Source: a phage. Taken from it: a stretch of 64,000 nt of DNA. Numbering within the stretch: position 1 is the first letter of the stretch; every line of letters starts with the position of its first letter. This document shows, one piece after another, positions 1 through 64,000 of the stretch. Under the pieces are notes generated by a model. It was given only the letters and a program-made list of their open reading frames with translations, made no database searches and was not told the origin of the DNA. Where the stretch lies: sequence record PZ171032.1, one strand, 5' to 3'. Both the position numbers and the translations under genes were made by a program.

Positions 1-63
1 TAGTGTCCGTATCACGGACAGTAGTGTCCGTATCACGGACAGTAGTGTCCGTATCACGGACAG
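1..63. repeat. three tandem copies of a 21-bp unit TAGTGTCCGTATCACGGACAG, each holding a 7-3-7 inverted repeat (TGTCCGT-ATC-ACGGACA); array is cut by the window edge
   Basis: Read directly: identical 21-mers at 1-21, 22-42, 43-63. Palindromic arms at 21-bp (two helical turn) spacing are typical of operators for a dimeric HTH protein. Confidence 0.9.
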
Positions 64-137
64 TTACTGACCTCTATTCCAGAGCGAACATAAAATATAC
101 GAATCCTTATAGTACAGATATTTAAGTTTTTACTGGT

Positions 138-488
138 CTAACCAGTTGTTGACATCCGAATAACTTCTTCTGGTGGCAAAACTTTGGAAAATGTGCATCT
201 TTTACCTCTCCCTTGTGTGGATGTTTCAACCACCCCTGCACACTCTAAAGTTTTAACGCACGCTGCTGCTTTTGTTTTCTTTATCCCAACATCTGCTGCA
301 ATTTTCCTTGTGCTGGGTGTGAAGCGTGAATTTCCTCCAAGCTTATACCAGTTGTGCAGGTAGCAGTATACGATCTTGTCATACAAGTCAAGAACAACAA
401 CCTCTCCAGTTGTGTCATTCAAAACTTTTGACATAGACAGTATTTCAAGGGGGACTTTAAGATATAGCAGCTTATCCCCATCTTTCAT
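138..488 (-). CDS. small putative DNA-binding protein (HTH/winged-helix-like)
   Basis: 116-aa ORF with AGGAG Shine-Dalgarno just upstream of the ATG; segment TRKIAADVGIKKTKAAACVKTLECAGVV looks like a helix-turn-helix. Sits next to the palindromic repeat array. No family assignment by eye. Confidence 0.5.
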   Translation of the reverse strand: MKDGDKLLYLKVPLEILSMSKVLNDTTGEVVVLDLYDKIVYCYLHNWYKLGGNSRFTPSTRKIAADVGIKKTKAAACVKTLECAGVVETSTQGRGKRCTFSKVLPPEEVIRMSTTG

Positions 489-535
489 ATCTCCTGATTC
501 TCCTTGTGTGGCAATTTTCTTTAAAATAGCAGGGA

Positions 536-1090
536 TTACTCCCCGCTGTCAATAGAAAAACTCATTGCAATACGGTATGCCTCTTCTAATGGTAAGAGTC
601 TCCCCCACACATCCCAACCGACATCAAGCTGCCTGCCAAACAACTGTTGTGTGGTTCCGTGAGCATGACCGAACAGTTGGACTGATCCGTGAGGCTTTCT
701 GTTCCACTTTGCAAATTGGTAATGGCTCATACAGATCAAATTCTTGTTGTGGCGAAGCTCGTAATAATCTACAACCTCATGACCGAACTCTTTCATAATT
801 CTGACAGTCGTCCTTGTGTCATGGTTGCCACGAACAAGAATAATATGTCCGTTCAGCATATTTAGAACATCTGGAAGCAATTTGTTGATATTCTTATCAT
901 TAGTGCACGCAATATCCCCCAAGTGAAACACAGTGTCTGCAGGTGACACAATAGAGTTCCACTTGGTGATGATTCCCGCATTCATACTGTCAAGATTGTG
1001 ATCATACTGAGATCTGTGTTTTTGACATGAATCAAACTCCATGACCCGCTGGTGGAGAAAGTGTGTGTCGCTTGTTACAAAGTATTTCAT
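536..1090 (-). CDS. calcineurin-like metallophosphoesterase (lambda-phosphatase / Ser-Thr phosphatase type)
   Basis: Motifs SDTHF, LGDIACT, VRGNHD, GHAH in canonical order. Start placed at the internal ATG (MKYF...) preceded by GAGGAA; the track ORF extends 35 codons further upstream into the next gene. Confidence 0.75.
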   Translation of the reverse strand: MKYFVTSDTHFLHQRVMEFDSCQKHRSQYDHNLDSMNAGIITKWNSIVSPADTVFHLGDIACTNDKNINKLLPDVLNMLNGHIILVRGNHDTRTTVRIMKEFGHEVVDYYELRHNKNLICMSHYQFAKWNRKPHGSVQLFGHAHGTTQQLFGRQLDVGWDVWGRLLPLEEAYRIAMSFSIDSGE

Positions 1091-1097
1091 ACATTCC

Positions 1098-1508
1098 TCA
1101 TTTAAGTTTAATGCAGTTTTTAAGCTGGCGTTCCATACGATCCACAACCTTGTCTGGAACATCATGAATGCTTTTATTACCGTGGAGGTTTTCAACCACG
1201 ATCACGGTATAACTATATCCATGACTGATCGCCATGTCAATATATTCTTGCACATATTTTTCTTTTGTAAACGTATTACTTACCACGATACGGTCGTAGC
1301 CCATACGCATCATATCTTCTACGTTATCTTTGCACCATTTTGCTGCAAGTGTTACTTTACTTGCATCCCAATTGTAATTGCCGTCATCGTCGTACCAGAA
1401 CATATCGTTCTCAAAATGTGGATACAGACCTTCTAAAGATAGCGCATTTGCCAGTGTTGATTTGCCAGACCCTGGTAGACCACGCACGATATATAGCATT
1501 TTAGACAT
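1098..1508 (-). CDS. P-loop kinase, polynucleotide 5'-kinase-like
   Basis: Walker A GLPGSGKST six residues after the chosen start MSKMLYIV (GGAGAG SD upstream); size and context fit a Pnk-type kinase. Confidence 0.55.
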   Translation of the reverse strand: MSKMLYIVRGLPGSGKSTLANALSLEGLYPHFENDMFWYDDDGNYNWDASKVTLAAKWCKDNVEDMMRMGYDRIVVSNTFTKEKYVQEYIDMAISHGYSYTVIVVENLHGNKSIHDVPDKVVDRMERQLKNCIKLK

Positions 1509-1568
1509 AGTAACTCTCCGTTTTAATTTTAATAATAGTATACCTAACTGTTTTGTTAATTTCAAGTG

Positions 1569-1598
1569 TTGACACCAGGTTATTTGTGTGGCAGAATA
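1569..1598 (+). promoter_or_regulatory. candidate sigma70 promoter (TTGACA, about 17 bp, CAGAAT) upstream of the RNA ligase gene
   Basis: Consensus -35 read directly; -10 is weak. Confidence 0.3.
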
Positions 1599-1626
1599 AA
1601 GGGACAAAATGACAAATGAGGAATGT

Positions 1627-2544
1627 ATGATGAAGTATTTTAATGCAGACGACCTGGTTGACAAAGGTCTTGTAACCAGCAGATATTACCCAGATCTTGG
1701 ATTAAAGATCTACAAATATGCCAGAAAAGTATTCTACAACAATTTATGGCATTTGTCTCCGCGTTTACTAGAGTGCCGAGGCATTGTTGTCGGTAATGAA
1801 GGAAATGTTGTGGCATGGCCCTTCACAAAAGTGTTTAATTTGGGAGAAAACTCCACCAACCTGCCTGACAATAAACTTGTGACGGCGGTAGAGAAAAAGA
1901 ACGGATTCCTTGGTGTGGTATCATCTCATAAAGGTGAACTATTGTTTTCAACAACCGGGTCTCTTGATTCTCCATATTGTAACCTTGCAAAGGAAACCAT
2001 CCAGGAGCAATGTGGTAATTTAGATCTTATCAAGAAGGTTATGGGCCATGAAAACATGACATTCATGTTTGAAATTTGTCACCCTTCAGATCCGCATATT
2101 GTTCAGGAAGATCATGGCGCATATTTGATAGGTTGCAGATATAATGATTCCGGAATAATGCTACCAGAAGCGGCTTTAGATGGGATTGCCAAATACCTTG
2201 GTGCAAAACGTCCTCACACTGTGCGTGAAATTCCGTTCAGTTATGCAAAAGAATTAGCTGCAGAAACAAGAGGTGAAGGGTATATGATTCGTAAGCCTTA
2301 CTACCCTTATGACCTGCAGCTGAAGATTAAGTCTCCATACTATCTGGCACGGAAGGCCGTAATGAGGGGTAAAGCTTGGAAGATTTGGGATGATGATATC
2401 TTTAAACGTATTGACGAAGAGTTTTATGGCATGGTAAACTTCATTCGTAGCAATTACACAGAAGATGTGTGGAACTGCCTCCTGGAGCAGGAACGCCGTG
2501 AGATACTTGATTACTATTTCCACAACGAGAACTATATGCAATGA
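1627..2544 (+). CDS. Rnl2-family RNA ligase (nucleotidyltransferase)
   Basis: EGYMIRKPYYPY and KIKSP match recalled T4 Rnl2 motifs IV (EGYVLKP) and V (KxK); candidate motif I KKNGF; motif III-like FMFE. Start set at ATGATG (1627) behind the same 17-nt initiation cassette used by the phosphatase gene. Confidence 0.55.
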   Translation: MMKYFNADDLVDKGLVTSRYYPDLGLKIYKYARKVFYNNLWHLSPRLLECRGIVVGNEGNVVAWPFTKVFNLGENSTNLPDNKLVTAVEKKNGFLGVVSSHKGELLFSTTGSLDSPYCNLAKETIQEQCGNLDLIKKVMGHENMTFMFEICHPSDPHIVQEDHGAYLIGCRYNDSGIMLPEAALDGIAKYLGAKRPHTVREIPFSYAKELAAETRGEGYMIRKPYYPYDLQLKIKSPYYLARKAVMRGKAWKIWDDDIFKRIDEEFYGMVNFIRSNYTEDVWNCLLEQERREILDYYFHNENYMQ

Positions 2545-2589
2545 AGAAGTGGAAAGTTATTTTTAATCACTCCAGCTTAAGGGGCCTGT

Positions 2590-3198
2590 ATGAAACTTGT
2601 ACATGGTGTTGGTGTTAATGATGCAGACTATCCTGTCAGGGTTTTAGACAAGGATACTGGAAAGAGAATCATGTGTCCTTTTTATATGACATGGTCAAAT
2701 ATGCTAGGAAGGTGCTACCTTAAAAACAAGAAATTTGAAGCTTATGCTATGGTAGAAGTCTGTGAAGAATGGAAAATCTTCAGCAACTTCAAGCGTTGGA
2801 TGGAAAAACAAGATTGGCAGGATAAATTTTTAGATAAAGATATCCTCTTTGAAAATAATCTTGTATACTGTCCAGAAGCGTGTATTTTTGTTCCCCGTGA
2901 AATAAACAACTTCTTTGTAGCAAGGATGCCACAAAGAGGGGAGTGTTTAATGGGAGTAAGAAGAAAAGGCCCATCTTTTGCTGCCTATTGCAAAGATGGG
3001 GTTAAGGACACGCAGGTTTATCTTGGAACCTTCCCCACGCAGATTGAGGCACATATGAGATACTTAGAATGTAAACTGCAACTTCTTAGAGATTTGATTA
3101 GAACTGTAGATGACAGTAGGTTGCTATTAGGATTACGAAGAATTGAAAATAAGATAGTTTTAGCTTTATCTTCAAAAACACCGATAGAGAATTTTTAG
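2590..3198 (+). CDS. homing-endonuclease-like DNA-binding protein with C-terminal AP2 domain
   Basis: C-terminal GVRRKGPSFAAYCKDGVKDTQVYLGTFPTQIEAHMRY fits the AP2 DNA-binding domain found in phage HNH/homing endonucleases; N-terminal YxxWxxMxxRC-type motif. No clear catalytic motif seen. Confidence 0.45.
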   Translation: MKLVHGVGVNDADYPVRVLDKDTGKRIMCPFYMTWSNMLGRCYLKNKKFEAYAMVEVCEEWKIFSNFKRWMEKQDWQDKFLDKDILFENNLVYCPEACIFVPREINNFFVARMPQRGECLMGVRRKGPSFAAYCKDGVKDTQVYLGTFPTQIEAHMRYLECKLQLLRDLIRTVDDSRLLLGLRRIENKIVLALSSKTPIENF

Positions 3199-3206
3199 AG
3201 GGATGT

Positions 3207-3554
3207 ATGAAAGTTTGGATAGATGATTTGCGTAACCCTGCTGACTACGGGCAGACAGATGCAATTTGGTTTAAAACTTCACAAGAGGCTATGGAGTTTC
3301 TCAATAATCCTGCTAAAATGTATCGAAGAGTGACAGAGTGGTTCTTTGACCATGATTTGGGTGAAGCCTCTGATCAAGACGGGTATGCTGTTTTATTGCG
3401 CCTGGAAGAGCTATTTGTATTTGGTAAGCCCCCTGTAGTTGACAACGTGAAGATTTTCGTGCATACTTCTAACCCATCAGCGGCTCGTAAATTCATGCTT
3501 GCAGCTGACTCGTTTAAAAAGTTTGGAATAGAGATTAAACAAAACATCTACTGA
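3207..3554 (+). CDS. small protein with receiver (CheY-like) fold signature; function unknown
   Basis: WIDDLR ... FDHDLGE ... VHTSNP places acidic residues where a receiver domain has its DD/D/T pocket. Pattern only. Confidence 0.3.
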   Translation: MKVWIDDLRNPADYGQTDAIWFKTSQEAMEFLNNPAKMYRRVTEWFFDHDLGEASDQDGYAVLLRLEELFVFGKPPVVDNVKIFVHTSNPSAARKFMLAADSFKKFGIEIKQNIY

Positions 3555-3562
3555 GGACACTT

Positions 3563-4324
3563 ATGCGACGACTGATTATTATCTCCGGTGCTGGTTTGAG
3601 CGCTGAATCTGGTATTCCCACTTTCCGATCTGGTAGCACTGCAATGTGGGAGAATTTCAGCATCGATGAGGTGTGCAACATCCACACCTTTGCCAAGAAC
3701 TACTACAAGGTGCATGACTTTTACAATGCACGTCGTGTAGCTCTAGGCGGTGTTGAGCCTAACCTTGCACATCTTCGGATCGCTGAGTGGTATTCCCGCT
3801 GGTCTGGTCGTGTGATCAACCTTACCACCAATGTAGATGATTTGCTGGAGCGTGCTGGTGTAAAACATGAAGATATTTTACATGTTCACGGGTATTTGCC
3901 AGAAATAGTCTATGAGGACGATGAAGGAAGTGACGTCATTAAGGACATTGGATACTCTGAGGTAGATGCAGGAAAGTATACCTGGGTTAAACCTAATGTG
4001 GTGTTCTTCGGAGAAGTAGCTCCGAAGTATACAGACATGTATGACCTGTTGACTTCTCTTACAAGCAATGATATAGTTATCCTTGTAGGGTGTTCCAACA
4101 CAGTTATCAATTTTAACTGGGAGCTATTCCCTGCCTGCAATAAGGGCACCAAACTGCTGATCGTTAACAAATACGACTCACAGCATCTAGAGGAGAATGG
4201 CATTTCACGTAGTGATATTTACCAGTACGAGGATCGCGGCATCCCGGTTTGGTTTAACGGGGCGGTTGACGCTTTCTCTGATAAAACATTCATTGAGACC
4301 GTAGAAAACTTTATGGAACTTTAA
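3563..4324 (+). CDS. Sir2-family NAD-dependent deacylase / ADP-ribosyltransferase-like protein
   Basis: IISGAGLSAESGIPTFRS (GAGIS..GIP.FR motif), NVDDL, HVHG; lacks the paired CxxC zinc motif. Confidence 0.7.
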   Translation: MRRLIIISGAGLSAESGIPTFRSGSTAMWENFSIDEVCNIHTFAKNYYKVHDFYNARRVALGGVEPNLAHLRIAEWYSRWSGRVINLTTNVDDLLERAGVKHEDILHVHGYLPEIVYEDDEGSDVIKDIGYSEVDAGKYTWVKPNVVFFGEVAPKYTDMYDLLTSLTSNDIVILVGCSNTVINFNWELFPACNKGTKLLIVNKYDSQHLEENGISRSDIYQYEDRGIPVWFNGAVDAFSDKTFIETVENFMEL

Positions 4325-4337
4325 AAGGAGACCTTTA

Positions 4338-5051
4338 ATGCTGAATACTAAATTAATTGACAACCTGGAAAAACTATCCCAACCTGAAAACTACCTTTGG
4401 TCTGCCAACTGGGTGGAAAACTGGAACCGTGTGGCAGCTAAAGTGAAAAAATCATACACACCATTCGAATTACAGCTTAGCTTCATTGAGGAAGAGTTCA
4501 ATGAAGTTTTGGAAGAGCTGGAGAAAGGTGATGGTGGAGATCACCTGCTAAAGGAGGCCTGCGATCTTCACGTTGTCACAAGTTATGCAGCTTATCTTGT
4601 TAATGACAATCACGAAAAGTGGTCAAACCTGTTTGATAATCCACGAGGTCTTAAGTTCAAGATCGGTGAGTTCTATGACACACTGATCGCTGCGAAAAAC
4701 ACATCCAAGCAAAGAGCGTCAGCTTACCGTTTAGCGGAGTTGTCAACAGCTTTGCTGTTCCAGCTTAGCGGCGATGTGTGCGGGATGATGCGTAAGGTTC
4801 TCAAATCGAATGACAGCAAGTTTGCACGGGTCAACCATCTACGGTATTCACACGGTGCCAGTGCAGATATGCCTGCTGAACAACTCATAGAGTTGGAGAT
4901 TAAAGATCTTGAGCGACGCTTTGATGGTCGATATGAAGGTTTTGTTGCTAAGGAAGAATTCTACAACGGTAATAAAGTTATCATATTCCTTGACAGTAAA
5001 GGTAAGATCATGAAGCCTTCGAGCTTCAAGGATGTAGCAGAGTATATTTAA
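4338..5051 (+). CDS. MazG-like nucleotide pyrophosphohydrolase domain protein (tentative)
   Basis: Acidic helix pattern FIEEEFNEVLEELEKGDGGDHLLKEACD resembles the EExxE...E..D metal-binding signature of all-alpha NTP-PPases. Confidence 0.35.
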   Translation: MLNTKLIDNLEKLSQPENYLWSANWVENWNRVAAKVKKSYTPFELQLSFIEEEFNEVLEELEKGDGGDHLLKEACDLHVVTSYAAYLVNDNHEKWSNLFDNPRGLKFKIGEFYDTLIAAKNTSKQRASAYRLAELSTALLFQLSGDVCGMMRKVLKSNDSKFARVNHLRYSHGASADMPAEQLIELEIKDLERRFDGRYEGFVAKEEFYNGNKVIIFLDSKGKIMKPSSFKDVAEYI

Positions 5052-5058
5052 CAACATG

Positions 5059-5085
5059 GCCGGGATTACCCGGCTTTACTTGTTG
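5059..5085 (+). terminator. rho-independent terminator candidate (GCCGGG-atta-CCCGGC + TTTACTTGTTG)
   Basis: Hairpin plus T-rich tail read directly after the stop of the preceding gene. Confidence 0.55.
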
Positions 5086-5423
5086 TGGAAAGTATGCAAG
5101 TGAGGCAGATAGTTATGTACAAGCACTCTAGAGATCTTGAAAACGATGCTGTGTTTGGGGATCAGATGAAAGAGTTGGTTAAACTTATAGGCAGGATAGA
5201 GGATAAGTTTGACACTAAGATCTACATCGACAGCAAAGTATTCAACCACAAAATATGGACAAATCTGTGTGTTGGACTACATGGAGATAAAGATGTGGTA
5301 AATTTAGTTGTAATTAAGTTCATAGTGTGGCAGAATAAAACTATAAATTATTACGATCCACACCTGCTTGTTTACCCGATAAAAGACCTATTAGATAAGG
5401 AGGACTGCAATGCCGTTATTTAA
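5085..5423 (+). CDS. hypothetical protein
   Basis: 112-aa ORF in co-directional packed array. Confidence 0.45.
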   Translation: MESMQVRQIVMYKHSRDLENDAVFGDQMKELVKLIGRIEDKFDTKIYIDSKVFNHKIWTNLCVGLHGDKDVVNLVVIKFIVWQNKTINYYDPHLLVYPIKDLLDKEDCNAVI

Positions 5424-5679
5424 TCTTGCTAAACCTGTAGAAGCACACCAGTTTGACGGAAGCTCTTCATCAGTATCTGATCTGCAACGGTGGATTGATA
5501 CGGGTGTGTTTACATCGTCACCTGTTCGGACCAGAGATCTTCGTCGCATGTGTGAGCTTGTAGAGCCGTTTGGTAACCTAGTCTTGTACCAGGGTGATTG
5601 GCTTGTTGATTTTATGGGGGACTGGTTGGTAATGAGTAAAGAAGAGATGTTTAAAATTTTTAAGGAAGAGGCCGAGTAA
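5410..5679 (+). CDS. hypothetical protein
   Basis: 89-aa ORF overlapping neighbours by a few nt (translational coupling pattern). Confidence 0.45.
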   Translation: MPLFNLAKPVEAHQFDGSSSSVSDLQRWIDTGVFTSSPVRTRDLRRMCELVEPFGNLVLYQGDWLVDFMGDWLVMSKEEMFKIFKEEAE

Positions 5680-6962
5680 TGCATCAAATCAAAACAACAC
5701 TGTACGCACTGAACAAAGATGGCAGCTACCAACAGTGGAAAGTATTCACGGATGGTGATAAGGTTATCGTAGAGTTTGGCAAGCTTGATGGTAAACTACA
5801 ATACAAAGAGACGATCTGCACACCTAAGAACGTGGGTCGCGCCAATGAAACTACAGCTGAGCAACAGGCCGAGCTGGAAGCGATCAGTAAGTGGGAAAAA
5901 CAGGTCCGACTCGGGTACGTGGAGAGTATGGAAGATTGTGAGCAAGGTGTTGATCTTTTACCCATGTTGGTGCATGACTACCTGAAGCGTGGCAAGGCAC
6001 TTAAATTACCTTGCTGGATCTTGCGTAAGTTAGATGGCCTTCGTCTGCTTGTTGTTTTCCAAAATGGTGAGCCTAAATTTATTTCCCGTGGTAATAAGTC
6101 CTACCCTATTCAAGGAAAGCTTTTAGAGCAACTTCGTTCTTTCCATTCTACCACTGGGATTAAACAACTTGATGGGGAACTATACATTCATGGTCTTCCT
6201 TTGCAGAAAATAGTGTCTCTTGCTAAACGGTGGCGCACACAGGAAGAGATTCAGGCCGAGATCGATAAAGACTATGAGGCAGATAAAAAACGCCGTCATG
6301 CAGCAATTAAGGCAGGCTTATCAACATACAAAAACTTCAACAAGGTAGATATTCCTGTCGATGTTGAGCCTGTTCGTGATGATTTGCGTTACGGTGGGTA
6401 CTGTAGCTACGATCTGGAGTATCACATTTTTGATATTCCTAGCGACAAGGTGTGGTGGGATCCAGAAACAGAGTCTGGACGCTGCAAGGATCTTATGGAT
6501 GCAGAGGATACCGTTACCACTCTGATGCTTGACCATATCAAGGTTGTTGACGCAGAGCTTGCGTACACAGTTGATCATTGCGAAGAATCTGTTGGTATAT
6601 TCATGTCCGAAGGATATGAAGGTACTATCATGCGTAATTTCTGCGGTAAATACGAGTACGGTCAGCGAACATCTGAAGCATTGAAATGGAAAAAGTTCAA
6701 CGACGCAGAGGTGAAAGTTATTGACGTTGAGAAAGATAAGAATGATGAAGGTGTTCTTATCTGTGTTGACAAGGAAGGTGTTATTGTTAAAATGAAGATG
6801 AAAGGCACGCACGAGGAGCGTAGCTATGACAGGATGCAGGAAATGATCGGCAAGTTTGTCACCTTCAAATATCAATCAAGGACAGAAGACAACAACTACC
6901 AATTCCCTGTCGGTATCTGCGTCCGAAATGTTGACCCAGACACTTGGGAGGTTCTGGAATGA
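5679..6962 (+). CDS. ATP-dependent DNA ligase
   Basis: Motif I KxDG (ILRKLDGLR), motif IV-like EGTIMR, motif V-like KWKK; size about 427 aa. Confidence 0.7.
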   Translation: MHQIKTTLYALNKDGSYQQWKVFTDGDKVIVEFGKLDGKLQYKETICTPKNVGRANETTAEQQAELEAISKWEKQVRLGYVESMEDCEQGVDLLPMLVHDYLKRGKALKLPCWILRKLDGLRLLVVFQNGEPKFISRGNKSYPIQGKLLEQLRSFHSTTGIKQLDGELYIHGLPLQKIVSLAKRWRTQEEIQAEIDKDYEADKKRRHAAIKAGLSTYKNFNKVDIPVDVEPVRDDLRYGGYCSYDLEYHIFDIPSDKVWWDPETESGRCKDLMDAEDTVTTLMLDHIKVVDAELAYTVDHCEESVGIFMSEGYEGTIMRNFCGKYEYGQRTSEALKWKKFNDAEVKVIDVEKDKNDEGVLICVDKEGVIVKMKMKGTHEERSYDRMQEMIGKFVTFKYQSRTEDNNYQFPVGICVRNVDPDTWEVLE

Positions 6963-7086
6963 TGTAGGATGGTTTAGTAGGTAACGGTAGCCAATTGAAT
7001 GATGGTTTTTCAATTGGCACCTACATAACCACACTATGCAGTGTTGTTGATCGGGTTAGTTATGAGCAAACTGGAGAGTATGAAAA

Positions 7087-7584
7087 ATGAAACTTGATAA
7101 AAATGTTCAACGAAAAGCTTTCTTGGATCTTATTGGCTGGGCAGAGGGAACAACAACCCACCCTGCCACCAAATGTGGAGGATACGATGTTGTAGCATAC
7201 GGGATGGACGGAAAACCTGAAATCTTTACAGATTTTTCTACGCACCCTTTTGCAAACGGTCGCCCTGGTAAAGTGTTTAACTCAAAAGGGCAAAGAACTA
7301 CAGCCTGCGGTAAATATCAATTTCTTGTCAAATACTGGGAACACTACAAAAAACAGCTTAAGTTGCCTGATTTTGGACCAGACAGTCAGGATAAGTGGGC
7401 GATCCAGTTGATCAGAGAACGTAAAGCACTTGAAGATATAGATAACGGTCATATTAAATCTGCTATACGTAAGACCTCAAATATTTGGGCTTCGTTCCCA
7501 TACAACCAGTACGACCAAAATCCAAAAACCATTGACAAGTTGCTTAAGAAATTTGTAGAGTTTGGAGGTGTTGTTCTGGATTAA
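7087..7584 (+). CDS. lysozyme / lytic transglycosylase of the phage lambda R type
   Basis: QRKAFLDLIGWAEGT and downstream blocks (GKYQFL, KQLKLPDF, SNIWAS) are colinear with lambda R as recalled; 165 aa. Confidence 0.85.
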   Translation: MKLDKNVQRKAFLDLIGWAEGTTTHPATKCGGYDVVAYGMDGKPEIFTDFSTHPFANGRPGKVFNSKGQRTTACGKYQFLVKYWEHYKKQLKLPDFGPDSQDKWAIQLIRERKALEDIDNGHIKSAIRKTSNIWASFPYNQYDQNPKTIDKLLKKFVEFGGVVLD

Positions 7585-7638
7585 TGATCAAAAGGTAGGC
7601 CACTCGCCTACCTTGCTACACCAGAGGTGTGTTGAGAT

Positions 7639-8400
7639 ATGACGATACATTTCTTTTTTAATGATCACTATCCTTATTGGTACAAGGATGGTGATCTAAT
7701 CTTTTGGAAACCTGGCTGCAGTAGAAATGGAAATAGGGCTGGACACTACAACAAAAAGACTGGATATTTCCAAGTGTATAATAAGCTGACAAATGTTAAA
7801 CGTGGCAGACATAGGGAAATTTTTGACATGTTTTACGGATGTGTCACAGATACTTGGCATATCGATCATATTGTCTCTAAGAAAAATTCTACTAACGGGG
7901 TGCCTGTAGACAAGATAGAAAACCTTCAAATGTTGAAGCCTTGGGATAACTACTGTAAGAGAGCCTTGGAAAATGTACAAAGCAATAATACCTCTACAGT
8001 GACTGGGGTGGTATGGCTGAAAAGAGAGGGTAAGTGGAGGGCAAGTAGAAGGATAAATAGGGTAAATGTTAGGTTGGGAGATTTTGACACTTTCGAAGAG
8101 GCTAAGTCTAGGATTGAATGGTCAATAGCTAACCCTGAAGAGGCTTTAAAGATAGTTCCAAACCCGCACAAGAATAATATCCTGCCTGGTATTGATTGGT
8201 CTAAGAAAGATACCTGTTGGAGGGCACGAGATAACAAAGGAAGAAACTTAAGGTGCTTCAACGACAGGAAGTGGCTAAATCCGTGGTGGGAGGCAGTTTG
8301 TGCAAGAAAATCTTGGGAAGTAAACTGTCTCTACGGAGGGATGTCACTAACTGAGTGGAAGTTATCCAGAGGCTATCCAAGACCTTGTGTTGAGGATTAA
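7639..8400 (+). CDS. HNH homing endonuclease with AP2 DNA-binding domain
   Basis: HIDHIVSKKNSTNG...NLQML (HNH core) followed by GVVWLKREGKWRASRRINRVNVRLGDFDTFEEA (AP2). Confidence 0.7.
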   Translation: MTIHFFFNDHYPYWYKDGDLIFWKPGCSRNGNRAGHYNKKTGYFQVYNKLTNVKRGRHREIFDMFYGCVTDTWHIDHIVSKKNSTNGVPVDKIENLQMLKPWDNYCKRALENVQSNNTSTVTGVVWLKREGKWRASRRINRVNVRLGDFDTFEEAKSRIEWSIANPEEALKIVPNPHKNNILPGIDWSKKDTCWRARDNKGRNLRCFNDRKWLNPWWEAVCARKSWEVNCLYGGMSLTEWKLSRGYPRPCVED

Positions 8401-8463
8401 TCATTGACATAACCACACGGACGTGGTATTTTTACCTCATAAAATGTTTAGGAGGGTTTAACC

Positions 8464-8670
8464 ATGAAAGATTTTCTGTTGGCAATTTTGTTCATGGCAG
8501 CATGTCTGGCCTGTGGTGTCGTGTTTGCAGGTGAAACAGCGTATCTTGTCGATGTATATCGGGACAATGGTAAACGTATTTGCCTTTATGAGACAAGCCA
8601 AGGTGAGCTCTACGAACTTGTGAAACAAGGTGAGGCAGGTTCCTGCCCTCGCACCCATTTCTTTGAATGA
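8464..8670 (+). CDS. small secreted or lipoprotein-like protein
   Basis: N-terminal signal-peptide-like segment MKDFLLAILFMAACLACG with possible lipobox; 68 aa. Preferred over the antisense ORF 8458..8658. Confidence 0.45.
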   Translation: MKDFLLAILFMAACLACGVVFAGETAYLVDVYRDNGKRICLYETSQGELYELVKQGEAGSCPRTHFFE

Positions 8671-8679
8671 GGAGGATAC

Positions 8680-9144
8680 GTGGAAGACGGACGTTTAATG
8701 AAGTCTGAACGCAGGCTTATTGTGCAACTGATCCCAGAAACAGCTTGGTATAATAACCTCCGAAACGCTGTGAAGAAGAGTGAGTGGGATAAGATCCGTA
8801 AGAAGTGCTACAGAGAGGCAAACTACACTTGCGAGGTGTGCGGCGGTAAAGGCAGCAAACATCCAGTGGAGTGTCATGAACTTTACACTTTCGAAGAGGG
8901 AGTGATCCGGCTTGTCGGACTGATAGCGTTGTGCCCAGATTGTCACACATCGGTACATCCTGGATTAGCAAATATCCGTGGAAAGTATGCTCAGGCAGTT
9001 AATCAGTTGGCTAAGGTGAATAAGATCACCAGAGGTATGGCAGAGGCGTATTACCGAGACTGCTTTGCAGAGTGGCGCGAGCTTAGTAAAGTTCCAGAAT
9101 GGAAGACTGACTTTTCGTGGATAGAGGGTTACCTTGATGGCTAA
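8680..9144 (+). CDS. zinc-binding HNH / His-Me-finger-like protein
   Basis: CEVCGG ... HPVECHE ... CPDCH spacing resembles HNH-type zinc-coordinating nucleases. Confidence 0.35.
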   Translation: MEDGRLMKSERRLIVQLIPETAWYNNLRNAVKKSEWDKIRKKCYREANYTCEVCGGKGSKHPVECHELYTFEEGVIRLVGLIALCPDCHTSVHPGLANIRGKYAQAVNQLAKVNKITRGMAEAYYRDCFAEWRELSKVPEWKTDFSWIEGYLDG

Positions 9145-9427
9145 GAGATCTGTAAAAGAGAAATTCGATAAGACAGCTTTTGTATTCGATACACCTCTGG
9201 ACGATATCATCAGAGGTATGCAAGCCTTGTATCGGAAGGCTGAATCTGAGCAGTTGTCTGAATCAGAACTTTACTGGCTTGGTTGGTGGGAGTTAAACCT
9301 GCCTAAAGCTGAAAGCTCTTGTCTGAGAACTGTTAAAACGTGCGCCCAAGAAAACGCTGCACTTGGAATCTACCACAAAAGGAAAAGATCAACAAAAAGC
9401 TCTCCAAGAAAGACTAAAAAGTCTTGA
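9134..9427 (+). CDS. hypothetical protein with basic C-terminal tail
   Basis: 97-aa ORF; C-terminus KRKRSTKSSPRKTKKS. Confidence 0.4.
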   Translation: MMAKRSVKEKFDKTAFVFDTPLDDIIRGMQALYRKAESEQLSESELYWLGWWELNLPKAESSCLRTVKTCAQENAALGIYHKRKRSTKSSPRKTKKS

Positions 9428-9453
9428 CAAAAGTGTTATTAATCTGATATTAT
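9424..9453 (+). promoter_or_regulatory. sigma70-type promoter (TTGACA-17-ATATTA/TATTAT)
   Basis: Near-consensus hexamers read directly, about 35 nt upstream of the 9487 ORF. Confidence 0.6.
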
Positions 9454-9486
9454 CGGTCAGATATCTATAAACTAGGAGAACTAGGT

Positions 9487-9795
9487 ATGCTTAAAATTTT
9501 TATTGTTGAAGATAAAGATATTGTCCAGTTGTATGCAAACGAGAATCATAAAGGTATGATTCTGAAGAAGGCAAGCAACCTTCATGAAAACACAATTCAA
9601 CCTGGCGATGTAATTAAGATCTGTGGTTATATGATACCAGACTCCTTGATGAAAATAACCCACCACTGGGGGTCTAATCCGTTCCTTTTTGAAAAGTATT
9701 GGGATGTTGAGTCACTTATTGCAGAGAGTGATGATGCATTCCATTACAGCATCCAACCATCTTGCAGAATAACTAACAGGAGGGTCTTTGAGTAG
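9487..9795 (+). CDS. hypothetical protein
   Basis: 102-aa ORF downstream of promoter. Confidence 0.45.
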   Translation: MLKIFIVEDKDIVQLYANENHKGMILKKASNLHENTIQPGDVIKICGYMIPDSLMKITHHWGSNPFLFEKYWDVESLIAESDDAFHYSIQPSCRITNRRVFE

Positions 9796-10927
9796 AGAAT
9801 ATCCACTTATTGAGTCCATAGATTGTCTGGCTGATCTTCTTGAACCTGACGCTATAGTTTATTATGACTTCGATCAGGTTGCATATCAAGCTGCAGCAAG
9901 TTGTGAAAAAAGGACAATTGAGGTAACACACAAAGCCTCCGGACGTAAGAAGATGTTTAAAACACGAACAGAGTTCTGGGGGCGTCAGAAGAACACCGTT
10001 GGTGGTTGGCTAAAAGCTGAGAATACCAACCGTGAAGCCGCATGTAAAAAGTCTGGTAAGGAGTTTATTCCGTGGACACGTGAAGATTTTGATGTCTTGG
10101 ATATCCAAACACCTGACCCTGTAGAGAACTGCTTGCACACAATAAAATGTAAGGCAAATGCAGTTCTTAACTATCTTGGTATTCCGGAAGAGCGATGTGT
10201 CGGGGTGTTGGGAGGCACAGGTAACTTCAGACTAGATCTTCCAATGCCGGAAAGATACAAAGCCAACCGTAACAATACTCTTCGACCACTGCTGCTTGGA
10301 GATGCAAGACAGTATCTCCAAAAGCAGTATAATGCTCAAGTGATCAACGGTATCGAGGCTGATGACTGGTTAGCTATCCAGCAATTTGAAGGTTGGAACC
10401 ACTACCAAAAAACAGGTAAGTTCAACAAGTTTATTATCTCTATTGATAAGGACCAAAGAACACTACCGGGGCTTGTGTTCGATCCCATGCGAAACGATAA
10501 GGGAGATTTTGTAAGGGAAACCCCTATGCTGATCGATAACGGTATGGGGAACATCTTCATGAAGCCTAATGGAGAGGTTGGTGGTTACGGAATGCTGTTC
10601 TTCGGATACCAAATGCTGTGTGGTGACTCTGCTGACAACATCAAGCCGTATCAGGGACTTATCGGTAAGGGTAAGTTCGGAGATGCCTCAGCATTCTACC
10701 TACTGTCTCAGTGCAGCACTCCAAAGGAGATGTGGATGGCTATTATTGATCAGTACAAGAAGTGGTTCCCGAAAGGTGTTGTTAAGTATACTGACTTCAA
10801 TGGTATTGATCGTAGAATTTCCGTAGGTCAATGGATGAGTATAATTTTTGACTGTTTGTATATGAAGCGAACATTCAATGATCAAACAAAACTTGTTAAC
10901 GTTCTTAGAAATGTTGGAGCAATTTGA
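9788..10927 (+). CDS. 5'-3' exonuclease / flap endonuclease (FEN, T7 gp6 / T5 D15-like)
   Basis: YKANR, GIEADD and GDSADNIKP...GKGKFG (H3TH) motifs characteristic of the 5'-nuclease family. Confidence 0.8.
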   Translation: MSREYPLIESIDCLADLLEPDAIVYYDFDQVAYQAAASCEKRTIEVTHKASGRKKMFKTRTEFWGRQKNTVGGWLKAENTNREAACKKSGKEFIPWTREDFDVLDIQTPDPVENCLHTIKCKANAVLNYLGIPEERCVGVLGGTGNFRLDLPMPERYKANRNNTLRPLLLGDARQYLQKQYNAQVINGIEADDWLAIQQFEGWNHYQKTGKFNKFIISIDKDQRTLPGLVFDPMRNDKGDFVRETPMLIDNGMGNIFMKPNGEVGGYGMLFFGYQMLCGDSADNIKPYQGLIGKGKFGDASAFYLLSQCSTPKEMWMAIIDQYKKWFPKGVVKYTDFNGIDRRISVGQWMSIIFDCLYMKRTFNDQTKLVNVLRNVGAI

Positions 10928-11259
10928 TGACTAAAAATTCTGTAGATAACGCAATTATGGAAGCTGTTTTTGAGGATGATCACACAACAGGGACACTTAA
11001 AACAAAAAATACATTCGTTGTTGCCACAGGTATGTGGCGGTTGTATGAAGATGACACCATTTCATACATCCTGTACACGGATGATTACGCAGATGACCGT
11101 GTATGGTCTGCTGTTTTAAAAGAGGATTGTGAGCTGATTGAGGGCGAGCGGTTATGCATGTTCACCAGTGTGGAAACAGATGTTAAGCTTTGCTCTCTCG
11201 TCTTGTTCAAAGATAAGGCTTACGCTCCTGATGAAGGAGAGGAGGACGAAGAAGCATGA
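10924..11259 (+). CDS. hypothetical acidic protein
   Basis: 111-aa ORF; C-terminus EGEEDEEA. Confidence 0.45.
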   Translation: MMTKNSVDNAIMEAVFEDDHTTGTLKTKNTFVVATGMWRLYEDDTISYILYTDDYADDRVWSAVLKEDCELIEGERLCMFTSVETDVKLCSLVLFKDKAYAPDEGEEDEEA

Positions 11260-11885
11260 GAGAGCGTCTATTATCCATAGACCAGTCGTTGACGCACACA
11301 GCTTGCGTTGTATGGGACGATGGAAAGCCTGTTCATAAGGTTGTGTTACGAACTCAAAGCTCATCTGCAAAAGAGAAGAAACCAGGGACGGTTTCTTTTG
11401 CAACAGCTGCTGAGCGTATTGACTGGATCTGCAAACAGGTCAGATATTATATCCACACGCACGGCGTTGACACCGTAGTTATGGAAGGGCTTTCCTTTGG
11501 ATCACGCGGGGATGCCACACGTGAACTGGCTGGGTTGTTTTACGGTCTTGAAGTTATGCTTTGGGATGCCTTAGCCGATTGTGAAAATGACGGCCTGTTT
11601 AAGGTCCACACAGTGACACCAACAACTGCCAAAAAGTTTGCTCGTAGTCATCTTCCTGAGGAACTTGCTTTCGAGGAGAAGAAAAAGCTTGACAAAAAGA
11701 CAGGTAAAGAGCATACTGTGAAGAAACCTGTTACGATGGATAAAAAGTTGATGGTTAAGGCCTGCGAAGTATCTGAACCTGGGTTCCTAGATGGGATCAA
11801 TTTGGTACAAGGTAAGGCCGATCTTGCAGATGCTTATTGGATAGGCAGGGCGCATCTGGAGGGATTATCGCAAAGCGTAAAATAA
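11256..11885 (+). CDS. RuvC-like Holliday junction resolvase (tentative)
   Basis: LLSIDQSL (N-terminal Asp), VVMEG, VHTVTPTTAKK and KADLADAYWIGRA blocks parallel RuvC catalytic motifs. Confidence 0.55.
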   Translation: MRERLLSIDQSLTHTACVVWDDGKPVHKVVLRTQSSSAKEKKPGTVSFATAAERIDWICKQVRYYIHTHGVDTVVMEGLSFGSRGDATRELAGLFYGLEVMLWDALADCENDGLFKVHTVTPTTAKKFARSHLPEELAFEEKKKLDKKTGKEHTVKKPVTMDKKLMVKACEVSEPGFLDGINLVQGKADLADAYWIGRAHLEGLSQSVK

Positions 11886-12442
11886 GAAAGAAAGCTGTCA
11901 AAGCTCCCGTTCATAACGGGTGGTTAAAAGATTCTAAGGACATAGCCAACTTTCGAAAAGAATTGTCAGAGGAGCAGGATGGTCTTGATCCAATCTTGTG
12001 CGAGCCACTTCGTAAGCCTTGTTTAGATCATGATCATCTGACTGGTCGTTGCAGGGGTGTTTTGTCTCAATGCACTAATACCTTTGAGGGGTATGTGCTT
12101 AAATACTGGATGAAATACTGTAACGAGTATACAGATTGCAGTTTATCAGAGGCGTTGCGCCGGATGGCTGACTATTTGGAGAAAGACTACAGCGACTTCC
12201 CGCTCCACAAAAACTACAGAGATGATATGACAAAGTTCTTGAGGAGATGCTCTAAAGCTACGATCATTGCACGAGCAGAATCAGATCTCAATCTTGTCAT
12301 TAATCCGGAGTGCACCAAGCATGAGGCTATTGAGTTCTACATGCAGGAGTTTATAAAGAAAACTGAGGAGAGAGATTTCTATGGGGATGAAAAAGGTATT
12401 CAATCCTTGCGACTCAGTCCTGATCAGGATGAAATACCGTAA
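11837..12442 (+). CDS. endonuclease VII-type (His-Me finger) nuclease
   Basis: PCLDHDHLTGRCRGVLSQCTNTFEG matches the T4 endonuclease VII signature LDHDH..G...RG.LC..CN..EG. Start uncertain (49-nt overlap with upstream gene). Confidence 0.7.
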   Translation: MDRQGASGGIIAKRKIRKKAVKAPVHNGWLKDSKDIANFRKELSEEQDGLDPILCEPLRKPCLDHDHLTGRCRGVLSQCTNTFEGYVLKYWMKYCNEYTDCSLSEALRRMADYLEKDYSDFPLHKNYRDDMTKFLRRCSKATIIARAESDLNLVINPECTKHEAIEFYMQEFIKKTEERDFYGDEKGIQSLRLSPDQDEIP

Positions 12443-12602
12443 CTGGAAAGGTGTTGTTGCAGATCGCTGCGTTACTGAGCCTAATTTATGGTTTGGCTCT
12501 ACAGAGTATCATAAAGAAGAGCAGTGGTTGATGCGTGCCTTCGATGTAGACAAGGGCGAATATCGTGACTTCGCTTTAAAAGACATTCTTCAGTTTTACT
12601 AA
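12381..12602 (+). CDS. hypothetical protein
   Basis: 73-aa ORF; real start may be an internal ATG. Confidence 0.35.
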   Translation: MGMKKVFNPCDSVLIRMKYRNWKGVVADRCVTEPNLWFGSTEYHKEEQWLMRAFDVDKGEYRDFALKDILQFY

Positions 12603-12614
12603 GGAATCTTAACG

Positions 12615-13598
12615 ATGATGACAAAGTTAACTCTTGAGCAAATTTTAACACTAAAGCAACAGGGATACACTAATAGACGAATTGCTCGTGAATTTTTAGG
12701 CCGTGAGTCACGTGAGAGCTGGATCCGACTACAGCTTAAACGTGCACAAGAGAATATGTCAGAGATTGTAGGAGAAGCAACGGAGCGCTTCCTTGAAGAG
12801 CACAAAGGCGCTAAAGTTTGGGTGTATGATACAGAGACATCCCCAACAAACGGCTGGTTCTTTGGGCACTATAAGACCAACATTCAAACCTGTGGTATTG
12901 AAGTTATGCCTTATATGCTAACTTTCGCAGGTAAGTGGTTAGACAGCCCTAGTGTGGTTGACTGCGCTCTTCCAGATTACAAAATGTGGGATGAGGATAT
13001 TCACAATGATCTCGAATTGATTCAGGATTTGTGGTATTATCTGGATAAATGCGATGTCGCAGTAGCCCACAATTCAGGTTTTGACTGCGGGTGGGCCAAC
13101 CAACGATTTGCATTTCACGGGTTGCCTCCAACAAGCCCCTACAAAGAGGTTGACACCCTTAAAATGATCAAGAAGGCATTCCGTTTGAATGCAAACACTT
13201 TGGAGTATGCATGCAAATACTTCCAACTGGCCAGACAGAAACTGATTGATCACACATTTGAAATGTGGATCAAGTGTGTCCATGGCGATCTTGAGGCATT
13301 TAAACAGATGCGGGAGTATAATGTTGGTGATATCCTGTCTCTGGAAGGACTGTATTTGCTGGCTCGCCCGTTTGCTAAGCAGCACCCCAACATGTCATTG
13401 TACTACCAGGATGAGGAGCCAAAAGTTCGTTGCCCACGCTGTGGTGGAGAACACCTTCACGAGGAAGAAGCTTTGGCGTATACTCAACTGAGTGCATTTA
13501 AAACATACCGCTGCGAAGGTTGTGGATCTGTTGTTCGTGACCGTAACAACATCCGCACCAGAGAAGAAATGAAAAACACCCTGATTCAGATAATCTAA
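12615..13598 (+). CDS. DEDD-family 3'-5' exonuclease with N-terminal HTH and C-terminal zinc ribbon
   Basis: Exo motifs VWVYDTETS, AHNSGFDCGW, YNVGDILSLEGLY; HTH LKQQGYTNRRIAREF; CPRCGG...CEGCG. Confidence 0.65.
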   Translation: MMTKLTLEQILTLKQQGYTNRRIAREFLGRESRESWIRLQLKRAQENMSEIVGEATERFLEEHKGAKVWVYDTETSPTNGWFFGHYKTNIQTCGIEVMPYMLTFAGKWLDSPSVVDCALPDYKMWDEDIHNDLELIQDLWYYLDKCDVAVAHNSGFDCGWANQRFAFHGLPPTSPYKEVDTLKMIKKAFRLNANTLEYACKYFQLARQKLIDHTFEMWIKCVHGDLEAFKQMREYNVGDILSLEGLYLLARPFAKQHPNMSLYYQDEEPKVRCPRCGGEHLHEEEALAYTQLSAFKTYRCEGCGSVVRDRNNIRTREEMKNTLIQII

Positions 13599-13606
13599 CA
13601 ATTATA

Positions 13607-13636
13607 GGGAGGCTTGCGCCTCCCTTTTCCTTTTGG
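13607..13636 (+). terminator. rho-independent terminator (GGGAGGC-ttgc-GCCTCCC + TTTTCCTTTT)
   Basis: Perfect 7-bp GC stem plus U-tract read directly after the exonuclease stop. Confidence 0.75.
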
Positions 13637-13643
13637 AGGCACT

Positions 13644-14462
13644 TTGAGCAAGAAAGAATCCAACGACAAATATTACACAAACCCTGAGTATGCAGAATAT
13701 CTTGTTGGTAAAGTAAAAGATAAGTATGGGAATTGTGCATACGTTGAGCCTTCTGCTGGAAGGGGTTCTTTTTCAAAACTATTTTCAGAGATACTGTCGT
13801 ACGATTTAGTACCAGATCCTGAATTTGAAGGACCAACACCGTGCATTCAGGCAAACTTCTTGGAGGTGCATCCCAAGGCAGATGTCTTCATAGGTAACCC
13901 ACCATTTGGCAAGAATTCATCCTTAGCTTGCAAATTCTTTAACCATTGTGCATCATTGCTAGAGCTTGGAGGGGCTATAGCCTTCATCTTGCCACGGACA
14001 TTTGAAAAAATATTTTTTGCAAACAAACTGGACATGTCGATGCACCTTGTCTACAGCGAAAGGTGCCCTAAGAATTCGTTTTTACTTAATGGCAAACCTT
14101 ATGACGTGCCATGTGTTTTCCAAATTTGGGAGAAAAAGGCGTGCAATAGGGATCCTGTAGAGATTGGAGAGAATAAGTTATTTTCTTTTAGCACACCAGA
14201 TGACTACGACTTCTGTGTAAGACGTGTTGGGTATAATGCTGGAAAAGTATTGGGGGATGATGACCCAAAATCTGAAGAATCAACATATTTCATAAAATCT
14301 TTAGTTAACGGTGTTGACAGAGTGTTTGCTGAATGCTATTCTTCTTTTCAAGAAGAAGCAGGTAAGACTGCTGGAATGAAGAGTATAGGTAAGAAAGAAC
14401 TACAATACATTTTGGAGACCAGGTATGATCAAAAGCATAGACTTGACCAAAGAACTTACTGA
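13644..14462 (+). CDS. DNA N6-adenine methyltransferase (motif I then NPPF)
   Basis: VEPSAGRGSF (AdoMet motif I) and FIGNPPFG (motif IV). Start set at TTG behind GGAGG, downstream of the terminator hairpin; the track ORF start lies inside the hairpin. Confidence 0.7.
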   Translation: MSKKESNDKYYTNPEYAEYLVGKVKDKYGNCAYVEPSAGRGSFSKLFSEILSYDLVPDPEFEGPTPCIQANFLEVHPKADVFIGNPPFGKNSSLACKFFNHCASLLELGGAIAFILPRTFEKIFFANKLDMSMHLVYSERCPKNSFLLNGKPYDVPCVFQIWEKKACNRDPVEIGENKLFSFSTPDDYDFCVRRVGYNAGKVLGDDDPKSEESTYFIKSLVNGVDRVFAECYSSFQEEAGKTAGMKSIGKKELQYILETRYDQKHRLDQRTY

Positions 14463-14883
14463 TGCAAAAGCTTTTGGTGAGACAGCGGTACAAAGAGGAC
14501 AGGCGATGGGACTGGCACTACCTTTCGTCTTAAAAGAGCACTTTACAGATTTTCAACTTATCAAAGGTGATAAGGGAATGCTTATCCTGGAGCATAAGTT
14601 GAGTAAGAAACGCTATAAAGTCGTTTTTAATTCTAAAGCTCCAACAAAACTGGGATTCAGAACTTACAATCTTAACCCATCCTACACTAAGGGTGTTGGA
14701 AGGGTAGAACAACAGCATTTCAGTGCCAGAGCTTCTTTAGCCCCTTTGATGCTAAATTTCTCAGGGGTGGCTTTAGGATACCTTGATAAGAAAAGGGTTC
14801 TTCATGTTCGTTTCACAGACTTTGTAACGCTTTTAGCTAACAACGAGGTTGATGAGAAGGGACGTGTAAAAACAAACTTCTAA
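14425..14883 (+). CDS. hypothetical protein
   Basis: 152-aa ORF, GGAG SD, 38-nt overlap with the MTase gene. Confidence 0.5.
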   Translation: MIKSIDLTKELTDAKAFGETAVQRGQAMGLALPFVLKEHFTDFQLIKGDKGMLILEHKLSKKRYKVVFNSKAPTKLGFRTYNLNPSYTKGVGRVEQQHFSARASLAPLMLNFSGVALGYLDKKRVLHVRFTDFVTLLANNEVDEKGRVKTNF

Positions 14884-14898
14884 TAACGCATAGTATGA

Positions 14899-15102
14899 TT
14901 GGAGACCGAAATGACACTAGAGTTAACAATTCCAGACAGCTTTTCAGAAAACTTTATCCCAGAAATGATGAGTAAGATGCGATCATTGCTTGATCAGATT
15001 GAGGAGGCTGTTTGGGAAGACGATGCTGTAGTGGCTAACGAGCTGGTAGATAAGTGTAAAAGTATTATTGATGCAGTTGAAGAATACCACGGAGGTTTTT
15101 AA
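14899..15102 (+). CDS. hypothetical acidic protein
   Basis: 67-aa ORF. Confidence 0.4.
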   Translation: METEMTLELTIPDSFSENFIPEMMSKMRSLLDQIEEAVWEDDAVVANELVDKCKSIIDAVEEYHGGF

Positions 15103-15716
15103 TGGATATTATTGTTCTTAACGCCCCACCTAGCAGTGGCAAGGATCACATTGCAGATCTCTTGTTGGAAGCTATTCCTAACTCACACCACCGCGAGGTT
15201 AAGGAAATGCTCTTCAGTGTGGCAATTAAGGCAGCTGGTGTAACCCCTCAACTCTGGAATGCACTTTATGACCGCCACTACAAGGAAGAGCCTTGCCCTT
15301 TCTTAATGATAGACGGCAAGCATGTTTCTCCGCGAGAATGGATGATCCATTGTAGTGAAAATCTGATTAAACCTATTTTTGGTGAAGATGCTTTCGGTAA
15401 AGCCGCAGTCGCATCTTTGAAGAAAGATTTCCCTGAAGGTAAAGGGGTTGTTGTTTACTCCGATGGTGGATTCAAAGAGGAGCTGGCATGCCTTAGTGAG
15501 TACGCATACAGCACAGGTGGAGATCTGTTGTTGTTCCGTATTCACCGTGTAGGATATGACTGGGGAAATGATTCCAGAACCTATCTAAGTCTGGAAAAGA
15601 ACGGAATAAAAGGGGTTGAGTTTGATGTTGTAAACCCTGAAGGTGCACCTTGGGAATGTGCATCGGAGATTGTGTGCAAGTATATTGATGCTAAAGAGGC
15701 CCAAGAAGAATGTTAA
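15102..15716 (+). CDS. deoxynucleoside monophosphate kinase (T4 gp1-like)
   Basis: N-terminal IIVLNAPPSSGKDHIADLL resembles the atypical P-loop of phage dNMP kinases. Confidence 0.55.
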   Translation: MDIIVLNAPPSSGKDHIADLLLEAIPNSHHREVKEMLFSVAIKAAGVTPQLWNALYDRHYKEEPCPFLMIDGKHVSPREWMIHCSENLIKPIFGEDAFGKAAVASLKKDFPEGKGVVVYSDGGFKEELACLSEYAYSTGGDLLLFRIHRVGYDWGNDSRTYLSLEKNGIKGVEFDVVNPEGAPWECASEIVCKYIDAKEAQEEC

Positions 15717-16303
15717 TCGGAATTGATGTAGATTTGACACTGGTAGATTCAGGAACAGCATGGTGGGAGTGGTTGGAGCGTTTGTATGGTCCAGCCAGTA
15801 AGACAGTCGCTAAACCTTCTAACGGGCTGATGTATTACGATCTGTCAAAGTATTGGCCTGATCGCCCCAAAGAAAACATCATAGGGCCTTTTGATTTCTG
15901 GAGTGACCCGTTCCTTTACGACTTTCTTAAGCCTGAAGAGGGGGCTATTGAGGTTATGAAAGATTTGGTGGCTCGTGGTCACAAGCTTGCGTTTATCTCG
16001 GTATGCAAGAAAGGTCACCTTGCATCTAAATCAAGGTTCTTAAAGCGTTGGACCAGTGATTTTATGGATCTGGACGATCACACCCAGGGCCACGGCTTCT
16101 ACGCCACACATTTCAAAGGAAATGTGGCTGTAGATGTTATAATTGACGACAGGCATGAATACCTGAACCAATTCGCTTCACGACCTGAAGTTATTAAAAT
16201 CCTAAAAGATACGCCTTATGAGCAATTCGAGGAGTTAAAGGTCAGTGTTGACTATACCGCTAATAGCTGGTATAAAATAGGAAAGTTTTTAGAAGGTATT
16301 TGA
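15710..16303 (+). CDS. HAD-superfamily hydrolase, 5'(3')-deoxyribonucleotidase-like
   Basis: HAD motif I IGIDVDLTLVDSG (DxDxT), motif II AFISVC, motif IV DVIIDD. Confidence 0.6.
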   Translation: MLIGIDVDLTLVDSGTAWWEWLERLYGPASKTVAKPSNGLMYYDLSKYWPDRPKENIIGPFDFWSDPFLYDFLKPEEGAIEVMKDLVARGHKLAFISVCKKGHLASKSRFLKRWTSDFMDLDDHTQGHGFYATHFKGNVAVDVIIDDRHEYLNQFASRPEVIKILKDTPYEQFEELKVSVDYTANSWYKIGKFLEGI

Positions 16304-16304
16304 A

Positions 16305-16505
16305 ATGGGCAGATGTTCTAAAGGTGGCGATCCTGTAGTCAGATATGGAGACTGGCTAGAGGTATATAATCTGGAGGGAAAGCTGGTGTATGCTTCCAGG
16401 ATCACCCAGGATATGTGCTCTGATATGTTTAACAGGTACCTTGCATTTAAGGCCAACATAAACCCAGATGAAATTTCCAAAATTAAAACAAGGAGAGCTA
16501 AATAA
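16305..16505 (+). CDS. hypothetical protein
   Basis: 66-aa ORF, stop overlaps thyX start. Confidence 0.4.
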   Translation: MGRCSKGGDPVVRYGDWLEVYNLEGKLVYASRITQDMCSDMFNRYLAFKANINPDEISKIKTRRAK

Positions 16506-17488
16506 TGCTAAAACTGTGCACTGCAAAGATTATTGCTGACAGCATTTCCGAGAAAGGTAAGCGTATAACCACTTTTGAGCTAGAGTATCCTAGAATCATT
16601 CACTCTGAACTCATGACACACCGAGTTTTCAGCAGAAACGCCATGTCCTCTCGTGCAGTACCTGTTAACAAAATGCTGCAGCAGGTTGTGGAAAATCCTG
16701 CAATGCCAGTTCGTTTTGGTGTAAACCAGCGAGGTATGGAGGATGGTGGCGATCACGATCAGAAGATCCGTGTCGAGTATACTGATCTTGAGTTCTCTCC
16801 TGAAAAGTTCTGGAAAGAAGCTGCCAAAAATGCAGCCTGGCATGCTGAGAAGTTTGCTCTTGCTGGATACCATAAGCAGGTGTGTAACCGCTTAGTAGAG
16901 CCGTTTCAGCGCATGAAAACAGTTGTAACAAGCACCGAGTGGAATAATTTTTTCCACCTCCGTTGCTGGCACGATGCGGATCCTACGATTCAGATGTTGG
17001 CTAATTGTATGTGGGAGGCTATGGCTAATAGCACTCCTGAAATCCTTAAACCCGGTCAATGGCACACCCCATATGTAGAGCACATTTATTTGGACGGTGA
17101 GTTTAACTATGCTGTACGGGATGCAGAAGGAAAGCTCTGCGTTCTCAATACTGAAGAAGCTCTGTCTATTAGTGCAAGCTGTTGTGCACAAGTATCTTAT
17201 CGCAATATTGACAGCACGTTTGAAAAGGCAGACAATGTGGCTAAAAAATTGATTGGTGGGGATCGTATTCATGCAAGCCCTTACGAGCACCAGGCAACAC
17301 CTATGGATCACGATAATGCAATGGAACGTTTAAACTACTATCTGTCTTCATGTGAAATCACACAAGACAGTTGTGTTTGGCAGGAAGGTGTAACCCATCA
17401 AGACCGTGATGGTAAATTCTGGTCTGCCAACTTTTGTGGGTGGGTTCAGCACAGACAACTGCTTAATAACCACTTCATGAAAGGTTAA
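16505..17488 (+). CDS. thyX: flavin-dependent thymidylate synthase (ThyX-like)
   Basis: HRVFSRNAMSSRAVP (ThyX HR-x7-S signature; first Arg replaced by Thr) and NNFFHLRCWHDADPTIQ matching recalled Thermotoga ThyX block NFLNLRADSHAQWEIQ. Confidence 0.65.
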   Translation: MLKLCTAKIIADSISEKGKRITTFELEYPRIIHSELMTHRVFSRNAMSSRAVPVNKMLQQVVENPAMPVRFGVNQRGMEDGGDHDQKIRVEYTDLEFSPEKFWKEAAKNAAWHAEKFALAGYHKQVCNRLVEPFQRMKTVVTSTEWNNFFHLRCWHDADPTIQMLANCMWEAMANSTPEILKPGQWHTPYVEHIYLDGEFNYAVRDAEGKLCVLNTEEALSISASCCAQVSYRNIDSTFEKADNVAKKLIGGDRIHASPYEHQATPMDHDNAMERLNYYLSSCEITQDSCVWQEGVTHQDRDGKFWSANFCGWVQHRQLLNNHFMKG

Positions 17489-17489
17489 T

Positions 17490-17519
17490 CCTATCACAGT
17501 GATAGGTAACTTTTGTGTT
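17490..17519 (+). terminator. terminator candidate: palindrome CCTATCACAGTGATAGG followed by TAACTTTTGTGTT
   Basis: Read directly; the palindrome could instead be an operator for the adjacent promoter. Confidence 0.45.
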
Positions 17520-17546
17520 GACTAATAGTATCAGATAATCTATAAT
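17518..17546 (+). promoter_or_regulatory. sigma70-type promoter (TTGACT-17-TATAAT)
   Basis: Near-consensus hexamers with 17-bp spacer read directly. Confidence 0.7.
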
Positions 17547-17586
17547 AATGGCTCACTTTGTTGGTGAGCCAGAGATGGAGACAGAT

Positions 17587-18048
17587 ATGAGTAATGTTAT
17601 GATTCCTAAAAAGACATTTATTTCAGTTACTTTAGATTTCCTAGCTACCGTCCCTGGGTTTAACGTTCGCACACGAAACGGTCTCCGAGCTGCACTCTTC
17701 GCCGTAGGGTTTGATTTAAAAAATATTGATGTTCTTCGTGGAAAAAACGTTCGATGCAAAAATAAGCCAACCCATTATCGAAAGGCAGATGTATTTGCTG
17801 GTGTCATGCGTGCAGACTTTAGATACCCACAAATGTATAACGGTGTAGATATTTTAGATGTAGATAAAGCACCCGGTGAGGCAATGCTTGTTCAAGATCT
17901 TCCGTATGATATCCCTGTAGAGGATCGTGTTAATGTAAGAAAGTATACAAAACAATCTGAAAAGGCTGAAGATATTCATATTGTTGATGAACCTTTCAAT
18001 TTTGAAGATCTGCATCGCCTGGAAAAATTATTCGGTATTGAAAGCTAA
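17587..18048 (+). CDS. hypothetical protein
   Basis: Start moved to MSNVMIPKK (GGAGACAG SD) because the track start at 17548 lies within 2 nt of the -10 hexamer. Confidence 0.45.
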   Translation: MSNVMIPKKTFISVTLDFLATVPGFNVRTRNGLRAALFAVGFDLKNIDVLRGKNVRCKNKPTHYRKADVFAGVMRADFRYPQMYNGVDILDVDKAPGEAMLVQDLPYDIPVEDRVNVRKYTKQSEKAEDIHIVDEPFNFEDLHRLEKLFGIES

Positions 18049-18058
18049 GGTGGTGAAG

Positions 18059-18289
18059 ATGAGTCATAACTCCAAGTGGAAGGATCTTGGTTTTGCAAGT
18101 CGGGCAGAATATGTTGGTTGGCTTTGGTTCAACGGCCTGACAAACGATATTAAAATGTATGATGATGTTTATTATGACGAGTATACAGGCAAAATTATAA
18201 ATATCTCTGTAGAAGAGGATACCTTTATCCAGCAAGATACTGATACCTGCCTTGATAAATACGTTAATGAAGTGGAGGAAGCAAATTGA
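18059..18289 (+). CDS. hypothetical protein
   Basis: Start at MSHNSKW behind AAGGTGGTG; the longer track ORF overlaps the upstream gene. Confidence 0.4.
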   Translation: MSHNSKWKDLGFASRAEYVGWLWFNGLTNDIKMYDDVYYDEYTGKIINISVEEDTFIQQDTDTCLDKYVNEVEEAN

Positions 18290-20601
18290 TCACCAAGGTA
18301 ATTAAAAGCAACGGATGTGAAGTGGCATTCGATCCAGAACGTTTAAATAAGGCAGCTATTTTCGGTGACGACGGTAACGGCAATTGGTCACATATTGCAC
18401 TGGATGCATACAAACGACTGTATGATGGATGCACAACCAAAGAAGTTAACCAAGCTATTATAGACTCCTGTGTTAGCCGTAAAGACGAAGCACATTCCCG
18501 TATGGCTGGTCGTGTTCTTATTGGTCAGATTTATAAAGAGGCTTTTGGAGGGTTTACAAAGATCCCTTCCTTACCATCATTTTACAACGACATGGTTGAG
18601 AAAGGGTATTGGGAGGATATGGGTTATAGCTTTACCGAGTTAAACACTTTAGGCACTGTTATTGATCACAGTAAAGATCTCGGTTATGGCTATGCAGTCC
18701 TTAAACAGTTTCGCGACAAATACGGGATCAAGGATACTCTTAAAGACACCTTGTTTGAATCTCCTCAGATGATGTTTATGGGGATAGCAATGGCTGTCAT
18801 GAAGAATATGCCGAAAGAACGTCGTATCAACGATGTTGTAAAATTATACACTTATCTGTCCGACTTAAAGATCAATGCCCCGACACCGTACTTAAACGGG
18901 CTGCGCACAGGTAAGACAGGGTATGCATCTTGTTGTGTAATAAAAGCTGACGATACAGCAAAATCCATTGGTGTGGCACGTGAAGTTGCGTACACAATGA
19001 CGGTTAACCAGGCAGGTATCGGCTACTACTTATCCTCAAGATCTGCAGGCGATGGTGTTCGTGGTAACACTATTAAACATATGGGTAAGATTCCATATTA
19101 TCGAGGTATTGATGCTGGTGTTAAGGAGAACAGACAACAATCACGTGGCGGTTCTGCAACAGTATCATTCCTTGCACTGGACCCGCAGATTGATGAGCTA
19201 ATCCGTTTGAGAAACCCTATGACTGTTGCTTCAAAAAGAATCAACACCATGGACTACTCCATCGGTATTAATAGGTCGTTTATCAACCGTGTGGCTAAGA
19301 ATTTGGATTGGATGCTTGTTTCTTATAAGCACGCGCCTCAACTGCATGAGGGTATCTTCACCATGTCTATGGAGGAGTTTGATGCAGAGGTTGATCGTAT
19401 TGCTAAAGATGACAGTATTCCTAAAACATGGATCCGGGCCAGAGATCTTGCTGTTGAACTGATCACGCAGCGTACTGAGGTGGGAAGGCTGTATGTATAC
19501 TGGACAGATGAGATGAATAGACATACACCTTTTAAAGATGTGATCTATTCAAGTAACCTGTGTGCAGAAATAGCCCTCCCGACAAAAGGATATTCAGATA
19601 TGCGTAATATCTTCAAGTACGATGCTGATGATGGAGAGGTTGCATTGTGCTTCCTGTCATCTCTTGTAGCTGGGAGGGTTACTCCAGAGGAGTATGAGGA
19701 TGTTGCATACTATACGGTGCTTATGATTGACAATGTTATGGAAATCATGACATATCCGTATGAAAATATGGAAAGCACAGTTAAAAAACGCAGATCCATC
19801 GGGGTTGGCCTTACCAATGTTGCACATTTTATTGCCAGCCACAAGGTTACTTACGGATCTCCTGAAAGTAAACAGCTCGTTCACGATCTTGCAGAACTTC
19901 ACAGCTACAGCTTGCATAAGGCAAGTTTACGGTTGGCAAAAGAGCGTGGTGTCTGCGAGTGGATGCATAAAACAAAATATCCAGAAGGTTGGTTACCAAT
20001 CGACACCTATAACAAAGAGGTCGATAGCGTGGTGAAAGATCCTTCTCTTAAACAGGATTGGGAAGGGTTACGTAAAGAAATCATTGAGAATGGTGGGCTA
20101 CGTAATAGCGTTCTTGAAGCATATATGCCTAATGAAAGCTCTTCGCTGGCAACAAACACCACTAACGGGGTTTATCCTGTCCGTGAGCACATTATCTTTA
20201 AAAAGTCGCCACAAGGGCAGGTGCTGTTTATCGTTCCTGACTATGATGAGTTGAAAGAGTATTACACCTCGGCTTGGGACGTTGATACTAACGACATGAT
20301 CGATATGTATGCCGTGATTCAAAAATTCACAGGTCAGGCAATCAGCGCGGATTTATACATAGACTACACCAAGTTGAAAGATGGTAAAATTTCAATGAAG
20401 GAGCAGTTAGGGTACCTTATCCGTGCCACTAAATTCGGGATGAAGACATGGTATTATTTAAACTCTAGGGTTGGTGCTGGTGACTCCTTGGCAGAGGAAC
20501 TTCATGCCAAGAAACAGGCTGAAGATGAAACCAGAAAGAACTATCCTTTGATTGCAGATAGTTCAGTTGAAGATTCGTATTGCGAAAGCTGTGCACTATA
20601 A
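18286..20601 (+). CDS. nrdA: ribonucleoside-diphosphate reductase large subunit (class Ia)
   Basis: 771 aa; N-terminal ATP-cone (VIKSNGCEVAFDPERLNKAA); overall length and conserved blocks typical of NrdA. Confidence 0.9.
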   Translation: MITKVIKSNGCEVAFDPERLNKAAIFGDDGNGNWSHIALDAYKRLYDGCTTKEVNQAIIDSCVSRKDEAHSRMAGRVLIGQIYKEAFGGFTKIPSLPSFYNDMVEKGYWEDMGYSFTELNTLGTVIDHSKDLGYGYAVLKQFRDKYGIKDTLKDTLFESPQMMFMGIAMAVMKNMPKERRINDVVKLYTYLSDLKINAPTPYLNGLRTGKTGYASCCVIKADDTAKSIGVAREVAYTMTVNQAGIGYYLSSRSAGDGVRGNTIKHMGKIPYYRGIDAGVKENRQQSRGGSATVSFLALDPQIDELIRLRNPMTVASKRINTMDYSIGINRSFINRVAKNLDWMLVSYKHAPQLHEGIFTMSMEEFDAEVDRIAKDDSIPKTWIRARDLAVELITQRTEVGRLYVYWTDEMNRHTPFKDVIYSSNLCAEIALPTKGYSDMRNIFKYDADDGEVALCFLSSLVAGRVTPEEYEDVAYYTVLMIDNVMEIMTYPYENMESTVKKRRSIGVGLTNVAHFIASHKVTYGSPESKQLVHDLAELHSYSLHKASLRLAKERGVCEWMHKTKYPEGWLPIDTYNKEVDSVVKDPSLKQDWEGLRKEIIENGGLRNSVLEAYMPNESSSLATNTTNGVYPVREHIIFKKSPQGQVLFIVPDYDELKEYYTSAWDVDTNDMIDMYAVIQKFTGQAISADLYIDYTKLKDGKISMKEQLGYLIRATKFGMKTWYYLNSRVGAGDSLAEELHAKKQAEDETRKNYPLIADSSVEDSYCESCAL

Positions 20602-20608
20602 TTTTAAA

Positions 20609-20630
20609 GGGGCTTCGGCCCCATTTTAGA
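20609..20630 (+). terminator. hairpin GGGGC-ttcg-GCCCC + ATTTTAGA between nrdA and nrdB (attenuator or terminator candidate)
   Basis: Read directly. Confidence 0.45.
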
Positions 20631-20639
20631 GGTAGAATA

Positions 20640-21728
20640 ATGGCTGTATTTAATGCTGAGAACACCGCTCATAAAACTGGTGACTATCCGCTGTTTCTGG
20701 GACAGCAAATGGGTATGTACGACTCTATCAACAAAAAATATCCACAACTGTTTGAACTATACAAAAAACAAAAAGAGCAAGATTGGGCAGAGGATGAAGT
20801 GGATTTGTCGCAATCTATTTCAGATTTTGTGACATGCTCAAAGTCAACTTATGACGTGATGGTGCAGACCTTGATGTGGCAATGGGAGGCTGATAGCGTT
20901 GCGGCAAGATCGATCATCTGCCTCTTTTCACCATTCATCACTAATAGTGAGCTTTTCACTCTATTGATGAAACAGTCAGAGATTGAAGTTCTTCACGCAC
21001 TAACTTACTCAGAGATTGTTAGACAATGCCTCCCCAATGCCCGTGAGATTATAGAAGAGATTCAGGAAAACCAAAACGTTCTGAGCAGATCCGGCGTTAT
21101 TGTCAAATACATGCAAGAGCTTGAGGTTATTGGTGCAAAATACCGACTGGATCCTTCTAGTGTTGAAGAAGATGTTGTGCGGAAATGCATTCTTAGAGCG
21201 CTTTTTGCACTTTTAGCTCTGGAAAGTATTGAGTTTATTGCAAGTTTTGCATGCACTTTCGCAGTAGCTGAACAGGGTATCTTTGTTCAGGTGGCGCAGC
21301 TTGTTCAAAAAATCATGCTTGACGAAATGCTACATTCGAAAGGTGATTTTGCCATCATTGATATCTTGCTTAATGATCCCGCATGGGAGAAAAGCTTCCT
21401 TGAGATAAAGGGGGAGTTAAAAGAGATTCTTGATGAAGTACGAACCAAAGAGTACGGTTGGAGTGACTATATTTTCAGCGAAGGAAGAGCGATTATAGGT
21501 CTTAACTCACCGTTGCTTAAAGAGTGGGTTGACTATAACTGCTCACCGATTTATGATTACTACGACATCGACAAAGACTTTGTGCCGCCAACAAAGGACC
21601 CGCTACCGTTTATGCAGGTGTGGATGAAACCTTCATTACAACAGACGGCGAACCAAGAAATGTCGAACACTGACTACCGCGTCAACACAACTGTTAACGA
21701 CGCTGAAGAAGAAATTTGGGAGTTTTAA
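20640..21728 (+). CDS. nrdB: ribonucleoside-diphosphate reductase small subunit (class Ia)
   Basis: Start at MAVFNAEN behind GAGG; NrdB-like iron-ligand helices; follows nrdA. Confidence 0.9.
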   Translation: MAVFNAENTAHKTGDYPLFLGQQMGMYDSINKKYPQLFELYKKQKEQDWAEDEVDLSQSISDFVTCSKSTYDVMVQTLMWQWEADSVAARSIICLFSPFITNSELFTLLMKQSEIEVLHALTYSEIVRQCLPNAREIIEEIQENQNVLSRSGVIVKYMQELEVIGAKYRLDPSSVEEDVVRKCILRALFALLALESIEFIASFACTFAVAEQGIFVQVAQLVQKIMLDEMLHSKGDFAIIDILLNDPAWEKSFLEIKGELKEILDEVRTKEYGWSDYIFSEGRAIIGLNSPLLKEWVDYNCSPIYDYYDIDKDFVPPTKDPLPFMQVWMKPSLQQTANQEMSNTDYRVNTTVNDAEEEIWEF

Positions 21729-21731
21729 TAT

Positions 21732-22010
21732 ATGAGCTGCGAAAAATCTTTTTTCATCATCATTTACGGTAAGGATAACTGCCCACATTGTGTCAGAGCA
21801 AAAGAATTTGCAATCAGCAAAGGTCTGCCTTTTGTATATAAGACACTTGGCGAGGGCTACACAAAAGAAGAGCTTATTGAGAAGTGCAGTCCAATTGTCC
21901 CCAGAACGTTGCCGCAGATCTTCTTAGAAAGCGATCTTGACAGTGTCCATATAGGCGGTGCCGACGATTTCATCTCTTTTGTTAAGAATGGTTTTGGAGA
22001 GAAAAAGTGA
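21732..22010 (+). CDS. glutaredoxin/thioredoxin-like redoxin (NrdH/NrdC-like)
   Basis: YGKDNCPHCVRAKEF CxxC active site; 92 aa; placed between RNR genes. Confidence 0.75.
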   Translation: MSCEKSFFIIIYGKDNCPHCVRAKEFAISKGLPFVYKTLGEGYTKEELIEKCSPIVPRTLPQIFLESDLDSVHIGGADDFISFVKNGFGEKK

Positions 22011-22867
22011 AAGTTGTAAAACGGGACGGTAGAGAAGAGTTCTATAACGGAATTAAGGTGATCAAGGCGGCAGAGTCCGCCTTACTTGAGTCTGGACATA
22101 CTGAAGAAGAAGCTTACCGGATCGCCTGCGCGGTTAATGAAGTTGTTGCTAACAATCTACCAACCGACCAGTGCACGATCTCTGTAAAAAATATCCATAT
22201 CCTTGTTGAAGATGCTCTTATGGATATGGGTTTAAAATGTGCAGCCAGAGAATACATCCAGTATAGACAGACAAGAGATAATAACAGAGAGGCAGGTGGA
22301 AAACTGCTTGCAGATATTAGTGGCTTCTTGGATCGAACTTGTGATGAATTTACAAAAGAAAACGCAAATAAGCCTACTAATCATGTACACACTCATCGCG
22401 ACCTGCTTGCAGGTATTCTTAGCAAACACCTTGCATCAACACAGATCCTGCCAGACCGTGTCTCCGAAGAGCACAATAAAGGATTCATCCATGTGCATGA
22501 TCTTGACTACTTGATCAGTCCGTTAACAAACTGTTGTTTGGTAAATTATCCAGATATGTTGGAAAACGGATTCAACATTGGTAACGCCCATGTCAGTAAG
22601 CCGAAGTCAATAGGGGTTGCAACAACAATCCTTAGCCAAATCTCTAGTGCGGTAGCTAGTGCTCAATATGGTGGTCAGACTATGAGCCATATTGATCATT
22701 ATCTGGCACAGTATGCTGAAGCGACCTATGAGAAGAACCTTAAATTTTGCCAGGAACATTGGTTGCCAGATGCTGAAACTGTTGCAATGCAAATGACAGA
22801 TAAAGACGTGTTTGACAGCATGCAGACGTTGCTTTATCAGATCAACACACTAACCTCGGTAAACGGT
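22007..22867 (+). CDS. nrdD: anaerobic ribonucleoside-triphosphate reductase, exon 1 of 3
   Basis: ATP-cone VVKRDGREEFYNG; sequence colinear with recalled T4 NrdD up to ...INTLTSVNG. Exon ends with U (GGT), followed by an in-frame TAA that opens the intron. Confidence 0.85.
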
Positions 22868-23124
22868 TAACAAACTGGCCGTTTTAAAACTCTGCTAACC
22901 TCAGTATGAGGGGTCAGCTGATCGCTGGCTAACGGGGAACGCTAAGGCGAAAGCTATGCCAATCCCGTGACTAGCTTCACAAGGAGTGAGGCGGTTGTAA
23001 CGACTAACCTTTTGGTGTAGGGATTATGGAAGATTCCGAAACGCAGGGGTCTGATTAATAATCACACGGTGTGATTTCAGGCAAGAGATAGTCTGGCCTT
23101 GTGGAAACATAAGGGTGGGGACCG
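22868..23124 (+). mobile_element. group I intron 1 in nrdD (257 nt, no ORF)
   Basis: Exon ends in U, intron ends in G. Internal guide GCCGUUU (22878-22884) pairs with the last 7 exon nt AAACGGU. R-like GTTGTAACGACTAAC and S-like AAGAGATAGTC core elements. Exon 2 reading frame resumes exactly as in T4 NrdD (NG|QTPF). Confidence 0.8.
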
Positions 23125-23424
23125 CAAACCCCTTTTATCACATTAAGTTTAGGTCTGGACACCTCAGTATTTGGTAGAATGATTACCAAAAACTACTTGA
23201 AAGTCCACAAAATGGGTCTTGGTGAAGAACGTATCACACCTGTGTTCCCTAAGGTGCTGTTCTTCCTGGAAGATGGTGTCAACATGAACCCTGGAGATCC
23301 TAACTATGATTTGAAACGATTAGCTCTGGAATGCTCTGCAGAGCGGATTTATCCTGACTTTGTTTCTGTTCCACTAAATCGTAAAGTGACAGGCTCGACA
23401 GATGGCAAAGTAACGAGCATGGGT
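23125..23424 (+). CDS. nrdD: anaerobic ribonucleoside-triphosphate reductase, exon 2 of 3
   Basis: Translation QTPFITLSLGLDTSVFGRMITKNYLKVHKMGLGEERITPVFPKVLFFLEDGVNMNPGDPNYDLKRLALECSAERIYPD... is colinear with the central part of T4 NrdD; the track ORF 23179..23433 is this exon. Confidence 0.8.
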
Positions 23425-24186
23425 AAACTATAACTGCTCATGTAAAATCTATCTAAACGGGGAAACTCCAGAACGGACAATCCCGTGCTAAACGTAACAG
23501 AACTCCTGACCAAGAGGAGTCCTGAAATGAGAAAACAAATTCGTGATTTTGAAGGTTATGAAATTGACGAGATGGGCAATGTTTATTGCACCCGCTACGA
23601 AAATGAAAGAATTATTCATTCGTGGGAAGAGATAAACACAGGTTACCGTCTTGTTAGGATACGCAAGAACAAAAAGACTGTTTGCCTAAGGGTTCACAGA
23701 CTTGTTGCTGAAGCGTTCTTACCAAATCCAGACAATTTACCCTATGTTAAGCACAAAGGGGACAACAGGAAAGATAACAGTGTGTACAACCTTGAGTGGG
23801 GAGCTTGCCCAGACAATACGCAAGAAGGATACAACAACAACTGTTATGCTTTTTACACAAGATGCCACGGTGTGAAAGCCACCAACAAATTAACTGGTGA
23901 GGTTTTCCACTTTAAAAGTCTGAGATGTTGTGCTGATGTTTTAGGAGTAGATAGAAAAAGAATATCTGCTATCCTGAAACGTGGTGCGCCTAATAACTAT
24001 GATTACGAGTTCTGTTACGAAATGCCTAACGACTAACCGTGATGAATGTAGCGGTGTAGGGTGTAAGCCGATGACACTCGAAATGGTAGACACACTAAGT
24101 GTGAAGATATAGTCTGATCTGCATGGGGACATGCAGCAGCACGTAAAGGTGCGGGGGTGGACTTGCGAACCACCCTGAACATAATG
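23425..24186 (+). mobile_element. group I intron 2 in nrdD (762 nt) carrying an HNH homing endonuclease ORF
   Basis: Exon 2 ends in U (ATG GGT), intron ends in G (..ACATAATG). Candidate guide GCUCAUG near the 5' end; S-like AAGATATAGTCTG near the 3' end. Exon 3 resumes at CRSFLS exactly as in T4 NrdD. Confidence 0.7.
23485..24036 (+). CDS. HNH homing endonuclease (intron-encoded)
   Basis: VHRLVAEAF...HKGDNRKDNSVYNLEW HNH_3-type motif; lies wholly inside intron 2. Confidence 0.75.
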   Translation: MLNVTELLTKRSPEMRKQIRDFEGYEIDEMGNVYCTRYENERIIHSWEEINTGYRLVRIRKNKKTVCLRVHRLVAEAFLPNPDNLPYVKHKGDNRKDNSVYNLEWGACPDNTQEGYNNNCYAFYTRCHGVKATNKLTGEVFHFKSLRCCADVLGVDRKRISAILKRGAPNNYDYEFCYEMPND

Positions 24187-25149
24187 TGTAGAAGTTTCTT
24201 ATCGAAATATAGCGACCCTGTAACAGGTGAGGAGAAATACCTTGGCAGATTTAACTTAGGCGTTGTTAGCCTTAACCTGCCAATGATTGCGGCAAAAGCT
24301 AAGATGGAAGGTGTTGATTTCTTTGCAGTTCTTGACGAATACTTGGATCTTGCATACGAGGCTCACCTTGTAAGGGTTAACCGTCTAAAAGGAACAAAGG
24401 CAGGGCAGAACCCCATCATGTGGTGTGAAGGCGCTCTTGCTCGCCTAGATCCTGAAGAAAGTATTGATAAACTCTTCTATGACGGGTACGCTTCCATCAG
24501 CATTGGGTACATTGGTGTGTATGAAACCTGTCAGATTTTGGGCAGAGAGGGTGACAAGGCTTTAGCTCTTGGAATCCTTCAGCACATGAGAGATGCTTGT
24601 GAGCGATACAAGAAGGAAAGTAGACTAGCATTTAGCTTGTACGGCACTCCTTCTGAGAGTCTATGCTATAAAGCTGCAACCTGTCTGGATCGTGAATATC
24701 CGGAAGTGTTGAAGCACGAGCATGAATATCTCACCAACAGTTTCCATCAGCCAGTGTGGATAAATAGCTCTCCTTTTGATAAGTGGGAGTATGAGGAAGG
24801 TTTTGCTATGATCTCCTCTGGTGGCAACATTGGATACGTAGAGACACCTAACCTGAAAAACAACCTGGATGCTTTAGAGGCTCTTGTTGACTTCGGGTAT
24901 AAACATATTATGTATTTTGGTATTAACCAACCTGTGGATAAATGTCTCAAGTGTGGTTTCTCTGGTGAGTTCAGTGCAACAGCTAAAGGGTTCTGCTGCC
25001 CTGCGTGCGGATGCCACGATGAACAATATATCTCAGTGATCCGAAGAGTGTCTGGATATCTTTCCAGTCCTAACTCCCGTCCTTACAATAAAGGTAAGCA
25101 AGCGGAAGTTATCGAGCGAGTTAAGCACTACGGAAGTTGTGGTTGCTGA
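24187..25149 (+). CDS. nrdD: anaerobic ribonucleoside-triphosphate reductase, exon 3 of 3 (glycyl-radical domain)
   Basis: C-terminal zinc site CLKCGF...CCPACGC and glycyl radical motif RRVSGYL; colinear with T4 NrdD C-terminus. Confidence 0.85.
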   Translation, partial: CRSFLSKYSDPVTGEEKYLGRFNLGVVSLNLPMIAAKAKMEGVDFFAVLDEYLDLAYEAHLVRVNRLKGTKAGQNPIMWCEGALARLDPEESIDKLFYDGYASISIGYIGVYETCQILGREGDKALALGILQHMRDACERYKKESRLAFSLYGTPSESLCYKAATCLDREYPEVLKHEHEYLTNSFHQPVWINSSPFDKWEYEEGFAMISSGGNIGYVETPNLKNNLDALEALVDFGYKHIMYFGINQPVDKCLKCGFSGEFSATAKGFCCPACGCHDEQYISVIRRVSGYLSSPNSRPYNKGKQAEVIERVKHYGSCGC

Positions 25150-25212
25150 TTCTTGACAAAAGCCACAAGGATGTGGCATATTATTGACACACAGTGAGCT
25201 AGGAGGTGCAGT

Positions 25213-25329
25213 ATGTCATCAGGTATTTATAAAATTTGCAAGTGCGGCTGTAGTTGTAATCTTCGTTGGTGCAAGGCACTAGACGATTTTATTTGGCATT
25301 GCCCTAAATGTGATGCGGAGTATCTATGA
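25213..25329 (+). CDS. small Cys-rich (zinc-ribbon-like) peptide, 38 aa
   Basis: AGGAGGTG SD 5 nt upstream of ATG; MSSGIYKICKCGCSCNLRWCKALDDFIWHCPKCDAEYL; stop overlaps nrdG start (ATGA). Below the track size cutoff. Confidence 0.45.
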   Translation: MSSGIYKICKCGCSCNLRWCKALDDFIWHCPKCDAEYL

Positions 25330-25799
25330 ACATTGCTGGATACACAGAAGTATCTTACACAGAAGGGCCAGGTATTAGAACTGCCTTGTGGGTATCTGGG
25401 TGCCCACACGCTTGCCCTGGTTGCTTTAATCAGGCATTTTGGTCAAAAGATAAGGGGAGGGAGTTCACTGAAGAAGATTTGCAAAAAATCTTGTCAGATC
25501 TGGATAACCCGTCTGTGTGCGGTATCTCTCTGCTGGGTGGAGAACCATTAGCATACTATAATGAGCCAGGTATTATTAGCCTGATGGAGAAAATTAAGGA
25601 AAAATTTGGTGACAAGAAAACTATTCTTGTATATACTGGGTTCACATTTGACCATATCTCTAGTGATGTTCTTAAACTGGCTGATATCATCATTGACGGT
25701 AAGTATGTAAAAGATTTACCAACCAAGAAACCGTTCCGAGGCAGTGATAACCAAAGAATGTTTAAAAAAGTATCAGGTGGTTGGGTTCAGGTAGACTAG
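25326..25799 (+). CDS. nrdG: anaerobic ribonucleotide reductase activating protein (radical SAM)
   Basis: CPHACPGCFN CxxxCxxC cluster motif; 157 aa; directly downstream of nrdD. Confidence 0.85.
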   Translation: MNIAGYTEVSYTEGPGIRTALWVSGCPHACPGCFNQAFWSKDKGREFTEEDLQKILSDLDNPSVCGISLLGGEPLAYYNEPGIISLMEKIKEKFGDKKTILVYTGFTFDHISSDVLKLADIIIDGKYVKDLPTKKPFRGSDNQRMFKKVSGGWVQVD

Positions 25800-25802
25800 T
25801 TG

Positions 25803-25832
25803 TTGACAAAGCTTTGTTTAGATAGGTATAAT
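25803..25832 (+). promoter_or_regulatory. sigma70-type promoter (TTGACA-18-TATAAT)
   Basis: Consensus hexamers read directly. Confidence 0.7.
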
Positions 25833-25863
25833 TATCGTAAAATGAAAGCAGAGGAGGTGCCAA

Positions 25864-25977
25864 ATGGCTAAAAAAGCCTTGAAGAAGGCGTACAAGAAAG
25901 AGATTGCGCTTGAGCTTAAGAAAAAACACAAGCGTGAAAAGAAACATCATGAAGATGAAGAGGGGGTGCAACAGTGA
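25864..25977 (+). CDS. small Lys-rich peptide, 37 aa
   Basis: GAGGAGGTG SD; MAKKALKKAYKKEIALELKKKHKREKKHHEDEEGVQQ; stop overlaps GTG start of the next ORF. Confidence 0.35.
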   Translation: MAKKALKKAYKKEIALELKKKHKREKKHHEDEEGVQQ

Positions 25978-26324
25978 CACAAGAACGTATCGATTTGGCT
26001 AATAAGTTTGTAGACCTCATTTTGCCACGGTTAGTTACTCAACATGCAGATGCTATTTCTACTAATCTTGATGGCTTACGCCTAATGCTGAATCGCACAG
26101 ATGACCCTCGTATTCGGGCTGATTTAGAAGCCTCTGCCAACAAACTGGAAAAGTTCTTGCAAGTAGACACGCAAGAAGCCTTGCACAAGATTATGGTGGA
26201 AGGTTTCTCTAAAGAATTTACCATTAAAGAGCTTAAGGAGCTGATCCACCAAGAAGAGATGAATATCCGAGTTCAGGCTGTTGCAAGCAGCATGGAAGCG
26301 GCTATTGAAAAACTGTTGCAGTAA
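25974..26324 (+). CDS. hypothetical protein
   Basis: 116-aa ORF, GTG start. Confidence 0.45.
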   Translation: MTQERIDLANKFVDLILPRLVTQHADAISTNLDGLRLMLNRTDDPRIRADLEASANKLEKFLQVDTQEALHKIMVEGFSKEFTIKELKELIHQEEMNIRVQAVASSMEAAIEKLLQ

Positions 26325-26362
26325 AAGTACTTGGCACATCTCAATCTGAAAGGAGTCCCAAC

Positions 26363-27151
26363 ATGGGTCGAGCTAAAGAAACAAAACGCATGCGTGATGA
26401 AGCTAGAGAGGCTCGCAAATCTGATCGCCTGCGTAAGGCTGCTGAGAAATTTGCTGACGAAAGAGAGCACACCGCTCCAGCTCTCCGACCAATGAATAAG
26501 AAGCAGCAAAAGTATCTTGATTATCTAGGGTCACGTAAGATTATTATTGTAAACGGCGTGTTTGGATCCGGTAAGACATTCATGGCATCTGCATATGCAG
26601 GTGATCTTCTGCGTAAGAACGAGATTGATAAGATCATTGTTGCACGCCCTTACGTTCAGACAGGGAAGACTTCAGGATTTAAACCTGGAAATGCAATGCA
26701 GAAACTGTGGCCCTATCTTCGAAGCATGATGGACACGATTTGTCGCCGTGTTGGCAAAGGTGCTTTTGCCGCAATGCTGGGAGACGGTCAGAACAGCCGT
26801 ATCGAGATTTGTGAAGTTGAAAGCATTCGTGGTCGTAGTTTCGATGAGCGATGCTTTGTCCTGATTGACGAGGCACAGCAAACTAACCCTGAAGAAATGT
26901 TGTCAATTATCACAAGGATCTCTGATCAGGCCACCCTTGTAATTATGGGGGATAATAGCCAACGTGACATCCCTGGTAAATCTGGACTTGCATGGGTGAC
27001 GGATTTCTTTACTCGTCATCCAGATCCTGATGTTGGAATGATCAGCTTTGATAGTCCAGACGATGTCGTTCGTTCCGGGTTGGGTCGTCAGATCGCACTC
27101 AATCTTATTGAGGATCGTGCAAATCATATTTGGACCCCTGTTTCCGAGTAA
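26363..27151 (+). CDS. phoH: PhoH-like ATPase
   Basis: Walker A GVFGSGKTFMA and PhoH-typical downstream blocks; 262 aa. Confidence 0.85.
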   Translation: MGRAKETKRMRDEAREARKSDRLRKAAEKFADEREHTAPALRPMNKKQQKYLDYLGSRKIIIVNGVFGSGKTFMASAYAGDLLRKNEIDKIIVARPYVQTGKTSGFKPGNAMQKLWPYLRSMMDTICRRVGKGAFAAMLGDGQNSRIEICEVESIRGRSFDERCFVLIDEAQQTNPEEMLSIITRISDQATLVIMGDNSQRDIPGKSGLAWVTDFFTRHPDPDVGMISFDSPDDVVRSGLGRQIALNLIEDRANHIWTPVSE

Positions 27152-27195
27152 TATAGAAGGGTGGTTATTCCACCCTTAAATATCTAAAACAGTTG

Positions 27196-27224
27196 TTGAC
27201 AAATAGGCAAGCTTTAGATATTAT
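27196..27224 (+). promoter_or_regulatory. sigma70-type promoter (TTGACA-17-TATTAT)
   Basis: Consensus hexamers read directly. Confidence 0.7.
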
Positions 27225-27252
27225 TATCGGACAAAACAAAGAGAAGGACAGT

Positions 27253-27564
27253 ATGGCTACAATACAAGAGAGATTGAATAAAATATACTGCCTGTTTGTC
27301 TATAACGGCGAGACAATTTTGGCAAATAAAGGATCCAAGAATGTGTGGACCAAGGACAGCGGTGGTAATATAATTAACTTAGCGTTGCTACGTGAGCGCC
27401 GACACAGATTCTTTATCGAGTCTCGAATTATTGAAAGCAGCACTTGCTACAGAACAGGCGATAAAGTAATTGTTGACAATGATACGTGGTATGTGGTAGA
27501 CTGGCAATCATTGAGTTGTGATGCTTCTGACAATCGTAAGTATTCCATAGTGATTGCTAAATAA
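27253..27564 (+). CDS. hypothetical protein
   Basis: Start moved to MATIQERL (GAGAAGGA SD) downstream of the promoter, which overlaps the track ORF start. Confidence 0.45.
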   Translation: MATIQERLNKIYCLFVYNGETILANKGSKNVWTKDSGGNIINLALLRERRHRFFIESRIIESSTCYRTGDKVIVDNDTWYVVDWQSLSCDASDNRKYSIVIAK

Positions 27565-27624
27565 AGGTAAATGTGAATCAGGTTTAAATAAATAGCTTTC
27601 AACTTCCAATATTAAGGATTTCTC

Positions 27625-28674
27625 ATGAATTTAACACCTCGCAGCACCATGGTACACGGCATGAAAGAAAAACAGAACGGTTTCGAACCTATGAGTAATA
27701 AAATGTTTGGTATGCCGGGCGGTATCATGGAAACATACAGCTACCCAACACCTGTTGTTGACCACGTTCTTTATATCGACGATTTGGAAGACCTGCAGGA
27801 TCATATGTCTCGTCTGCAGACGATCCGTATGGCTCAGCCGGAAGAAAGCATTCGGGTGATCATCAATAGCCCTGGTGGTTGCGTGCACATTGCAATGGCT
27901 TATCTGCAGGCATTCCGCGAGTCTCAGGCAAGCGTTGTTGCACATGCTGAAGGGATGTGCTGCTCTGCGGGAACAATCTTATGGCTGGGTTGTAAAGAAC
28001 GCACTGTGGCTCCGGACACAGAATTTATGTTCCACTATTATCAAGGTGGCACTTATGGTAACGGTGTGAACATGAATACTCAGGTCAGCTACTGGAAAAA
28101 ACGTTTTGAACGCCTGATCGAAAAATACTACGGTGGGGTGCTGACAGAAGATGAGATCGCATCCATCACAGCTGGTGGCGAAGTGTGGTTGGACGGAGAA
28201 GAGCTGGCAGCACGCACTGGAGCTATTATTCTGGATGAAGGCAACATACAACGCATCCAGAACGGACAAAAACCGAAAAAGCTTCTGGCAAAAGGTGATG
28301 AAGAAGGCGTGTTAGGTGAAGCAGGTCTTCCGGAGATTCACCAGTGCACATCTTTAGATGAGTTAGTTCATGCTGTTGAATCTGCAAAAGCGGGTGGTTC
28401 GAAAGGTGATGTTCACACTGTGTTCCTGAATCTGCAGATGGAAAGTGGCGAGACCGTCAGAATTGCCCTGGGTGAGATTACTTCAGAAGATCTGCAGAGA
28501 TTCTCTGTCGTTGAACTTCAGGATATTCTGTCTCAATTGAAGACTACTCTGAACGGCGGTGAAGAGGTTAAGGTGAAAGATAAGACGCGCAAGCGTCTGG
28601 TGGACAATATTATTAAAACAGCAAAAGAGCTCAATGAAAAAATCCTGGGTGCAGGAATTGTCGAAGAAGCTTAA
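27625..28674 (+). CDS. ClpP-family (S14-like) serine peptidase with about 150-aa C-terminal extension
   Basis: VIINSPGG, catalytic-Ser context GMCCSAGTILWLG, His context FMFHYYQ, in ClpP order. Confidence 0.55.
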   Translation: MNLTPRSTMVHGMKEKQNGFEPMSNKMFGMPGGIMETYSYPTPVVDHVLYIDDLEDLQDHMSRLQTIRMAQPEESIRVIINSPGGCVHIAMAYLQAFRESQASVVAHAEGMCCSAGTILWLGCKERTVAPDTEFMFHYYQGGTYGNGVNMNTQVSYWKKRFERLIEKYYGGVLTEDEIASITAGGEVWLDGEELAARTGAIILDEGNIQRIQNGQKPKKLLAKGDEEGVLGEAGLPEIHQCTSLDELVHAVESAKAGGSKGDVHTVFLNLQMESGETVRIALGEITSEDLQRFSVVELQDILSQLKTTLNGGEEVKVKDKTRKRLVDNIIKTAKELNEKILGAGIVEEA

Positions 28675-28686
28675 ACATTAATTCTA

Positions 28687-28712
28687 AAGCCCTCTTCGGA
28701 GGGCTTTTATGA
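28687..28712 (+). terminator. rho-independent terminator (AAGCCCTC-ttcg-GAGGGCTT + TTAT)
   Basis: Read directly after the ClpP-like gene. Confidence 0.7.
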
Positions 28713-28725
28713 TCTGGAGATTTGC

Positions 28726-29259
28726 ATGACTTGTGCTAGAAAACCTGATGAACAACGTAACGCCTACGATGAGTATGTGACACCGGAGTGGTGTGCAGAA
28801 GGGCTGTATGACCTTATTCCGTTCCCAGAAGACTGGACCTACTTAGAGCCTTGCAGGAATAGTGCCTCAGGTGTGTTCTACTCCCGTATGCCGTTAGGAT
28901 CTGCATGGGGAGAAATCCAAGAAGGTGTTGACTATCTGAATACAGAATACAACCATGTTGACTGTATTATCACCAACCCGCCGTACAGCCTGGCTCGTGA
29001 GTTTGTGGACAAGGCGTTGAAAGATGCCGACGTAGTTATTATGCTTTTGCGTCTTAATTTTCTGGAAAGCAAGGCCAGATTTGAATGGTGGCTTGATAAT
29101 GCACCTACCACTGTGATTACAATATCTAAGCGCCCGTCATTCCAATCCAATGGTAGAACGGATGGGCAGGCATATGCATATTTTGTATGGGACAAGAAAA
29201 ACCGTCTAGACTTGCCGCCATTTATGTGGTTGGCACCACCAGAGGTAGATTTGAAATGA
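28726..29259 (+). CDS. small DNA methyltransferase (NPPY motif; N6-adenine or N4-cytosine)
   Basis: DCIITNPPYS motif IV; 177 aa. Confidence 0.6.
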   Translation: MTCARKPDEQRNAYDEYVTPEWCAEGLYDLIPFPEDWTYLEPCRNSASGVFYSRMPLGSAWGEIQEGVDYLNTEYNHVDCIITNPPYSLAREFVDKALKDADVVIMLLRLNFLESKARFEWWLDNAPTTVITISKRPSFQSNGRTDGQAYAYFVWDKKNRLDLPPFMWLAPPEVDLK

Positions 29260-29540
29260 AAATGAGTGCTAAGGACAAGTTGCACCAGTTAGCGCTAAAA
29301 CGTCCTGTAACGCTCCCTGACGAGCTTAACTCCATTTATGATGCGATTGTAGGGGAGATACAAAATAAAGCGTTAGCAGGCTTTCTGGGATGCGGATTTT
29401 CGATAAATCTACCCTCACATCTCTCAGATTACTTCCCGCATATTGTTGGGGATTTGAGGGCAGGAGGTCTGCAGGTAGATGTTGTTGGCATCTCTCCAGA
29501 GAAAAATAGCACGGTTGCCTACTTGACAGTAACCTGGTAG
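29256..29540 (+). CDS. hypothetical protein
   Basis: ATGA overlap with MTase stop. Confidence 0.45.
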   Translation: MKMSAKDKLHQLALKRPVTLPDELNSIYDAIVGEIQNKALAGFLGCGFSINLPSHLSDYFPHIVGDLRAGGLQVDVVGISPEKNSTVAYLTVTW

Positions 29541-29574
29541 TTATGTATTGTTGTTCTCAACAAGGGGGTCATTT

Positions 29575-29814
29575 ATGTACAAGTCATTTTCAATTTACTC
29601 AAGACAGGCGAAACACTACACAGAGATCCTGATTACTCAGAAAAAATCTGTAGAAGGTGAGTGGGAATATCACCATAAAATGTTGCGTCCAGATTGGGTT
29701 TTTGATAGACTTATTGCTATGATCCCTCTTGGAGAAGTATACCCTCTGACAGCCCATCGCGATGCTTGGGATTTAATTTATTACATAGATTCATTTAAGG
29801 AGCCTAGATTATGA
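29575..29814 (+). CDS. hypothetical protein
   Basis: Start at MYKSF behind AAGGGGG. Confidence 0.4.
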   Translation: MYKSFSIYSRQAKHYTEILITQKKSVEGEWEYHHKMLRPDWVFDRLIAMIPLGEVYPLTAHRDAWDLIYYIDSFKEPRL

Positions 29815-30209
29815 AGATTGAGATTACTAAAGAAGGTAAGAAAGTGTCCGGCAACTATGCAACAGTAATTCGGGATTTAATGTTTGAAGCCACCAAGATC
29901 GGTACATCTAAAGTTGGTCAAACTGTTAGTGTGAAAAGTAATATCTCCACAGGAGAGAAGGTATTCATTGTGGTCAAAGGGCAGGATCCCGTGGGAGGAA
30001 CAGTGGGCCGAGGTGGCTACCTGTGCATTTCTGAAGAGCCGCGTATGTTAGTGGCTGACGCTACTATGGGTGGGAAACGTGTGTGCGAGGCGGATGAGGT
30101 AATGATTATCCAACCTGTTGATCCAGATGACCCAGCAACTTGGGTGGTAGGAAATGAAATCTTCTCTTTAGAAGAGTTATCCTTCCCAGCACCGCGCTCT
30201 GTTCAGTAA
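29811..30209 (+). CDS. hypothetical protein (MKIEIT... N-terminus)
   Basis: 132-aa ORF. Confidence 0.45.
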   Translation: MKIEITKEGKKVSGNYATVIRDLMFEATKIGTSKVGQTVSVKSNISTGEKVFIVVKGQDPVGGTVGRGGYLCISEEPRMLVADATMGGKRVCEADEVMIIQPVDPDDPATWVVGNEIFSLEELSFPAPRSVQ

Positions 30210-30246
30210 TAATTTATCTTACCAGGGACGGTAGGTAGGAGGTAGC

Positions 30247-30480
30247 ATGAAAGTTAAATTTCTTACAGATTTAGGGTACCCTTCCTTAGTTGACTGCGTT
30301 GGTAAAATTGTGGAAGCAAAACGACTATCTGCAAACGATAATGTTGTCATGGTTAAGGGAAAAGATTTACTATCTGCAGGTGCAGAGTCTGGCAGGATCT
30401 CTCCTGATTATATGTATTACCTATCTTTAAGTAATCTGCCAGAGCGAGGCGGTAAAGGCCTTGAAGTTGTGGAGGAGTGA
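30247..30480 (+). CDS. small acidic protein, paralog family A
   Basis: MKVKFL... VVMVKGKDLLSAGAESG ... GLEVVEE. Confidence 0.55.
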   Translation: MKVKFLTDLGYPSLVDCVGKIVEAKRLSANDNVVMVKGKDLLSAGAESGRISPDYMYYLSLSNLPERGGKGLEVVEE

Positions 30481-31010
30481 CAGGTATGCTTCTGATTAAC
30501 CGGGAAGACCTCTATGGGGACAAAGACCCTGTTGTGTTTGTTGATCGTAGGTGGAGATACACTGAAGAACAATTGGCGGCAAAAAATTTAACTGCAAAAC
30601 GCAGAAAGATCATCCAGTGCAAATACAAATACGCACAGTTTGCTGCAAAAGTGTCTCCACAAATCGAGAGCTTTGTGCTTAAATTGTATGACGAATACCT
30701 CAAATTCAAATTGGATTTTGTACAGGTATACCGTGCACAGATACGCCCAGATACCAACATATGTAGATGGAAGGTTGTTTGTGACGGTAAAGATTTGCCG
30801 CTCAGCTTGACAATTGAGCGGCGTTATGGATATCATGAGTGTGGTCTGTATGATATTTGGGATGTCATTGTAGATCCTGCTAAGTACCTGAACACAGAGG
30901 AGCTGGAATATATCAATAAGGTTATTCTAGATATGTTTTTCAACTACACCCGTGAAAACTCCGAGAAAGAACGAGATAATTTTCTTGACACCATCAGCAA
31001 CCATCTGTAG
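30477..31010 (+). CDS. hypothetical protein
   Basis: 177-aa ORF. Confidence 0.45.
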   Translation: MTGMLLINREDLYGDKDPVVFVDRRWRYTEEQLAAKNLTAKRRKIIQCKYKYAQFAAKVSPQIESFVLKLYDEYLKFKLDFVQVYRAQIRPDTNICRWKVVCDGKDLPLSLTIERRYGYHECGLYDIWDVIVDPAKYLNTEELEYINKVILDMFFNYTRENSEKERDNFLDTISNHL

Positions 31011-31040
31011 TATATAATTTAACCTACAAAGGGAGGACTA

Positions 31041-31277
31041 ATGAGTATAAATGTTGTGCTAATAGGTTACCTGGTAATAGCCGTTATAACGGCGGTATTC
31101 TTGACAGGTGTATGCATCGTGTTCACACGAAGGGTGAAGTTTGATGATTTTATCATTATCATCACTGCTGCACCTTTTTGGCCTGTTGTTATCCCCATCG
31201 TGATAATGTGCCTGGTGGATTACTACAAGAATATCCGTAAGGAGAAAAAGGAGAGTAGGGATGGAGACCGCACCTAA
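31041..31277 (+). CDS. small membrane protein (two predicted TM helices)
   Basis: Hydrophobic stretches VVLIGYLVIAVITAVFLTGVCIVF and IIIITAAPFWPVVIPIVIMCLV. Confidence 0.5.
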   Translation: MSINVVLIGYLVIAVITAVFLTGVCIVFTRRVKFDDFIIIITAAPFWPVVIPIVIMCLVDYYKNIRKEKKESRDGDRT

Positions 31278-31402
31278 AACTGTTTATACTGTTCTTAAAG
31301 AGATTGCGTTCTACGCAGATCTTAGCCAGGCACCTTTATGGGAAAAGAGCATGTATTTAAAATGGTGCGTTAATTTAGGGAGACCTTCCAGTGTTTCAAG
31401 CC

Positions 31403-31510
31403 ATGTTTATTGAGATGCTATCTGGGGTATTGTTACTGGTAGCCATCTTAGGTGGTGCAGTTCTGATGTATAACTATCTTGAAAAAGGAGACAGTAATGG
31501 CAAAAAATAA
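31403..31510 (+). CDS. tiny hydrophobic peptide, 35 aa (tentative)
   Basis: MFIEMLSGVLLLVAILGGAVLMYNYLEKGDSNGKK; below track cutoff; weak SD. Confidence 0.25.
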   Translation: MFIEMLSGVLLLVAILGGAVLMYNYLEKGDSNGKK

Positions 31511-31682
31511 ATCTTTAGAGCAGGCTGAAAACCTTCTCCACGAGCTGGTAAAGGAGTGGAAAGTTGAATACTCAGATTTTAATGCACGGGAGGGTGAAGA
31601 TTATTGGCCTACGGAGCGATCAGAGGGCGAATGGTATCAAGATTTTATAGAGTGGCTATATCAGACGTGTGATGAGGGGTGA
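31497..31682 (+). CDS. hypothetical acidic protein
   Basis: Start at MAKNKSLEQ behind AAGGAG. Confidence 0.45.
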   Translation: MAKNKSLEQAENLLHELVKEWKVEYSDFNAREGEDYWPTERSEGEWYQDFIEWLYQTCDEG

Positions 31683-32140
31683 CGATGTTTGTTAAATATG
31701 TAAAAACGTGCCTCAACAATCTTGGTAGAGAGCATTGGTACACCTTGCTTGAAAAAGGAGAAATTCTAACAAAATCTGGAAAGATAACTTTGATACCCTT
31801 GGACGATAAATACCCGTCACTCCTTGTCATAGATGATTACGTTACAGGTGTATCGTACGAGGTCTCTGTGGAGAGGTTAATACGCAGATCTGGAGGTCCT
31901 TATGACCGAAGAGAGTATGTTTTCGATTCTGTTACAGAGAGGGAAGATCCGTCTCTAATGTTCAGGATGGTAATCAGAGATATGAGGTCATCTATAGACA
32001 GGATCGTAAAGGACATTAAGGAGCCTTTTAGGGTAAAAGTTAAGAAGTTTTTTGATTCTAAGATTAACATACTTGCCGTTGTGCTAGGCGTAATTCAACT
32101 TCTGTTAATTTTGCACTATCTTGAACTGTTGTTTAAGTAG
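31679..32140 (+). CDS. hypothetical protein with C-terminal TM helix
   Basis: 153-aa ORF; C-terminus ILAVVLGVIQLLLILHYL. Confidence 0.45.
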   Translation: MTMFVKYVKTCLNNLGREHWYTLLEKGEILTKSGKITLIPLDDKYPSLLVIDDYVTGVSYEVSVERLIRRSGGPYDRREYVFDSVTEREDPSLMFRMVIRDMRSSIDRIVKDIKEPFRVKVKKFFDSKINILAVVLGVIQLLLILHYLELLFK

Positions 32141-32200
32141 TGTGCAATAAGGCACAAAGGATGTGCCATAACTAAATAAACTAAGAAAGAGGTAGAGAGA

Positions 32201-32548
32201 ATGCCAAAGATTAAATCGATATTAATGTGGGTAGCTGTTGTAGCTTTTGTAGGATACTGGACTTGGGAAACTGAATTAAAAGATATTGGATATACCAGTC
32301 TTGAGAACAAGGCGTGCATTGGCATAACCGATGCATTCAGGCAAAATGCTATGGATCACGAATGTGTCGATGCAGACATAGATGAGAAACTGTCTAAGGA
32401 CAAAGACTTCTACCACGGGTATGCTTTGCTTGATAGTGGGGACACTGTAGAGTTCTGGTCGTGGTTCCGTAAAGATGGAACAATAAAAACAGCAGTAAAG
32501 ATCTCTAACAAAGAGTTAATGCTGTTGCAGCAGAAGGAGGCTCAATGA
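32201..32548 (+). CDS. hypothetical protein with N-terminal TM/signal anchor
   Basis: ILMWVAVVAFVGYWTW. Confidence 0.45.
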   Translation: MPKIKSILMWVAVVAFVGYWTWETELKDIGYTSLENKACIGITDAFRQNAMDHECVDADIDEKLSKDKDFYHGYALLDSGDTVEFWSWFRKDGTIKTAVKISNKELMLLQQKEAQ

Positions 32549-32832
32549 TCTGGATATCCTATGCTGATGGCACCATGCTGTATACTGCAGGTACCAGATA
32601 TGAAGTTCAGGAGAACGATAAAAAATTTATCGTAAGAACATTTGACAAGGACGACAACCTTTTGCTAGAATTAACTTACAAGGTTGGGGATGTATCTAGC
32701 ATCCAATTGGATTGTGGTCATAAAGATAACCCCCTCAAAAAACCTGGAATAGGCAAGGCTTCAGAAGAACGTTTGTCTCGTATTGCAGAAAGCGTTTCTA
32801 ACCAAAAACCCAAAAAGAGGACCAGAAAATGA
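32545..32832 (+). CDS. hypothetical protein
   Basis: 95-aa ORF, overlapping stop/start. Confidence 0.4.
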   Translation: MIWISYADGTMLYTAGTRYEVQENDKKFIVRTFDKDDNLLLELTYKVGDVSSIQLDCGHKDNPLKKPGIGKASEERLSRIAESVSNQKPKKRTRK

Positions 32833-33029
32833 GTGACAAAATTCTTAAATTTAATACCTACTACGAGAATGATTTGAACGATCTGTATTATATAGTGCGT
32901 AGCGAAAACCCGAATGTAGTGCTGTTTTGCAGAGAACCTTTCAAAAGAGAGGAGATTGAATCTACCATGGATGTGGATCAGATTTCACACCTGCTGCTCC
33001 TTGGATCATTAAAAGAGGCAGTATTCTAA
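32829..33029 (+). CDS. hypothetical protein
   Basis: 66-aa ORF. Confidence 0.35.
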   Translation: MSDKILKFNTYYENDLNDLYYIVRSENPNVVLFCREPFKREEIESTMDVDQISHLLLLGSLKEAVF

Positions 33030-33048
33030 ACCAGGGTGGAGGGTTTTT

Positions 33049-33234
33049 ATGAAGCACTATTGTCTATCTGGTAGAATGGGTGCAGATTGTGATTGGGTTT
33101 TCTTAAAACTTGTCAGCATTCGAGAGTTCATCCCGGAGGAAGAGCAAGAAAGCGAGCTGATGTCATGGATCAACCATTACGGTAACACTTTTCGGCATGT
33201 TAAGGTGGAAGAGTTGCCAAGCGAGGCTGATTGA
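33049..33234 (+). CDS. hypothetical protein
   Basis: 61-aa ORF. Confidence 0.35.
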   Translation: MKHYCLSGRMGADCDWVFLKLVSIREFIPEEEQESELMSWINHYGNTFRHVKVEELPSEAD

Positions 33235-33236
33235 CT

Positions 33237-33326
33237 ATGATTGCATCAATATTAACGTTTATGGGCGGCGTGGCATTCGGATTCATTGTTTGCCTGTTTA
33301 TAGTGATTATGTCTATGCGAGGCTGA
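33237..33326 (+). CDS. tiny hydrophobic peptide, 29 aa
   Basis: MIASILTFMGGVAFGFIVCLFIVIMSMRG; fills the gap between two genes exactly. Confidence 0.3.
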   Translation: MIASILTFMGGVAFGFIVCLFIVIMSMRG

Positions 33327-33329
33327 ATT

Positions 33330-33626
33330 ATGAAACTTTTTGAGTGGTTTAAAAAGTTTAAATATAAAGCTGTAGCCATCGTGCCATGGTCCATTCAATG
33401 GGTGGACGATGAGGGATTACCAATTCCAGGTGATAAAGACACGGGATACTGGATCATGCTTGAAAACGGGTTTGGAAAGCGAAAATATACGTGCACAAAC
33501 TCTACTCGATCTGCACTTAATAGAGTGCCTGGTTACAAACTTATGGTTGTGTGGAAAATGTCAGGCGTGCCTCCAGCTAACGCTCAATTTCTTACTGACA
33601 ATCCAACCACGGTGGAGGGAGATTGA
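33330..33626 (+). CDS. hypothetical protein
   Basis: 98-aa ORF. Confidence 0.4.
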   Translation: MKLFEWFKKFKYKAVAIVPWSIQWVDDEGLPIPGDKDTGYWIMLENGFGKRKYTCTNSTRSALNRVPGYKLMVVWKMSGVPPANAQFLTDNPTTVEGD

Positions 33627-33910
33627 CAATGAAAAAGATTAACAGTGGTGAAGTTGAGTTTAAACTTGTCGGGAAAGGCACTTACTGGGAAGTTCGTCAA
33701 AAGGTATATTTGTTCGGTCTTATTCCCTATTGGTCTAAATTCTACTGGGGAGCTAACGAGTTGGGAAGATACGCCACCAAATCAATGGTACTTATTGGTA
33801 TAGCAGAGTACATTGCAGCCAGAGATAGGGTTGGAGACACTTATTACTATACTGCGGACGATATTCGTAACAGTGTTTACGTCCCACAACCACCTGATGG
33901 AGACCGTTGA
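33623..33910 (+). CDS. hypothetical protein
   Basis: 95-aa ORF. Confidence 0.4.
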   Translation: MTMKKINSGEVEFKLVGKGTYWEVRQKVYLFGLIPYWSKFYWGANELGRYATKSMVLIGIAEYIAARDRVGDTYYYTADDIRNSVYVPQPPDGDR

Positions 33911-34134
33911 TGAAAGTTAAAGTTTTAGATTCAAGCTTCTATATTGGTCAGGAGCCTTTAGTAGGAAAAGTGTTTACTGCTATCCCTAACGAAGATTACC
34001 CTGACCTTTTAAAAATAAAAGGAGCAGATCTTATTGCCGCTGGTGCATCTCAGGACTGCTTTGACAGTCAGTGGACCTACAACTTTGCCCTAGGCGAGGA
34101 TGTAGAGGTAGTGGAGGACGATCATGAAGGTTAA
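33907..34134 (+). CDS. small acidic protein, paralog family A (duplicated module 1)
   Basis: MMKVKVLDSS...LLKIKGADLIAAGASQD...DVEVVEDDHEG. Confidence 0.55.
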   Translation: MMKVKVLDSSFYIGQEPLVGKVFTAIPNEDYPDLLKIKGADLIAAGASQDCFDSQWTYNFALGEDVEVVEDDHEG

Positions 34135-34378
34135 AATTCTTGATTCTAACGTCTACTTGGGACAATCCTTCCTGAAGGGAAAGGTCGTTCCTGCGGTATA
34201 CTTTGAAGGGTTGCCGTGGGATGATCCTGTGCGGCAACATCACAGTTATGTAGGCCACAACGTGGTGTTTATCTTGGGATCAGACCTGATCACCGCTGGT
34301 GCACCTGAATATTATTTCGGGGAAGAGTCCTATTATGCCTTTGGGGTAGGGTCAGATGCGGATATTGTAGAGCTGTGA
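34124..34378 (+). CDS. small acidic protein, paralog family A (duplicated module 1)
   Basis: MKVKILDSN...VVFILGSDLITAGAPEY...YYAFGVGSDADIVEL; C-terminus matches 36241 ORF (FAFVVGSDVEVIEE). Confidence 0.55.
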   Translation: MKVKILDSNVYLGQSFLKGKVVPAVYFEGLPWDDPVRQHHSYVGHNVVFILGSDLITAGAPEYYFGEESYYAFGVGSDADIVEL

Positions 34379-34390
34379 TGGGTAACCGTT

Positions 34391-34789
34391 GTGAAAAATA
34401 AACTGTTTAAAGTTACAATGAAAATTCGCGGAGCTTGGAGCGTAAAGCAAGGGCGTATTCCGGAATTTGAGAAAGACTTCTACGTAGTCTCCACCTCGGA
34501 GGAGGCTGCATGCTGGCAGGCTGGCTATGCCTATGCAAGAACCTGGTACGAAGGATACCAGACTGGGGGCTATGACGGAGAAATTATCAGCAAGGGTGTA
34601 GAAGAAATTAATGTGTTGACAAGTGAAAAAGTTTTTGTTATAGTGCATCCAGATTCCAGAGTGAAGCATTACTGGAATGCCAGAACAAAAACTTGGACAC
34701 CGTTTGCAGATTCTGCTACACCACTTTTAAACCAAAAAGCTCTTGACTCTGCCCCAAGCTATGGGGTTGTTGAAGAAAAGCTAAACTGA
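34391..34789 (+). CDS. hypothetical protein, paralog of 36600 ORF (family D)
   Basis: FVIVHPDSRVKHYWNARTKTWTPFADSATPLL aligns with FVMRHPHSNIAYYWDVLNNEWTPDLQKATVL of 36600..36995. Confidence 0.5.
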   Translation: MKNKLFKVTMKIRGAWSVKQGRIPEFEKDFYVVSTSEEAACWQAGYAYARTWYEGYQTGGYDGEIISKGVEEINVLTSEKVFVIVHPDSRVKHYWNARTKTWTPFADSATPLLNQKALDSAPSYGVVEEKLN

Positions 34790-34806
34790 AACAGTGAGGT
34801 GTCACT

Positions 34807-35097
34807 ATGATGGATTTAGTTCTGAATATTGATAACGCAGGAGAGGTTAAAGACGATGGTGTAACAAGCATGGACCAACCATGCCCTGCCAAGATTGACT
34901 CAAAATGGACATATAAGTTTGACGGAGAGATCTTTGCAAATGATGAAAAGGTTGTAGATGCTGCAGCCATTTTGAACGCTCTAGGGTACGACCCTGTGAA
35001 TTCTTTGATCAAGGATCCTGTTGAGTTTGCAGAGTATGTTCGAAAAATGGCAGATCTTGCTGTAGATATTTTAGATACTATCGATAATAAGCTGTAA
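34807..35097 (+). CDS. hypothetical protein
   Basis: 96-aa ORF. Confidence 0.4.
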   Translation: MMDLVLNIDNAGEVKDDGVTSMDQPCPAKIDSKWTYKFDGEIFANDEKVVDAAAILNALGYDPVNSLIKDPVEFAEYVRKMADLAVDILDTIDNKL

Positions 35098-35103
35098 AAA
35101 CTG

Positions 35104-35132
35104 TTGACACAACGCTTCAGCTATAGTATTAT
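35104..35132 (+). promoter_or_regulatory. sigma70-type promoter (TTGACA-17-TATTAT) upstream of the HPF-like gene
   Basis: Consensus hexamers read directly. Confidence 0.7.
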
Positions 35133-35184
35133 TGTTTTCAAAGAGAGATGGTTGTTATTCTCTCTTCCTTAAAAGGAGCACGTT

Positions 35185-35502
35185 ATGCAAATTGAAATCA
35201 CTGGCAACGTAGAAATCACTGAAGGTATGGTGTCTTTCATTTCCCACAAAATGTCTAAGCTGGAGCGTTTGCACCCCTCTGCCAACTATGCACGTGTTAG
35301 TGTAAAAGTTGAAAATGATCACCAGGAAGTTATGGCGTTCATTTTTGACAATTCTGGAAAAGAAGTTATTGCCAAAGCTAAAGGCAGTGATGCTTACGAG
35401 GCAACTGACCGTATGGTAGATGTTGCAGCACGTCAGCTGGCTAAATGCGGTGGAAAGAAAGGTAAGGGGAAAGGCAAAGTAAAGATTGACTTTGGAGAAT
35501 GA
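35185..35502 (+). CDS. ribosome hibernation promoting factor / RaiA (YfiA)-family protein with Lys/Gly-rich tail
   Basis: MQIEITGNVEITEGMVSFISHKMSKLE...VSVKVE...AKAKGSDAYEATDRMVDVAARQLAK matches recalled E. coli HPF (MQLNITGNNVEITEALREFVTAKFAKLE...VLKVE...ASAEGQDMYAAIDGLIDKLARQLTK). Confidence 0.75.
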   Translation: MQIEITGNVEITEGMVSFISHKMSKLERLHPSANYARVSVKVENDHQEVMAFIFDNSGKEVIAKAKGSDAYEATDRMVDVAARQLAKCGGKKGKGKGKVKIDFGE

Positions 35503-35511
35503 GGTGCTACA

Positions 35512-35613
35512 ATGGGCGTGATTAAGAAATTAGTCCCAAATGTAGAGATTGCATGCTTTGAAATTATGTTTGCAATCGCAGTTGTAGTTAATGTGTTAGG
35601 TTACGGCTATTAA
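35512..35613 (+). CDS. tiny hydrophobic peptide, 33 aa
   Basis: GAGGTG SD; MGVIKKLVPNVEIACFEIMFAIAVVVNVLGYGY. Confidence 0.3.
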   Translation: MGVIKKLVPNVEIACFEIMFAIAVVVNVLGYGY

Positions 35614-35639
35614 TATCAAATAATTGAGGAGACCTCTAA

Positions 35640-35909
35640 ATGAAAATTAAATTATTCAAAACTGAGCTGGCAGACAAAAATTGTGGTCTGGTTGAAGGCA
35701 TGATTGTTGAAGCACAACCAGTGGACTATATGAAGGTGGTTCGTGATGCCCTGGGTGAAGGTTTTGATCTGATGGAGCCAGCTCTGCGGGAAGATGTTAT
35801 CGAGATGGCTAAAAAGCACACACCTGAAGGTTTGGTGGTGTTTATTGCACCGGGTAACGGAGAAGAGTTGATTGTAACTCCTGATGTGTATGAGATTGTA
35901 GAGGAATAA
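35640..35909 (+). CDS. small acidic protein, paralog family A
   Basis: MKIKLF... ends VYEIVEE. Confidence 0.5.
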   Translation: MKIKLFKTELADKNCGLVEGMIVEAQPVDYMKVVRDALGEGFDLMEPALREDVIEMAKKHTPEGLVVFIAPGNGEELIVTPDVYEIVEE

Positions 35910-35999
35910 TCCTGCTTGTATTAGCATACTTCCTCGATAAGGAAGGTTTGTAATTATTTGTGGGAAAGGAATCCCATCTCTTACCAGAGGTGATACTAT

Positions 36000-36263
36000 A
36001 TGATTGTTTATTTTAAAACTTCAGGTGGATACCCTGATTCTCAAAGCTTGATCGGAAAAACGTGCACAGCATACTCACCTCTTGATGAGGAGGTAAGCGA
36101 TATTCTACGAAATATGTATCGGATTGATCCCCAAGAAGCTTTTGATCAAAACCTTGTATTTGTCAAAGGCTCAGACATGAAGTCTTTGGGAGCATTCCCT
36201 GAAGCAGATGATGATGCCGTTTATTCGTTCATGACCCCTTTTGAAGCTATGGTTGTTGGGTGA
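36000..36263 (+). CDS. small acidic protein, paralog family A (duplicated module 2)
   Basis: ...LVFVKGSDMKSLGAFPE... Confidence 0.5.
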   Translation: MIVYFKTSGGYPDSQSLIGKTCTAYSPLDEEVSDILRNMYRIDPQEAFDQNLVFVKGSDMKSLGAFPEADDDAVYSFMTPFEAMVVG

Positions 36264-36600
36264 TAATATGAAAGTACGCTTTATTGGTGAAACAATTCCT
36301 GTGCATCTCCGGTCGCCTGAAGATTCTGCGGATCTTGCATCTCAGAAGGCGAGAGGTTATGATAAGAAAGTAATCTCAACCGATGTAGAACTTGAGGCTA
36401 CTAGTCTACCTGACCCTGCTGCATTCTTTAATCATTATGGATACTATTTCAGCAATCTGATGAATATCGGTGAGCTTGTGTTTATTAGTGGTGGAGAAAT
36501 TGTTAGCAAGCTTGGCGGAGATCCGGATGTCTTTCATGAAACCTGTCCTTTTGCATTTGTGGTGGGTTCGGATGTGGAAGTTATTGAGGAGGTGCAGTAA
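36241..36600 (+). CDS. small acidic protein, paralog family A (duplicated module 2)
   Basis: MKVRFIG...LVFISGGEIVSKLGGDPD...FAFVVGSDVEVIEEVQ. Confidence 0.55.
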   Translation: MKLWLLGDNMKVRFIGETIPVHLRSPEDSADLASQKARGYDKKVISTDVELEATSLPDPAAFFNHYGYYFSNLMNIGELVFISGGEIVSKLGGDPDVFHETCPFAFVVGSDVEVIEEVQ

Positions 36601-36995
36601 TGGTAAGCCTATACCGTGTTGAGTATAGCTCAGATACTGTATACAACGTAAGAAGCAAAGATCGCAGCGACAGAGTGCAAGAAATGTATGTTCTTGCCGA
36701 CAGTCCGTTATCTGCAGCGTTCAAGGCAGGGGCTCTTGCATCTCGTTGGAAATTTGAAGGCGGATCTTTCTATGAAGAAACCCTTGAAGATTCTGTTGTT
36801 ATTTCTTCTGTAGAGGTTTCAGATGACTACGAAGGGAAAAAGTTCGTAATGCGGCACCCACACAGCAACATTGCGTACTACTGGGATGTTCTGAACAACG
36901 AGTGGACCCCAGATCTTCAGAAGGCCACTGTGCTAACACCGTTTTTGGCAGATAAGTTCCCACCAGAAGGTAATTTATCCGCACTGTTTCAGTAA
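36600..36995 (+). CDS. hypothetical protein, paralog of 34391 ORF (family D)
   Basis: See 34391..34789; same position relative to two family-A genes. Confidence 0.5.
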   Translation: MVSLYRVEYSSDTVYNVRSKDRSDRVQEMYVLADSPLSAAFKAGALASRWKFEGGSFYEETLEDSVVISSVEVSDDYEGKKFVMRHPHSNIAYYWDVLNNEWTPDLQKATVLTPFLADKFPPEGNLSALFQ

Positions 36996-37013
36996 TTTTC
37001 TTGCACACAGGTG

Positions 37014-37042
37014 TTGACAACACCAACCCTGTGTGAAATAAT
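37014..37042 (+). promoter_or_regulatory. sigma70-type promoter (TTGACA-17-AATAAT) with flanking inverted repeat ACACAGG/CCTGTGT
   Basis: Read directly. Confidence 0.55.
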
Positions 37043-37071
37043 ACCTTCATCTTAACAAGACGGGAGACTGA

Positions 37072-37332
37072 TTGATGAAGATTAAACTGAAAAACCTTGA
37101 AATGGCAGAGATTCAGAATGGTGTTGATTTCCGCTCTAAAGATGGTGACATCTTAGAGGTAAATCTTCCAACCTACGAGCTGATTAAAGGTTTTGGCAAC
37201 GTTCAGGAAGAGGATATTCCAGAAATTCTTATGATGTTGATTCTTGACGGAACTGTGTTTGTAGGTGAAGGTGAGAACGCTATTGCAATCCCAGGCCATT
37301 TTTATGAAGTAGTTGACGAAGAGGTGCTGTAA
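37072..37332 (+). CDS. small acidic protein, paralog family A
   Basis: MMKIKLK... ends FYEVVDEEVL. Confidence 0.5.
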   Translation: MMKIKLKNLEMAEIQNGVDFRSKDGDILEVNLPTYELIKGFGNVQEEDIPEILMMLILDGTVFVGEGENAIAIPGHFYEVVDEEVL

Positions 37333-37683
37333 ATGAAAGTAGAAATTACTGGTTTTGATGTTAGTGTGGTTCCGGAAGATATTTTAGCTAAACTCCCGGA
37401 AGGTTTTGGTAACGGTGTTGTGGTGGATGCTGTTCCTCCTACTAAAGACATTCTGCTGCAGTATGGTGTAGCAGAGGAAGATGTCGATAAAGTTCTTACA
37501 ATGATGGCAATCGATCGTGTTGTCGTTGTTAAAGGTCTCGATAATTTTGAGAGTGATCCTCTGATTATTCGCGGGGATGACTATAAAATCATCGATAATG
37601 AAGGCCAAGAGTTCTATGAGCCTTGTGCAGAAGATATTCTTAACTTATTACTGGAAGCAGGCACCGAAGAGGAGGACGAATAA
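37333..37683 (+). CDS. small acidic protein, paralog family A
   Basis: MKVEITG...RVVVVKGLDNFESDP... acidic tail EAGTEEEDE. Confidence 0.5.
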   Translation: MKVEITGFDVSVVPEDILAKLPEGFGNGVVVDAVPPTKDILLQYGVAEEDVDKVLTMMAIDRVVVVKGLDNFESDPLIIRGDDYKIIDNEGQEFYEPCAEDILNLLLEAGTEEEDE

Positions 37684-38012
37684 TGAAGATTGACCCGTTA
37701 CTGAAGGCTCGTGCAGAAAAAGCGTACACCATTAAGCTGACCAACCTGGTTCCTACTTGTCATCCAGATGTAGGTTGGCCTGAAGGTCTGGTAGAGGGGA
37801 CTGTAACAGCTGCATACCTTCCTAACATCAAATACCTTATGGAAATCTTAGAGATGGATGAGGAAACTGCAGAACAGTTCCAGTTGGATATGAAACAGAG
37901 TGGGACTCTGGTTATTCACGGGTGGTATAATACTAAAGATGCAGAAGACCCTCTGGTAACTTCTAATCTGGCATATGAAATCTTAGGGCCTTTGAACCTG
38001 GAGGAAGACTAA
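37683..38012 (+). CDS. small acidic protein (family A-like)
   Basis: MKIDPL... ends LNLEED. Confidence 0.45.
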   Translation: MKIDPLLKARAEKAYTIKLTNLVPTCHPDVGWPEGLVEGTVTAAYLPNIKYLMEILEMDEETAEQFQLDMKQSGTLVIHGWYNTKDAEDPLVTSNLAYEILGPLNLEED

Positions 38013-38299
38013 TGAAAGATCTGGTTAAGATTAAGATTAAAGATACCAATGGGGAGCTCAGCCATTTTGGAATTAATGATGGTGACGAGCTGATCGCACA
38101 CCTGCCTACCAAGGAGGTTGTAAGCAAAGCAGTTGCCGGAGAAGAAGCTGCAATGCAGGCTGCAGGTGTGGATGAAAACTATGTAGCTATGTGCATGTGC
38201 CGAGATCAGGTTGTTCTGTATAAAGCGTATCGACCAAACGGAGCCACGGAGTGGCTTGTATTCCGACCCGAAGGATATGAAATCTTAGAGGCACTATGA
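38012..38299 (+). CDS. small acidic protein (family A-like)
   Basis: MKDLVKIKIK... ends GYEILEAL. Confidence 0.45.
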   Translation: MKDLVKIKIKDTNGELSHFGINDGDELIAHLPTKEVVSKAVAGEEAAMQAAGVDENYVAMCMCRDQVVLYKAYRPNGATEWLVFRPEGYEILEAL

Positions 38300-38379
38300 T
38301 AAATCTTGCCAAGGTTGCAACGGCACTGTTAATTATTTGCTGGTCAGTAACCTTAACACTGTGTCTTGTATTTCAGTGA
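38296..38379 (+). CDS. tiny hydrophobic peptide, 27 aa
   Basis: ATGA overlap with upstream stop; MINLAKVATALLIICWSVTLTLCLVFQ. Confidence 0.3.
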   Translation: MINLAKVATALLIICWSVTLTLCLVFQ

Positions 38380-38388
38380 GGTGCTTGT

Positions 38389-38652
38389 ATGAACATCCTG
38401 ATGTGGGTTATAGCAGTGGCGTTTGTTGCATGTTTTTGCTGCTGGGTTGTGGTGAGGATTTCTGTAGCTACCCTTCGGAAGTTGGGGTTCTCAGAATGGG
38501 ATATTAATATCCTTTCTTTTCGCAATGAAACAATCTCAGCCGCCCTGCTTTGTAAGAAATTTAAGTGGGAACCTTGTGAGGTCATGAGCTATCTAAGAAC
38601 AGGCGATATCCCTGAAAGATTTAAAAAAGTTCTTGACGGCAAGGATAAATGA
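38389..38652 (+). CDS. small membrane protein
   Basis: N-terminal TM ILMWVIAVAFVACFCCWVVV. Confidence 0.45.
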   Translation: MNILMWVIAVAFVACFCCWVVVRISVATLRKLGFSEWDINILSFRNETISAALLCKKFKWEPCEVMSYLRTGDIPERFKKVLDGKDK

Positions 38653-38807
38653 CAGTATAGTGACTAACAAGAGGTGAGGGGTGACTGATTTTACTGAAGC
38701 TTTAATGATGGCCTTGTCTGTTTTAGCGCTATCGGTGTGTTTTGGGGCGTTATTCACATCTCTGGTTAAAGTTTTACATACAGTATTATTACCCAAGGGG
38801 CGCAGTA

Positions 38808-39059
38808 ATGACGAAGATTGACTTGAATGCTGGCGATCATGTTGTTGTCAAATGCATTGGAGATTATCTTGGATTCACAATCGGCAATACTTACGAGGCG
38901 ATAGTGGCGAAGGTTTATCATGATAAAGTCCTCAGTCTTGTATTTGACTGCGATGATGATGGGGATGACCGATACGTCTGTGAGGTGCTGGCACGAGACG
39001 ATAGTGAAGACCAGAAATTTCTGGTTATTGAACTGAACGGTATTTTTGTAGAACGTTAA
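38808..39059 (+). CDS. hypothetical acidic protein
   Basis: Start at MTKIDLNAGDH; the track ORF starts upstream at 38742. Confidence 0.45.
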   Translation: MTKIDLNAGDHVVVKCIGDYLGFTIGNTYEAIVAKVYHDKVLSLVFDCDDDGDDRYVCEVLARDDSEDQKFLVIELNGIFVER

Positions 39060-39087
39060 TTTAAAACAACATAAGGAGACTCTTACT

Positions 39088-39393
39088 ATGGCTAAATCTA
39101 AAGTTGAACTGTTCACCTCTCTTCCTTCTGACACTGCAGAGCGTGATCGCCTTCGCAAAACAATCGAAGAACTGGTGGAACTCCAACTTCAGATTAAAGA
39201 TCTGAAAGATGCCATTAAGGATATCATTCTCGTTGAGAAGCAGGATCATCTGTATTCTCCTAAATTCATCAAATCTTTGGTGGCTACAGAGTTTGATATC
39301 CGCTACGAAGCTGAAAAACGTCGCGCTAAGATTGAAGAAGAGGTTGAGCACATGTCTGAGGCAGACATTCTGTTCAAACGCTCTGTAGAATAA
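39088..39393 (+). CDS. hypothetical coiled-coil protein
   Basis: AAGGAG SD; heptad-like sequence. Confidence 0.5.
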   Translation: MAKSKVELFTSLPSDTAERDRLRKTIEELVELQLQIKDLKDAIKDIILVEKQDHLYSPKFIKSLVATEFDIRYEAEKRRAKIEEEVEHMSEADILFKRSVE

Positions 39394-39400
39394 TATGGCA

Positions 39401-39430
39401 GAGGGGCTACGGCCCCTCTTTCACTATTTG
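39401..39430 (+). terminator. rho-independent terminator (GAGGGGC-tacg-GCCCCTC + TTTCACTATTT)
   Basis: Read directly. Confidence 0.65.
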
Positions 39431-39445
39431 CAAAAGGAACCAGCT

Positions 39446-39772
39446 ATGAGAATGCCAATCACTGTGAAAGAGCTAAATGAACGTGATGCAGGTGGTCTAT
39501 GGCCTGCACGAAAAATCCGCTGCGTCTATATGAAAGAGAATCTTGAACACCTTGATCAACAGATCAAGGTCGGTGATATTTTCGAGGTCTTCTATTCCAA
39601 TCGTCGCAACTGGGAAACCATTCAGCCTTCTGGTTTTGTTCTTGCCAAACTTGACACTGGAGAAGTGATTATCCCTGGGTTGGATATTGTCTTCGAAATT
39701 ATCCAGGAGTGGGATCCGGATAAGATTAGATACGAAGAATTATTCGGTAAAGGTATTATCAAACCTGTGTGA
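39446..39772 (+). CDS. hypothetical protein
   Basis: Start moved to MRMPITV downstream of the terminator hairpin. Confidence 0.45.
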   Translation: MRMPITVKELNERDAGGLWPARKIRCVYMKENLEHLDQQIKVGDIFEVFYSNRRNWETIQPSGFVLAKLDTGEVIIPGLDIVFEIIQEWDPDKIRYEELFGKGIIKPV

Positions 39773-40080
39773 GGTGGATTATGTCTACAAAGGCAGCTAA
39801 ATACTCTTATATGCCATCAACCTCTGCAGAGGTAGACTTTAGTTTCGATGTATTTCCACTGTTTGAGGTGGTTCTGGCATACCCTACAATACTATCTACA
39901 CCTGAATCACTTGTGCCTGTTAAGTTGCAGAACGCTATGCATTCCATGCACTACAACAATAAATGTAGGCACAGATGGTGTCAGGACGAGGAAAAAGATT
40001 TGGATAGTTTGAGGGATTTTGACAGTCACCTTTTGACACCTTTTAGCTACTCCAATCTTGATAAGCCCTCTTGGGTATAG
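39769..40080 (+). CDS. hypothetical protein
   Basis: 103-aa ORF. Confidence 0.4.
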   Translation: MRWIMSTKAAKYSYMPSTSAEVDFSFDVFPLFEVVLAYPTILSTPESLVPVKLQNAMHSMHYNNKCRHRWCQDEEKDLDSLRDFDSHLLTPFSYSNLDKPSWV

Positions 40081-40104
40081 CAAAATATCAAATTTAAGAC
40101 ACCT

Positions 40105-40134
40105 AGGACGCTCTGTGGCGTCCTTTTCTTTATC
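40105..40134 (+). terminator. rho-independent terminator (AGGACGC-tctgtg-GCGTCCT + TTTCTTTAT)
   Basis: Read directly. Confidence 0.75.
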
Positions 40135-40293
40135 TGGTGCACGATTGCATACCTTTGACAGATAATCTCATTACAGAGCGTTTAAGAGCTTCCTACAAAC
40201 AAATCTCTCTTTCGAGCGTAGCGAGAACGCACGTCCGTTTTGACCCAAATCACCATACGCTCGGATTTTAACCAAACCCTCGCGGCGTTTCTG

Positions 40294-40322
40294 TTGACAC
40301 ATTACCGCTTCAGTGATAGTAT
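40294..40322 (+). promoter_or_regulatory. sigma70-type promoter (TTGACA-17-TAGTAT)
   Basis: Read directly; drives the small peptide gene at 40343. Confidence 0.55.
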
Positions 40323-40342
40323 CCACACATAGTTTGGAGAAT

Positions 40343-40444
40343 ATGGAATACACAATGAAAACACTGTCAGAGGTTTTAGTGGTGATCCTGATGATCATTA
40401 CGTCCATAGCAGCTGTTGCCGGAATACTCACGGGTGGAACATGA
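40343..40444 (+). CDS. tiny hydrophobic peptide, 33 aa
   Basis: GGAG SD; MEYTMKTLSEVLVVILMIITSIAAVAGILTGGT; stop overlaps next start (ATGA). Confidence 0.35.
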   Translation: MEYTMKTLSEVLVVILMIITSIAAVAGILTGGT

Positions 40445-40653
40445 TCAACACACATGCATCTGAAGAGATATCCGAAGGAGTGACCATATGTCCCTTGGCT
40501 GAGCTAGGGAAAGAGGAAAACTTCGATTCTGAAGATTCTCCATCTCCGTCCCAGGGAGACCCTGAGGCTGATGACCTAACGTGGGAGGATATCATAGCCA
40601 TCTGGTTCTCTATTATGCCTGAGCACGAAGAGTTCAGAGGTGGGAGACTATGA
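40441..40653 (+). CDS. hypothetical acidic protein
   Basis: 70-aa ORF coupled to the upstream peptide gene. Confidence 0.4.
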   Translation: MINTHASEEISEGVTICPLAELGKEENFDSEDSPSPSQGDPEADDLTWEDIIAIWFSIMPEHEEFRGGRL

Positions 40654-40774
40654 AGCACCGAGCCCACACAGGTTCCTCATGCTTTAGCATGGCCTGAAGA
40701 GGCAAACGTGCATAATTCCTGTGCATTGGAACGTATAAAACCCTGTTCACACTCTCATTTCCAGAGGAGATTTC

Positions 40775-40990
40775 ATGAAAATAGAAATATTTGGTGGGGC
40801 TGACAACACTCGTGGCCTGATTTACCTTGAATTCGATGAATCATACCTGCCAGAGGTGTTAAATATGGACTCTGTTGCTGAGGCTTTGGGGGTAAGTCCT
40901 AAAGAACTCCACTCTTGTGCTGAGATCGATGGTTGGGAAGAGACCATGAACATTGATTTCAGTGAAGTAGGTGATGAACCGCTGGACTGA
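40775..40990 (+). CDS. small acidic protein (family A-like), last gene of the rightward block
   Basis: MKIEIFGG... acidic C-terminus. Confidence 0.45.
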   Translation: MKIEIFGGADNTRGLIYLEFDESYLPEVLNMDSVAEALGVSPKELHSCAEIDGWEETMNIDFSEVGDEPLD

Positions 40991-41119
40991 CACACAATAT
41001 TAGATGTCCGGCTAAAGTGCTGGAAGCACCTATAGCATATCTTTCAACTAAATTTCCTACCACCACAATCACTTACCTCCCACACATGACTGTTTGCTTG
41101 TTTAGTGAGCAGTCATGCC

Positions 41120-41147
41120 TTGACATTCTTGCCTATCCTGATAAAAT
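41120..41147 (+). promoter_or_regulatory. candidate sigma70 promoter (TTGACA-16-TAAAAT) firing into the ORF-free region
   Basis: Read directly; no ORF of 60 aa or more follows for about 900 bp. Confidence 0.4.
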
Positions 41148-42489
41148 TAAGTTCTTCTCTTTTCTTTTACCGAGTAATTCGGGTTTTCTGTTCTCTTCGG
41201 TTTGAAGGGGTATGGAGATACACCTGAGTGAACAGGGTGAACAACCGAACATTCGGCTATGGCATTAGCATGGCGAAGCGAACGGGTGACGAAAGAGGGG
41301 CCGGAGGACACCAGTCACTGCCATATGATATATGGGTGATAACCTGAAGAGTCTGAATAAGTGTTTAAGTACCAGTCAGAGGAAAAGGTGAATGGTAGCC
41401 GAAGGGGGAGGGGGGGTTTCTTGTATCTTTAATTTGTATATTATGTATACACTTGTAAACCAATTTCATCTGAATCTGTTTACCATACAAAGTGGATTGA
41501 GACAAATATTACCTATTAAACTTGAATTATTTATAGAAAATACCACAACACACCTTAAGTCTTTGATTTTACACATAAATCCTACAGATATTCAACCTCC
41601 ATATTTAACATACTTGTAACATATCCTATACCACACCTGCCTGATCAATTTCCCCAACTACATCCTCTATATTTTACCTGCCTGTACTACCCCTGCCCCG
41701 CCGGGAGTCCCGTCATATCTGGCTTTCCAGCAAATATCCCACCAACAAATATCATTGCCTGAAGAGGGTTTCATCCCATAATACATGCCTTATCTGAAGA
41801 GCGCTTCATACACCACGTAAATTTTTTAATTGACCCCTCCCCGCCGCCGGAGAGGTTGGCTTTTCCCACACAGACCTGAAGAGTCAGCCAGAAATATCTG
41901 AATAGGCCCAATTCTACCACGATTTTGACCTGACCTACAGGGAGGCCCGAAGGGTCTAGCTTTCAGCTAGAGTCCTTGCAGGACCTACAGGAGTGCTGCC
42001 AGGCGGACGGAATGGGAATACTTCTCATTTTTATAATAATTCTCAAATATCGAGGCAGTGAGGCAAATTAATAGGTGAGGCCGTTCACACAGTGGCACAA
42101 CATTTGCAACCTATCTTGTGTGGGGGAATGATAATACCTATCATTGTGAGAACCATTATCATTACGGGCAATTTAACATAATACCCATTATGCGCACCAC
42201 TGGCGATACATACAGGGATTGATAACATGAGTTACAGTTTACGCATATAACAATTATATTTCTTATCATTTGTGTGGGATATAGTTAGCAGCCAATAGAT
42301 TAGATATTGACCTGCATACTTCCAACCGTCTAGACGTCTAAACGCCCACACACCAAGGATTATACATACACTCCTGAATGTAAACAGGGCCGCAAAAATG
42401 CTACCATACAAGCTTGTAAATTTTTCATGCAGCACTTGACAAAGAGGAGAAAAACTTGTCTGACATAATGTGACCTAACTGACACAACA

Positions 42490-42590
42490 TGACACTTTTA
42501 CACACCTATTAGTTTACACACTGGATTGTTTACATTCCTGATTGTTCACATGCTAACCATTTACATGATTGACTGTTTACACACCGATAA
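42490..42590. repeat. iteron-like array: six copies of a TTTACA(C/T)-containing motif at roughly 15-bp spacing
   Basis: Read directly: cTTTTACACAcc, aGTTTACACAct, tGTTTACATtc, tGTTCACATgc, cATTTACATga, tGTTTACACAcc. Confidence 0.6.
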
Positions 42591-42594
42591 TCAG

Positions 42595-42843
42595 CCATGC
42601 CATTCGTTTGCATGACAATAATTATACATGACAATAATCGCACTGATTATAATTAGCATGACATAATATAAAAGCAGGGCAACTATTAGCAGATCTATAG
42701 TTGCCCTGCTTGTTATGTCATGATTAACTAAATACAAGGCAACTATGATCTGATTAATAGTTTGCAGACAAACTATCACGGGGGTGATGGTTACTGCTTT
42801 TATATTATGTCGCGACTCCGTCGCGCCATGCCATTCGTTTGCA
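42595..42843. repeat. direct repeat pair CCATGCCATTCGTTTGCAT (about 230 bp apart) flanking a perfect 14-bp-stem palindrome (42673-42710) and CATGACAATAAT repeats
   Basis: Read directly. Confidence 0.6.
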
Positions 42844-43454
42844 TAGTTGCCTTATTGTTACAGGTAAAATAATTACATTATTAATTATTTCTTATCTTTC
42901 TCTTAGTCATCTAATGATTCCAGTCAGTATAGTAATGTACAGTAAACATTAGACGACTAAATATTTCTATGCTTATGATAACTTGCCGTGACAATTTCGG
43001 ACTGTTTACGAAAAATGTTGACACCTGGGCGGGTTTATGTTATGCAGTTTACACGAATAATTATTTCATACAGGTATTGACTATTCCGTTATTCTGTGGT
43101 TGGAATAAATACTTTGCAGGCTATAGAATGGTGTGCGTACGTGAATTCTAAGATCTGGCGGCTATAGTTACACCCGATTTTTCACGTAGAACACGCTTTT
43201 TGGTTTGTGTAAGTGTATGACTTATAAAGATTTTTAGTTGTTGACAGGATATTGAAGATGTGCATCAGGTTAAATTTTGTGCAATAGCTGCAGTACGTGC
43301 ATTTTTGGAAGGAAAAACGTGTAAAAATGGTCCTGCTACCACATAATGAAAGATTATGCAATAGCTATTTTATATGTATATTTGTACAGTGTGTGGGATT
43401 GATGGCTCGTCAATTATTCCACTTGCTGGGTGGGGCCGTTTGTGGTAGGAGGAG

Positions 43455-43486
43455 AGCAGACAAAAAGAAAGGGGCCTAAGCCCCTT
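43455..43486 (-). terminator. rho-independent terminator for the leftward block (AAGGGGC-ttag-GCCCCTT + TCTTTTTGTCTG on minus strand)
   Basis: Read directly, just downstream of the last minus-strand gene. Confidence 0.7.
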
Positions 43487-43505
43487 GATAATGTAAATTG
43501 TTGTA

Positions 43506-43770
43506 TTATTTGTTACTCATCCAGTTTTCCCAAGCTGCCTGATAATCTGCCTCACTGCGGCGGATCTCTTCTTGTTCTTCAAGCCGGATCTCTTCTTCCA
43601 GGTACCCCAAGATATCGGCTTTTTTTGGTCTGGCGTAACATCCAATCATCTTTTTTACGGGTAAAGATCTTATATGCTTTCTCGCAAACCTCTTTTTTGC
43701 TACCTTTTTGGACTTCAAGAACTTTGTAGGCCATGTACTGAACTAGTTTGAGCTGATCAAGACGTTTCAT
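43506..43770 (-). CDS. hypothetical basic protein; two overlapping frames (43579..43770 and 43506..43718) joined across an A7 run
   Basis: AAGAGG SD before the 43770 ATG; frames switch at CCAAAAAAAGCC (about 43605-43615). Confidence 0.4.
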
Positions 43771-43833
43771 GATGTTTACCTCTTTATGGGGTTCTGGTTT
43801 GGTGTGGGCCTTTTGGCCCGTGTCATTATCTTA

Positions 43834-44106
43834 TTACTTACGGCGGCAAAATTCAAGTGTTTTTAATTGATAATCTTCCTCAGCTTGGAGTACAACCGCC
43901 TCGATCATTTCGTTGGCATTGGTGAAGCCATACCCTTGAGCGAACTCATCCGCGCCACCTTCGTGATCATGTTCTGCGTTCATCGCTTCCACAAAATGGA
44001 ATTCAAGATTGTTGAGGTAAGGGCTTGATGTTCCGTCCTCTTTTTCGATGAGATCCCAGATAGCATTAAAACGTGATTCGACTTCTTGATTAATCCAGCT
44101 TGACAT
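43834..44106 (-). CDS. hypothetical acidic protein
   Basis: 90-aa ORF. Confidence 0.45.
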   Translation of the reverse strand: MSSWINQEVESRFNAIWDLIEKEDGTSSPYLNNLEFHFVEAMNAEHDHEGGADEFAQGYGFTNANEMIEAVVLQAEEDYQLKTLEFCRRK

Positions 44107-44318
44107 AATGTTTTCCTCTCTTCTGGTTGTTGTGTGGGCACTTTTGCCCCTTCAAGATAAATGATACCCCCACCACCTGGCAGATGTCAACGGTTTTTAT
44201 AGTTTTTTATATAACAGGCACCCACGGTGATTGTCTCCCCCCGTCGCCAAGTGCCACCCGTGAGACAAGTATACCAAAAAACAGGACCATTGCAAGCCCT
44301 GTTTATAGTCTATAAGGA

Positions 44319-44510
44319 TTATATTTTTTCGCCTATGTAGTCCGGCCTATTCTTTTCGGTCATACGCTTAAGCATTTTTTGCATATGGCTTATAGCTTGT
44401 AATGTATCCTCTTCCAGGGATGAATCTAGATAATCAGGATCATTCTTCACCTTGCAATGATTATGATAACGCAGTACCGCCAGTACTTTTTTAACTTCTT
44501 CCGCTGTCAT
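44319..44510 (-). CDS. hypothetical protein
   Basis: 63-aa ORF. Confidence 0.4.
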   Translation of the reverse strand: MTAEEVKKVLAVLRYHNHCKVKNDPDYLDSSLEEDTLQAISHMQKMLKRMTEKNRPDYIGEKI

Positions 44511-44518
44511 TATCGCGC

Positions 44519-44653
44519 CTAAAACAATGAGTTAATATATAACACCAGATCGCTGACTACCAGGACAACATTAATCAGCACATACCTAACCATAAAGGGA
44601 AAGATCGCCAACATTGCCGCCACGATCCCCATGGTAATAATTATCTTTCTCAT
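44519..44653 (-). CDS. small membrane peptide, 44 aa (tentative)
   Basis: MRKIIITMGIVAAMLAIFPFMVRYVLINVVLVVSDLVLYINSLF; below track cutoff. Confidence 0.3.
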   Translation of the reverse strand: MRKIIITMGIVAAMLAIFPFMVRYVLINVVLVVSDLVLYINSLF

Positions 44654-44918
44654 GGTTAACGGTTCACGTAAGTTTTCCCGTTTACGGTTATCGGCAGATC
44701 CTCCAGGTCTGGATCTTCTTTAAGGTCGCGAGCAAGTTCACCGCACCGAACGCCCTCGAATCCGTAGTACTCTGTCGTGCCATCCTGGAAAGTTTTAGCG
44801 GCAAGGCATAGGCGATAAGTAACACCGATTTGATTGACGGCATGGATATCAGTTAGATCTACCTCTTTTGCCAGCTTTTTGGCGCTTACAGGGCCAACCA
44901 GGGGCGCTATTCGTAGGA

Positions 44919-44950
44919 TAGAAATAAAAAGCCCCGCACAATGGCGGGGC
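44919..44950 (-). terminator. rho-independent terminator (minus strand GCCCCGC-cattgt-GCGGGGC + TTTTTATTTC)
   Basis: Read directly, immediately downstream of the 44959 gene stop. Confidence 0.8.
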
Positions 44951-44958
44951 GTTGGTTG

Positions 44959-45156
44959 TTATTTGTCTTTATGGCGGTATCGTTCTGCCTGTCGTTCACG
45001 TTCCAAAAGTAGGCCGGGCAATTTACGATCATAATGGTTACGCCAGATCTTCCCAAACCTTTTTGGCTTATTCAGTTTATTGTTACGCTGGCGGCGTTCT
45101 GGCAGCTCTTCGGAATCATGAGGGCGCTTTACAATTTTCTCGAAATTAATTTTCAT
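44959..45156 (-). CDS. small highly basic (Arg/Lys-rich) protein
   Basis: Start at MKINFEKIV behind AAGGGGGG; the track ORF starts 8 codons upstream. Confidence 0.45.
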   Translation of the reverse strand: MKINFEKIVKRPHDSEELPERRQRNNKLNKPKRFGKIWRNHYDRKLPGLLLERERQAERYRHKDK

Positions 45157-45517
45157 ATATTCCCCCCTTACTGATCTCAATATTTGCCTGAATCGCCCGG
45201 ATACGGCGCTTTATAACTTCCTGATCTGTGTGGTCGTATCCCCAAAAGTCCACAATTTTTGCGCCCCCCGCCTCCAGGCGGTATAGTGTTTCCTGCATTT
45301 TGTAAGCCGGGATCGGTCGCGGTGTTACTTGGTCACCTTCTTTATTTTTATACTTTATAATATAATCTTCGTTATCGTTGAATGTCCAAAATGGATATTC
45401 TGCAAGGGCGGCACTTCCTCTTTCCTTTTTGTCCTGGATCTTATTTACAATTAAAGCCGTAGCAATAGCGCCAATAATAAAACTTGCCCCGCTGATCATG
45501 TTACTTTCTCCTTTCAT
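45146..45517 (-). CDS. membrane-anchored hypothetical protein
   Basis: N-terminal TM ISGASFIIGAIATALIV; likely start at second Met behind AAAGGAG. Confidence 0.45.
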   Translation of the reverse strand: MKGESNMISGASFIIGAIATALIVNKIQDKKERGSAALAEYPFWTFNDNEDYIIKYKNKEGDQVTPRPIPAYKMQETLYRLEAGGAKIVDFWGYDHTDQEVIKRRIRAIQANIEISKGGIYEN

Positions 45518-45575
45518 TGTGTTGATAAACTATCTTTATAGATGGCCCTGCTACCAGGACCACCGAAAAAACAGT

Positions 45576-45821
45576 TTATTTGACGATACCGACAAAACAG
45601 ATCCCGCCTTCCCCTATATAGGCAATATCGGTAATTTTATAATTTGTCAAGATCCGCGTGTTCAGCTCATTAATAAAATCGGTCATCGCGTTGGTGTAGT
45701 TGTCTTCCGTATCTAAGGCATAATCCCAGGTGTAAACCTTTTTACGTCCGAAGCCTTTTACCATGATACGGGCGCTTTTGGTGTTAGTAGGGGCATAATA
45801 CTTGGTGATTAGTGCTGCCAT
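45576..45821 (-). CDS. hypothetical protein
   Basis: AAGGAG SD; 81 aa. Confidence 0.5.
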   Translation of the reverse strand: MAALITKYYAPTNTKSARIMVKGFGRKKVYTWDYALDTEDNYTNAMTDFINELNTRILTNYKITDIAYIGEGGICFVGIVK

Positions 45822-45862
45822 GGTTTTAACTCCTTTGCATTAGTTCAGTGTTAACAGTATAA

Positions 45863-45909
45863 AGTTTACTTTATTGATGGCCCTGGAGTCAAGGCCATCT
45901 AAAAATAAA
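45863..45909 (-). promoter_or_regulatory. conserved 47-nt intergenic cassette, copy 1: hairpin GATGGCC...GGCCATC with embedded minus-strand promoter TTGACT-18-TAAACT
   Basis: Identical except one base to copy 2; on the minus strand the -35 sits in the hairpin loop and the cassette begins 2 nt after the upstream stop codon. Confidence 0.5.
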
Positions 45910-45911
45910 TT

Positions 45912-46253
45912 TTACTCGTTTTCTTCCAGCTCTGAAAGCTCTTCTTTCACTTCTTCCAGCTCTGTCTGCAATTCCCGGTATTCTTCATCGTCCTCAATAT
46001 CCAGGCTGTCGATGTAGTCGCTAAATCCGCAGCGGTAAGCGATAGGATCTAACTCCTTGAGGATACGCGACGGAAGAAAAGAAATGTTTCCGATCATAAT
46101 TTCGCCGTAGATCTCGTCTAACCATTCATCATAGTTTTCGTCGTACTTGTCCTCGTCGATTTCAAAGTTATCGATCTTGTTCTCAAGGTCTGCGATCTGT
46201 TTTTTCAGCGCGGCGATCTGCATAGCTTTTTCTGCGGCGGTCATAGTAGTCAT
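45912..46253 (-). CDS. hypothetical acidic coiled-coil protein
   Basis: AAGGAG SD; 113 aa. Confidence 0.5.
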   Translation of the reverse strand: MTTMTAAEKAMQIAALKKQIADLENKIDNFEIDEDKYDENYDEWLDEIYGEIMIGNISFLPSRILKELDPIAYRCGFSDYIDSLDIEDDEEYRELQTELEEVKEELSELEENE

Positions 46254-46304
46254 GGTGTTTTCTCCTTTTGTGTGTTCTGGGAAGTTTTCCCGTTTACGTG
46301 TCTA

Positions 46305-46332
46305 AGTATACCGATTTGGGTTAGCTTGTCAA
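46305..46332 (-). promoter_or_regulatory. minus-strand sigma70-type promoter (TTGACA-16-TATACT), followed by AGACAC and a GGGAA-aac-TTCCC 5'-UTR hairpin
   Basis: Read directly on the reverse complement. Confidence 0.55.
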
Positions 46333-46452
46333 TTAAAAATTTAAGAAAAATTTTGCGACACCGTTGGCGCTACCCATCAACATTTGCGCCAGGATGTACC
46401 CAATGATGCAAACGATGATGGTTACCTTTGTGTGCTGGCGTGTAGTGCTCAT
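46333..46452 (-). CDS. small membrane peptide, 39 aa
   Basis: AAGGAGG SD; MSTTRQHTKVTIIVCIIGYILAQMLMGSANGVAKFFLNF. Confidence 0.4.
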   Translation of the reverse strand: MSTTRQHTKVTIIVCIIGYILAQMLMGSANGVAKFFLNF

Positions 46453-46483
46453 CTTCAAGCCTCCTTTTAGCCTAACTGAGATT

Positions 46484-46530
46484 AGTTTACTTTATTGATG
46501 GCCCTGGTGTCAAGGCCATCTAAAAATAAA
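46484..46530 (-). promoter_or_regulatory. conserved 47-nt intergenic cassette, copy 2 (hairpin with embedded TTGACA-18-TAAACT)
   Basis: See copy 1. Confidence 0.5.
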
Positions 46531-46531
46531 C

Positions 46532-46927
46532 TCAATAAGTTTTTAGTACTTTCCCGTCCAATCTGTCAAGCTGGATCTCGATAGCTGCAGAAAACCTATT
46601 GTAAACCACATCACCCAGGGAGTCCAGCCAATCTATGACGTTATATACCTGCTCTTTATTCTTGCAAGTCCGGATCCGTTTCATTACGTAAGACGGATCA
46701 ATATTAGCGCTCTCGTTGTTGTGGTCCTGCGCATGGCCTGCTGCGCTAGTTATAGATTTTACAACCACCTGAAAGGGCTTTAAGGTGCCTTTTGCGTTCA
46801 TCTCACGCGCTTTTGCTGCGCGGTTGTTATATGTTACACAACGGCGGCAAATGTTGACCAAATGCATATCAATAATTTTTTCATCGTTTGCCAGTTCGTT
46901 CATGATGCGGCGTACGTTCTTATTCAT
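46532..46927 (-). CDS. hypothetical protein
   Basis: 131-aa ORF. Confidence 0.5.
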   Translation of the reverse strand: MNKNVRRIMNELANDEKIIDMHLVNICRRCVTYNNRAAKAREMNAKGTLKPFQVVVKSITSAAGHAQDHNNESANIDPSYVMKRIRTCKNKEQVYNVIDWLDSLGDVVYNRFSAAIEIQLDRLDGKVLKTY

Positions 46928-46975
46928 GATCTTTTTCCTTTGTGCTGGCGGGAAACATTCCCGCCTTTTGTGTCT

Positions 46976-47003
46976 AGTTTACTTAAATTTTGCAGCGTGT
47001 CAA
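46976..47003 (-). promoter_or_regulatory. minus-strand sigma70-type promoter (TTGACA-16-TAAACT), followed by AGACAC and a GGCGGGAA-tgt-TTCCCGCC hairpin
   Basis: Read directly on the reverse complement; same architecture as 46305..46332. Confidence 0.55.
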
Positions 47004-47009
47004 TGATTT

Positions 47010-47408
47010 TTATTCGTGGGCGCATGTTACAATGTGTTTTTTATAGCCCAGGTGGTCAGCAAGTGCCGACAAAAACTCTTCTTCGTAGATCCAGCCGTCG
47101 GCAGTGATCCCCATAGCATTTAATGCGCTCTCAAGTGCTGCGTTAGCTTTATCGTAACCGTGACCGCTCGCCTTGCCGCCAGTATAACCGTACTTATTGT
47201 TCTTGTTGTCGTGAATCCAAAACACGCAGTAGTGAGTGTTCCCGCTGGCGGCGGCATAATACCGGATCTCAGCTACTTCGTGCAAATTATTGCCATCGTC
47301 CAGGCCAACCAGATTATAAGCCTTGTAGAATCCACGATCACGGCGGCAGTTCTTGACATCAGAAAAAGAAAAGTCCGCATTATCAAAATTAAAGGTAGTG
47401 GTTTTCAT
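47010..47408 (-). CDS. hypothetical protein
   Basis: 132-aa ORF. Confidence 0.5.
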   Translation of the reverse strand: MKTTTFNFDNADFSFSDVKNCRRDRGFYKAYNLVGLDDGNNLHEVAEIRYYAAASGNTHYCVFWIHDNKNNKYGYTGGKASGHGYDKANAALESALNAMGITADGWIYEEEFLSALADHLGYKKHIVTCAHE

Positions 47409-47472
47409 GATTTTATCCTCTTAGTGTCTTTTGTGCTTTTAGTGTATTTGGTGTCGGACTATATGTCAATAC

Positions 47473-47670
47473 TTATTTTTTATTAAACCAGTGGTTGATC
47501 TGGCCTTTTGTCAGGGCGCAACGATTAAGCTGTTGCCGGGTATAGCTCTGACCGCGACGGAATTTATAAAGGCCTTGCCCGTTGTTGATGGTTACGTCCA
47601 CCTGGCAAACCATTTGATCGGTGACGGCCTGGCGAGTGTTGCGACGTACTTTAATTCCGTAGGCGTTCAT
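47473..47670 (-). CDS. hypothetical basic protein
   Basis: 65-aa ORF. Confidence 0.4.
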   Translation of the reverse strand: MNAYGIKVRRNTRQAVTDQMVCQVDVTINNGQGLYKFRRGQSYTRQQLNRCALTKGQINHWFNKK

Positions 47671-47687
47671 GATTTTTATCCTCTCTG

Positions 47688-47930
47688 TTAATTAGTGTGG
47701 TGTTGTTCACCTTGCGAGGATAAGAATAACAGAACTATCCGAGCTGTCAACCATTGGTTAGAATTATTTTTTGGGCAGAATTCTCCAGCCGCCGCCCCTG
47801 CCAGGTTAACCATCATTTTTTCGTACTCTTCTTTATGTTCCAACGCTCCCGCCATAGCCTTTTCAACCAGGGTGATAGCCTCAGCGTCATTAATCGCTAC
47901 ATTTCCCAGGTGAGTAGCATTACCTTTCAT
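47688..47930 (-). CDS. hypothetical protein
   Basis: 80-aa ORF; GGAGG SD. Confidence 0.45.
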   Translation of the reverse strand: MKGNATHLGNVAINDAEAITLVEKAMAGALEHKEEYEKMMVNLAGAAAGEFCPKNNSNQWLTARIVLLFLSSQGEQHHTN

Positions 47931-48087
47931 TTTTGCACCTCCTCTTCAATTGTTTACCCTACAGCATGGGCCTACCAGGTTTGCAAGATTTCACCCTCTC
48001 CCACCTGGTCAGTTAGGTCCTGCCAGGCTGGCCCCGCCAGGTTGCAACGGTTAGCGCATCAGGTTAGAAAAATTTTTTGAAAAGGTG

Positions 48088-48116
48088 TTGACAGCGGCCC
48101 CGCCAGGTGGCACAAT
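48088..48116 (+). promoter_or_regulatory. candidate plus-strand promoter (TTGACA-17-CACAAT) inside the leftward block, preceded by four CCAGGT(T/G)GCA-like repeats
   Basis: Read directly. Confidence 0.4.
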
Positions 48117-48119
48117 ATA

Positions 48120-48230
48120 CCTATCGAAAGGACGGCAGGCACCGGTGACGGGGGAGACAACCACCGGGGATGGGCGCTGCATAAAATGAGAACGGTTATC
48201 ATTATCATTTAAAAATTTATGCAAAAAATC
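48120..48230 (+). ncRNA. candidate small RNA unit 1 (structured, GC-rich stem then AT-rich tail)
   Basis: Downstream of promoter; CCGGTG...CACCGG stem, GAGACAA core, GCATAAA...TTTATGC inverted repeat. Homologous to unit 2. Confidence 0.3.
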
Positions 48231-48264
48231 CTTGCCTTCTTTGTCCTGTGTGATACTATAATAA

Positions 48265-48360
48265 CAAGCCGGGGCAACAGGGGCCGGGAGACAATCACCG
48301 GGCCTGCCCGTTATTCTGCAAACGAGAATGATTATCATTCAAAATTCTAAATGAGAACTC
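48265..48360 (+). ncRNA. candidate small RNA unit 2 (paralog of unit 1)
   Basis: Own promoter-like site (TTGCCT ... TATAAT at 48232-48262); shares GGGAGACAAnCACCGGG and GAGAAnGnTTATCATT blocks with unit 1. Confidence 0.3.
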
Positions 48361-48459
48361 CTCGCATTTAATAAATTTAATTAGCACGCTAATTACCCTC
48401 CGTAACAATTTCCTATAAAATAGTATCCACTAAAATATTCCCATATAGAAATTTTAAAA

Positions 48460-48640
48460 ATCCATTTCTGAAAACGAAAAATCGATTTCGTCCCCAAAAA
48501 TTTCAGGTCGAGAGCCGGAACGATTTCCAGAAAATCCGATTCAGAAAACGAAAAACAGATCGAGTACTGAGAAATTTATCGAGAAAAATTTTCAGAAAAT
48601 TCAATCTTTGAAACGAAAAACAGATCGAGTACTTGGAAAG
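48460..48640. repeat. three degenerate tandem repeats of about 68 bp, each with GAAAACGAAAAA(C/T)AGATCGAGTACT core
   Basis: Read directly at about 48467, 48540 and 48607. Confidence 0.6.
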
Positions 48641-48943
48641 CTGCGCCACAACTTCAAGGTAGTGGTTGGATTATTACTATAAAAGGTCAAGGGTAAGTGG
48701 GGGAAGTTCTAGTAGAAGGGTGTGAGCATGTGCGGGAAATCTGTAATGGTGGTCTGGAATATGGTGCAGACGATAGGATGAGTGGTTCATCTCGTCGTGC
48801 CTGCTCTGAAAAATCCATTTTAGTTTTCGATCCATTTTCTGATTTTCTAAGGATTTTAAAATATCCTGGTAGGTAAAATATCAAAAGGAGGAAATCCATT
48901 TTAGAAATCCTCCTGATCTCTGGCAACCTGATAACTTAAAATA

Positions 48944-49276
48944 TCAGGCTCCCAGTGTGTTCTTTCCTTTATACAACCGTAAGGGTATAGTTTTTGTAAC
49001 AGTCCATCTCCCCAGCCCTTCCCAGTTCCAGTTGTAGGCATGGTACCCGGTTACGCATGCACTGCTGGAGTGATCATAGGCATAAGAGAACGCTATACGC
49101 ACCAAATGAAACCAGTCTTTCCACGGTTGTGGTCCGTAAGCTTTTCTCCAACACCGACACAAGCTAAATGTCTCAAGAATAGGCAGGATAACAAATCCAT
49201 ACACCGCCACCAGAATAGCCAACGCAATGATTGTCAGGAATACATACCCTGCAGTTGAAACGATGATCTCTGTCAT
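48944..49276 (-). CDS. membrane protein (two or more TM helices)
   Basis: IIVSTAGYVFLTIIALAILVAVYGFVILPI. Confidence 0.5.
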   Translation of the reverse strand: MTEIIVSTAGYVFLTIIALAILVAVYGFVILPILETFSLCRCWRKAYGPQPWKDWFHLVRIAFSYAYDHSSSACVTGYHAYNWNWEGLGRWTVTKTIPLRLYKGKNTLGA

Positions 49277-49476
49277 TTGTCGTCCCCTTTCTTATGGATA
49301 TAGATATGAGAGCCTGCCTGTATATAAATTTCTCGACCATCTTCTGCAAAGATATGAAATACACGATCACCTTCATACTCGATACGAGATATCTTCATAA
49401 TGGTCTTTCCACCTGGGATACGGATCTCGTCCCCCACAGCGATGTTCCATGCAGATTTAAGCTTAAACATCTGCAC
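49273..49476 (-). CDS. hypothetical protein
   Basis: 67-aa ORF. Confidence 0.4.
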   Translation of the reverse strand: MQMFKLKSAWNIAVGDEIRIPGGKTIMKISRIEYEGDRVFHIFAEDGREIYIQAGSHIYIHKKGDDK

Positions 49477-49708
49477 CCTCCTTTGGGAACTTGAACTCTG
49501 GCATAGCCATATACGCTACAACAGGGTTGTGATCAAAGTAGAACTGACCGTTAATTATCCCGGTTTTACTCACATAGTTACCAGATCCTGCAAGAGCAAC
49601 CTCGCAAGCTCCGAAATCTACATTGCCATCCTCATCAGCCATGGCTACGATATACTTTCCTAGAGGCATGTTTTTAACGCCGTCTACAAATGTCCACCCT
49701 TTGTTCAT
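49463..49708 (-). CDS. hypothetical protein
   Basis: 81-aa ORF. Confidence 0.45.
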   Translation of the reverse strand: MNKGWTFVDGVKNMPLGKYIVAMADEDGNVDFGACEVALAGSGNYVSKTGIINGQFYFDHNPVVAYMAMPEFKFPKEGADV

Positions 49709-49728
49709 ACTTTATCTCCTGCACTTTC

Positions 49729-50061
49729 TTAAGGTAACCAGTAAACAATCTCGCCTTTCAGCTTCATGTCGTTTCCAACATAAATTTCCCAGCCATCCAT
49801 CTTAGCAACTGTAGGCCCAAAGTCATCCGCACCCCTTACCTCTTTCCAGGCTCCGTAGTCAGGTTGCCAGATATAGAATCCACCTTCTTTGTCCCATGCT
49901 CCGTACACTACGTTTAACAGGTTTCCCATTGCAACAATGGTGGGCCGTGGGAATAATACATCTACAGATGCGCCACAATTTCGGGTATCTTTTAAGTTGC
50001 AATCCCAAAAGATGTCTGCCAGTGTGGCGGCGATAGCTTTACGTCTTTCCAATGTTACCAT
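49729..50061 (-). CDS. hypothetical protein
   Basis: 110-aa ORF. Confidence 0.45.
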   Translation of the reverse strand: MVTLERRKAIAATLADIFWDCNLKDTRNCGASVDVLFPRPTIVAMGNLLNVVYGAWDKEGGFYIWQPDYGAWKEVRGADDFGPTVAKMDGWEIYVGNDMKLKGEIVYWLP

Positions 50062-50071
50062 GGCACGATAC

Positions 50072-50263
50072 TCACTTGTTGTTAATAAGTTCTAAAACTT
50101 TCTGTCTTACTTTGTCAAGGTCTGTTGATTCAAAAACTGTGCGATATCCCCAACTTTGCCCATAGGAGTGACTGCAATCTCCGTAGCACCATTGCTCAAT
50201 TTGATAGTATTCAAGGAAGGGGTGCTGTCTAACTATGATGCCATCCCGGTTAAAAATTACCAT
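50072..50263 (-). CDS. hypothetical protein
   Basis: 63-aa ORF. Confidence 0.4.
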   Translation of the reverse strand: MVIFNRDGIIVRQHPFLEYYQIEQWCYGDCSHSYGQSWGYRTVFESTDLDKVRQKVLELINNK

Positions 50264-50326
50264 AATACGTCGCTCTCTGTTAGTCTGTGCGTATATTATA
50301 CACTGTAGTTTTCAGATGTCAATCTT

Positions 50327-50521
50327 TTACAGGTTACTCCAGTATACTCGGCATTTACATTTCGGGCAATGAGGCTCTTTTATGTAATAACCATCAGTCT
50401 TTGGAACACTTTTTGGTGCAGTTTTAAGATTGTACCGAGTAAAACACCGGAAGCAGGTTACCTCTCCAACCTGTTGATCGTTTATCCACTCGCCAGAGTA
50501 AAGCTCTCTCTTGTTTCTCAT
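50327..50521 (-). CDS. small zinc-ribbon protein
   Basis: CFRCF...CPKCKC; start set at MRNKREL behind GGGAGAG (the track ORF starts at an upstream GTG). Confidence 0.45.
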   Translation of the reverse strand: MRNKRELYSGEWINDQQVGEVTCFRCFTRYNLKTAPKSVPKTDGYYIKEPHCPKCKCRVYWSNL

Positions 50522-50547
50522 AATTCTCTCCCAAATCCTCTGCAATC

Positions 50548-50718
50548 TTATACCAAAATCTCCAGCCAGAAAGCACACGGGAACACTTTGATGATTGAAT
50601 CTTTACCTGGTTCAGCAGTTCTTTTTCCGTAGGGTAGGTAGAAATACCCTCCTGCAGATTCGAACACAGCCCCTTCGGTTGTATCTATCACAGCCAGAAT
50701 TAAGATTTTAGTCTCCAT
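50548..50718 (-). CDS. hypothetical protein, 56 aa
   Basis: GAGAGGGAG SD; METKILILAVIDTTEGAVFESAGGYFYLPYGKRTAEPGKDSIIKVFPCAFWLEILV; below track cutoff. Confidence 0.35.
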   Translation of the reverse strand: METKILILAVIDTTEGAVFESAGGYFYLPYGKRTAEPGKDSIIKVFPCAFWLEILV

Positions 50719-50771
50719 AGTGCTCCCTCTCTCAATCGTTGTGGTGACTATACCATCTCAAAAACCCGCTG

Positions 50772-51230
50772 TCAACACTTTTTGTACTCCACCACGATAA
50801 TATTCATATCAAAAGTGGCAAGGTTAATAACGTCCTCTACGTGCTCCCACTTCAAACCGCCTATGCCGCACCCGATCTTAGGGATGTAGAATGGTAAAGT
50901 CGATCCACTGAATACCTCATTGACTAGCTCAAAGCCTTTCAGGATTGAGAAATATTCAGCATTAGGTCCTGGGTAGAACTGAGTATACAGATTGATTCCG
51001 TAGACAATACCTCTCGGAGATAAGTGCTCCCATCGGGAGAACGCACCCAGTTTACTTAGGCAACCGTGTCTGGTCTCTTTGTCAGCTGCCAATGCTTGAG
51101 GGAACTCACGGGCAATCTGTTTTGCTATCCCCTTGCCCATTGTGTGGAAGCAGTTACAACCGTGGATCAGGTGACCAGCACCGCTCTTAAAAAGGGAGAT
51201 TAAATCTCCCTCTACAGTATCAATAATCAC
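50772..51230 (-). CDS. macro domain protein (ADP-ribose binding / ADP-ribosyl hydrolase-like)
   Basis: VIIDTVEGDL...GAGHLIHGCNCFHTMGKGIAKQIAREFP and later IGCGIGGLKWEHV match macro-domain glycine-rich loops (compare recalled DarG-type HGCNAQGVMGSGIA). Start set at GTG behind GAGGAG, overlapping the upstream stop. Confidence 0.6.
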   Translation of the reverse strand: MIIDTVEGDLISLFKSGAGHLIHGCNCFHTMGKGIAKQIAREFPQALAADKETRHGCLSKLGAFSRWEHLSPRGIVYGINLYTQFYPGPNAEYFSILKGFELVNEVFSGSTLPFYIPKIGCGIGGLKWEHVEDVINLATFDMNIIVVEYKKC

Positions 51231-51645
51231 GGTATGCCAGCTCCTCTTCCGCAATTTCAAAAAACTCAGTCCAGCACTGTGGCATATTGGAGTTACCGAA
51301 GTGGCTTTCATAGTAAAGGTTCTCACCACTTGGAAGATAGAAATCTGTTACCTCATAGAATCCACAATCGTCGCACTCGCCTTCTTCAAACTTAGCCTCA
51401 ACCTTAATACCGAGGAAGGTGAAAAGTTTATGGATATCTTCAGTTTCGAACTCCCAGTGAATGTTGTTTTCCGCATCGGTGTAGAACTGGATCAGCAGAC
51501 CATTGTCCAGTTTACCAAAATACTCTGTGAAGTAACTTCCTTCCCAGAAATCTTTATGACAAATAATATCCATGCGTTTGCCCATAATAATGGTGTGAGC
51601 GTTTTGGGCATCGTCACGAATCAGTTTTGGCATTTCATAGATCAT
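51220..51645 (-). CDS. hypothetical acidic protein
   Basis: 141-aa ORF. Confidence 0.45.
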   Translation of the reverse strand: MIYEMPKLIRDDAQNAHTIIMGKRMDIICHKDFWEGSYFTEYFGKLDNGLLIQFYTDAENNIHWEFETEDIHKLFTFLGIKVEAKFEEGECDDCGFYEVTDFYLPSGENLYYESHFGNSNMPQCWTEFFEIAEEELAYRDY

Positions 51646-51713
51646 CTTAGTTCTCCGGGTTCAACAGGTGGTGGTGCTACAGGAAGATCATAAAACATGG
51701 CTATCACAGTCTC

Positions 51714-51911
51714 TTACACAGGAATTGCTTCAAACAGGCCGTTATCTATACCATCCTTCAGATAAAGATTATACTCTATGTCGGTATCTGTATAAAGGGC
51801 AGCATCCAGCATTCTATCTGTGAGTCCATCCATTGGGTGGAGAAACCACCACCCACGCCAGTCAAAGTAACAACCTGGTGCATCTTCTCTTACACGGATT
51901 CGATAAATCAT
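51714..51911 (-). CDS. hypothetical protein
   Basis: 65-aa ORF. Confidence 0.4.
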   Translation of the reverse strand: MIYRIRVREDAPGCYFDWRGWWFLHPMDGLTDRMLDAALYTDTDIEYNLYLKDGIDNGLFEAIPV

Positions 51912-52007
51912 GGGCAGTGGCCTCCTGTTAGTTATACATCCCAGTTTTCTTCGTTCATCACGTCCTCCCGTTTTATGAAGTTATAATTGCACACCTTTCA
52001 ACCTGTG

Positions 52008-52424
52008 TCAACAGAAAACTTCAACAAATTCTTCCACAGTTTTAATGTCGTGGGAAAAAGGTTTACGGCTATAACGGGCAATAGCACTATCAACCACCGC
52101 CCGGTACTCAAGATCTTCAGAGTATTTCATGAAGCATTGCAGTGTTTCTGGACAGATAGCCAGATAGCTCCACCACCCTTCATCAGATTGATAGTCAAAG
52201 CCCATGCTCTCCAACCATGAAGCATATACTCCAGCACCCTCAAGCCAGTGAGTATTTTCATCCAGAAACTTGTTAACAGACATGTGAGCTTCTAAGCACT
52301 TGTCCAGCTCTTTTCCGTTAACCAGCCACGCACTGACCGTGGCGCATCCAAGGTCTACAGATTGAGTTGACAGGTTGTATTGGTCATAGTTCTCAGGTTT
52401 AACAATGATATCTTCTAATGTCAT
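52008..52424 (-). CDS. hypothetical protein
   Basis: 138-aa ORF. Confidence 0.45.
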   Translation of the reverse strand: MTLEDIIVKPENYDQYNLSTQSVDLGCATVSAWLVNGKELDKCLEAHMSVNKFLDENTHWLEGAGVYASWLESMGFDYQSDEGWWSYLAICPETLQCFMKYSEDLEYRAVVDSAIARYSRKPFSHDIKTVEEFVEVFC

Positions 52425-52486
52425 TTTTCAGATCTCCTTATACAAAAATGCCCCACCCTTTCGGGCAGGGCTATGTCAGTTAGGTG

Positions 52487-53110
52487 CTAAAAGTATTCAT
52501 AGAGGTATCCATCGGGAGCTGGAATTTTTTCATGAATGTAGTAATCAACACATATTCCGGTTTCTCTTCTACAAGAGTTGTGGGATACCCATTCTTTAAG
52601 AATGTTGCCATTCATGTCCAGCCTCCTTACATTTTTACACCGTCTACCGCTGGTGCTTCTATGCAACAGAATATCCTCCGTCTGCTTGTCTTTATTTTCT
52701 CCCCAGGTCGTTAAACGGATATTATCAAAAGAGTACCCTTTGAAATCATCTATCCTGTCACAAGAAGGCTTTTTCCTTTTGTCGTATCCGCTGGCTACCC
52801 ACTGATCATACAACTCTTTGTAACCGTTTAGGTATAGCCACTCCTTAAACTCTTTTTTGGTGTAAGTCGGAGGAGGGTGACCTCTTTGCTTGCTGTTGCA
52901 CTTTTGAGACTTGTACAGCACGCGTATTACACCTTTTTCTGAAGAGTCGTGGGAAAACTGGTCAGCCTCTCTGCTGGCCTTCTTACAGCACTCTTTGCAC
53001 TTATTAAGATGACCGTCAGCCATCTTTGGATGTTTGTAAAACTCGGAGAGGTTTTTCACCTCTCCGCACTTGATGCACCTCTTACAATGCGTAGATTCTA
53101 CTTTTACCAT
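52487..53110 (-). CDS. zinc-finger protein, possibly a free-standing homing-endonuclease-like gene
   Basis: N-terminal CKRCIKCG...CKECC zinc finger with F.K motif and basic C-terminal region; no catalytic motif recognised. Confidence 0.3.
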
Positions 53111-54353
53111 ATTGCAGACCTACCGGAGCGAAAGGTATGTCATCACAGAAGTCATACTGCGCCGGATTCTGACCCATCGGGTCATCTTCCGCATCATTTA
53201 CAGGAGGAGCGTCTACAGTGTTTTGCTGTGGAGCTGCTTCCTGTTTGGCAGCCTGAGGTTCTTGATGGTCGGTTGACCCAGCACCGTTCTTGATCCAATC
53301 GTACAACGGTTCAGCCAGATTAGTCAAGACATCTTTTGCTTCTGCAGTAATTGCCGCTGCAAAATCATCAACTTTCGTTTTCTTGTCAATACGGCGACAA
53401 GCGTTCAACACCGCATTACCGACACTGGCACCTACTTCATCTTCAGTTCGGTTGGTGGCTTGAGCATACTCTTTCTTAAGCTCAATAGTGACTACGTGTA
53501 GTGTTTTAGCCACTCCTAGTGGGTCGTCTACCTTAAACCCGCGATCCAGGATGATTTGCAACGCATTGATGCTATGCCCCGTTTCCACACCGATAGGGTC
53601 GTAAGAGGATTTACGCTTGCCACCAGAGCCTTGAGTACCGTTCTCTGCCTTAGGAGGATAGGCCTTGAAACCACTGATAATGTTTCCGGTGTCTTTGTCA
53701 ACAATGGCTGCAACACGACCACCTACCACCAGGTCTTTAAGCTGCTCATCAGTTACAACCATAGCACCTTCGCCAATCTTGTGGTCATTAACAGTAACCA
53801 CGTTGCCAACAATCTGAGTCACATCACCATAGATGCGTAAAACGTCCTGATTGGCATTCTGCTGAGGTTTCTGCTTCTGGCCTTGTGATTGTGCACCTTG
53901 TTGCTGTTTTTGCTGCTGAGTCGCTGCTGGAGCCTCTCCTGCACCCAGCTTAACCATCTTAGCCAGTGAGCCTTTGTAGTAGGTCTTACCGTTATGCTCG
54001 TTTGCCTTCAAAGGGATATTTACGATCCATCCTGGCGTTACGGTTTCCCACTTGTCATCAATTTTAACAGAGACAGAGTCTTGATGACCCGGTTTAAGCA
54101 GCTTATCGCCCATACTGATCCAAACTTCTTCACCACCTTGAAGTAGGTTATCAGAGGAATCCAGTTCAGAAATCAGTAAAGAGATGGTGTGGCTGGATTC
54201 AATTTTCTTACCTTGCCACACAGTGGTTTTAATACCTGTTGTAGGATCAGCACCTTTGATAGGCTTGATGCTGACACGTTTAATCATGCCGTGAGCTAGT
54301 AAAACAGTTTCACGCGGATTCATCGGGTTAGCGAATTGTTGAATAACGCTCAT
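53082..54353 (-). CDS. SSB-like / ssDNA-binding or recombination-associated protein (tentative) with Q-rich linker and internal DFCDDIPF motif
   Basis: Gln-rich low-complexity linker ([20 protein letters not shown]) and ...YDFCDDIPF resembling the E. coli SSB C-terminal tip, but followed by 19 more residues that overlap the downstream gene. Confidence 0.35.
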
Positions 54354-54718
54354 TATTTGTCTCCTTGTTCTTCGTTAGTGTTTGCCGTGTGTGCAAACCC
54401 TGCTTGAATTAATTTGTCCTGAACTTGAGCCAACAGGCCCATTGCAAAACTTGTGGTCCCAGAGAGGGCCATCAACATATCTCGTTGTTGAGCTACCCAA
54501 CCTAAGGCATAGTCCAAACGACGATATTTTTCTTCTTCACGCAGAGCCTGAAATAATTGTTCAGCCTCCGGTTGTTGTGTGAGCTCCTGAAGTCTTCCCA
54601 TGAAAGAAGAAAGCACTAGCAAAAGAGACACTTGATCTTTACTTAACCCTAAGAAAAATTCTTGAGGTTGTTCTTGCTCGTTCATCGCAACCGACTCTTG
54701 ATCGTTCATTTGTTCCAT
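54353..54718 (-). CDS. hypothetical protein
   Basis: 121-aa ORF. Confidence 0.45.
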   Translation of the reverse strand: MEQMNDQESVAMNEQEQPQEFFLGLSKDQVSLLLVLSSFMGRLQELTQQPEAEQLFQALREEEKYRRLDYALGWVAQQRDMLMALSGTTSFAMGLLAQVQDKLIQAGFAHTANTNEEQGDK

Positions 54719-54801
54719 TATGGAATCTCCGATTTTATTTGAACAACATAGAAGGAGACACTATTTTAGCATCCCCTTCTGTAAATTACAATAGGTATTT
54801 G

Positions 54802-55047
54802 TTAGCCAATCACTTCGAAAGTTCCCCAATTCCCGTCCAGCAGGCAGGTGATCGGATCCCCATCGTCGTCAAAGATTTCAAAGTTTTCAGCATCCAGGAT
54901 GTGGCCCTCAAACACAATACTTTCGTCGCCACCACCAGAGATAACAGCGTATTCCTTACCTTGAGTCAAGTTTTGACACCCTTTGCCACCAAAACCTACT
55001 TCAACACAACGTACTTTCTGTCCTGCGCGAGCAACTACTCCAGTCAT
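54802..55047 (-). CDS. hypothetical protein
   Basis: 81-aa ORF. Confidence 0.4.
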   Translation of the reverse strand: MTGVVARAGQKVRCVEVGFGGKGCQNLTQGKEYAVISGGGDESIVFEGHILDAENFEIFDDDGDPITCLLDGNWGTFEVIG

Positions 55048-55064
55048 CTTAAGGTCTCCTGATA

Positions 55065-55385
55065 TTAATCGTCAAGTTCAAAATAGATTTTAACAGCTTC
55101 ATCGAAGATTGGAATCCCGATGTTGTTGATAAGCTGCCAAACTACCATATCTTTACCTGGATCTGGGAGAATGTCAACCTTTCTCCATGCGCTGTATACC
55201 CAGTTCGGACCGCCTTCTGCACTAACTGGCAGATTTTCACCAGCCTCCTGTAGATACTTATACAGCAAAAGATATTCTGGATACTCCAGAACACTGTCCT
55301 CTGTAGTATATAGCAGTTCACGGTATACTTTTAAGAACCCTGCTGGGGTGATGTTTTCAGTCTTCATTTGCTGCTTCTCCTGCAT
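55065..55385 (-). CDS. hypothetical protein
   Basis: 106-aa ORF. Confidence 0.45.
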   Translation of the reverse strand: MQEKQQMKTENITPAGFLKVYRELLYTTEDSVLEYPEYLLLYKYLQEAGENLPVSAEGGPNWVYSAWRKVDILPDPGKDMVVWQLINNIGIPIFDEAVKIYFELDD

Positions 55386-55746
55386 TCATCAGATCTGCCA
55401 TAGCGTCACCCACGAAGAGAACAACCACATCGTTTACCGCGTCAGCATCATCTTTGTTGACGTTGCTGAATTTAGGACACACAGCAATAATCATATAGAC
55501 ACCGTTACCCACCTGAACTGTCCGTGTGGTGCACATCATGGCGGTATTTGTGCCTTCTTTGAAGGCGAAGCCTTGAAGACGCTCCTCTAGAGTGTTACCG
55601 GTAGACTTCAGAAGCGCCAGCTCGTCCAAGGCATAGATGATATCTCCGGAAGTTAGTGTTGCCTTGCCATCAGACACCATAATCACTCCATCAGCACCGT
55701 CAAGCTTAGAGGCTTCAAAGATATCAATATCCCAAATATTTTTCAT
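55357..55746 (-). CDS. hypothetical protein
   Basis: 129-aa ORF. Confidence 0.45.
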   Translation of the reverse strand: MKNIWDIDIFEASKLDGADGVIMVSDGKATLTSGDIIYALDELALLKSTGNTLEERLQGFAFKEGTNTAMMCTTRTVQVGNGVYMIIAVCPKFSNVNKDDADAVNDVVVLFVGDAMADLMNAGEAANED

Positions 55747-56078
55747 TACGCTTCCTCGTCGTCTAAGTAATCATCAAGAGAGGTGAAGATTTCACCGAAG
55801 TATTCTAAGATTTCTAGCTCACGTGTGGTGCAGCAAACATAATCGCCCTGGTCGTCCTTAATAGTGGCCTCTTTACCCAGAATATCTACTTCAAGTTCAT
55901 CGTTCAACAGGACTGTCCCTGTGTAAACTTTGTCAGCTGTGCAGTCCCGAAAAGCAGAGTCCTTCTCCAGATAGTCTGGCTTAACCTTGGCTTTAATTCG
56001 TTGGTATTGTTTGGTCATTGTTGTGGTCCCCTTTCGTTTTGATAGGACCATTGTATTAGGTCCTATCGCTGTTGTCAA
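55746..56078 (-). CDS. small protein, paralog family C
   Basis: KAKVKPDYLEKDSAFRDCT...IKDDQGDYVCCT aligns with KITLKPECVANDRAFKDCT...FKDDEGDSVWCT of 56082 ORF; likely start at internal MTKQYQ. Confidence 0.5.
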   Translation of the reverse strand: MTTAIGPNTMVLSKRKGTTTMTKQYQRIKAKVKPDYLEKDSAFRDCTADKVYTGTVLLNDELEVDILGKEATIKDDQGDYVCCTTRELEILEYFGEIFTSLDDYLDDEEA

Positions 56079-56081
56079 GTA

Positions 56082-56336
56082 TTAATGTTCAGGTTTTACA
56101 AAAACGACTTCATTAACAGTGCACCAGACAGAGTCTCCTTCATCATCTTTAAAGGTAAGGCACTGTGCTGAGTTTTCCAGCTCATCGATCTCTTCTTGTG
56201 ATAAAGGGGCCCCTTCTTCCAGAAGGGCTTTTACCAGAGGGTTCTCACAAAACTCTGCTTCATAAATTGCACCGACTGTGCAATCTTTAAAAGCTCGGTC
56301 ATTTGCAACGCATTCTGGCTTCAAAGTAATTTTCAT
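56082..56336 (-). CDS. small protein, paralog family C
   Basis: See 55746 ORF. Confidence 0.5.
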   Translation of the reverse strand: MKITLKPECVANDRAFKDCTVGAIYEAEFCENPLVKALLEEGAPLSQEEIDELENSAQCLTFKDDEGDSVWCTVNEVVFVKPEH

Positions 56337-56412
56337 CTTGGCAGTCTCCTTAGTTATTTAAAAATCACCGATCTGTTTGTGTGAAGCATCTTATATCTAA
56401 TCTTACTTCTTG

Positions 56413-56811
56413 TCAATGGCTATTTTCAATCAGCCACACAGGGTCGAGGTAAATTTGTTGGCGTGTTGCCCAATGACAAACTTCATTGTACATCTGAATC
56501 TCTTTGTCCGTCAGTTCACGAATAGGCTCATCTATACCCTCATTTTTGTGGTAATCCCAGTCGGCATCGATTTCCCACAGCCATGACTTGTTGTCACCAC
56601 GCTTACGCACACAGAAGTCACCGGGACGGCCTGCCAATGCATTTAAGAACTCGTTCTCCGCTCGCTCTTGGAGAATACTAAGGAGCAAAACGTTAGAACA
56701 TGACCGTAGAATATGCTTCAGCTCACAATCATCAATCTCAACTTCAATACGTTGTTTGACTGTGTGGGTACCTTTTACTAACATCCTACCTCCTCTAAAC
56801 GAACTCTGCAA
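56413..56811 (-). CDS. hypothetical protein
   Basis: 132-aa ORF. Confidence 0.45.
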   Translation of the reverse strand: MQSSFRGGRMLVKGTHTVKQRIEVEIDDCELKHILRSCSNVLLLSILQERAENEFLNALAGRPGDFCVRKRGDNKSWLWEIDADWDYHKNEGIDEPIRELTDKEIQMYNEVCHWATRQQIYLDPVWLIENSH

Positions 56812-56989
56812 GGGTTGTGTTGTTCACTGCACCGCAGTAAATGGAGTATCCCAGCCCATTAGAGTGCAGAAACCACGGCGTGCCGAAATTATCTTTCACG
56901 TAGACATCGCCGTTGCTTGTAAAGGGCCAATATTCTTCACCAAGGGTGAAATACCTACTCATACCCTCAGCCAGATACTTTACTTTCAT
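56795..56989 (-). CDS. small protein, paralog family B
   Basis: YFTLGEEYWPF...YVKDNFGTPWFLHS... aligns with neighbours. Confidence 0.5.
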   Translation of the reverse strand: MKVKYLAEGMSRYFTLGEEYWPFTSNGDVYVKDNFGTPWFLHSNGLGYSIYCGAVNNTTLAEFV

Positions 56990-57213
56990 AGGCCCTCTTC
57001 AACAGCTACAAACTTGGCAAGCAGGGTGGTTCCGTAGATATGATACTCACCGTTTGCCAGATGGGAGATAAACCAGGCAATCCCTTCCTCGTCTTTAATC
57101 ATCTTGTTTGCACGATTTTTATCGTAATAAACCTCGTAGGTCTTTCCTTCTTTAAAGAATGACAGGTCTGTCATCTTTTCTTCTACAAAAGTAGCTTTAA
57201 CCAAAGTTGTCAT
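56986..57213 (-). CDS. small protein, paralog family B
   Basis: FFKEGKTYEVYY...MIKDEEGIAWFISH... Confidence 0.5.
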   Translation of the reverse strand: MTTLVKATFVEEKMTDLSFFKEGKTYEVYYDKNRANKMIKDEEGIAWFISHLANGEYHIYGTTLLAKFVAVEEGL

Positions 57214-57584
57214 TGATCGGTCTCCTTCTTGTTAAGTCTGAATACTGCAATAATAGCATTCCCAAGGTGCAGTGTCAAATCATTTCCAAGATACCACAGC
57301 ATTCCACGGTCATCTTTGATGAAAGGGTGACAATCTGGTGCCTTCCAGACATTGTACACTTTCCCAACCTGAAAGAAATCAGGCCCTGTTGGGATTTTAG
57401 TGCCTGGCCACACTTGAGATACCTGAACACACTCCACCTGCATAATAACAGGGATAGTCATGGATGTAAATGTTTTTGTTGGTTCTACTACCATAAAAGT
57501 CTCCTCTTTGCTCAACAACACTTCCATGTGTTGATAGTTTACATTAGTGACAATCACCCCAATTACGACCACACAGGTATTCAC
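57210..57584 (-). CDS. protein with C-terminal paralog family B domain
   Basis: FFQVGKVYNVWK...FIKDDRGMLWYLGN...; N-terminal part may be shorter than the track ORF. Confidence 0.45.
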   Translation of the reverse strand: MNTCVVVIGVIVTNVNYQHMEVLLSKEETFMVVEPTKTFTSMTIPVIMQVECVQVSQVWPGTKIPTGPDFFQVGKVYNVWKAPDCHPFIKDDRGMLWYLGNDLTLHLGNAIIAVFRLNKKETDQ

Positions 57585-57897
57585 CTGTGATCTGGAACGG
57601 GACGCCCATCATTTTAGAAGCTTGCCAGAAGCAATGCACCACCATTTCACCCACAGGGCTCCAGATAAGTTCAAGCTTTCCGTCATCGTTCAGGATAGGA
57701 TCGTACACCGTGTTTCCGTCTCTGTCAACCACTTCGTTTCCGTCCTCATCCTTGCGTGCCTTTTTGTACTTATGACCGTCGAACACATGAAGTTTGGCCT
57801 CCTGCTCTGCCTTAAATGCTTCCAGTTCTTCAATTGTGTCGAAGGTGTACACAGTCTTATACTTCGGTGTGTCAGGCACTTGAAGTTGGTACTCATC
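57544..57897 (-). CDS. DNA polymerase (family A, T7 gp5-like), exon 2 of 2 (motif C to C-terminus)
   Basis: Exon begins DEYQLQV, completing ...YYH|DE (motif C HDE); C-terminus ...GEYLCGRNWGDCH matches recalled T7 gp5 end ...GKMGPNWAICH. Confidence 0.75.
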   Translation of the reverse strand, partial: DEYQLQVPDTPKYKTVYTFDTIEELEAFKAEQEAKLHVFDGHKYKKARKDEDGNEVVDRDGNTVYDPILNDDGKLELIWSPVGEMVVHCFWQASKMMGVPFQITGEYLCGRNWGDCH

Positions 57898-58739
57898 CAA
57901 TAGTTCAGGTAGGTCGTTAAGCTACCCCGCACCATTACGTGCACAGCCATACAGTTTCCTGTATGGATCGGACTATCTCACTACCTTGTTACCAAGGCAC
58001 CTCCCATTTCGACCGCACTTGCTGGCCTACTCTACTCGCTTCTTCGCACCAATTTATGTTGGCGCTATGCTTTCGATAGTCTCTGAACGTTACTACCAGG
58101 TGTAGTTTTTAGAGATATGTTTCCACTGTCTTCTTTGCTTTATGGCTCTGACCGTCTCATAAGGATACCCAAGATCCCTAATCTCGCATTGTCGTAAACC
58201 ACTTTGTAACAGTTCGCAAATCTCCGTTACCTCATCCTCGGTCAGTACAGCGTTGGCATTATACTCACCGACTGGCCTTACTCTGAGGTCATTATCATAA
58301 GCGTGTTTGATATTTCCACCAGGGGTGGTCCATTCAAGGTTCCAGTATGCATTGTTGTATTTGTTTCCGTCCTTATGGTTCACCCATGTGAGCCTTTCAG
58401 GATCAGGGTTTGATACAAAGCATTCAGCAACCAAGTGGTGGACACCTTTTGTGCACTGCTTCCCCTCGATGAACATGGTTACGCAAAGGTAACCTCGACC
58501 ATTATCAAAACAGAACATTGTTGTATGATCACGTTTCGATAAAGGTATTGTTCCATCATCAAACACGGTATATCCGTGATAATCAACTGATCTAGCCATT
58601 TTAACTACACCCCTTTAGTCTTCGCTGCGGATTAGCATATTGAGCTTTTACCATGTTTAGGTGTAAAAGTCAACTTAGCCTTCCCGTCAATTAAAGAGGT
58701 TTTCGACGTGCATCACTGCACGAAGCCACAATGTTATTT
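57898..58739 (-). mobile_element. group I intron in the DNA polymerase gene (842 nt) carrying an HNH homing endonuclease ORF
   Basis: Exon 1 ends in U (CAT), intron ends in G (..TTG). Minus-strand R-like GTTCAGAGACTATCG directly after the HNH stop and S-like AGATAGTCC core elements. Frame and motif C are restored across the junction. Confidence 0.75.
58093..58599 (-). CDS. HNH homing endonuclease (intron-encoded)
   Basis: VHHLVAECF...VNHKDGNKYNNAYWNLEW HNH_3-type motif; AAAGGGGTG SD. Confidence 0.75.
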   Translation of the reverse strand: MARSVDYHGYTVFDDGTIPLSKRDHTTMFCFDNGRGYLCVTMFIEGKQCTKGVHHLVAECFVSNPDPERLTWVNHKDGNKYNNAYWNLEWTTPGGNIKHAYDNDLRVRPVGEYNANAVLTEDEVTEICELLQSGLRQCEIRDLGYPYETVRAIKQRRQWKHISKNYTW

Positions 58740-61163
58740 ATGGTAATAGATAATACGACGAACACCTTCATCGTACCACCCACGCTTCACCATTTGGTGG
58801 TGCATAAGTATCCCAACTAAGTCACACAGCGATGCACCACCATTCTGTTGGTATGCATTAAGTAAAGAGTGTTTAGATCGGGTCCAGATGGCATGACCAT
58901 CAAAAGAGTAGATAAACTTCTTACCCGTTGCTTCCCAGAATTTCTCCAGATCCTCTTTACGCCCCTTAAGACCAGGGTTGGCATCCCAAAGTGCATCGAT
59001 CACCCTTTGTCCCAACTCTGGAGAGATGTCCAGCATATCTGCAACTTTATCTTTTTGTGCCCCGTACATAACCCCATACGTGATAGGTTTACCGTCGTTA
59101 CGAGACACCTCTCTGCCTGCTACTTTTGTATATGCCTCAGCATTGTTTTGGTGTGCGTCCCCGTTACTTACAACATCATAATACAAGCCGTTGTCGAACT
59201 CAAAGGCACCCCAAGCCCCGATAAGCTGCTCTAAGTTGGACCCGTCAATACCGATCTCAAAGTATCCTGGAGGAACACCCCACAGACTACGCATCTCTTT
59301 ACCCATAACCACTTTAGGAGATGGTTTAGGCATGTTTGCACAAATACTGTGTTTCTGTCTGGAAGTGTTTGTTAATCCAGAGCTTTTAGCAGGAAGCTTA
59401 TGGTCAATCTTCAAACGTGGGTGATTAAGAAGACCAGTATCAACCTTATCCTCCTTAATTGGATCAAGGACCGATCTGCGGTTTCGCAATGATAACCACA
59501 AGACGATATCTTTAGCCATCTCTCCGTTCAATTTTTCAAGATTCGGACATAGGTGTCCAAACGTATCTTTCAGTTGCGGAGAAGTAATAAGTGCTCTGGC
59601 TTTTCTACGTATTTTCCCGAATACTTCCTTTTTAATCCTTTCGGAGTTAGGAAAGCTTCGGAACTTGTGCACGGTTGTCTGGAACTTAGCATCAGTTTTG
59701 TTCCAGAAGTTGATAATCAGGTCACAATACTCTGACTCTAAAAGCTCGTCCATATATGCATATACTCGTGCATCAACATCTGCATCAGGTAGAGCTTTCT
59801 TCTTGCTGTCTTTAGTTACATCCTTAGTTCTCCACATTGTCGGAAGCCAACCAGCACTGATCAGGTATCGCTTAATATCGTCCTGATTGCTGATTTTCAT
59901 AGGTATCTTGCAGTCAGGCATTCGCTTCTGCTGCAGATCGCTTATTGCCTGATCCATCAGCTCTTTAGGTAAAGGTTGTGGTGTGGAGGTGCCCTTAATA
60001 TAACCTCTCAAGAAATCAGCCATCTTGTCTGGGTCTTTGCAGCCCATCTCTTCACACCATTTTATCCCCATTTTACTGACATCTCCTGTGGAGGTAAATG
60101 CTCGCTTAGGTGGGGCTTTGAACTCTAAAGCGCTCATGTCTACAGGATAGCCAAGCTTATCTTTTAACCATTTCCAACCATTATTGGAGATTGTCCCATC
60201 TTGGTTAAACGGCTTTTCAGGGAACTTGGGCCGCTGAGACATTGACAGCTCTTTTAAAGGTAGTTGTGGTTCAACACGATCAGCTATTTCTTTCATCCAC
60301 GCATCGCAACGGTCACGTAAAGCAATAGCCCCGTCTATGTCGAAATACACACCCTGACGGGCCTGCAGCTCCATCAGGAAGTGCTGCAGCATGCCTCGGC
60401 GTAATGCGTTCTTCCAGGTGATCTTCTTGAACCCTTTTGGCTTCTCTTTGGCAGGATCGTACATAAAGTTCTGCATGTCAGATTTGCCGTAGAATACACC
60501 TTTTGATTCCGCTACCAGCTCTTTCCAGAGCAGCTCCTGGATGATAACGTCCTCGAATACACGATCCACATACTTCCACAGCGGAAGATCGCGCCAGTCA
60601 TCAATTTGAACTTTCTGGTTACCAAGAGCGTAGCCCCATGCCATAAGGCCGTGAGGACCAACAGGCTGCATTTTCTTAGTAACCGGGTTGAATACAGAGT
60701 CCGGACAACCTTTTGGTAAAGGGCGATCAGGCCACAAGATTCGGCTCATCGCCAACGTATCGAACAGGTTAACCTGGTGGTCGTTGATAGTCCCCATACA
60801 TTTAGGATCACGGAACATATCAAAATGAATACCGGATAATCTCTCCATCAGCATAAAGTCATAACTGTAGCAGTTATGGCAGTTCAAAGCTGTTGGTGAC
60901 CAGTCGGAATTTCCTGTAAGCCAACCTTCCAACTCCGAAAAATCTGCTATGCGAACTTCAAAATCTTTATAAAGAGTTTTCTTTGCCAGAATAAAGTTCT
61001 TAGCCTTCTCTATATCCTCCTCGGAGTAGTGTGTGCGGTCATTTAGAGGAAGGAACAGCATAAAACGGTTCTTATTCAGCTCTTTAAACAGGCCGCAATG
61101 ATAATAAAGATCTGGGTCTTCCAGCAAACCGGATGACTCAAAATCGAACGACCACATGCTCAT
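58740..61163 (-). CDS. DNA polymerase (family A, T7 gp5-like), exon 1 of 2
   Basis: 3'-5' exo motif FDFESSG; LMAWGYALGN, GIDGSNLEQL (motif A), KPITYGVMYGAQ (motif B) colinear with recalled T7 gp5; track ORF stops just before motif C. Confidence 0.85.
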
Positions 61164-61221
61164 ATACAGTTCTCCTTAAAGGGGAGGCGGTTGTACTACC
61201 CCTCCCACTCTTTGTTAAACA

Positions 61222-63300
61222 TTAAAAAGGTGTTTCATCATCCTCAAAACCAGGAACATGGTCAGAGGACGGATCATCGTACTGGAGGTCTTCCTGCGTG
61301 TCAACAGGCTTAACAGTAGGAGTTACAACCTTATCAGCCACAACCTTACCCATAGGTGTTTCTACAACTGCATGCTCCTGATCCTCAAACATAGCCTGAG
61401 GTCTCCAAACAACCTCCCCACCTTCTCCATCTGTAAACATTTGCATTTCTTTGTCCCAGTACCAATTACTGGCATCATGGAACTTACCTGTATGTGGGTC
61501 CATAACCAAAGTGTCTGCAATACCTAAAGTTTTTGCTGGACGGTTTTTAAGACCTACCAGTCGGACACGCCCACGAGAACGATCCACCATTTCTTCGGCC
61601 TCGACACCTATGACTACCCAACTCAACTGTTCAAGCCCAGCCGATCCTCGCAAATTCTCTTTTCGCACAGGATACCAGAAAGGTAACGGGTTACCATCCT
61701 TGTCCTTAGGAGGCACAATCTCTGTACGTTTGAGGTGAGCGATCACCAAGATAAACACATTGAACTGCTTACAAAACGCAGCCAGCTGGGTCATAGCCAT
61801 GTCCAGTTCTTTTCGCTCATCCTTAACATTAAGCCCCGAAATTACCATAGACAGGTGATCCAGCACAATATAACGGCAATGGTACAGGCAAACCATTTGC
61901 TTAAGCTTGGTAATCAACTCGTCCACCGGAATAGACCCGAAATGTTTGAACACTTTGATTTTTCCAGCTTTTGCCCATGATTGGTGAATCTCTGCGTGTT
62001 CTTGATCAGTTAAAAACTGGCTAGGATCTTCAACAAACTCTTTAACATCAAACCCTAGCTGGTTTGCATACAAGGAGTTAATTGCTTCCTCTGGGTCCTC
62101 CTCAAGATGGATCATGCATAGACGATCATCCTCTTCATAGTCATCGGCCTTCGGGCATGTCGGGTCCATCAAGTATCTTGCAATACAATGTTCCAGTTTT
62201 TTAGCTACAGTTGTTTTACCGCCCCCTGATGGCCCTGTAAGCATTACGAGTGTCCCTTTGTGCAAGCCTTTTAGCATTTTTTGCAGTTTTGGAAACTCTG
62301 CGCTGATATCTACCCCGTTGGAAGTCTTTTTCCGCAAAGATTCGATAGAGAAGTCTTCTAAATCCGACACAGCATCAGGCACATACTTAACAGGATGCCG
62401 GAACATGTTTACAATATCTTCCAGCTTTTTAGCCTTTAGCATGTCACGGATATCTTTTACACCGTCAGGATCGTTTACCTCACCGGGGTATTCTACGTGG
62501 TAAACGTTATCAGCCATCAAAAATGCTGCGATATTGTGCGTGGCCTCAACACCTTTAATGACGTGTTTTTGCTTCTCTACCTCGTTAGCTGCATCGTTAT
62601 CCATTGCCAGCACAACTGTTCCATAGCTACGGATAAACTTCTCATTGTTTGCAAAAGTATCTACTGCGTTTGCACATCCACAGTTAATTCCAACAAAAGG
62701 CAGGCATGGTTTTCCTGCCAGATCGCCACCGTTGATAACTGCATCGATCCCGTCCTGGACCTCTTTAGCCCACTGTTTCACCTTTGCCGGGGCTTTAGCG
62801 TTGGTGAGAATCCCTTTTACTTGTATCTGATATGCAGCCTGCCATGCTGCAATAACATCACCTTCTCCCTCACAAACGTTAATCTGCTTACGGTTGTTGG
62901 AAGATGCACACAGCTTTTGACCAAACATCTGAGAGTTAGCCTTTACTATGCCAACAACGGAGAAATGGCCTCTTTGCTCTTTAGGAATCGTCCAGTCACG
63001 CTTTTTGAAACCGGACAGATTTCCGTAGCGGTCGTAATATGGGAAATATGTTGCAGTGACTGTCACACCATCTTCTTGGGATAATGCTGATCGCACACCA
63101 AAATATTGTGCAGCCATCAGACCGATATTTTGTTGTGGGACAGGGACAATTTTAGTATTTTCTAAAACAGTCTCTACAGTTTCAACTTCTTTTTCATCAC
63201 GATAGTCTCGTTTCACACTTCCCCCACTTTTATACTTAGTTGCTTTCGGGTTTGGCTCACCGAAACGGTTGTATGCAGATGCCATAAATTTACTTCCCAT
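61222..63300 (-). CDS. DNA primase-helicase (T7 gp4-like: TOPRIM + DnaB-family helicase)
   Basis: TOPRIM VCEGEGDVIA; Walker A LTGPSGGGKTT; Walker B IVLDHLS; acidic C-terminal tail ending ...EDDETPF. Confidence 0.85.
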   Translation of the reverse strand: MGSKFMASAYNRFGEPNPKATKYKSGGSVKRDYRDEKEVETVETVLENTKIVPVPQQNIGLMAAQYFGVRSALSQEDGVTVTATYFPYYDRYGNLSGFKKRDWTIPKEQRGHFSVVGIVKANSQMFGQKLCASSNNRKQINVCEGEGDVIAAWQAAYQIQVKGILTNAKAPAKVKQWAKEVQDGIDAVINGGDLAGKPCLPFVGINCGCANAVDTFANNEKFIRSYGTVVLAMDNDAANEVEKQKHVIKGVEATHNIAAFLMADNVYHVEYPGEVNDPDGVKDIRDMLKAKKLEDIVNMFRHPVKYVPDAVSDLEDFSIESLRKKTSNGVDISAEFPKLQKMLKGLHKGTLVMLTGPSGGGKTTVAKKLEHCIARYLMDPTCPKADDYEEDDRLCMIHLEEDPEEAINSLYANQLGFDVKEFVEDPSQFLTDQEHAEIHQSWAKAGKIKVFKHFGSIPVDELITKLKQMVCLYHCRYIVLDHLSMVISGLNVKDERKELDMAMTQLAAFCKQFNVFILVIAHLKRTEIVPPKDKDGNPLPFWYPVRKENLRGSAGLEQLSWVVIGVEAEEMVDRSRGRVRLVGLKNRPAKTLGIADTLVMDPHTGKFHDASNWYWDKEMQMFTDGEGGEVVWRPQAMFEDQEHAVVETPMGKVVADKVVTPTVKPVDTQEDLQYDDPSSDHVPGFEDDETPF

Positions 63301-64000
63301 TAATTCTGCTCCTTACTACAGGCTCGTTTGCTAAGAATACGGCTTTTGCCCAGCCACGTGGTGTGAGGCTTCGAATCATCTTCGTTCTTGCACTCTTTCC
63401 ACCCAGCTTGGCGTGTTGCATGGAATACCCGCTAACCACGTCAACTATTTGCGGGACAGGTTTTGTGGCCGGGATTATAAATCCATTACCTATCCAGCCG
63501 CAAGTTATTTTTGGATAGGCATCACGTGGAGCTATAAATTCAGGAAACCATGGGTTTACATCATCTTCCGGTAAATACCCGCCATAGTCAGAAGGATGAA
63601 AACGGTAATCAGGTTTGCGCCACAGTGTGGACATAACACCTACAGGATTCTCTACATGCCACGGGCAATCGTAAATCTCTCCCAGCTCTTCCGCAACCCG
63701 AGCATCCCTTACAGCATTAATTTGGATCATGGGATCCTTAGCCAGCTTTTTCTTAAAATGTGCAGCACCTGATACCGCTAAATGCGTGCACGGAGGAAAT
63801 GCAAGAATAAAGTCTGGAGCTGGGTACATGCAAAAAGTTTCCTGAGGGAACCATGGGTCAATCCAATAATCCACATAGTGAATGTTGGGATGATCGGTTA
63901 TCACCTCTGCATAACTGCCGTGATCAGCACCTTCTGCATTAAAGCACAGGCACAGATACCCAGCTTTTGCCCAGTCAATGACTGCACCACCAGATCCGTC
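63290..64000 (-). CDS. DNA cytosine-5 methyltransferase (5' end lies beyond the window)
   Basis: Motif IV AFPPCTHLAVSGA (PC), motif VI HVENPVG (ENV-type); reading frame continues upstream of the track start to the window edge, where DGSGGAV resembles motif I. Confidence 0.65.
   Translation of the reverse strand, partial: DGSGGAVIDWAKAGYLCLCFNAEGADHGSYAEVITDHPNIHYVDYWIDPWFPQETFCMYPAPDFILAFPPCTHLAVSGAAHFKKKLAKDPMIQINAVRDARVAEELGEIYDCPWHVENPVGVMSTLWRKPDYRFHPSDYGGYLPEDDVNPWFPEFIAPRDAYPKITCGWIGNGFIIPATKPVPQIVDVVSGYSMQHAKLGGKSARTKMIRSLTPRGWAKAVFLANEPVVRSRINGK

Follow-up and report, generated by a model that had tools for sequence, protein, structure and literature searches.

We have analysed a block of small genes in a 64,000-nucleotide stretch (the window) of the genome of a Vequintavirus, an rV5-like coliphage. 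The block is probably part of a variable early-gene region in which two repeated families of regulatory cassettes separate the small genes, much as the promoter-early stem-loop (PeSL) elements do in T4-like phages. The first family, with copies A, B and C in this genome and a further copy D in relatives, consists of one two-tier hairpin of 18-23 bp with sigma70 promoter elements lying within its bases. The second family comprises P194 and P192 (and P185 in relatives), in which a predicted sigma70 promoter is followed, about 4-9 nt past the start site, by a GC hairpin of the form GGCGGGAA-loop-TTCCCGCC or shorter. Phages of the rV5-like and phi92-like groups are widely used in E. coli phage therapy and biocontrol, and their early regions are annotated as one hypothetical protein after another; recognition of the cassettes gives concrete predicted transcript boundaries there.

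The minus-strand block occupies 45.1-47.4 kb of the window, and the coordinates of its features are presented in Table 1. Phage Mangalyan shares 97.5% identity with the region, and nearly all of the 121 matching records are Vequintavirus. The proteins of all six small genes can be assigned only to PHROG families without a known function, and in Pfam they have no match above threshold. The early block shows large presence/absence differences among relatives. A search of 50,697 phage records for the cassette matched only Vequintavirus records and phage KKE7M. A host origin was rejected, as none of 5,426 complete E. coli genomes has a match, and so was membership of a family of known RNAs: when 43-49 kb was searched against Rfam by E-value, the only match was noise and lay elsewhere (E = 0.88). 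An IMG/VR pattern scan yielded mainly AT-rich chance matches, the only relevant ones being L018 and L022.

Table 1. Features of the small-gene block and its surroundings (coordinates of the window; promoters are predicted).
Feature	Coordinates	Strand	Remarks
Six small genes	47010-47408, 46532-46927, 46333-46452, 45912-46253, 45576-45821, 45146-45499	-	block 45146..47408
Promoter P194	46976..47003	-	TTGACA-N16-TAAACT; sequence identical to rV5 P194
P194 leader hairpin	46947..46965	-	GGCGGGAA-tgt-TTCCCGCC; 8 bp, -14.6 kcal/mol, z -3.4
Cassette copy A	46484..46532	-	two-tier hairpin with sigma70 promoter; between ORF194-like and ORF193-like genes
Cassette A promoter	46513..46484	-	TTGACA-N18-TAAACT (promoter scan); -35 TTGACA 46508-46513, -10 TAAACT 46484-46489
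Promoter P192	46305..46332	-	TTGACA-N16-TATACT; ortholog of rV5 P192; left boundary of KKE7M-shared module
P192 leader hairpin	46279..46291	-	GGGAA-aac-TTCCC; 5 bp, only -5.5 kcal/mol, z -2.0
621-bp repeat unit	45910..46530	-	copy A plus interval up to copy B; absent in magaca, ECP26, L022
Promoter-to-promoter module	45859..46333	-	P192, leader hairpin, 113-aa gene, cassette B
Cassette copy B	45860..45914	-	copy A-type structure; between ORF192-like and ORF191-like genes
Cassette B promoter	45892..45863	-	TTGACT-N18-TAAACT (promoter scan); -35 TTGACT 45887-45892, -10 TAAACT 45863-45868
Cassette copy C (divergent)	45525..45579	-	between ORF191-like and ORF190-like genes
P192-type leader relic	44662..44686	-	CGTAAACGGGAAAACTT; 17 nt exact

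A preliminary description of this DNA had recognised two near-identical 47-nt cassettes at 45863..45909 and 46484..46530. Their one-base difference is confirmed and lies in the sixth base of the -35 hexamer, TTGACA in copy A and TTGACT in copy B; shuffled sequence gave 0 cassette-pair matches of this kind. Each copy had been described as a GATGGCC...GGCCATC hairpin that holds the -35 hexamer in its loop and begins 2 nt after a stop codon. The hairpin is present, but its stem is longer than 7 bp: an upper stem of 10 bp closed by a 4-nt loop stands on a lower AU stem, formed where the T-run upstream pairs with AAAGTAAAC of the -10 region, which adds 8-13 bp. The -35 hexamer takes up the first three bases of the tetraloop and also the last three 5'-arm bases of the upper stem. 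The spacing of 2 nt holds for copy B, whereas copy A starts 1 nt past the stop codon, and the lower stem extends into the stop. In copy A the lower stem AGTTTATTTT/AAAGTAAACT leads through a 2x3 internal loop to the upper stem GATGGCCTTG/CAGGGCCATC (46497-46520) with the tetraloop ACAC, and the RNA folds at -26.4 kcal/mol (z -5.6). The outer lower stem of copy B takes in the upstream TAA stop; this copy folds at -24.1 kcal/mol (z -5.5), against only -19.5 for the plus strand. Copies A, B and D also have an AT-rich tract, TTTATTTTTA, at about -53 to -44.

The divergent third copy, previously placed near 45534-45561, was located as a repeat match at 45528-45587 and the core of its hairpin at 45541-45564. 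Its lower stem measures 13 bp and its upper stem, GGTGGTCCTG-gtag-CAGGGCCATC, 10 bp; the copy folds at -28.2 kcal/mol (z -6.1), which makes it the second most stable 60-nt sense-strand window in the 64 kb. Copy C carries CTGGTA in place of TTGACA and does not qualify as a consensus-like sigma70 promoter; it would be a weak promoter at best. Both the two-tier hairpin and the retention of the hairpin in copy C with loss of the -35 hexamer had been missed earlier.

The three copies fold at -24 to -28 kcal/mol (z -5.5 to -6.1), with 0 of 200 shuffles as good; when all 60-nt windows on the sense strand of the 64 kb are ranked by stability, they come 2nd, 7th and 17th. Pairing was analysed in 31 distinct cassette copies from 16 sequences, all 31 of which have the 10-bp upper stem, the 2x3 loop and a lower stem of 8-13 bp. 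Overall, 92.1% of the cells are paired, compared with 36-54% when the partners are slid. The upper stem is 99.7% paired; with the exception of one unpaired cell, each change in it affects one side only and leaves the bases paired (A-U to G-U, C-G to U-G, U-G to C-G, G-C to G-U); variation clusters in the 4-nt loop and avoids the stems. Six lower-stem pairs have changed on both sides, and the C of TAAACT changes together with the base that it pairs with in the lower stem, although one old split (copy C versus A/B/D) and two copy C haplotypes carry most of this covariation, so that it represents few independent events. The strands differ as well: mean fold energy is -23.5 kcal/mol for the sense strand and -14.6 for the antisense, and the sense fold is the stronger in 30 of the 31 copies. 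The compensatory changes by which copy C keeps both stems after the loss of TTGACA, and the stronger fold of the sense strand, are evidence that the hairpin structure is selected. Across the genome, 38 promoter regions are no more structured than 60 coding controls (mean z -0.46 versus -0.40, p = 0.6); the association with a hairpin is thus a property of these cassettes and not a rule of the genome. A second, non-homologous site with a -35 in a hairpin loop (30797-30836, plus strand) falls within a 177-aa ORF and probably arose by chance.

As duplex DNA, the cassette would act as a sigma70 promoter, with a T-rich UP-like tract, the -35 TTGACA/T, an 18-nt spacer and the -10 TAAACT. The hairpin would form only in RNA produced by read-through transcription from the upstream gene. 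There it may make or protect the 3' end of the upstream message, the candidate routes being RNase III-type cleavage at the internal loop, a block to 3' exonucleases, or attenuation; transcription of the next gene would then begin afresh from the promoter within the cassette. From this anatomy we infer promoter activity as well as the fate of the RNA and the enzyme that would act on it; the RNA role we favour would be to form 3' ends on read-through transcripts or to have them processed in the manner of RNase III.

A sharper version of this explanation, possible in our judgement although well short of probable, is that RNase III of the host would cut the hairpin once; the upstream message would then end in the upper stem-loop, which would protect it, and the small genes of a read-through transcript would be parted from one another, as happens in the early region of T7. 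E. coli RNase III substrates are typically two helical turns long, and internal loops limit the enzyme to one bond, leaving protective 3' hairpins (PMC1540722). By that standard (about two turns, with an optional internal loop) the helix is suitable in all 31 copies: 18-23 bp, with an asymmetric internal loop that is conserved and an upper stem closed by a tetraloop, in an element that is intergenic, lacks a U-tract and forms only where RNA is made by read-through. Against this, the lower stem is rich in AU and GU pairs and is only 8 bp long in some copy B variants, and no Rfam family matches. The T7 early-region sites of the R1.1 type are likewise intergenic hairpins: they lie among small early genes, are about two turns long and contain an internal loop, and in both cases the upstream mRNA is predicted to end, after processing, in a hairpin that protects it (PMC1540722). 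They differ in having no promoter, whereas here hairpin and sigma70 promoter share bases; the internal loop here is smaller (2x3), and cleavage here is a prediction. More tentatively, and with more doubt than belief, we suggest that this sequence of about 50 nt has three functions: sigma70 promoter, hairpin for RNase III-type processing or 3' protection, and portable crossover site. If this were true, the cassette would link the ending of one small-gene message with a fresh start for the following one and would move promoter-bounded modules within and between subfamilies (Vequintavirinae to Stephanstirmvirinae). A true RNA role would also make the promoter and the structured RNA signal, held in shared bases, a case of compact dual coding.

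The cassettes had been described as combined terminator-promoter modules that insulate each small gene. A promoter and a conserved stem-loop do follow directly on the upstream stop codon, but the hairpin does not have the form of a classical intrinsic terminator, since there is no U-tract after it on either strand: it is followed by AAUAAAGUAAACU (in RNA, AAUAAAG... or UAUAAAG...), and the T-run lies upstream. A GC-rich hairpin of this stability 1-2 nt past a stop codon would suit termination, and the stem-loop of a T4-type PeSL reduced downstream lacZ about as much as the rrnB T1 terminator. The terminator scan, however, calls the cassette hairpin on neither strand, although it calls true terminators nearby (e.g. 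44931-44950), and the annotators of EdH4 and Alma made no such call either. A terminator as the function of this hairpin is therefore unlikely.

It is more improbable that the inverted repeat is a DNA operator, at which a dimeric phage or host protein would bind across the -35 and shut off the early promoters. The 7-bp repeat around the -35 is perfect and its arms are invariant in copies A, B and D; copy C, however, breaks the DNA palindrome (GGTGGTC versus GGCCATC) and keeps the RNA pairing through G-U. Moreover, the fold is far better in one strand, the T-run and the -10 flanks covary as a stem, the half-sites lie 17 bp apart from centre to centre, a distance that does not correspond to full turns of the helix, and PHROG and Pfam comparison identified no DNA-binding protein among the genes neighbouring the cassettes. 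Scarcely any better is the suggestion that the repeats are a by-product of recent local duplication of a gene with its promoter, the hairpin having no function of its own. The near identity of copies A, B and D and the restriction of the cassette to one genus plus one recent transfer agree with this, but the genes flanking the copies are unrelated, so what is repeated is the cassette and not a gene unit; and, as noted above, the old, diverged copy C holds both stems by compensatory changes without its promoter, while substitutions spare stems and accumulate in the loop.

The four sites listed in Table 1 are supported, by their sequences, as predicted sigma70-type promoters ahead of individual small genes. 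Promoters had been reported at these minus-strand sites, and they are good matches: 9-11 of 12 positions agree with the sigma70 consensus, the orientation is that of the genes, and leaders of 31-51 nt run to a ribosome-binding site and ATG. The surrounding 15-kb region has 52 promoter-like sites, compared with 29.8 +/- 5.8 in shuffles. Two of the four are already published, since the promoter list for rV5 (Kropinski et al. 2013, PMC3606486, Table S4) predicts P194, identical to the sequence here, and the ortholog of P192, with P195 and P195A just upstream. That list is without the cassette promoters although rV5 carries copies A, B and D, and it leaves hairpins and repeats unmentioned. P194 is invariant across 13 genomes except for one spacer base. 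The literature searched yielded no transcript or start-site data for Vequintavirus.

The further claim, that TTGACA-N16-18-TA(A/T)ACT plus AGACAC marks a distinct class of promoters, which might serve a phage-modified RNA polymerase, does not hold and is very improbable: six consecutive minus-strand promoters at 45.8-47.8 kb do have C at the fifth -10 position, which is rare elsewhere in the window, but neither the ...ACT form of the -10 nor AGACAC is conserved. Among the Vequintavirus relatives read, the P192 -10 is TATACT in 6 and TATAAT in 7 (the latter in rV5, EdH4, V18, JEP1 and others), the imported P192 of KKE7M also has TATACT, copy D and KKE7M have TAAATT as a -10, and AGACAC appears as AATCAC, AGGCAC, ATACAC or ATGCAC. 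The authors of the rV5 study saw consensus sigma70 promoters throughout that genome and suggested that the polymerase might go unmodified (PMC3606486).

Cassettes and promoters are also recombination junctions, which the preliminary description did not remark on. The 621-bp repeat unit has undergone clean deletion in at least three lineages: in magaca, ECP26 and the metagenomic contig L022 it is replaced by a single chimeric cassette, with the upstream flank of copy A and the downstream flank of copy B. The upstream flank of magaca is 100% identical to that of the undeleted EdH4, that of ECP26 is 96.5% identical to the undeleted rV5, and that of L022 is at most 93.5% identical to any compared sequence; these three different haplotypes argue for independent deletion events in the three lineages. 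With the inter-copy interval as query, about 6 of the 121 cassette-bearing records were found to be without it. The copies also show concerted evolution within genomes: both phiWec193 copies have the rare variant TTTATTTTCA, both JeffSchatz copies have ATTATTTTTA and TTGACTT, and copies B and D of rV5 have an ACTT loop in common. Being repeated, the cassettes would serve as short recombination homologies and would give rise to gene conversion, to deletion of intervening genes and to exchange of promoter-bounded modules. They were rejected as the cause of some other indels of this early block, namely the rV5_ev146 deletion and the loss of a 4.7-kb accessory block in the window, both of which used unrelated microhomologies.

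An exchange of this kind is seen in KKE7M, a Justusliebigvirus (phi92-like, of another subfamily), in which the 475 bp of the promoter-to-promoter module are 96.6% identical to the window. The 113-aa protein of the module is an acidic coiled-coil protein of unknown function, and PD114, a relative of KKE7M, has a different gene at this position. Each junction lies within promoter sequence that donor and recipient share, at TTGACAAG.TAAC..AAATC on the left and at AATAAAGTAAA on the right. Module exchange thus appears to have reached across subfamilies, from Vequintavirinae to Stephanstirmvirinae, in a recent transfer. The cassettes would explain the loss, homogenisation and exchange of small accessory genes, with junctions, including those of this inter-subfamily transfer, that can be read to the base.

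PeSLs have been described in the T4-like phages RB49/phi1, T4/PST and KVP40/nt-1 as a sigma70 promoter with an AT-rich upstream tract and a stem-loop in any of five positions, among them overlap of the -35 or a place shortly after the -10; such elements border genes without a known function in hyperplastic regions and bring about indels (Arbiol et al. 2010, PMC2839356; Comeau et al. 2014, PMC4122927). The best reading of the present elements, which are known here from sequence alone, is that they are PeSL-like promoter/stem-loop elements. Copies A and B, P194 and P192 are repeated intergenic sigma70-like promoters (copy C is not), and AT-rich tracts lie upstream of the -35 in copies A, B and D and in P194 (AAAAATCA) and P192 (AAATTTTTAA). 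In the cassettes the stem-loop lies over the -35 and -10, and at P194 and P192 it follows the -10; the region is hyperplastic, and the flanking genes are of unknown function. As with PeSLs, close relatives differ by element-bounded deletions and replacements, namely the A-B deletion in magaca, ECP26 and L022 and the difference between KKE7M and PD114. The elements here belong to another subfamily (Vequintavirinae, with one Stephanstirmvirinae recipient) rather than to T4-like myoviruses, and have no sequence similarity to PeSLs; given this host and the restriction of cassette matches to Vequintavirus and KKE7M, the cassette would be analogous to PeSLs and not homologous. Also unlike PeSLs, which have a short polyG/polyC stem and occur in dozens of copies, the cassette has its entire promoter, with -10 and T-tract, folded into the two-tier hairpin and occurs in 3-4 copies per genome. 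The idea that regulatory cassettes are recombination sites is thereby extended beyond T4-like phages, which suggests a general solution by which shuffled genes stay expressed.

In the second family, both leader hairpins reported earlier are present; the P194 stem is of 8 bp and not 5, and the accompanying AGACAC is, as described above, variable. The P194 hairpin starts about 4-5 nt past the predicted start site and has a T-run on the plus strand only, and two GenBank records label it 'terminator', a label for a 5'-leader hairpin that recognition of the cassettes corrects. Stem-loops of the ompA type at the 5' terminus stabilise E. coli mRNAs. The hairpins of P194, P192 and P185 are similarly GC-rich and only a few nt from the predicted 5' end, and may act as 5'-end stabilisers of the transcript, although the predicted 5' overhang of 4-9 nt is longer than would be ideal for protection. 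A relic of a P192-type leader, without a promoter, is found just upstream of a 44-aa ORF. The P192 hairpin itself is weak, yet it is invariant in every genome with the P192 module.

The 2-kb stretch around the cassettes is 94-97.5% identical to 121 phage records, nearly all of them Vequintavirus (rV5-like myoviruses), including a set labelled 'Campylobacter phage' that is Vequintavirus by record taxonomy. The 17 records so titled (MG0656xx, e.g. L035; host C. jejuni, chicken) share 94-96% identity with E. coli Vequintavirus genomes, with an UNVERIFIED flag on at least one; probably these are coliphages, mislabelled or present as contaminants. Genes of the window lie on the plus strand up to ~43.4 kb and on the minus strand beyond, and the cassette region is part of the minus-strand block, matching rV5 ORF190-195. 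The only PHROG matches of the six proteins encoded at 45.1-47.4 kb are to families without a known function, and a Pfam search with the same six gave no match above threshold. The best-supported reading of the cassettes, ~50-nt repeats with a sigma70 promoter inside a two-tier hairpin, is that of a regulatory and recombination cassette like the promoter-early stem-loops (PeSLs) of T4-like phages, with predicted promoter activity and a predicted RNA role.

Features of the window; stability ranks are among all 60-nt windows of the sense strand over 64 kb
Feature	Coordinates	Strand	Remarks
Cassette copy A	46484..46532	-	-26.4 kcal/mol, rank 7
Cassette copy B	45860..45914	-	-24.1 kcal/mol, rank 17
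Cassette copy C	45528-45587	-	-28.2 kcal/mol, rank 2
621-bp unit	45910..46530	-	copy A and interval up to copy B
Promoter P194	47003..46976	-	leader hairpin
Promoter P192	46332..46305	-	leader hairpin
P192-leader relic	44662-44686		17 nt, without promoter
Segment found in KKE7M	45859-46333
Deletion in rV5_ev146	46441-46940		500 bp
Accessory-block junction	44874-44892		block of ~4.7 kb absent
Truncated ORF	44688-44843		51 aa
Called terminator	44931-44950	both
Called terminator	43469-43486
Hairpin in minus-strand block	43800-43825		T-run on plus strand
Hairpin in minus-strand block	46947-46965		T-run on plus strand
Tandem array	1-64
ORF-poor stretch	48400-48900		~450 bp
57-nt repeats (three)	48444-48639
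Most stable local hairpin	42661-42720	+	-28.8 kcal/mol

Copies A and B lie where the preliminary description placed them and differ, as it noted, by one base in 47 nt, where no such repeat is expected by chance; its divergent third copy was also recovered. On the sense strand, a lower stem of 8-13 bp joins the T-run upstream, TTTATTTT, to AAAGTAAA(C), which is part of the spacer and -10. A 2x3 internal loop separates this stem from the upper one, GATGGCCTTG/CAGGGCCATC, whose 10 bp include one U-G pair and which is capped by a loop of 4 nt; the top of its 5' arm and this loop contain the -35 hexamer. The z-scores of the three folds range from -5.5 to -6.1. In a gap-free alignment of 31 distinct copies (14 phage genomes, two metagenomic contigs), 92.1% of the pairing cells are paired; sliding the 3' partners by 1-3 columns lowers this to 36-54%. 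In the lower stem, six pairs are changed on both sides (e.g. U-A/C-G, A-U/U-A and G-C/A-U); these double changes trace mainly to the ancient separation of copy C from the other copies, and also to two copy C haplotypes, and represent few independent events. The upper stem is 99.7% paired, with a single unpaired cell, and its other changes are one-sided and keep the pairing (A-U to G-U, C-G to U-G, U-G to C-G, G-C to G-U). Within a copy type most variation falls in the 4-nt loop, which is ACAC, ACTC or ACTT in copies A, B and D (the last found in relatives) and GTAG, GTTG, GCTG or GTAA in copy C. Wobble pairs function in the sense strand only, and the mean fold energy is -23.5 kcal/mol for sense versus -14.6 for antisense, the sense fold being stabler in 30 of the 31 copies and the asymmetry strongest in copy C (-27.5 versus -10.9). 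Copy C has the full hairpin, but carries CTGGTA where TTGACA stands elsewhere, and its best -10 is GATAGT or GATAAT; thus the structure is kept without a good promoter. Its retention argues for a role of the hairpin itself, whether in RNA of the sense strand or in the same strand as single-stranded DNA.

The cassettes had been proposed to combine terminator and promoter. The promoter and stem-loop parts of that proposal stand, but the hairpin is not a classical terminator: it is followed by AAUAAAG or UAUAAAG rather than a U-tract, with the T-run on the wrong side, and a terminator scan that called the real terminators nearby did not call the cassettes. Because transcripts of the embedded promoter start downstream of the hairpin, it would form only in read-through RNA from the upstream gene. 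Its dimensions (about two helical turns plus an internal loop) fit general reactivity features of substrates of the E. coli enzyme RNase III, whose internal loops confine cleavage to a single bond, with a protective hairpin left at the 3' end (PMC1540722). This match leads us to favour, by inference, formation or protection of the 3' end of the upstream message, possibly via RNase III, over intrinsic termination.

All four promoter-like sites first noted were recovered by a consensus scan (9-11 of 12 matches), and each lies 31-51 nt ahead of the ribosome-binding site and start codon of a small ORF. Among the 33 sigma70 promoters predicted in the rV5 genome paper (PMC3606486), P194 (...TTGACACGCTGCAAAATTTAAGTAAACT AGACACAA) is identical to the corresponding window site, and P192 is the ortholog of the other leader-hairpin promoter. 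The cassette promoters are absent from that list, though rV5 carries cassettes; our literature search found no start-site or transcriptome study for any Vequintavirus. The suggestion of a distinct promoter class does not hold. The P192 -10 is polymorphic among the Vequintavirus genomes read (TATACT in six, TATAAT in seven; TATACT in the copy imported by phage KKE7M), and promoters in other parts of the window have ordinary -10 variants. The cassette -10 is TAAACT, versus TAAATT in copy D and in the KKE7M cassette, and this C/T covaries with its G/A partner in the lower stem, so that, at least in cassettes, the C reflects base pairing and not a special -10. The AGACAC start motif is variable as well, the P194 start region reading AGACAC, AATCAC, AGGCAC, ATACAC or ATGCAC in relatives beside an unchanged hairpin.

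Both leader hairpins are present, although the stem at P194 has 8 bp (GGCGGGAA/TTCCCGCC; -14.6 kcal/mol, z -3.4) and not 5; that at P192 is weak (-5.5 kcal/mol, z -2.0). P194, P192 and P185, a similar promoter of relatives, share a TA(A/T)ACT or TATAAT -10, a CA-rich start region and a hairpin (GGC)GGGAA-loop-TTCCC(GCC); on sequence grounds, leader hairpins and their promoters are a second repeated module. The stems are invariant. In JeffSchatz (L032 ~4604-4622) the P185 leader loop is reverse-complemented, from GGCGGGAA-AAC-TTCCCGCC to GGCGGGAA-GTT-TTCCCGCC, and in the P194 leader of O157 typing phage 4 (L036 ~2073-2090) loop TGT has become ACA, the reverse complement with a 1-nt deletion. 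Such flips are the signature of quasi-palindrome template switching and hint at hairpin formation in DNA; in the leaders, structure rather than loop sequence is evidently kept. At the same position phi92-like phages have unrelated GC hairpins, GGGCGGCA-ctat-TGCCGCCC and GGCGGTGG-aatag-CCCACCGCC. Assuming a start 6-9 nt past the -10, the leader hairpins begin ~4-9 nt from the predicted 5' end, and from general knowledge of E. coli mRNA decay we infer that they stabilise 5' ends. None of them is a sense-strand terminator; the P194 hairpin is listed as a gene-strand terminator in two GenBank records, and its T-run is on the opposite strand only. Two hairpins of the minus-strand block with plus-strand T-runs (see table) would terminate only antisense transcription entering from the convergent plus-strand unit.

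Cassettes are restricted to Vequintavirus records (~350 places, 121 records) and one Justusliebigvirus; a search of E. coli genomes found none. In addition to copies A, B and C, most genomes possess a fourth, D, within an accessory block (between ORF179 and ORF178 in rV5). Concerted evolution, deletion and transfer between subfamilies show exchange at the cassettes, which are recombination sites. Rare variants are common to both or all copies of one genome: copies A and B both carry TTTATTTTCA in phiWec193, ATTATTTTTA plus TTGACTT in JeffSchatz and CTTATTTTTA in V18, and rV5 copies B and D both have the ACTT loop. In 8 of 11 genomes the two copies compared (A/B, or an AB chimera or B with D) agree in their loop allele. 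The 621-bp unit is missing from magaca, ECP26 and metagenomic contig L022, each of which has a single cassette with the upstream flank of copy A and the downstream flank of copy B; the interval between copies is absent from about 6 of the 121 cassette-bearing records. The upstream flanks of these deletion forms represent three haplotypes (magaca 100% identical to undeleted EdH4, ECP26 96.5% to undeleted rV5, L022 at most 93.5% to any compared sequence), and across the cassette the nearest relative changes in ECP26 and L022, which implies an origin by repeated events or by crossovers at the cassette. The ~4.7-kb accessory block missing from the window's phage is present in L022 (1254-5992); corresponding regions hold copy D in A12a and rV5, and a P185-type promoter in EdH4, Alma, magaca and JeffSchatz. 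Its junction has CCCTGGTTG microhomology and truncates a signal-peptide protein gene, of which a short ORF remains. The rV5_ev146 deletion (L003 2473-2482) removes the ORF194 homolog and cassette A, and is bounded by two CGCCAGCACA(C)AAAGG copies, in the P194 leader and inside a 39-aa gene.

The phi92-like phage KKE7M (Stephanstirmvirinae, Justusliebigvirus) carries one segment of the window at 96.6% identity and no other part of the region. A 2.7-kb query across the site is covered to 82-84% by more than 50 relatives of KKE7M, a coverage that fits absence of the module from them; in one, PD114, a different 216-nt gene occupies the slot. The left junction falls within a promoter common to donor and recipient (TTGACAAGATAACTAAAATC in PD114 and KKE7M versus TTGACAAGCTAAC..AAATC in Vequintavirus) and the right in AATAAAGTAAA, the cassette's end, which PD114 also has, ahead of a gp235 homolog. 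Since both junctions lie within shared promoter/cassette sequence, the mobile unit starts at the -35 of a promoter and ends at the -10 of the following one. PD114 (L031 1522-1549) and window P192 have a near-identical promoter core, TTGACAAG.TAAC..AAATC.GTA.A.T, before unrelated genes; from this comparison, promoter modules seem to be common currency of the phi92-like and Vequintavirus subfamilies.

The closest described system is the PeSL, a repeated intergenic element. It joins an early sigma70 promoter of consensus type, with an AT-rich tract ahead of it, to a stem-loop that may overlie the -35 and -10, lie between them, precede the -35 or come directly after the -10 (PMC2839356; PMC4122927). 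PeSLs cluster around genes of unknown function in hyperplastic regions, and the published work shows that they form mini-circles and cause indels and the replacement of genes (PMC2839356; PMC4122927). The Vequintavirus cassettes have all the sequence-level defining features of PeSLs. They belong to another subfamily and have no homology with the PeSLs of T4-type phages, from which they differ in structure mainly by the embedding of the whole promoter in one covarying two-tier hairpin. In a literature search, the term 'PeSL' came up in four papers, and none of them concerned rV5-like phages.

Three other features of the window are recorded here. At its start, in the divergent promoter region separating the two big transcription units, the 21-nt unit TAGTGTCCGTATCACGGACAG occurs three times in perfect tandem repetition, and each copy holds the inverted repeat GTCCGT-atc-ACGGAC; this array, cut off by the window's edge, could be iterons or an operator array. 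The ORF-poor stretch, with its 57-nt repeats and recurrent GGATTTT and TTTTCGTTTTC motifs, is a candidate for an origin of replication or a region of non-coding RNA; it is without annotation in the EdH4 and Alma records, and its sole Rfam match is noise (E = 0.88). The window's most stable local hairpin has a 22-bp stem (AAAGCAGGGCAACTAT...ATAGTTGCCCTGCTT), followed by only a weak T-run, near the end of the plus-strand gene block.

Follow-up and report, generated by a model that had tools for sequence, protein, structure and literature searches.

Positions 47931-48943 of the 64,000-nucleotide stretch of DNA analyzed here (the window) form a gene-free island within the leftward gene block of a Vequintavirus, an rV5-like coliphage. 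The reading that we favor, at a probability of roughly 40%, is that this island is an essential, cis-acting, non-coding element whose predicted role is most likely that of a transcription-activated, Fur-gated replication origin. Two rightward σ70-type promoters lie in it, together with a pair of paralogous units spaced by about 135 bp, a set of three tandem repeats, and a hairpin terminator. An earlier note had described this locus from its sequence, and that observation was confirmed as real with nearly all of the listed items found in place. The stretch is 99.9% identical to that of phage naam; in the records of naam, isim, and YP-6 the island is left without annotation.

The rV5-like and phAPEC8-like phages are broad-host-range therapy candidates. 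The skew analysis by the rV5 authors located no origin (PMC3606486), and our literature searches on the Vequintavirinae turned up no Fur boxes, small RNAs, or origins for this locus. In our reading, two "essential hypothetical proteins" of a transposon screen become one essential non-coding element with its parts defined to the base. The analysis also flags ORFs for removal from annotations and regions to leave intact in phage engineering.

Insertion tolerance, conservation, and coding status

Published transposon data (HIDEN-SEQ) are available for Bas54/MaxBurger, a phage that is 96% identical, and we expressed these as TA sites hit per called interval; in Bas54 81,181-82,200, a further 36 TA sites fall outside the called ORFs. 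The interval equivalent to 48393-48497 ("bas54_0101") was hit at none of its 11 TA sites in either of two independent libraries. The equivalent of 48503-48649 was hit at one of three sites (0/3 in the second library) and that of 48064-48338 at five of 15 (2/15 in the second library). The flanking genes, all of them dispensable, were hit at 12/14 and 18/21 sites. Polarity does not explain the depletion because the six downstream genes, up to the next essential gene, accept insertions (91-100% of TA sites hit in the reference library). An origin is expected to act in cis and to be needed for propagation, and insertions in the island are not tolerated in Bas54. Since the core is insertion-intolerant in a near-identical phage, we read it as a probable cis-acting element and not as an accessory regulatory RNA. 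The depletion could in principle be a selection artefact of the anti-CRISPR cargo. A second gene-free region, at 40.7-43.5 kb of the window, also received no insertions in Bas54 and has Fur-like boxes and repeats too; it could be the origin in place of this island.

The layout of promoter, hairpin, Fur box, and three ~70-bp repeats is shared by Seunavirus, Mydovirus, Certrevirus, Henunavirus, and the phAPEC8-like phages. Three-unit arrays with 67/75-bp spacing were found in the homologues from PVP-SE1, GAP31, Mydo, and Hena1, and the other genera have three tandem rightward promoters instead of two. Over most of 48100-48600, 0-16% of alignment columns vary (24% at 48400-48449), whereas the share is 46-78% to the right of the island and 10-39% to its left. 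Conservation is unbroken over 500 nt, and the DNA of the island core is under purifying selection.

The earlier note had suspected that the minus-strand ORF at 48051-48338 is spurious, and our results agree. In this ORF the third codon position is not favored among variable columns: counts for the three positions are 10/14/11, with a further 12/12/11 among the small minus-strand ORFs, compared with 21/23/30, 67/61/87, and 5/7/12 in real neighbor genes. Its end carries frameshifting indels that put the C-terminus out of frame in 7 of 11 genomes. In Bas56, which is viable, a 134-bp deletion shrinks the ORF from 95 aa to 27 residues. The minus-strand ORFs of the island use TTG or GTG as start codons. 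In PVP-SE1, GAP31, and Mydo, minus-strand ORFs are annotated over the repeats and differ from one another by 1- and 2-nt indels; their protein sequences do not align. Across genera the DNA is conserved and no frame is kept. A tRNA and tmRNA scan found none. It is conceivable that the ORFs at 48051-48338, 48393-48497, and 48503-48649 encode real essential proteins, as classified in the transposon study. Such ORFs are annotated in rV5 (ORF198), Bas54-56, and PMBT16, and HIDEN-SEQ places them in the essential or strong-defect class. We regard this as highly improbable given codon-position columns unlike those of real neighbors, the shifted C-terminus, the viability of Bas56, the TTG/GTG starts, the loss of frame where the DNA is kept, and the lack of annotation in naam, isim, and YP-6.

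Promoters and paralogous leader hairpins

Two putative plus-strand promoters were found where the earlier note had placed one at 48088 and a second site near 48232; both look real and their hexamers hold position across five genera while the spacers differ. P1 (48088-48116, TTGACA-17-CACAAT) has a TG before the -10 and scores 10/12. Its 17-nt spacer is GC-rich with CCAGG inside, and among 11 rV5-like genomes P1 is invariant save for a change of CACAAT to CAAAAT. P2 (48231-48258, TTGCCT-16-TACTAT) has an extended -10 (TGn) and positional homologues in all genera (TTGATC/TATTAT, TTGCAA/TATATT, TTGACC/GATAAT, TTGCTT/TATTCT). A CpxR-like motif, GTAAA-N5-GTAAA, lies upstream of P2 in other genera but was rejected for want of enrichment in the window.

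On the minus strand, two TTGCAA(n)CCTGG -35-like boxes (48047-48042 and 47986-47981, within 47975..48050) occur in GC-rich modules that are themselves repeated. With weak -10 elements, these boxes are promoter candidates for the gene at 47688-47930. The copy number of this module differs among relatives, and 47970-48020 is deleted in four of them (L003, L149, L150, L152). The earlier note had listed four CCAGGT(T/G)GCA repeats here; two are strong copies of GGCCCCGCCAGGT(T/G)GCA (48030 and 48096; 94%), and the other two are weak (70-75%). The CCAGGTTGCA repeats consist in part of TTGCAAcctgg -35 boxes that point leftward. At the other end of the island, the inverted repeat of AGGAGGA (48886-48892) and TCCTCCT (48908-48914) mentioned in that note was located. 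Followed by minus-strand TTTTGATATTTT, this stem reads directly from the sequence as the intrinsic terminator of the leftward gene at 48944-49276 (48871..48914, minus strand), and it was overlooked by the scan tool because its loop exceeds 8 nt. The terminator scan returned no plus-strand intrinsic terminator in the island or in the PVP-SE1 and Mydo homologues; therefore rightward transcripts would run into the repeat array.

The two units downstream of P1 and P2 are true paralogues, as had been proposed; the deletion in Bas56 (L151) removes exactly 48152-48285 and fuses both at GGGAGACAA. The block GGGAGACAAnCACC, common to both, sits in a promoter-proximal hairpin. The leader of unit 1 (48122..48183, plus strand) would present GGGAGACAACCACC and is 98-100% conserved. 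That of unit 2 (48264..48314, plus strand; the "RNA-2" family) would present GGGAGACAATCACC, matches covariance model R1 (20.9 bits, E = 0.008), and has 70-88% identity in other genera. The motif GGGAGACAAnCACCGGG occurs at 48152 and 48286 and a third time on the minus strand at 44223-44239 (3 matches compared with 0.27 expected). This third copy belongs to unit 3, an off-island paralogue (44211..44295, minus strand) comprised of a promoter, a hairpin with GGGGAGACAATCACC, and then another promoter. The unit 3 promoter has its -35 at 44295-44290, inside the loop of the upstream terminator, and its -10 at 44273-44268; homologues of this unit are present in phAPEC8 and ZCKP1. The loop motif is present in three copies per genome, each directly 3' of a promoter.

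The earlier note had read the units as discrete regulatory sRNAs with stable GC stems. An sRNA gene is expected to have its own promoter, as P1 and P2 are, and a defined 3' end that is usually an intrinsic terminator; such an end was found neither in the island nor in its homologues. The stems are no stabler than shuffled sequence (z from -2.1 to +0.1, with -2.1 for unit 1, -0.9 for unit 2, and about -0.1 for unit 3). Covariation was modest: 89.0% of cells are paired (shuffles, 86.9%), both partners differ in four pairs (equalled by 15 of 500 shuffles), and nine extra pair types were seen compared with 6.0 in shuffles (1/500). The two-sided changes include CCGG/CCGG in place of ACGG/CCGU when unit 2 is compared with unit 3, and GCGGG/CCCGC replaced by GCAGG/CCUGC in Hena1. 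An Rfam search of the island, the whole window, and six homologous loci returned no family at gathering score; the only sub-threshold match was the Lst thermometer at 22 bits compared with a threshold of 126. With no plus-strand terminator, no Rfam match, ordinary folding energies, and modest covariation, the reading as discrete sRNAs was not upheld, and the RNA-structure support for the GGGAGACAAnCACC hairpin is modest.

Several other identities for the hairpins were rejected. CsrA-type GGA loops do not fit PVP-SE1 and phAPEC8, which carry GCGAGACAA with no GGA, and in a second possible hairpin (AUUCU/AGAAU), 5' of the Fur box, the 5' arm changes uncompensated in Mydo, phiTE, and L135. Scanning viral contigs for the 14-base GGGAGACAANCACCG gave chance matches only. 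The naam genome lacks counterparts of PVP-SE1 gp201 and RNA-1. In 5,426 E. coli genomes searched by BLAST, neither the module nor tandem Fur boxes had a match, with the caveat that the low-complexity filter may mask short sites; therefore, the module does not appear to be copied from a host promoter or small RNA.

Fur-type operators and the repeat array

The second block shared by the two units, GAGAAnGnTTATCATT (48188 and 48324), is not an RNA motif. Comparison with bacterial genomes showed that it is instead a canonical Fur-family operator sequence. We defined a Fur box as the 19-bp 9-1-9 palindrome AATGA(T/G)AAT-N-ATT(A/C)TCATT, which is equivalent to the E. coli 19-mer GATAATGATAATCATTATC. 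Sites starting at 48321, 48185, and 48191 depart from it by 1, 2, and 3 mismatches. Boxes A and A' (AATGAGAACGGTTATCATT and AACGGTTATCATTATCATT; 48185..48209) overlap with a 6-bp offset and have 2 and 3 mismatches to AATGAKAATNATTMTCATT. Box B (AACGAGAATGATTATCATT; 48321-48339) has one mismatch to the palindrome, and a weak box C (AATGAGAACTCCTCGCATT; 48350-48368) follows. Against the E. coli 19-mer the island sites score 16/19 and 15/19 (16 matches compared with 3.6 in shuffles), and box A/A', at 16/19, is the best site in the window. There are eight Fur-like sites in the window compared with 0.16 expected, and seven of nine genome-wide fall in the two gene-free islands. Every genus has one to four such boxes at the same position.

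The motif corresponds to the Xanthomonas Fur consensus and to E. faecalis Fur sites (PMC1790865, PMC6056675). The exact 19-mer AATGAGAATNATTCTCATT was found in more than 120 bacterial genome contigs, upstream of genes for TonB-dependent receptors, fur, feoAB, FTR1, FecI-type sigma factors, and ferritin, and also of ZnuA/ZIP, AhpC, and siderophore monooxygenase genes. Ten hand-picked neighbors were a TonB-dependent receptor, Fur (twice), an iron-type SBP, FTR1, an ECF sigma factor, FeoB, FeoA, a siderophore-type ABC ATPase, and ferritin; of the nine that headed the list, six had a role related to metals or peroxide. This sequence marks bacterial metal-homeostasis promoters. By sequence the island boxes are Fur-family operators, which we infer to be bound by Fur.

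The boxes lie about 55-80 nt 3' of the predicted starts, downstream of the promoters instead of overlapping them, an unusual placement if Fur acts as a repressor. Boxes A and B are 136 bp apart, or about 13 helical turns, with P2 between them. We rejected the palindrome as an RNA hairpin, its asymmetric half-sites giving G.A mismatches. The half-sites change uncompensated (G/T at position 6 compared with A/C at position 14); therefore, the palindromes behave as DNA sites and not as RNA stems.

Downstream of P1 and P2, 48350-48500 has a GC content of 28-30%. The AT-rich core within it (48393..48497) includes the first repeat and is the interval with no insertions in either Bas54 library. The earlier note's description of three tandem repeats of about 68 bp is fair: three direct repeats start at 48444, 48518, and 48583 (48444-48500, 48518-48574, and 48583-48639), each about 57 nt long, with 74/65-bp spacing and 63-79% identity. 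TRF gives these repeats no score. Each unit contains GAAAAT(C)C.ATT, GAAAACGAAAAA, and (CA)GATCGAGTACT. As is typical of DNA sites, the repeats are rich in A and contain phased A-tracts and GATC; GATC is kept in only two of the three units of the window's own array. Their motifs are absent elsewhere in the 137-kb genome and the array is single-copy, which makes it a single-site element. A DnaA-like TATCCAC at 48424-48430 was rejected, being not conserved among rV5-like phages.

Beyond the array, 48640..48800 is a variable stretch with a G-rich plus strand (GC skew +0.56 to +0.63), in which 46-67% of columns vary among 11 relatives compared with 0-16% in the core. The AT-rich core and this G-rich downstream strand would fit a DNA-unwinding or R-loop site. 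The motif AAATCCATTT(T) occurs at 48458, 48532, 48811, and 48892. The end of the island (48811..48946) contains copies of AAATCCATTTT (48811, 48892) and of AAAATATC(A/C) (48858, 48875, 48938), and other genera have AAATATC repeats at this same end.

A candidate replication origin and competing explanations

In the model that we favor, host RNA polymerase would initiate rightward at the tandem early σ70 promoters P1 and P2, and each transcript would open with the conserved hairpin and reach a host Fur operator about 55-80 nt from its start. Transcription past the Fur boxes would enter the stretch of 28-30% GC and the three ~70-bp repeats with their A-tracts and GATC, where it may open or prime this AT-rich/repeat element so that replication originates there. 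Fur loaded with iron and sitting on the boxes would gate this read-through, linking origin firing to host iron status. Two traits expected of such an origin are found here, promoters aimed into an AT-rich unwinding region (P1 and P2 into 48350-48500) and clustered direct repeats that are genome-unique with conserved spacing. The model leaves the conserved hairpin and its GAGACAAnCACC loop with no role, and the same hairpin module occurs elsewhere (unit 3; L141, L133, L135) 5' of ordinary genes and far from repeat arrays.

The phage family has a T7 gp4-type primase-helicase (rV5 gp230; PMC3606486). Like the T7 primary origin (tandem phi1.1A/1.1B and an AT-rich region), the island has tandem promoters leading into an AT-rich stretch with no intervening terminator, and like T4 oriF/oriG (a promoter with a downstream unwinding element) its promoters are aimed at an unwinding-prone stretch. 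It differs from both in that its promoters are of host σ70 type and in the addition of three ~70-bp repeats and host Fur boxes. Individual T7 and T4 origins can be dispensed with, whereas the island is needed for growth.

The likeness to Fur-regulated bacterial promoters, such as the aerobactin iucA operator and the Xanthomonas 9-1-9 box AATGAgAATcATTctCATT, is in consensus-matching 19-bp palindromes that overlap and cluster. Unlike those, the island boxes are in gene-free DNA of a strictly lytic phage and control no iron-related gene. They also lie about 55-80 bp past one promoter and before the next, off the -35/-10 hexamers. Lytic phages have co-opted host nutrient-regulator sites elsewhere, as with the pho boxes and NtcA sites of cyanophages. 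Temperate lambda-like phages have a Fur box upstream of sitABCD (PMC6969025). In all of these, as in the island, the prediction is that the promoter region of a phage is read by a host sensor of metals or nutrients; the cyanophage and sitABCD sites control auxiliary metabolic or transporter genes, whereas the island boxes are in an essential non-coding element.

An essential trans-acting non-coding RNA seems rather unlikely to us. P1 and P2, and P3 elsewhere, would yield short hairpin RNAs ending at Fur-bound DNA or a repeat RNA of more than 500 nt, with the GAGACAAnCACC loop or the three repeat modules serving as sponge, guide, or scaffold for a factor of the host or the phage. The strong conserved promoters, the conserved hairpin topology with some two-sided pair changes, the loop motif set right behind a promoter three times per genome, the unbroken 500-nt conservation, and the transposon intolerance all speak for such an RNA, but terminators and an Rfam family are lacking, the hairpin energies are those of shuffled sequence, covariation is barely above controls, the palindrome half-sites vary uncompensated like DNA, and the A-rich repeats, with GATC and phased A-tracts, resemble DNA sites. 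For a functional non-coding RNA, this phage group offers a precedent in the pseudo-ToxI of phiTE, a Type III antitoxin mimic in a Certrevirus (PMC3475682). That too is a tandemly repeated non-coding locus in the same subfamily, in which recombination alters copy number. It differs in locus (106,714-106,772 of phiTE, with the island homologue at 39.5-40.2 kb) and in its 36-nt repeats compared with ~70 bp in the island. We rejected a ToxI or pseudo-ToxI identity, the phiTE escape locus lying elsewhere and no ToxI similarity being found within 12 mismatches. A Type III antitoxin array was also rejected; these have tandem repeats of 34-45 nt with a terminator and a toxin gene behind them, or resemble a known antitoxin, and the island repeats are of 65-74 bp with no adjacent toxin ORF.

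Quite unlikely, in our view, is a Fur-controlled transcriptional switch or insulator with no origin function, in which Fur at boxes A and B represses or road-blocks P1 and P2. When iron is low, transcription would continue rightward, antisense to the leftward early genes upstream, and re-program early expression, with the hairpins as promoter-proximal cis signals like lambda nut or HK022 put. The identity and placement of the Fur boxes agree with this, as do the opposition of the rightward promoters to the leftward block and the recurrence of a promoter-hairpin-Fur-like-box module before ordinary promoters or genes (unit 3; L141, L133, L135; L275 of phAPEC8). Such a switch leaves unexplained why the AT-rich/repeat array is the most insertion-intolerant part (0/11) and why it is genome-unique with spacing kept across genera, and the neighbor genes that it would regulate are dispensable in the laboratory. 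As in nut and put, a short conserved hairpin lies directly past early promoters in 2-3 copies per genome; unlike them, the island has no boxA/boxB similarity or identified N-like protein, the loop is 10-14 nt, and downstream of units 1 and 2 there are no genes on which antitermination could act. We consider a packaging initiation (pac) or other DNA-processing site, where terminase recognizes the GATC-containing repeats, to be improbable. P1 pac has Dam-methylated hexamer repeats on both sides of the cut site. An essential, genome-unique array with GATC cores is in keeping with such a site, adenine methyltransferases are among the phage's gene products (in Bas54 one is essential), and descriptions of relatives give their genomes as circularly permuted with terminal redundancy. 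However, known pac sites are usually in or beside the small terminase gene, and some 80 kb separate the island from the terminase genes (8.4-10.6 kb in naam compared with 87.9-88.9 kb for the island). A pac site also leaves the tandem promoters and Fur boxes with no role, and GATC is missing from one of the three repeat units in the window.

Returning to the origin model, canonical Fur operators in both insertion-free, gene-free regions offer a directly testable tie of the phage life cycle to the iron status of the host. Large lytic enterobacterial phages might place Fur operators within an essential element of replication control and so subject DNA replication to an iron-sensing checkpoint, a speculative proposal that we consider unlikely. 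Its scope would be the Vequintavirinae, the phAPEC8-like phages, and possibly unrelated phages such as contigs L144, L134, and L132. If true, origin firing would be matched to the iron supply for the phage's own essential di-iron ribonucleotide reductase, and the promoter-hairpin-Fur-box module would represent a novel type of conditional terminator or road-block. In L144, an unrelated viral contig, three perfect Fur boxes adjoin iterons and two DnaA boxes.

The island and its relatives

The island at 47931-48943 fills the 1013 bp separating gene 47688-47930 from gene 48944-49276, and all annotated genes surrounding it lie on the minus strand. Window 47600-49300 shares 99.9% identity with Escherichia phage naam (Vequintavirus, rV5-like), and 122 phage records match it at 80% identity or more. 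Relative to naam the window is a mosaic, collinearity being lost left of 44875. The island is unannotated in naam, isim and YP-6; small minus-strand ORFs are called within it in rV5, the BASEL phages and PMBT16. It lies 4.4 kb from another gene-free island in the window versus 10.6 kb in Bas54. Sixteen records titled 'Campylobacter phage' among the matches to window 47600-49300 resemble rV5-like or phAPEC8-like coliphages at 84-96% identity, and their host labels are probably wrong.

All elements listed in the earlier note were found. The rightward promoters P1 (48088-48116, +) and P2 (48231-48258, +) each precede one unit, and the two blocks said to be shared by these units occur as copies 134-136 bp apart. 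The tandem repeats, described as about 68 bp, are three copies of about 57 nt each at spacings of 74 and 65 bp. Copies of AAATCCATTT were located, as was the AGGAGGA/TCCTCCT inverted repeat, and the listed motifs exceed chance (3 versus 0.27 expected; 7 versus 0.81 expected). Of the four CCAGGT(T/G)GCA repeats proposed upstream, two are strong but the other two are not. Two leftward TTGCAA(n)CCTGG boxes are part of these upstream repeats and vary in copy number between relatives; one leftward promoter-like repeat was lost by separate deletions at about 47970-48020 in PMBT16, slur16, YP-6 and JEP1. On the minus strand the AGGAGGA/TCCTCCT stem is followed by TTTTGATATTTT and forms the terminator of gene 48944-49276. 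At 48863-48880 (+), cctggTAGGTAAAATAtc is oriented rightward, opposing the early block, and fits the T4-late-like motif TggTAaAAtA, reported upstream of late genes in the rV5 paper.

Phage AlexBoehm (Bas56) carries a clean natural deletion of 134 bp, equivalent to window 48152-48285, whose junction at GGGAGACAA merges units 1 and 2. The deletion proves that the units, which are paralogues, recombine with each other and that a single hybrid unit is sufficient.

Within Vequintavirus, 48100-48600 is the best conserved part of the 2-kb neighbourhood, with 0-16% variable columns in most 50-bp windows and 24% at 48400-48449. The right flank has 46-78% variable columns, and 48640-48800 is the least conserved stretch. 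At greater distance, blastn found only window 48223-48380, at 70-88% identity, in phAPEC8-like, Mydovirus, Seunavirus, Certrevirus and Henunavirus genomes, every homologue lying in a gap without genes inside a leftward block. Read locus by locus, these loci follow one common plan: a leftward promoter; rightward sigma70 promoters whose GC-rich spacers carry CCNGG; a 60-aa ORF plus a structured 'RNA-1', both confined to some genera; P2; a hairpin of about 50 nt with G(A)GACAAnCACC; a 19-bp palindrome in 1-4 copies; a third promoter; three repeats (GAAAAATTTTTTCG .. GAAAAAATACG .. TTGAAAAAC. GATCGAGAAC) at spacings of 67 and 74-76 bp; a variable stretch; and AAATATC repeats.

RNA-1 and the small ORF are absent from Vequintavirus, where their place is taken by unit 1, which duplicates the P2 module. 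In the other genera a promoter of its own drives RNA-1, which is conserved, spans about 90 nt and lies just 5' of P2 (phage record L124 1330-1425; L125-L130). Its ACGCC...GGCG hairpin has a loop (CCCC or CCAA) that co-varies with GGGG or UUGG further downstream, resembling a pseudoknot. RNA-1 contains another hairpin, ACCAGG..CCUGGU, of variable length, and had no Rfam match. The 60-aa ORF (L124 1097-1279 (+); L126 1073-1258; L129 1069-1260) is PVP-SE1 gp201, a conserved rightward frame with which the island begins in Seunavirus and Mydovirus. An unrelated 143-aa ORF takes its place in phiTE, and Vequintavirus has none. A direct repeat, TGTAAAGA-N2-(T/C)GTAAAGA, lies directly 5' of two -35 elements, that of P2 and that of a further early promoter (L124 1436-1455; L126 1416-1435; L125 about 1480-1500; L141 4750-4730 (-)). 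It fits GTAAA-N5-GTAAA, the CpxR consensus, and was not found in the window.

Predicted Fur boxes and the hairpin module

The palindrome, with consensus AATGAGAAT-N-ATTCTCATT, is a predicted Fur box. It is the same as the Xanthomonas Fur consensus AATGAgAATcATTctCATT and contains the E. faecalis Fur sites TGAGAATGATTCTCA (PMC1790865, PMC6056675). The best match in the window to the classical E. coli Fur 19-mer is in the island (16/19). A degenerate Fur-box pattern gave 8 sites in the window versus 0.16 expected, and 7 of 9 Fur-like sites in the 137-kb naam genome plus the window fall in the two gene-free islands. When the exact 19-mer was scanned against 185,579 species genomes, more than 120 contigs from many phyla were among the matches listed. 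Ten genes immediately 3' of these sites, picked by eye, were TonB-dependent receptors, Fur, FeoA, FeoB, FTR1, FecI-type sigma factors, iron ABC components and ferritin; the first nine in list order were ZIP, ZnuA (twice), AhpC, an ECF sigma factor, a siderophore monooxygenase and three unknowns. The half-sites change without compensation (G or T versus A or C), which marks the palindromes as DNA sites rather than RNA stems. Boxes A (at 48185) and B (at 48321) are 136 bp apart, or 12.95 helical turns, with P2 between them.

Two or three perfect tandem AATGAGAATGATTCTCA(TT) boxes also lie beside direct repeats in unrelated viral contigs (L144 5195-5800; L134 13590-13640 (-); L132 1240-1300). Those of L144 also adjoin two DnaA boxes (TTATCCACA), and L132, a 347-kb contig, has CACC-N5-CTGCCTGCTATTCC in common with the phage module.

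GAGACAAnCACC has exactly three genomic copies, in units 1, 2 and 3 (the last at 44211-44252(-)), each directly 3' of a sigma70-like promoter. A covariance model from five genera recovered unit 2 in all relatives and additional paralogues, about 7 kb distant and on the opposite strand, in L141, L133 and L135, which repeat the order terminator/promoter, hairpin, ATTC-N4-AATGAGAAT. Unit 3 (44211-44295, -) comprises a promoter and a hairpin with GGGGAGACAATCACC, has a homologue in phAPEC8 and ZCKP1, and is without a Fur box in the window phage. Its -35 hexamer is inside the loop of the upstream gene's terminator, and the module is followed by another promoter, which shares the CCAGGTGG spacer of P1.

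Coding tests and transposon insertions

The earlier note called frame 48051-48338 probably spurious, and our comparison of 11 rV5-like genomes agrees. Variable columns of this minus-strand ORF by codon position are 10/14/11, compared with 21/23/30, 67/61/87 and 5/7/12 in real neighbour genes; its end is out of frame in 7 of the 11, and the Bas56 deletion truncates it. Indels of 1 and 2 nt distinguish the ORFs annotated over the repeats (PVP-SE1 gp202; GAP31 043A, marked 'poor RBS'; Mydo 054), which do not align as proteins, though their DNA aligns well. The small island ORFs are not genes.

The HIDEN-SEQ preprint (10.1101/2025.11.20.689424) maps Himar1 insertions in Bas54, which is phage MaxBurger (MZ501093), 96% identical to the window; TA sites per ORF that we counted on MZ501093 exactly match the preprint's table. 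According to the preprint, insertions hit 5/15 TA sites of bas54_0102 (48064-48338; 'strong fitness defect') in the reference library and 2/15 in the first library, 0/11 in both for bas54_0101 (48393-48497; 'essential'), and 1/3 and 0/3 for bas54_0100 (48503-48649). The flanking genes were hit at 12/14 and 18/21 sites and the next six downstream at 91-100% (reference library); mean read counts were 12.7, 0.0 and 5.0 for the three intervals and 150-790 for neighbours. The preprint's authors class these intervals as essential proteins of unknown function. Given the failed coding tests, real proteins are very improbable here, and transposon intolerance then makes non-coding DNA or its RNA the essential entity.

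Candidate functions

We favour, at a probability of about 0.4, a cis-acting element, most likely a replication origin with Fur-gated read-through. Tandem early promoters would drive transcription past the Fur operators into the AT-rich, genome-unique repeat array, and Fur would gate this read-through. The same working logic is known from the T7 primary origin and T4 oriF/oriG. The anatomy, the conservation, the Fur-family character of the boxes by sequence, the missing coding signal and the essentiality have been shown, whereas origin function and gating by Fur are inferences. The phage has a ribonucleotide reductase of its own, a class I (di-iron) enzyme that is essential in the Bas54 screen, and this offers a plausible rationale for the gating. 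The rV5 genome paper sought a replication origin and found none.

Two observations weaken the origin model: the hairpin has no role in it, and the module also sits 5' of ordinary genes. An essential RNA acting in trans is a weaker candidate; the 'stable GC stems' of the earlier note are no more stable than shuffled sequence, unit 1 being a marginal exception, and the support that covariation and folding energy lend to an RNA structure in the hairpin module is modest. A Fur-controlled antisense or antitermination switch seems unlikely, and a pac site more so. The origin itself could instead be the second essential island: the preprint describes about 2 kb of intergenic DNA in Bas54 that took no insertions, and this maps to the other gene-free island, window 40688-43492 (93.8% identity). 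There the rightward (+) gene block meets the leftward (-) one, and the island holds four Fur-like boxes (42011, 42127, 42145, 42252) and many TGTTTACA-type direct repeats.

The rV5 genome paper and other searchable literature mention neither the locus nor its RNAs, nor do they report Fur boxes for this group of phages. Host nutrient regulators act on auxiliary genes of lytic cyanophages. In temperate phages, Fur boxes lie upstream of sitABCD (PMC6969025). An essential element without genes that carries Fur operators in strictly lytic coliphages would extend these known cases.

What the first reader, a model, noticed from the sequence alone, without database searches (positions are those of the whole stretch)
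50772..51230. Macro-domain protein in the leftward block, with a Sir2-like gene elsewhere in the window: possible NAD/ADP-ribose counter-defence functions
The macro domain (GAGHLIHGCNCFHTMGKGIAKQI...IGCGIGG) resembles ADP-ribosyl hydrolases that reverse ADP-ribosylation. Together with the Sir2-like gene at 3563..4324 it suggests the phage manipulates NAD+-derived signalling or undoes host ADP-ribosyl toxins such as DarT-like enzymes.
Basis: inference. Interest (0 to 1): 0.5.

Follow-up and report, generated by a model that had tools for sequence, protein, structure and literature searches.

The report
Phage macrodomain, likely anti-DarT2 DNA repair
This rV5-like coliphage gene encodes a small macrodomain enzyme homologous to phage T4 AdfM (Tk.4), so it most likely strips host-added ADP-ribose off phage DNA to escape the DarTG2 defence; the distant Sir2 gene belongs to a separate RNA-repair module.

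Summary
Window 50772..51230 (-) is a 152-aa GTG-started gene, annotated at the same coordinates in public Vequintavirus (rV5-like) genomes. It folds as a macrodomain (AF2 pLDDT 96.4) and its closest solved folds are TARG1, Poa1p and DarG. It belongs to the phage Tk.4 family: 39% identity over the full length to T4 Tk.4 (E 4e-40), and 69% to the RB49 gene that sits at the tk.4 position. T4 Tk.4 was named AdfM in a 2025 preprint because its deletion makes T4 sensitive to DarTG2.

One difference matters: the whole family has an invariant Gln where DarG, TARG1 and PhiKZ AdfM have the catalytic Lys.

The proposed partnership with Sir2 is not supported.
- Sir2 lies 46 kb away on the other strand.
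- It sits inside an RNA-ligase/kinase/phosphoesterase/cREC/MazG module, already described for phage V5 as a predicted RNA-repair system.
- T4 has the macrodomain without Sir2, and T5 has Sir2 without the macrodomain.

Verdict: an ordinary, correctly spotted, untested member of a recently characterised counter-defence family.

The parts
50772..51230 (-). Macrodomain gene (152 aa, GTG start), a member of the phage Tk.4/AdfM family
   Evidence: ORF and start. Same interval annotated in public relatives. Pfam Macro, PHROG 335 and PADLOC DarG. AF2 pLDDT 96.4 and Foldseek to TARG1/Poa1p/DarG. 39% identity and E 4e-40 to T4 Tk.4. dN/dS 0.12 between Vequintavirus alleles.
51220..51645 (-). Upstream 141-aa gene of unknown function (PHROG 8157). 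Its stop overlaps the macrodomain GTG start by 11 nt, so the two are probably co-transcribed and translationally coupled.
   Evidence: Sequence. PHROG 8157 E 3.2e-82, unknown function. No Pfam, NCBIfam or PADLOC match.
51983..52011 (-). Sigma-70-like promoter (TTGACA-17-AATTAT, with TG) upstream of the three-gene run 51911..50772. A second promoter-like site lies at 51796..51768.
   Evidence: Consensus scan: 17 sites found against 7.6 expected. These are pattern matches only.
52450..52471 (-). Intrinsic-terminator-like hairpin that closes the upstream unit
   Evidence: 9-bp stem with 7 GC pairs, followed by a T run.
50747..50775 (-). Strong sigma-70-like promoter (TTGACA-17-TATAGT, with TG) overlapping the macrodomain stop codon. 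It starts the next small-gene unit.
   Evidence: 11 of 12 matches.
3563..4324 (+). Sir2-like gene named in the finding. It is a CobB/Sirt5-type sirtuin with the catalytic His and the GAGxS motif but without the Zn-ribbon cysteines. It belongs to a separate module, not to the macrodomain function.
   Evidence: Pfam SIR2 E 4.7e-27. PHROG 2162 E 1e-108. CobB 1S5P E 1.6e-21 with alignment. No PADLOC hit.
138..5051 (.). RNA-repair-type neighbourhood around Sir2: HTH regulator 138..488(-), metallophosphoesterase 536..1195(-), AAA_33 P-loop kinase 1098..1664(-), T4 Rnl1-type RNA ligase 1609..2544(+), an inserted 202-aa ORF 2590..3198(+), cREC 3207..3554(+), Sir2, and a MazG-like protein 4338..5051(+)
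   Evidence: Pfam. PHROGs. Annotation of phage DrSchubert (polynucleotide kinase, RNA ligase, sirtuin). Described for phage V5 by Iyer et al. 2022, PMC9503650.

Best explanation
The gene encodes a stand-alone, early-expressed macrodomain ADP-ribosyl glycohydrolase of the phage Tk.4/AdfM family.

Proposed mechanism:
1. On hosts carrying DarTG2, the DarT2 toxin uses NAD+ to ADP-ribosylate thymidines in single-stranded phage DNA, which blocks replication.
2. The phage macrodomain binds the ADP-ribose in its Gly-rich cleft (GKGIA and GCGIGG loops, Asn26).
3. It hydrolyses the C1''-N bond, releasing ADP-ribose and restoring thymidine, so replication continues.

It acts as an orphan, macro-only analogue of the DarG2 antitoxin. 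It has no toxin-binding domain.

Shown here: the gene, the fold, the conserved ligand-binding motifs, purifying selection, and homology to T4 Tk.4.
Inferred: enzymatic activity, DNA-thymidine substrate, and early expression.

The catalytic chemistry must differ from DarG and TARG1, because the family has Gln84 where they have the catalytic Lys.
For: Fold and motifs:
- AF2 pLDDT 96.4. Best PDB folds are TARG1, Poa1p and DarG.
- Invariant G24, N26, G34, A36, N80, Q84, P117 and G120 across 54 homologues.

Family:
- PHROG 335 E 4.8e-59.
- Best models in defence and antitoxin libraries are DarG: NCBIfam NF048014 E 1.6e-12 and PADLOC DarG E 1.1e-13, a stronger match than T4 Tk.4 itself at 1.3e-9.

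Homology to T4:
- 59/153 identical over the full length to T4 Tk.4, E 4e-40.
- The RB49 homologue is 69% identical to the window protein, 44% to T4 Tk.4, and lies just upstream of tk as tk.4 does in T4.
- There is only one such gene in the window.

Function of relatives:
- tk.4 was the single HIDEN-SEQ hit on a DarTG2 host, and a clean knockout sensitised T4 to DarTG2 (10.1101/2025.11.20.689424).
- A separate phage macrodomain, PhiKZ gp104, removes DarT2-made ADP-ribose from DNA in vitro (PMC13309987).
- T5 has no Tk.4-type macrodomain and is DarTG2-sensitive.

The gene is under selection and mobile:
- dN/dS is 0.12 between two Vequintavirus alleles.
- The gene is a local divergence island, 66-86% nucleotide identity inside 96-99% flanks. 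This fits an exchanged accessory gene.

Expression: it lies in a block dense in sigma-70-like promoters.
Against: - No experiment exists on any rV5-like homologue. The Bas54 (Vequintavirinae) transposon library was not challenged with DarTG2.
- Identity to T4 AdfM is only 39%, and the T4 evidence is genetic, from a preprint, with no biochemistry.
- The catalytic Lys of DarG, TARG1 and PhiKZ AdfM is replaced by an invariant Gln. BT1257 and SCO6735 show the same replacement.
- By profile score the family is about equally distant from DarG (4.8e-17), BT1257 (7e-17), SCO6735 (8.3e-16), TARG1 (2.6e-15) and Poa1p (3.1e-14). Sequence alone therefore does not pick DNA-thymidine as the substrate.
- Iyer et al. 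2022 argued that phage macrodomains mainly target soluble ADP-ribose derivatives.
Confidence: 0.6

Rival explanations
1. Small-molecule clean-up enzyme. The macrodomain dephosphorylates or deacylates soluble ADP-ribose derivatives (ADPr-1''-phosphate, O-acyl-ADPr). These would include by-products of the phage's own sirtuin/cREC RNA-repair module, if that sirtuin acts like KptA and makes ADPr>P, which cREC then opens. This is the only reading in which macro and Sir2 really work together.
For: - Public annotation as 'Poa1p_like' or 'phosphatase'.
- Poa1p is among the best structural matches, E 1e-9.
- The window protein keeps His23 and has Thr30 at the positions of two of the three residues mutated in the deposited Poa1p structures (H23A, S30A; alignment, PDB titles). 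The residue mapping is my inference.
- The same genome carries the predicted NAD-consuming RNA-repair module, which has no macrodomain of its own.
Against: - The genes are 46.4 kb apart, on opposite strands, in different blocks.
- T4 and its relatives carry the family without Sir2 or cREC, and T5 carries the Sir2 without it.
- The T4 homologue's knockout phenotype is specific to DarTG2.
- Poa1p Phe152 is not conserved (Gly here).
- The sirtuin's KptA-like activity is itself only a prediction.
Confidence: 0.15
2. Eraser of ADP-ribose on proteins or RNA. It would reverse host ART toxins that modify proteins or RNA, or tune the phage's own ADP-ribosylation, as TARG1 and SCO6735 do on Glu-linked protein ADP-ribose.
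For: - TARG1 is the top Foldseek match (E 6.4e-10, TMt 0.85).
- The invariant Gln at the catalytic-Lys position is shared with BT1257 and with SCO6735. From my own knowledge, SCO6735 is a protein-ADPr hydrolase.
Against: - No ART gene or defined target was found near the gene.
- No phage member of the family has been shown to act on protein or RNA.
- The T4 genetics point to DarT2, which modifies DNA.
Confidence: 0.12
3. Degrader or sponge of ADP-ribose-derived immune signals (Thoeris gcADPR or His-ADPR and similar), blunting NAD-derived signalling.
For: [quoted passage not shown]
- Macrodomains can bind His-ADPR (ThsA).
Against: - No experimental precedent was found for a phage macrodomain of this family doing so.
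- No Thoeris-related context.
- The closest characterised homologue has a different, specific phenotype.
Confidence: 0.07

Closest known systems
Phage T4 Tk.4 = AdfM (anti-DarT factor Macrodomain), HIDEN-SEQ preprint 10.1101/2025.11.20.689424
   Same: Stand-alone macrodomain of about 150 aa. 39% identity end to end (E 4e-40). Same signature motifs (HGCNCFHTMG, NLYTQF.PGPN, P.IG.GIG), including Gln at the DarG-Lys position. Same PHROG 335.
   Different: Different phage subfamily and locus: there are no tk or vs neighbours, and a PHROG 8157 gene overlaps the start instead. GCGIGG in place of the GAGIGK loop. No phenotype has been measured.
DarG2 antitoxin macrodomain (M. tuberculosis 5M3I, T. 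aquaticus 5M31/5M3E; NCBIfam NF048014)
   Same: Same macro clade. It is the best PDB sequence match (4.8e-17 with the family profile). Asn of the N-C motif and both Gly-rich loops are conserved. The presumed reaction is the same: ADPr-thymidine hydrolysis.
   Different: No C-terminal DarT-binding domain (152 aa against a profile of about 338). Score 47 bits against a curated cutoff of 250. Catalytic Lys replaced by Gln84. No adjacent darT.
PhiKZ gp104 AdfM (chimallivirus DarG2-like antitoxin, PMC13309987)
   Same: A phage-encoded stand-alone macrodomain that counters DarTG2. The conserved catalytic-site Asn is shared (N23 there, N26 here).
   Different: Only 21% identical. It keeps the DarG 'FPTK' lysine and is imported into a phage nucleus. 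It was acquired independently and belongs to a different sub-clade, despite the identical name.
Human TARG1/OARD1, yeast Poa1p, S. coelicolor SCO6735, B. thetaiotaomicron BT1257
   Same: Same macrodomain sub-fold: Foldseek E 6e-10 to 1e-6, TM 0.7-0.85. His23 is shared with Poa1p, BT1257 and SCO6735. Gln84 is shared with BT1257 and SCO6735.
   Different: 21-28% identity. Their substrates are protein Glu-ADPr, OAADPr or ADPr-1''-phosphate. The TARG1 Lys/Asp dyad is absent.
Phage V5-type sirtuin RNA-repair neighbourhood (Iyer, Burroughs, Anantharaman, Aravind 2022, PMC9503650), for the Sir2 gene
   Same: The same gene set is found here: Rnl1-type ligase, cREC, P-loop kinase, MazG, calcineurin-like phosphoesterase and sirtuin.
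   Different: In this window an extra 202-aa ORF (2590..3198) is inserted between the ligase and cREC. It is absent in phage DrSchubert.

Membership tests
Macro domain superfamily (PF01661) | Profile match above the curated threshold | tested here: met
   27.5 bits against a cutoff of 22, E 3.2e-6. Only profile positions 1-32 aligned.
Macro domain superfamily (PF01661) | Three-layer alpha/beta/alpha macro fold | tested here: met
   AF2 pLDDT 96.4, pTM 0.91. Foldseek probability 1.00 to TARG1, Poa1p, DarG and viral macrodomains.
Macro domain superfamily (PF01661) | Gly-rich ADP-ribose/phosphate-binding loops and the conserved Asn | tested here: met
   GKGIA (G32, G34, A36) and GCGIGG (G120, G122, G125), with N26 invariant in 54 homologues.
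Phage Tk.4/AdfM (T4-type) family, PHROG 335 | Full-length similarity to T4 Tk.4 and the family profile | tested here: met
   39% identity, E 4e-40 over 152 of 155 residues. PHROG 335 E 4.8e-59. BFVD match to 'tk.4 [Acinetobacter phage 133]', TMq 0.88.
Phage Tk.4/AdfM (T4-type) family, PHROG 335 | Family signature HGCNCFHTMG ... NLYTQ ... P.IG.GIG | tested here: met
   Alignments A1 and A2.
Phage Tk.4/AdfM (T4-type) family, PHROG 335 | Position between vs and tk | tested here: not met
   tblastn found no vs or tk homologue in the window. The RB49 homologue (69% identical) does lie upstream of tk.
Phage Tk.4/AdfM (T4-type) family, PHROG 335 | Required for growth on DarTG2 hosts | not testable with these tools
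   Shown only for T4.
DarG2 antitoxin (NCBIfam NF048014 equivalog) | Score above the equivalog cutoff | tested here: not met
   47.4 bits against 250. The match covers profile positions 3-139 of 338 only.
DarG2 antitoxin (NCBIfam NF048014 equivalog) | C-terminal DarT-binding domain | tested here: not met
   The protein ends at residue 152. The overlapping upstream 141-aa protein matches no DarG model either.
DarG2 antitoxin (NCBIfam NF048014 equivalog) | Catalytic lysine after the conserved Thr (FPTK) | tested here: not met
   Gln84, invariant in the family.
DarG2 antitoxin (NCBIfam NF048014 equivalog) | Adjacent darT toxin gene | tested here: not met
   The neighbours are small phage ORFs with no ART-like match.
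Poa1p-type ADPr-1''-phosphate phosphatase | Residues probed in the Poa1p structures (H23, S30, F152) | tested here: inconclusive
   His23 is kept, Ser is replaced by Thr30, and Phe by Gly (alignment; PDB titles). The Poa1p paper was not in the library. Activity is not testable here.
Sirtuin (PF02146), for gene 3563..4324 | Profile match, GAGxSxxSGIPxFR NAD loop, NxD motif, catalytic His | tested here: met
   E 4.7e-27. The alignment to CobB 1S5P shows GAGLSAESGIPTFR, TTNVDDL and HVHG.
Sirtuin (PF02146), for gene 3563..4324 | Four-Cys zinc ribbon | tested here: not met
   There are no cysteines in the segment aligned to the CobB Cys pairs.
Defence-type SIR2 NADases (ThsA, DSR, SIR2-HerA; PADLOC) | Match to a PADLOC SIR2 model | tested here: not met
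   No PADLOC family at E <= 0.01.

The most novel reading that the evidence does not exclude
The Tk.4-type phage macrodomains, this one included, form a mechanistically distinct Gln-type clade with no catalytic Lys. Their primary substrate would be a soluble ADP-ribose derivative rather than ADPr-thymidine DNA. In rV5-like phages this derivative would be the ADPr-phosphate by-product of the sirtuin/cREC RNA-repair pathway. The anti-DarT2 effect would then be either a second activity or the result of a new catalytic solution for DNA de-ADP-ribosylation.
Probability: 0.15. Interest if true: 0.55.

Novelty: new member of a known kind. Interest (0 to 1): 0.3.

Why it matters
If the homology-based call holds, rV5-like phages carry a ready-made DarTG2 countermeasure. 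These phages are widely used in E. coli phage cocktails, so this would help explain and predict their host range on DarTG-bearing strains. It would also extend the 'orphan antitoxin' counter-defence theme (AdfN against DarTG1, AdfM against DarTG2) from T-even phages to Vequintavirinae. The invariant Gln in place of the DarG/TARG1 lysine is a concrete question for enzymologists. Separating Sir2 from the macrodomain prevents a spurious 'NAD counter-defence pair' annotation.

Tried and rejected
- Longer 185-aa ORF from GTG 51329. Rejected: homologues and public annotations start at 51230.
- Upstream 141-aa partner as a split DarG C-terminal (DarT-binding) domain. It has no NCBIfam, PADLOC or Pfam match.
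- NAD+ reconstitution (NARP-type) or NADAR (AdfN) genes in the window. None are annotated in JES2013 across the window span. None were found among 20 ORFs scanned with Pfam. This scan was not exhaustive.
- Sir2 as a defence-like NADase. It has no PADLOC match and is CobB/Sirt5-like.
- Macro and Sir2 co-occurrence. Rejected by record counts and by the T5 whole-genome check.
- Using sequence distance to choose between DarG, TARG1, Poa1p and SCO6735 substrates. The scores are nearly equal, so this is uninformative.
- The Poa1p structure paper was not in the library.

Full report
**Where the window comes from.** The region 49500..53000 is 98.3% identical to Escherichia phage JES2013. It matches 120 phage records, nearly all Vequintavirus (rV5-like). 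Window 1..12000 behaves the same way.

**The observation.** The minus strand carries an ORF ending at 50772. The mechanical ORF starts at GTG 51329. However, homologues from T4, RB49 and metagenomes all begin at the position of the GTG at 51230 (MIIDTVEGDL...). The 459-nt interval 50772..51230 is also what JES2013 annotates ('phosphatase', ORF194), and rV5_ev168 annotates the corresponding 459-nt gene ('T4-like protein ... with Macro domain, Poa1p_like family'). This GTG overlaps by 11 nt the stop of the upstream 141-aa gene 51220..51645 (PHROG 8157, unknown function), which suggests co-transcription and translational coupling.

**Is it a macrodomain?** Yes.
- Pfam Macro is above threshold: 27.5 bits against 22, E 3.2e-6.
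- PHROG 335 gives E 4.8e-59.
- NCBIfam's only hit is the DarG antitoxin model, E 1.6e-12, over its macro part only and far below the equivalog cutoff.
- PADLOC's only hit is DarG, E 1.1e-13.
- An AlphaFold2 model built on 54 homologues has pLDDT 96.4 and pTM 0.91.
- Its best PDB neighbours are TARG1, Poa1p, and T. aquaticus and M. tuberculosis DarG, followed by BT1257 and SCO6735. Viral macrodomains (coronavirus, alphavirus) follow with weaker E-values.
- A profile of the family matches Mtb DarG (4.8e-17), BT1257 (7e-17), SCO6735 (8.3e-16), TARG1 (2.6e-15) and Poa1p (3.1e-14) about equally well.

The protein therefore sits in the TARG1/DarG/Poa1p branch of macrodomains. Sequence distance does not single out one substrate.

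**Which family?** tblastn finds homologues in 2783 phage records. In T-even phages the hit lies next to vs (valyl-tRNA synthetase modifier), which is the tk.4 position. Direct comparison with T4 Tk.4 gives 59/153 identities over the full length, E 4e-40. The RB49 (Krischvirus) homologue is 69% identical to the window protein and 44% to T4 Tk.4. It lies immediately upstream of tk, as tk.4 does in T4. The window has a single member of the family (E 3e-65; the next best is 0.72). BFVD also returns 'tk.4 [Acinetobacter phage 133]' among the best structural matches. The window gene is thus a homologue of T4 tk.4 in a different genomic setting.

**What is known about that family.**
- A November 2025 preprint (HIDEN-SEQ, 10.1101/2025.11.20.689424) reports that tk.4 was the single significant hit when a T4 transposon library infected a DarTG2 host. 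A clean knockout sensitised T4 to DarTG2. The authors named the gene adfM, anti-DarT factor Macrodomain. No biochemistry was shown.
- Independently, PhiKZ gp104 was also named AdfM. It removes DarT2-made ADP-ribose from a DNA oligonucleotide and neutralises DarT2 toxicity (PMC13309987).
- The Bas54 (Vequintavirinae) library of the preprint was not challenged with DarTG2, so nothing has been measured for rV5-like phages.
- T-even phages also carry the NADAR protein AdfN against DarTG1. Three other Vequintavirinae (Bas60-62) carry a NADAR with that activity (PMC11825919).

**A difference that matters.** In alignments with DarG, PhiKZ gp104 and TARG1, the catalytic lysine (FPTK / ITKK) is replaced in the window protein, in T4 Tk.4 and in all 54 family members by an invariant Gln (NLYTQ). 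BT1257 and SCO6735 have Gln at the same place. The T4-type and PhiKZ-type 'AdfM' proteins are only about 21% identical and belong to different sub-clades. The family also shares His23 with Poa1p, BT1257 and SCO6735. It has Thr30 where Poa1p has the Ser that was mutated in a deposited structure (the residue mapping is my inference). If the family does hydrolyse ADPr-thymidine, it does so with chemistry that differs from DarG.

**Selection and mobility.** I compared the window with another Vequintavirus, ECO111 5-P. The flanks are 96-99% identical, but identity falls to 66-86% exactly across the macrodomain gene. The two alleles are 80% identical in protein with dN/dS 0.12. The gene is therefore functional, and its alleles are exchanged among phages. 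The 69% identity to RB49 points the same way.

**Expression context.** The gene lies in the leftward block of small genes between the DNA polymerase region and an ORF-poor zone. The 5-kb surroundings hold 17 sigma-70-like sites against 7.6 expected. These include a site upstream of the three-gene run ending in the macrodomain, and a near-consensus promoter overlapping its stop codon. A terminator-like hairpin lies at 52471..52450. This fits early, host-RNAP-dependent expression, but rests on pattern matches only.

**The Sir2 gene.** 3563..4324 (+) is a genuine sirtuin: Pfam E 4.7e-27, PHROG 2162 E 1e-108.
- Its closest solved relatives are E. coli CobB (1.6e-21) and Sirt5.
- It keeps the NAD loop, the NxD motif and the catalytic His, but has no Zn-ribbon cysteines.
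- It matches no defence-type SIR2 model.
- Its neighbours are an HTH regulator, a calcineurin-like phosphoesterase, an AAA_33 P-loop kinase (annotated polynucleotide kinase in phage DrSchubert), a T4 Rnl1-type RNA ligase, a cREC protein and a MazG-like protein.

Iyer et al. 2022 described exactly this neighbourhood for 'Escherichia phage V5'. They predicted that the sirtuin acts like KptA in RNA repair and stressed that it is not coupled to an adjacent Macro gene (PMC9503650).

Sir2 is 46.4 kb from the macrodomain gene and on the other strand. Across phages the two are separable. There are 2783 macro-positive against 1021 Sir2-positive records, so at least about 1760 macro-positive records lack Sir2. 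T5 has a 57.6%-identical Sir2 but no Tk.4-type macrodomain in its whole genome (best E 0.018). T5 is also the DarTG2-sensitive control phage.

**Conclusion on mechanism.** The best explanation (about 0.6) is an orphan, macro-only, DarG-like eraser that removes DarT2-made ADP-ribose from phage DNA.

The main rival (about 0.15) is a soluble-ADPr clean-up role. It could serve the sirtuin/cREC pathway and is the only scenario that really links the two genes. It is weakened by the distance between the genes, their separable distribution across phages, and the T4 phenotype. Protein or RNA de-ADP-ribosylation (about 0.12) and degradation of ADPr-derived signals (about 0.07) cannot be excluded from sequence.

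**Novelty.** The gene is already annotated as a macrodomain in public records, and its family has a recently assigned function. What is new is its assignment to the T4-type AdfM family for rV5-like phages, the Gln-for-Lys point, and the allele mosaicism. It is a new, untested member of a known kind, and interest is modest.

Noticed in passing
window 2590..3198 (+) and 52487..53110 (-): Two probable homing-endonuclease insertions. A 202-aa ORF lies between the RNA ligase and cREC and is absent from phage DrSchubert; it has no Pfam hit. The 'endonuclease VII'/HNH gene about 1.3 kb upstream of the macrodomain gene is absent from phage ECO111 5-P, where the alignment shows a gap at about 52490..53110.
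   Followed up: partly
window ~41600..43100: ORF-poor zone where the rightward and leftward gene blocks meet. It has clustered direct and inverted repeats, for example an exact 20-nt direct repeat at 42594 and 42825, and an 18-nt perfect inverted repeat at 42660 and 42794. ARAGORN finds no tRNA gene anywhere in the window. The HIDEN-SEQ preprint reports that a ~2-kb intergenic region separating oppositely transcribed genes in the related phage Bas54 tolerated no transposon insertions. It may be the same locus, possibly an origin or regulatory region.
   Followed up: no
window 51220..51645 (-): A 141-aa protein (PHROG 8157) with no detectable family. Its stop overlaps the macrodomain start by 11 nt. 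It stays 98-99% identical between phages whose macrodomain alleles differ by 20%. It may be a functional partner, or merely a neighbour.
   Followed up: partly
public records MG0656xx matched by window 1..12000 and 49500..53000: About 16-20 GenBank records named 'Campylobacter phage' with host C. jejuni are 95-98% identical to this rV5-like coliphage sequence. This suggests mislabelled or contaminant genomes.
   Followed up: no
window 3563..4324 (+): The phage sirtuin has lost all four Zn-ribbon cysteines but keeps the catalytic core. Close homologues (46-58% identical) occur in T5-like, phi92-like and FelixO1-like phages.
   Followed up: partly
BFVD hit A0A481YV05 (not in the window): The best viral structural match of the macrodomain model is the macro part of a 302-aa Marseillevirus 'SNF2 subfamily protein' (39% identity, TMq 0.93). 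This is closer than most phage homologues.
   Followed up: no
window 50327..50578 (-): A small protein two genes downstream of the macrodomain carries a Phage_zn_bind_2 zinc-binding domain (PF23903, E 1.6e-22). It sits behind a perfect-consensus sigma-70-like promoter at 50322..50295.
   Followed up: no
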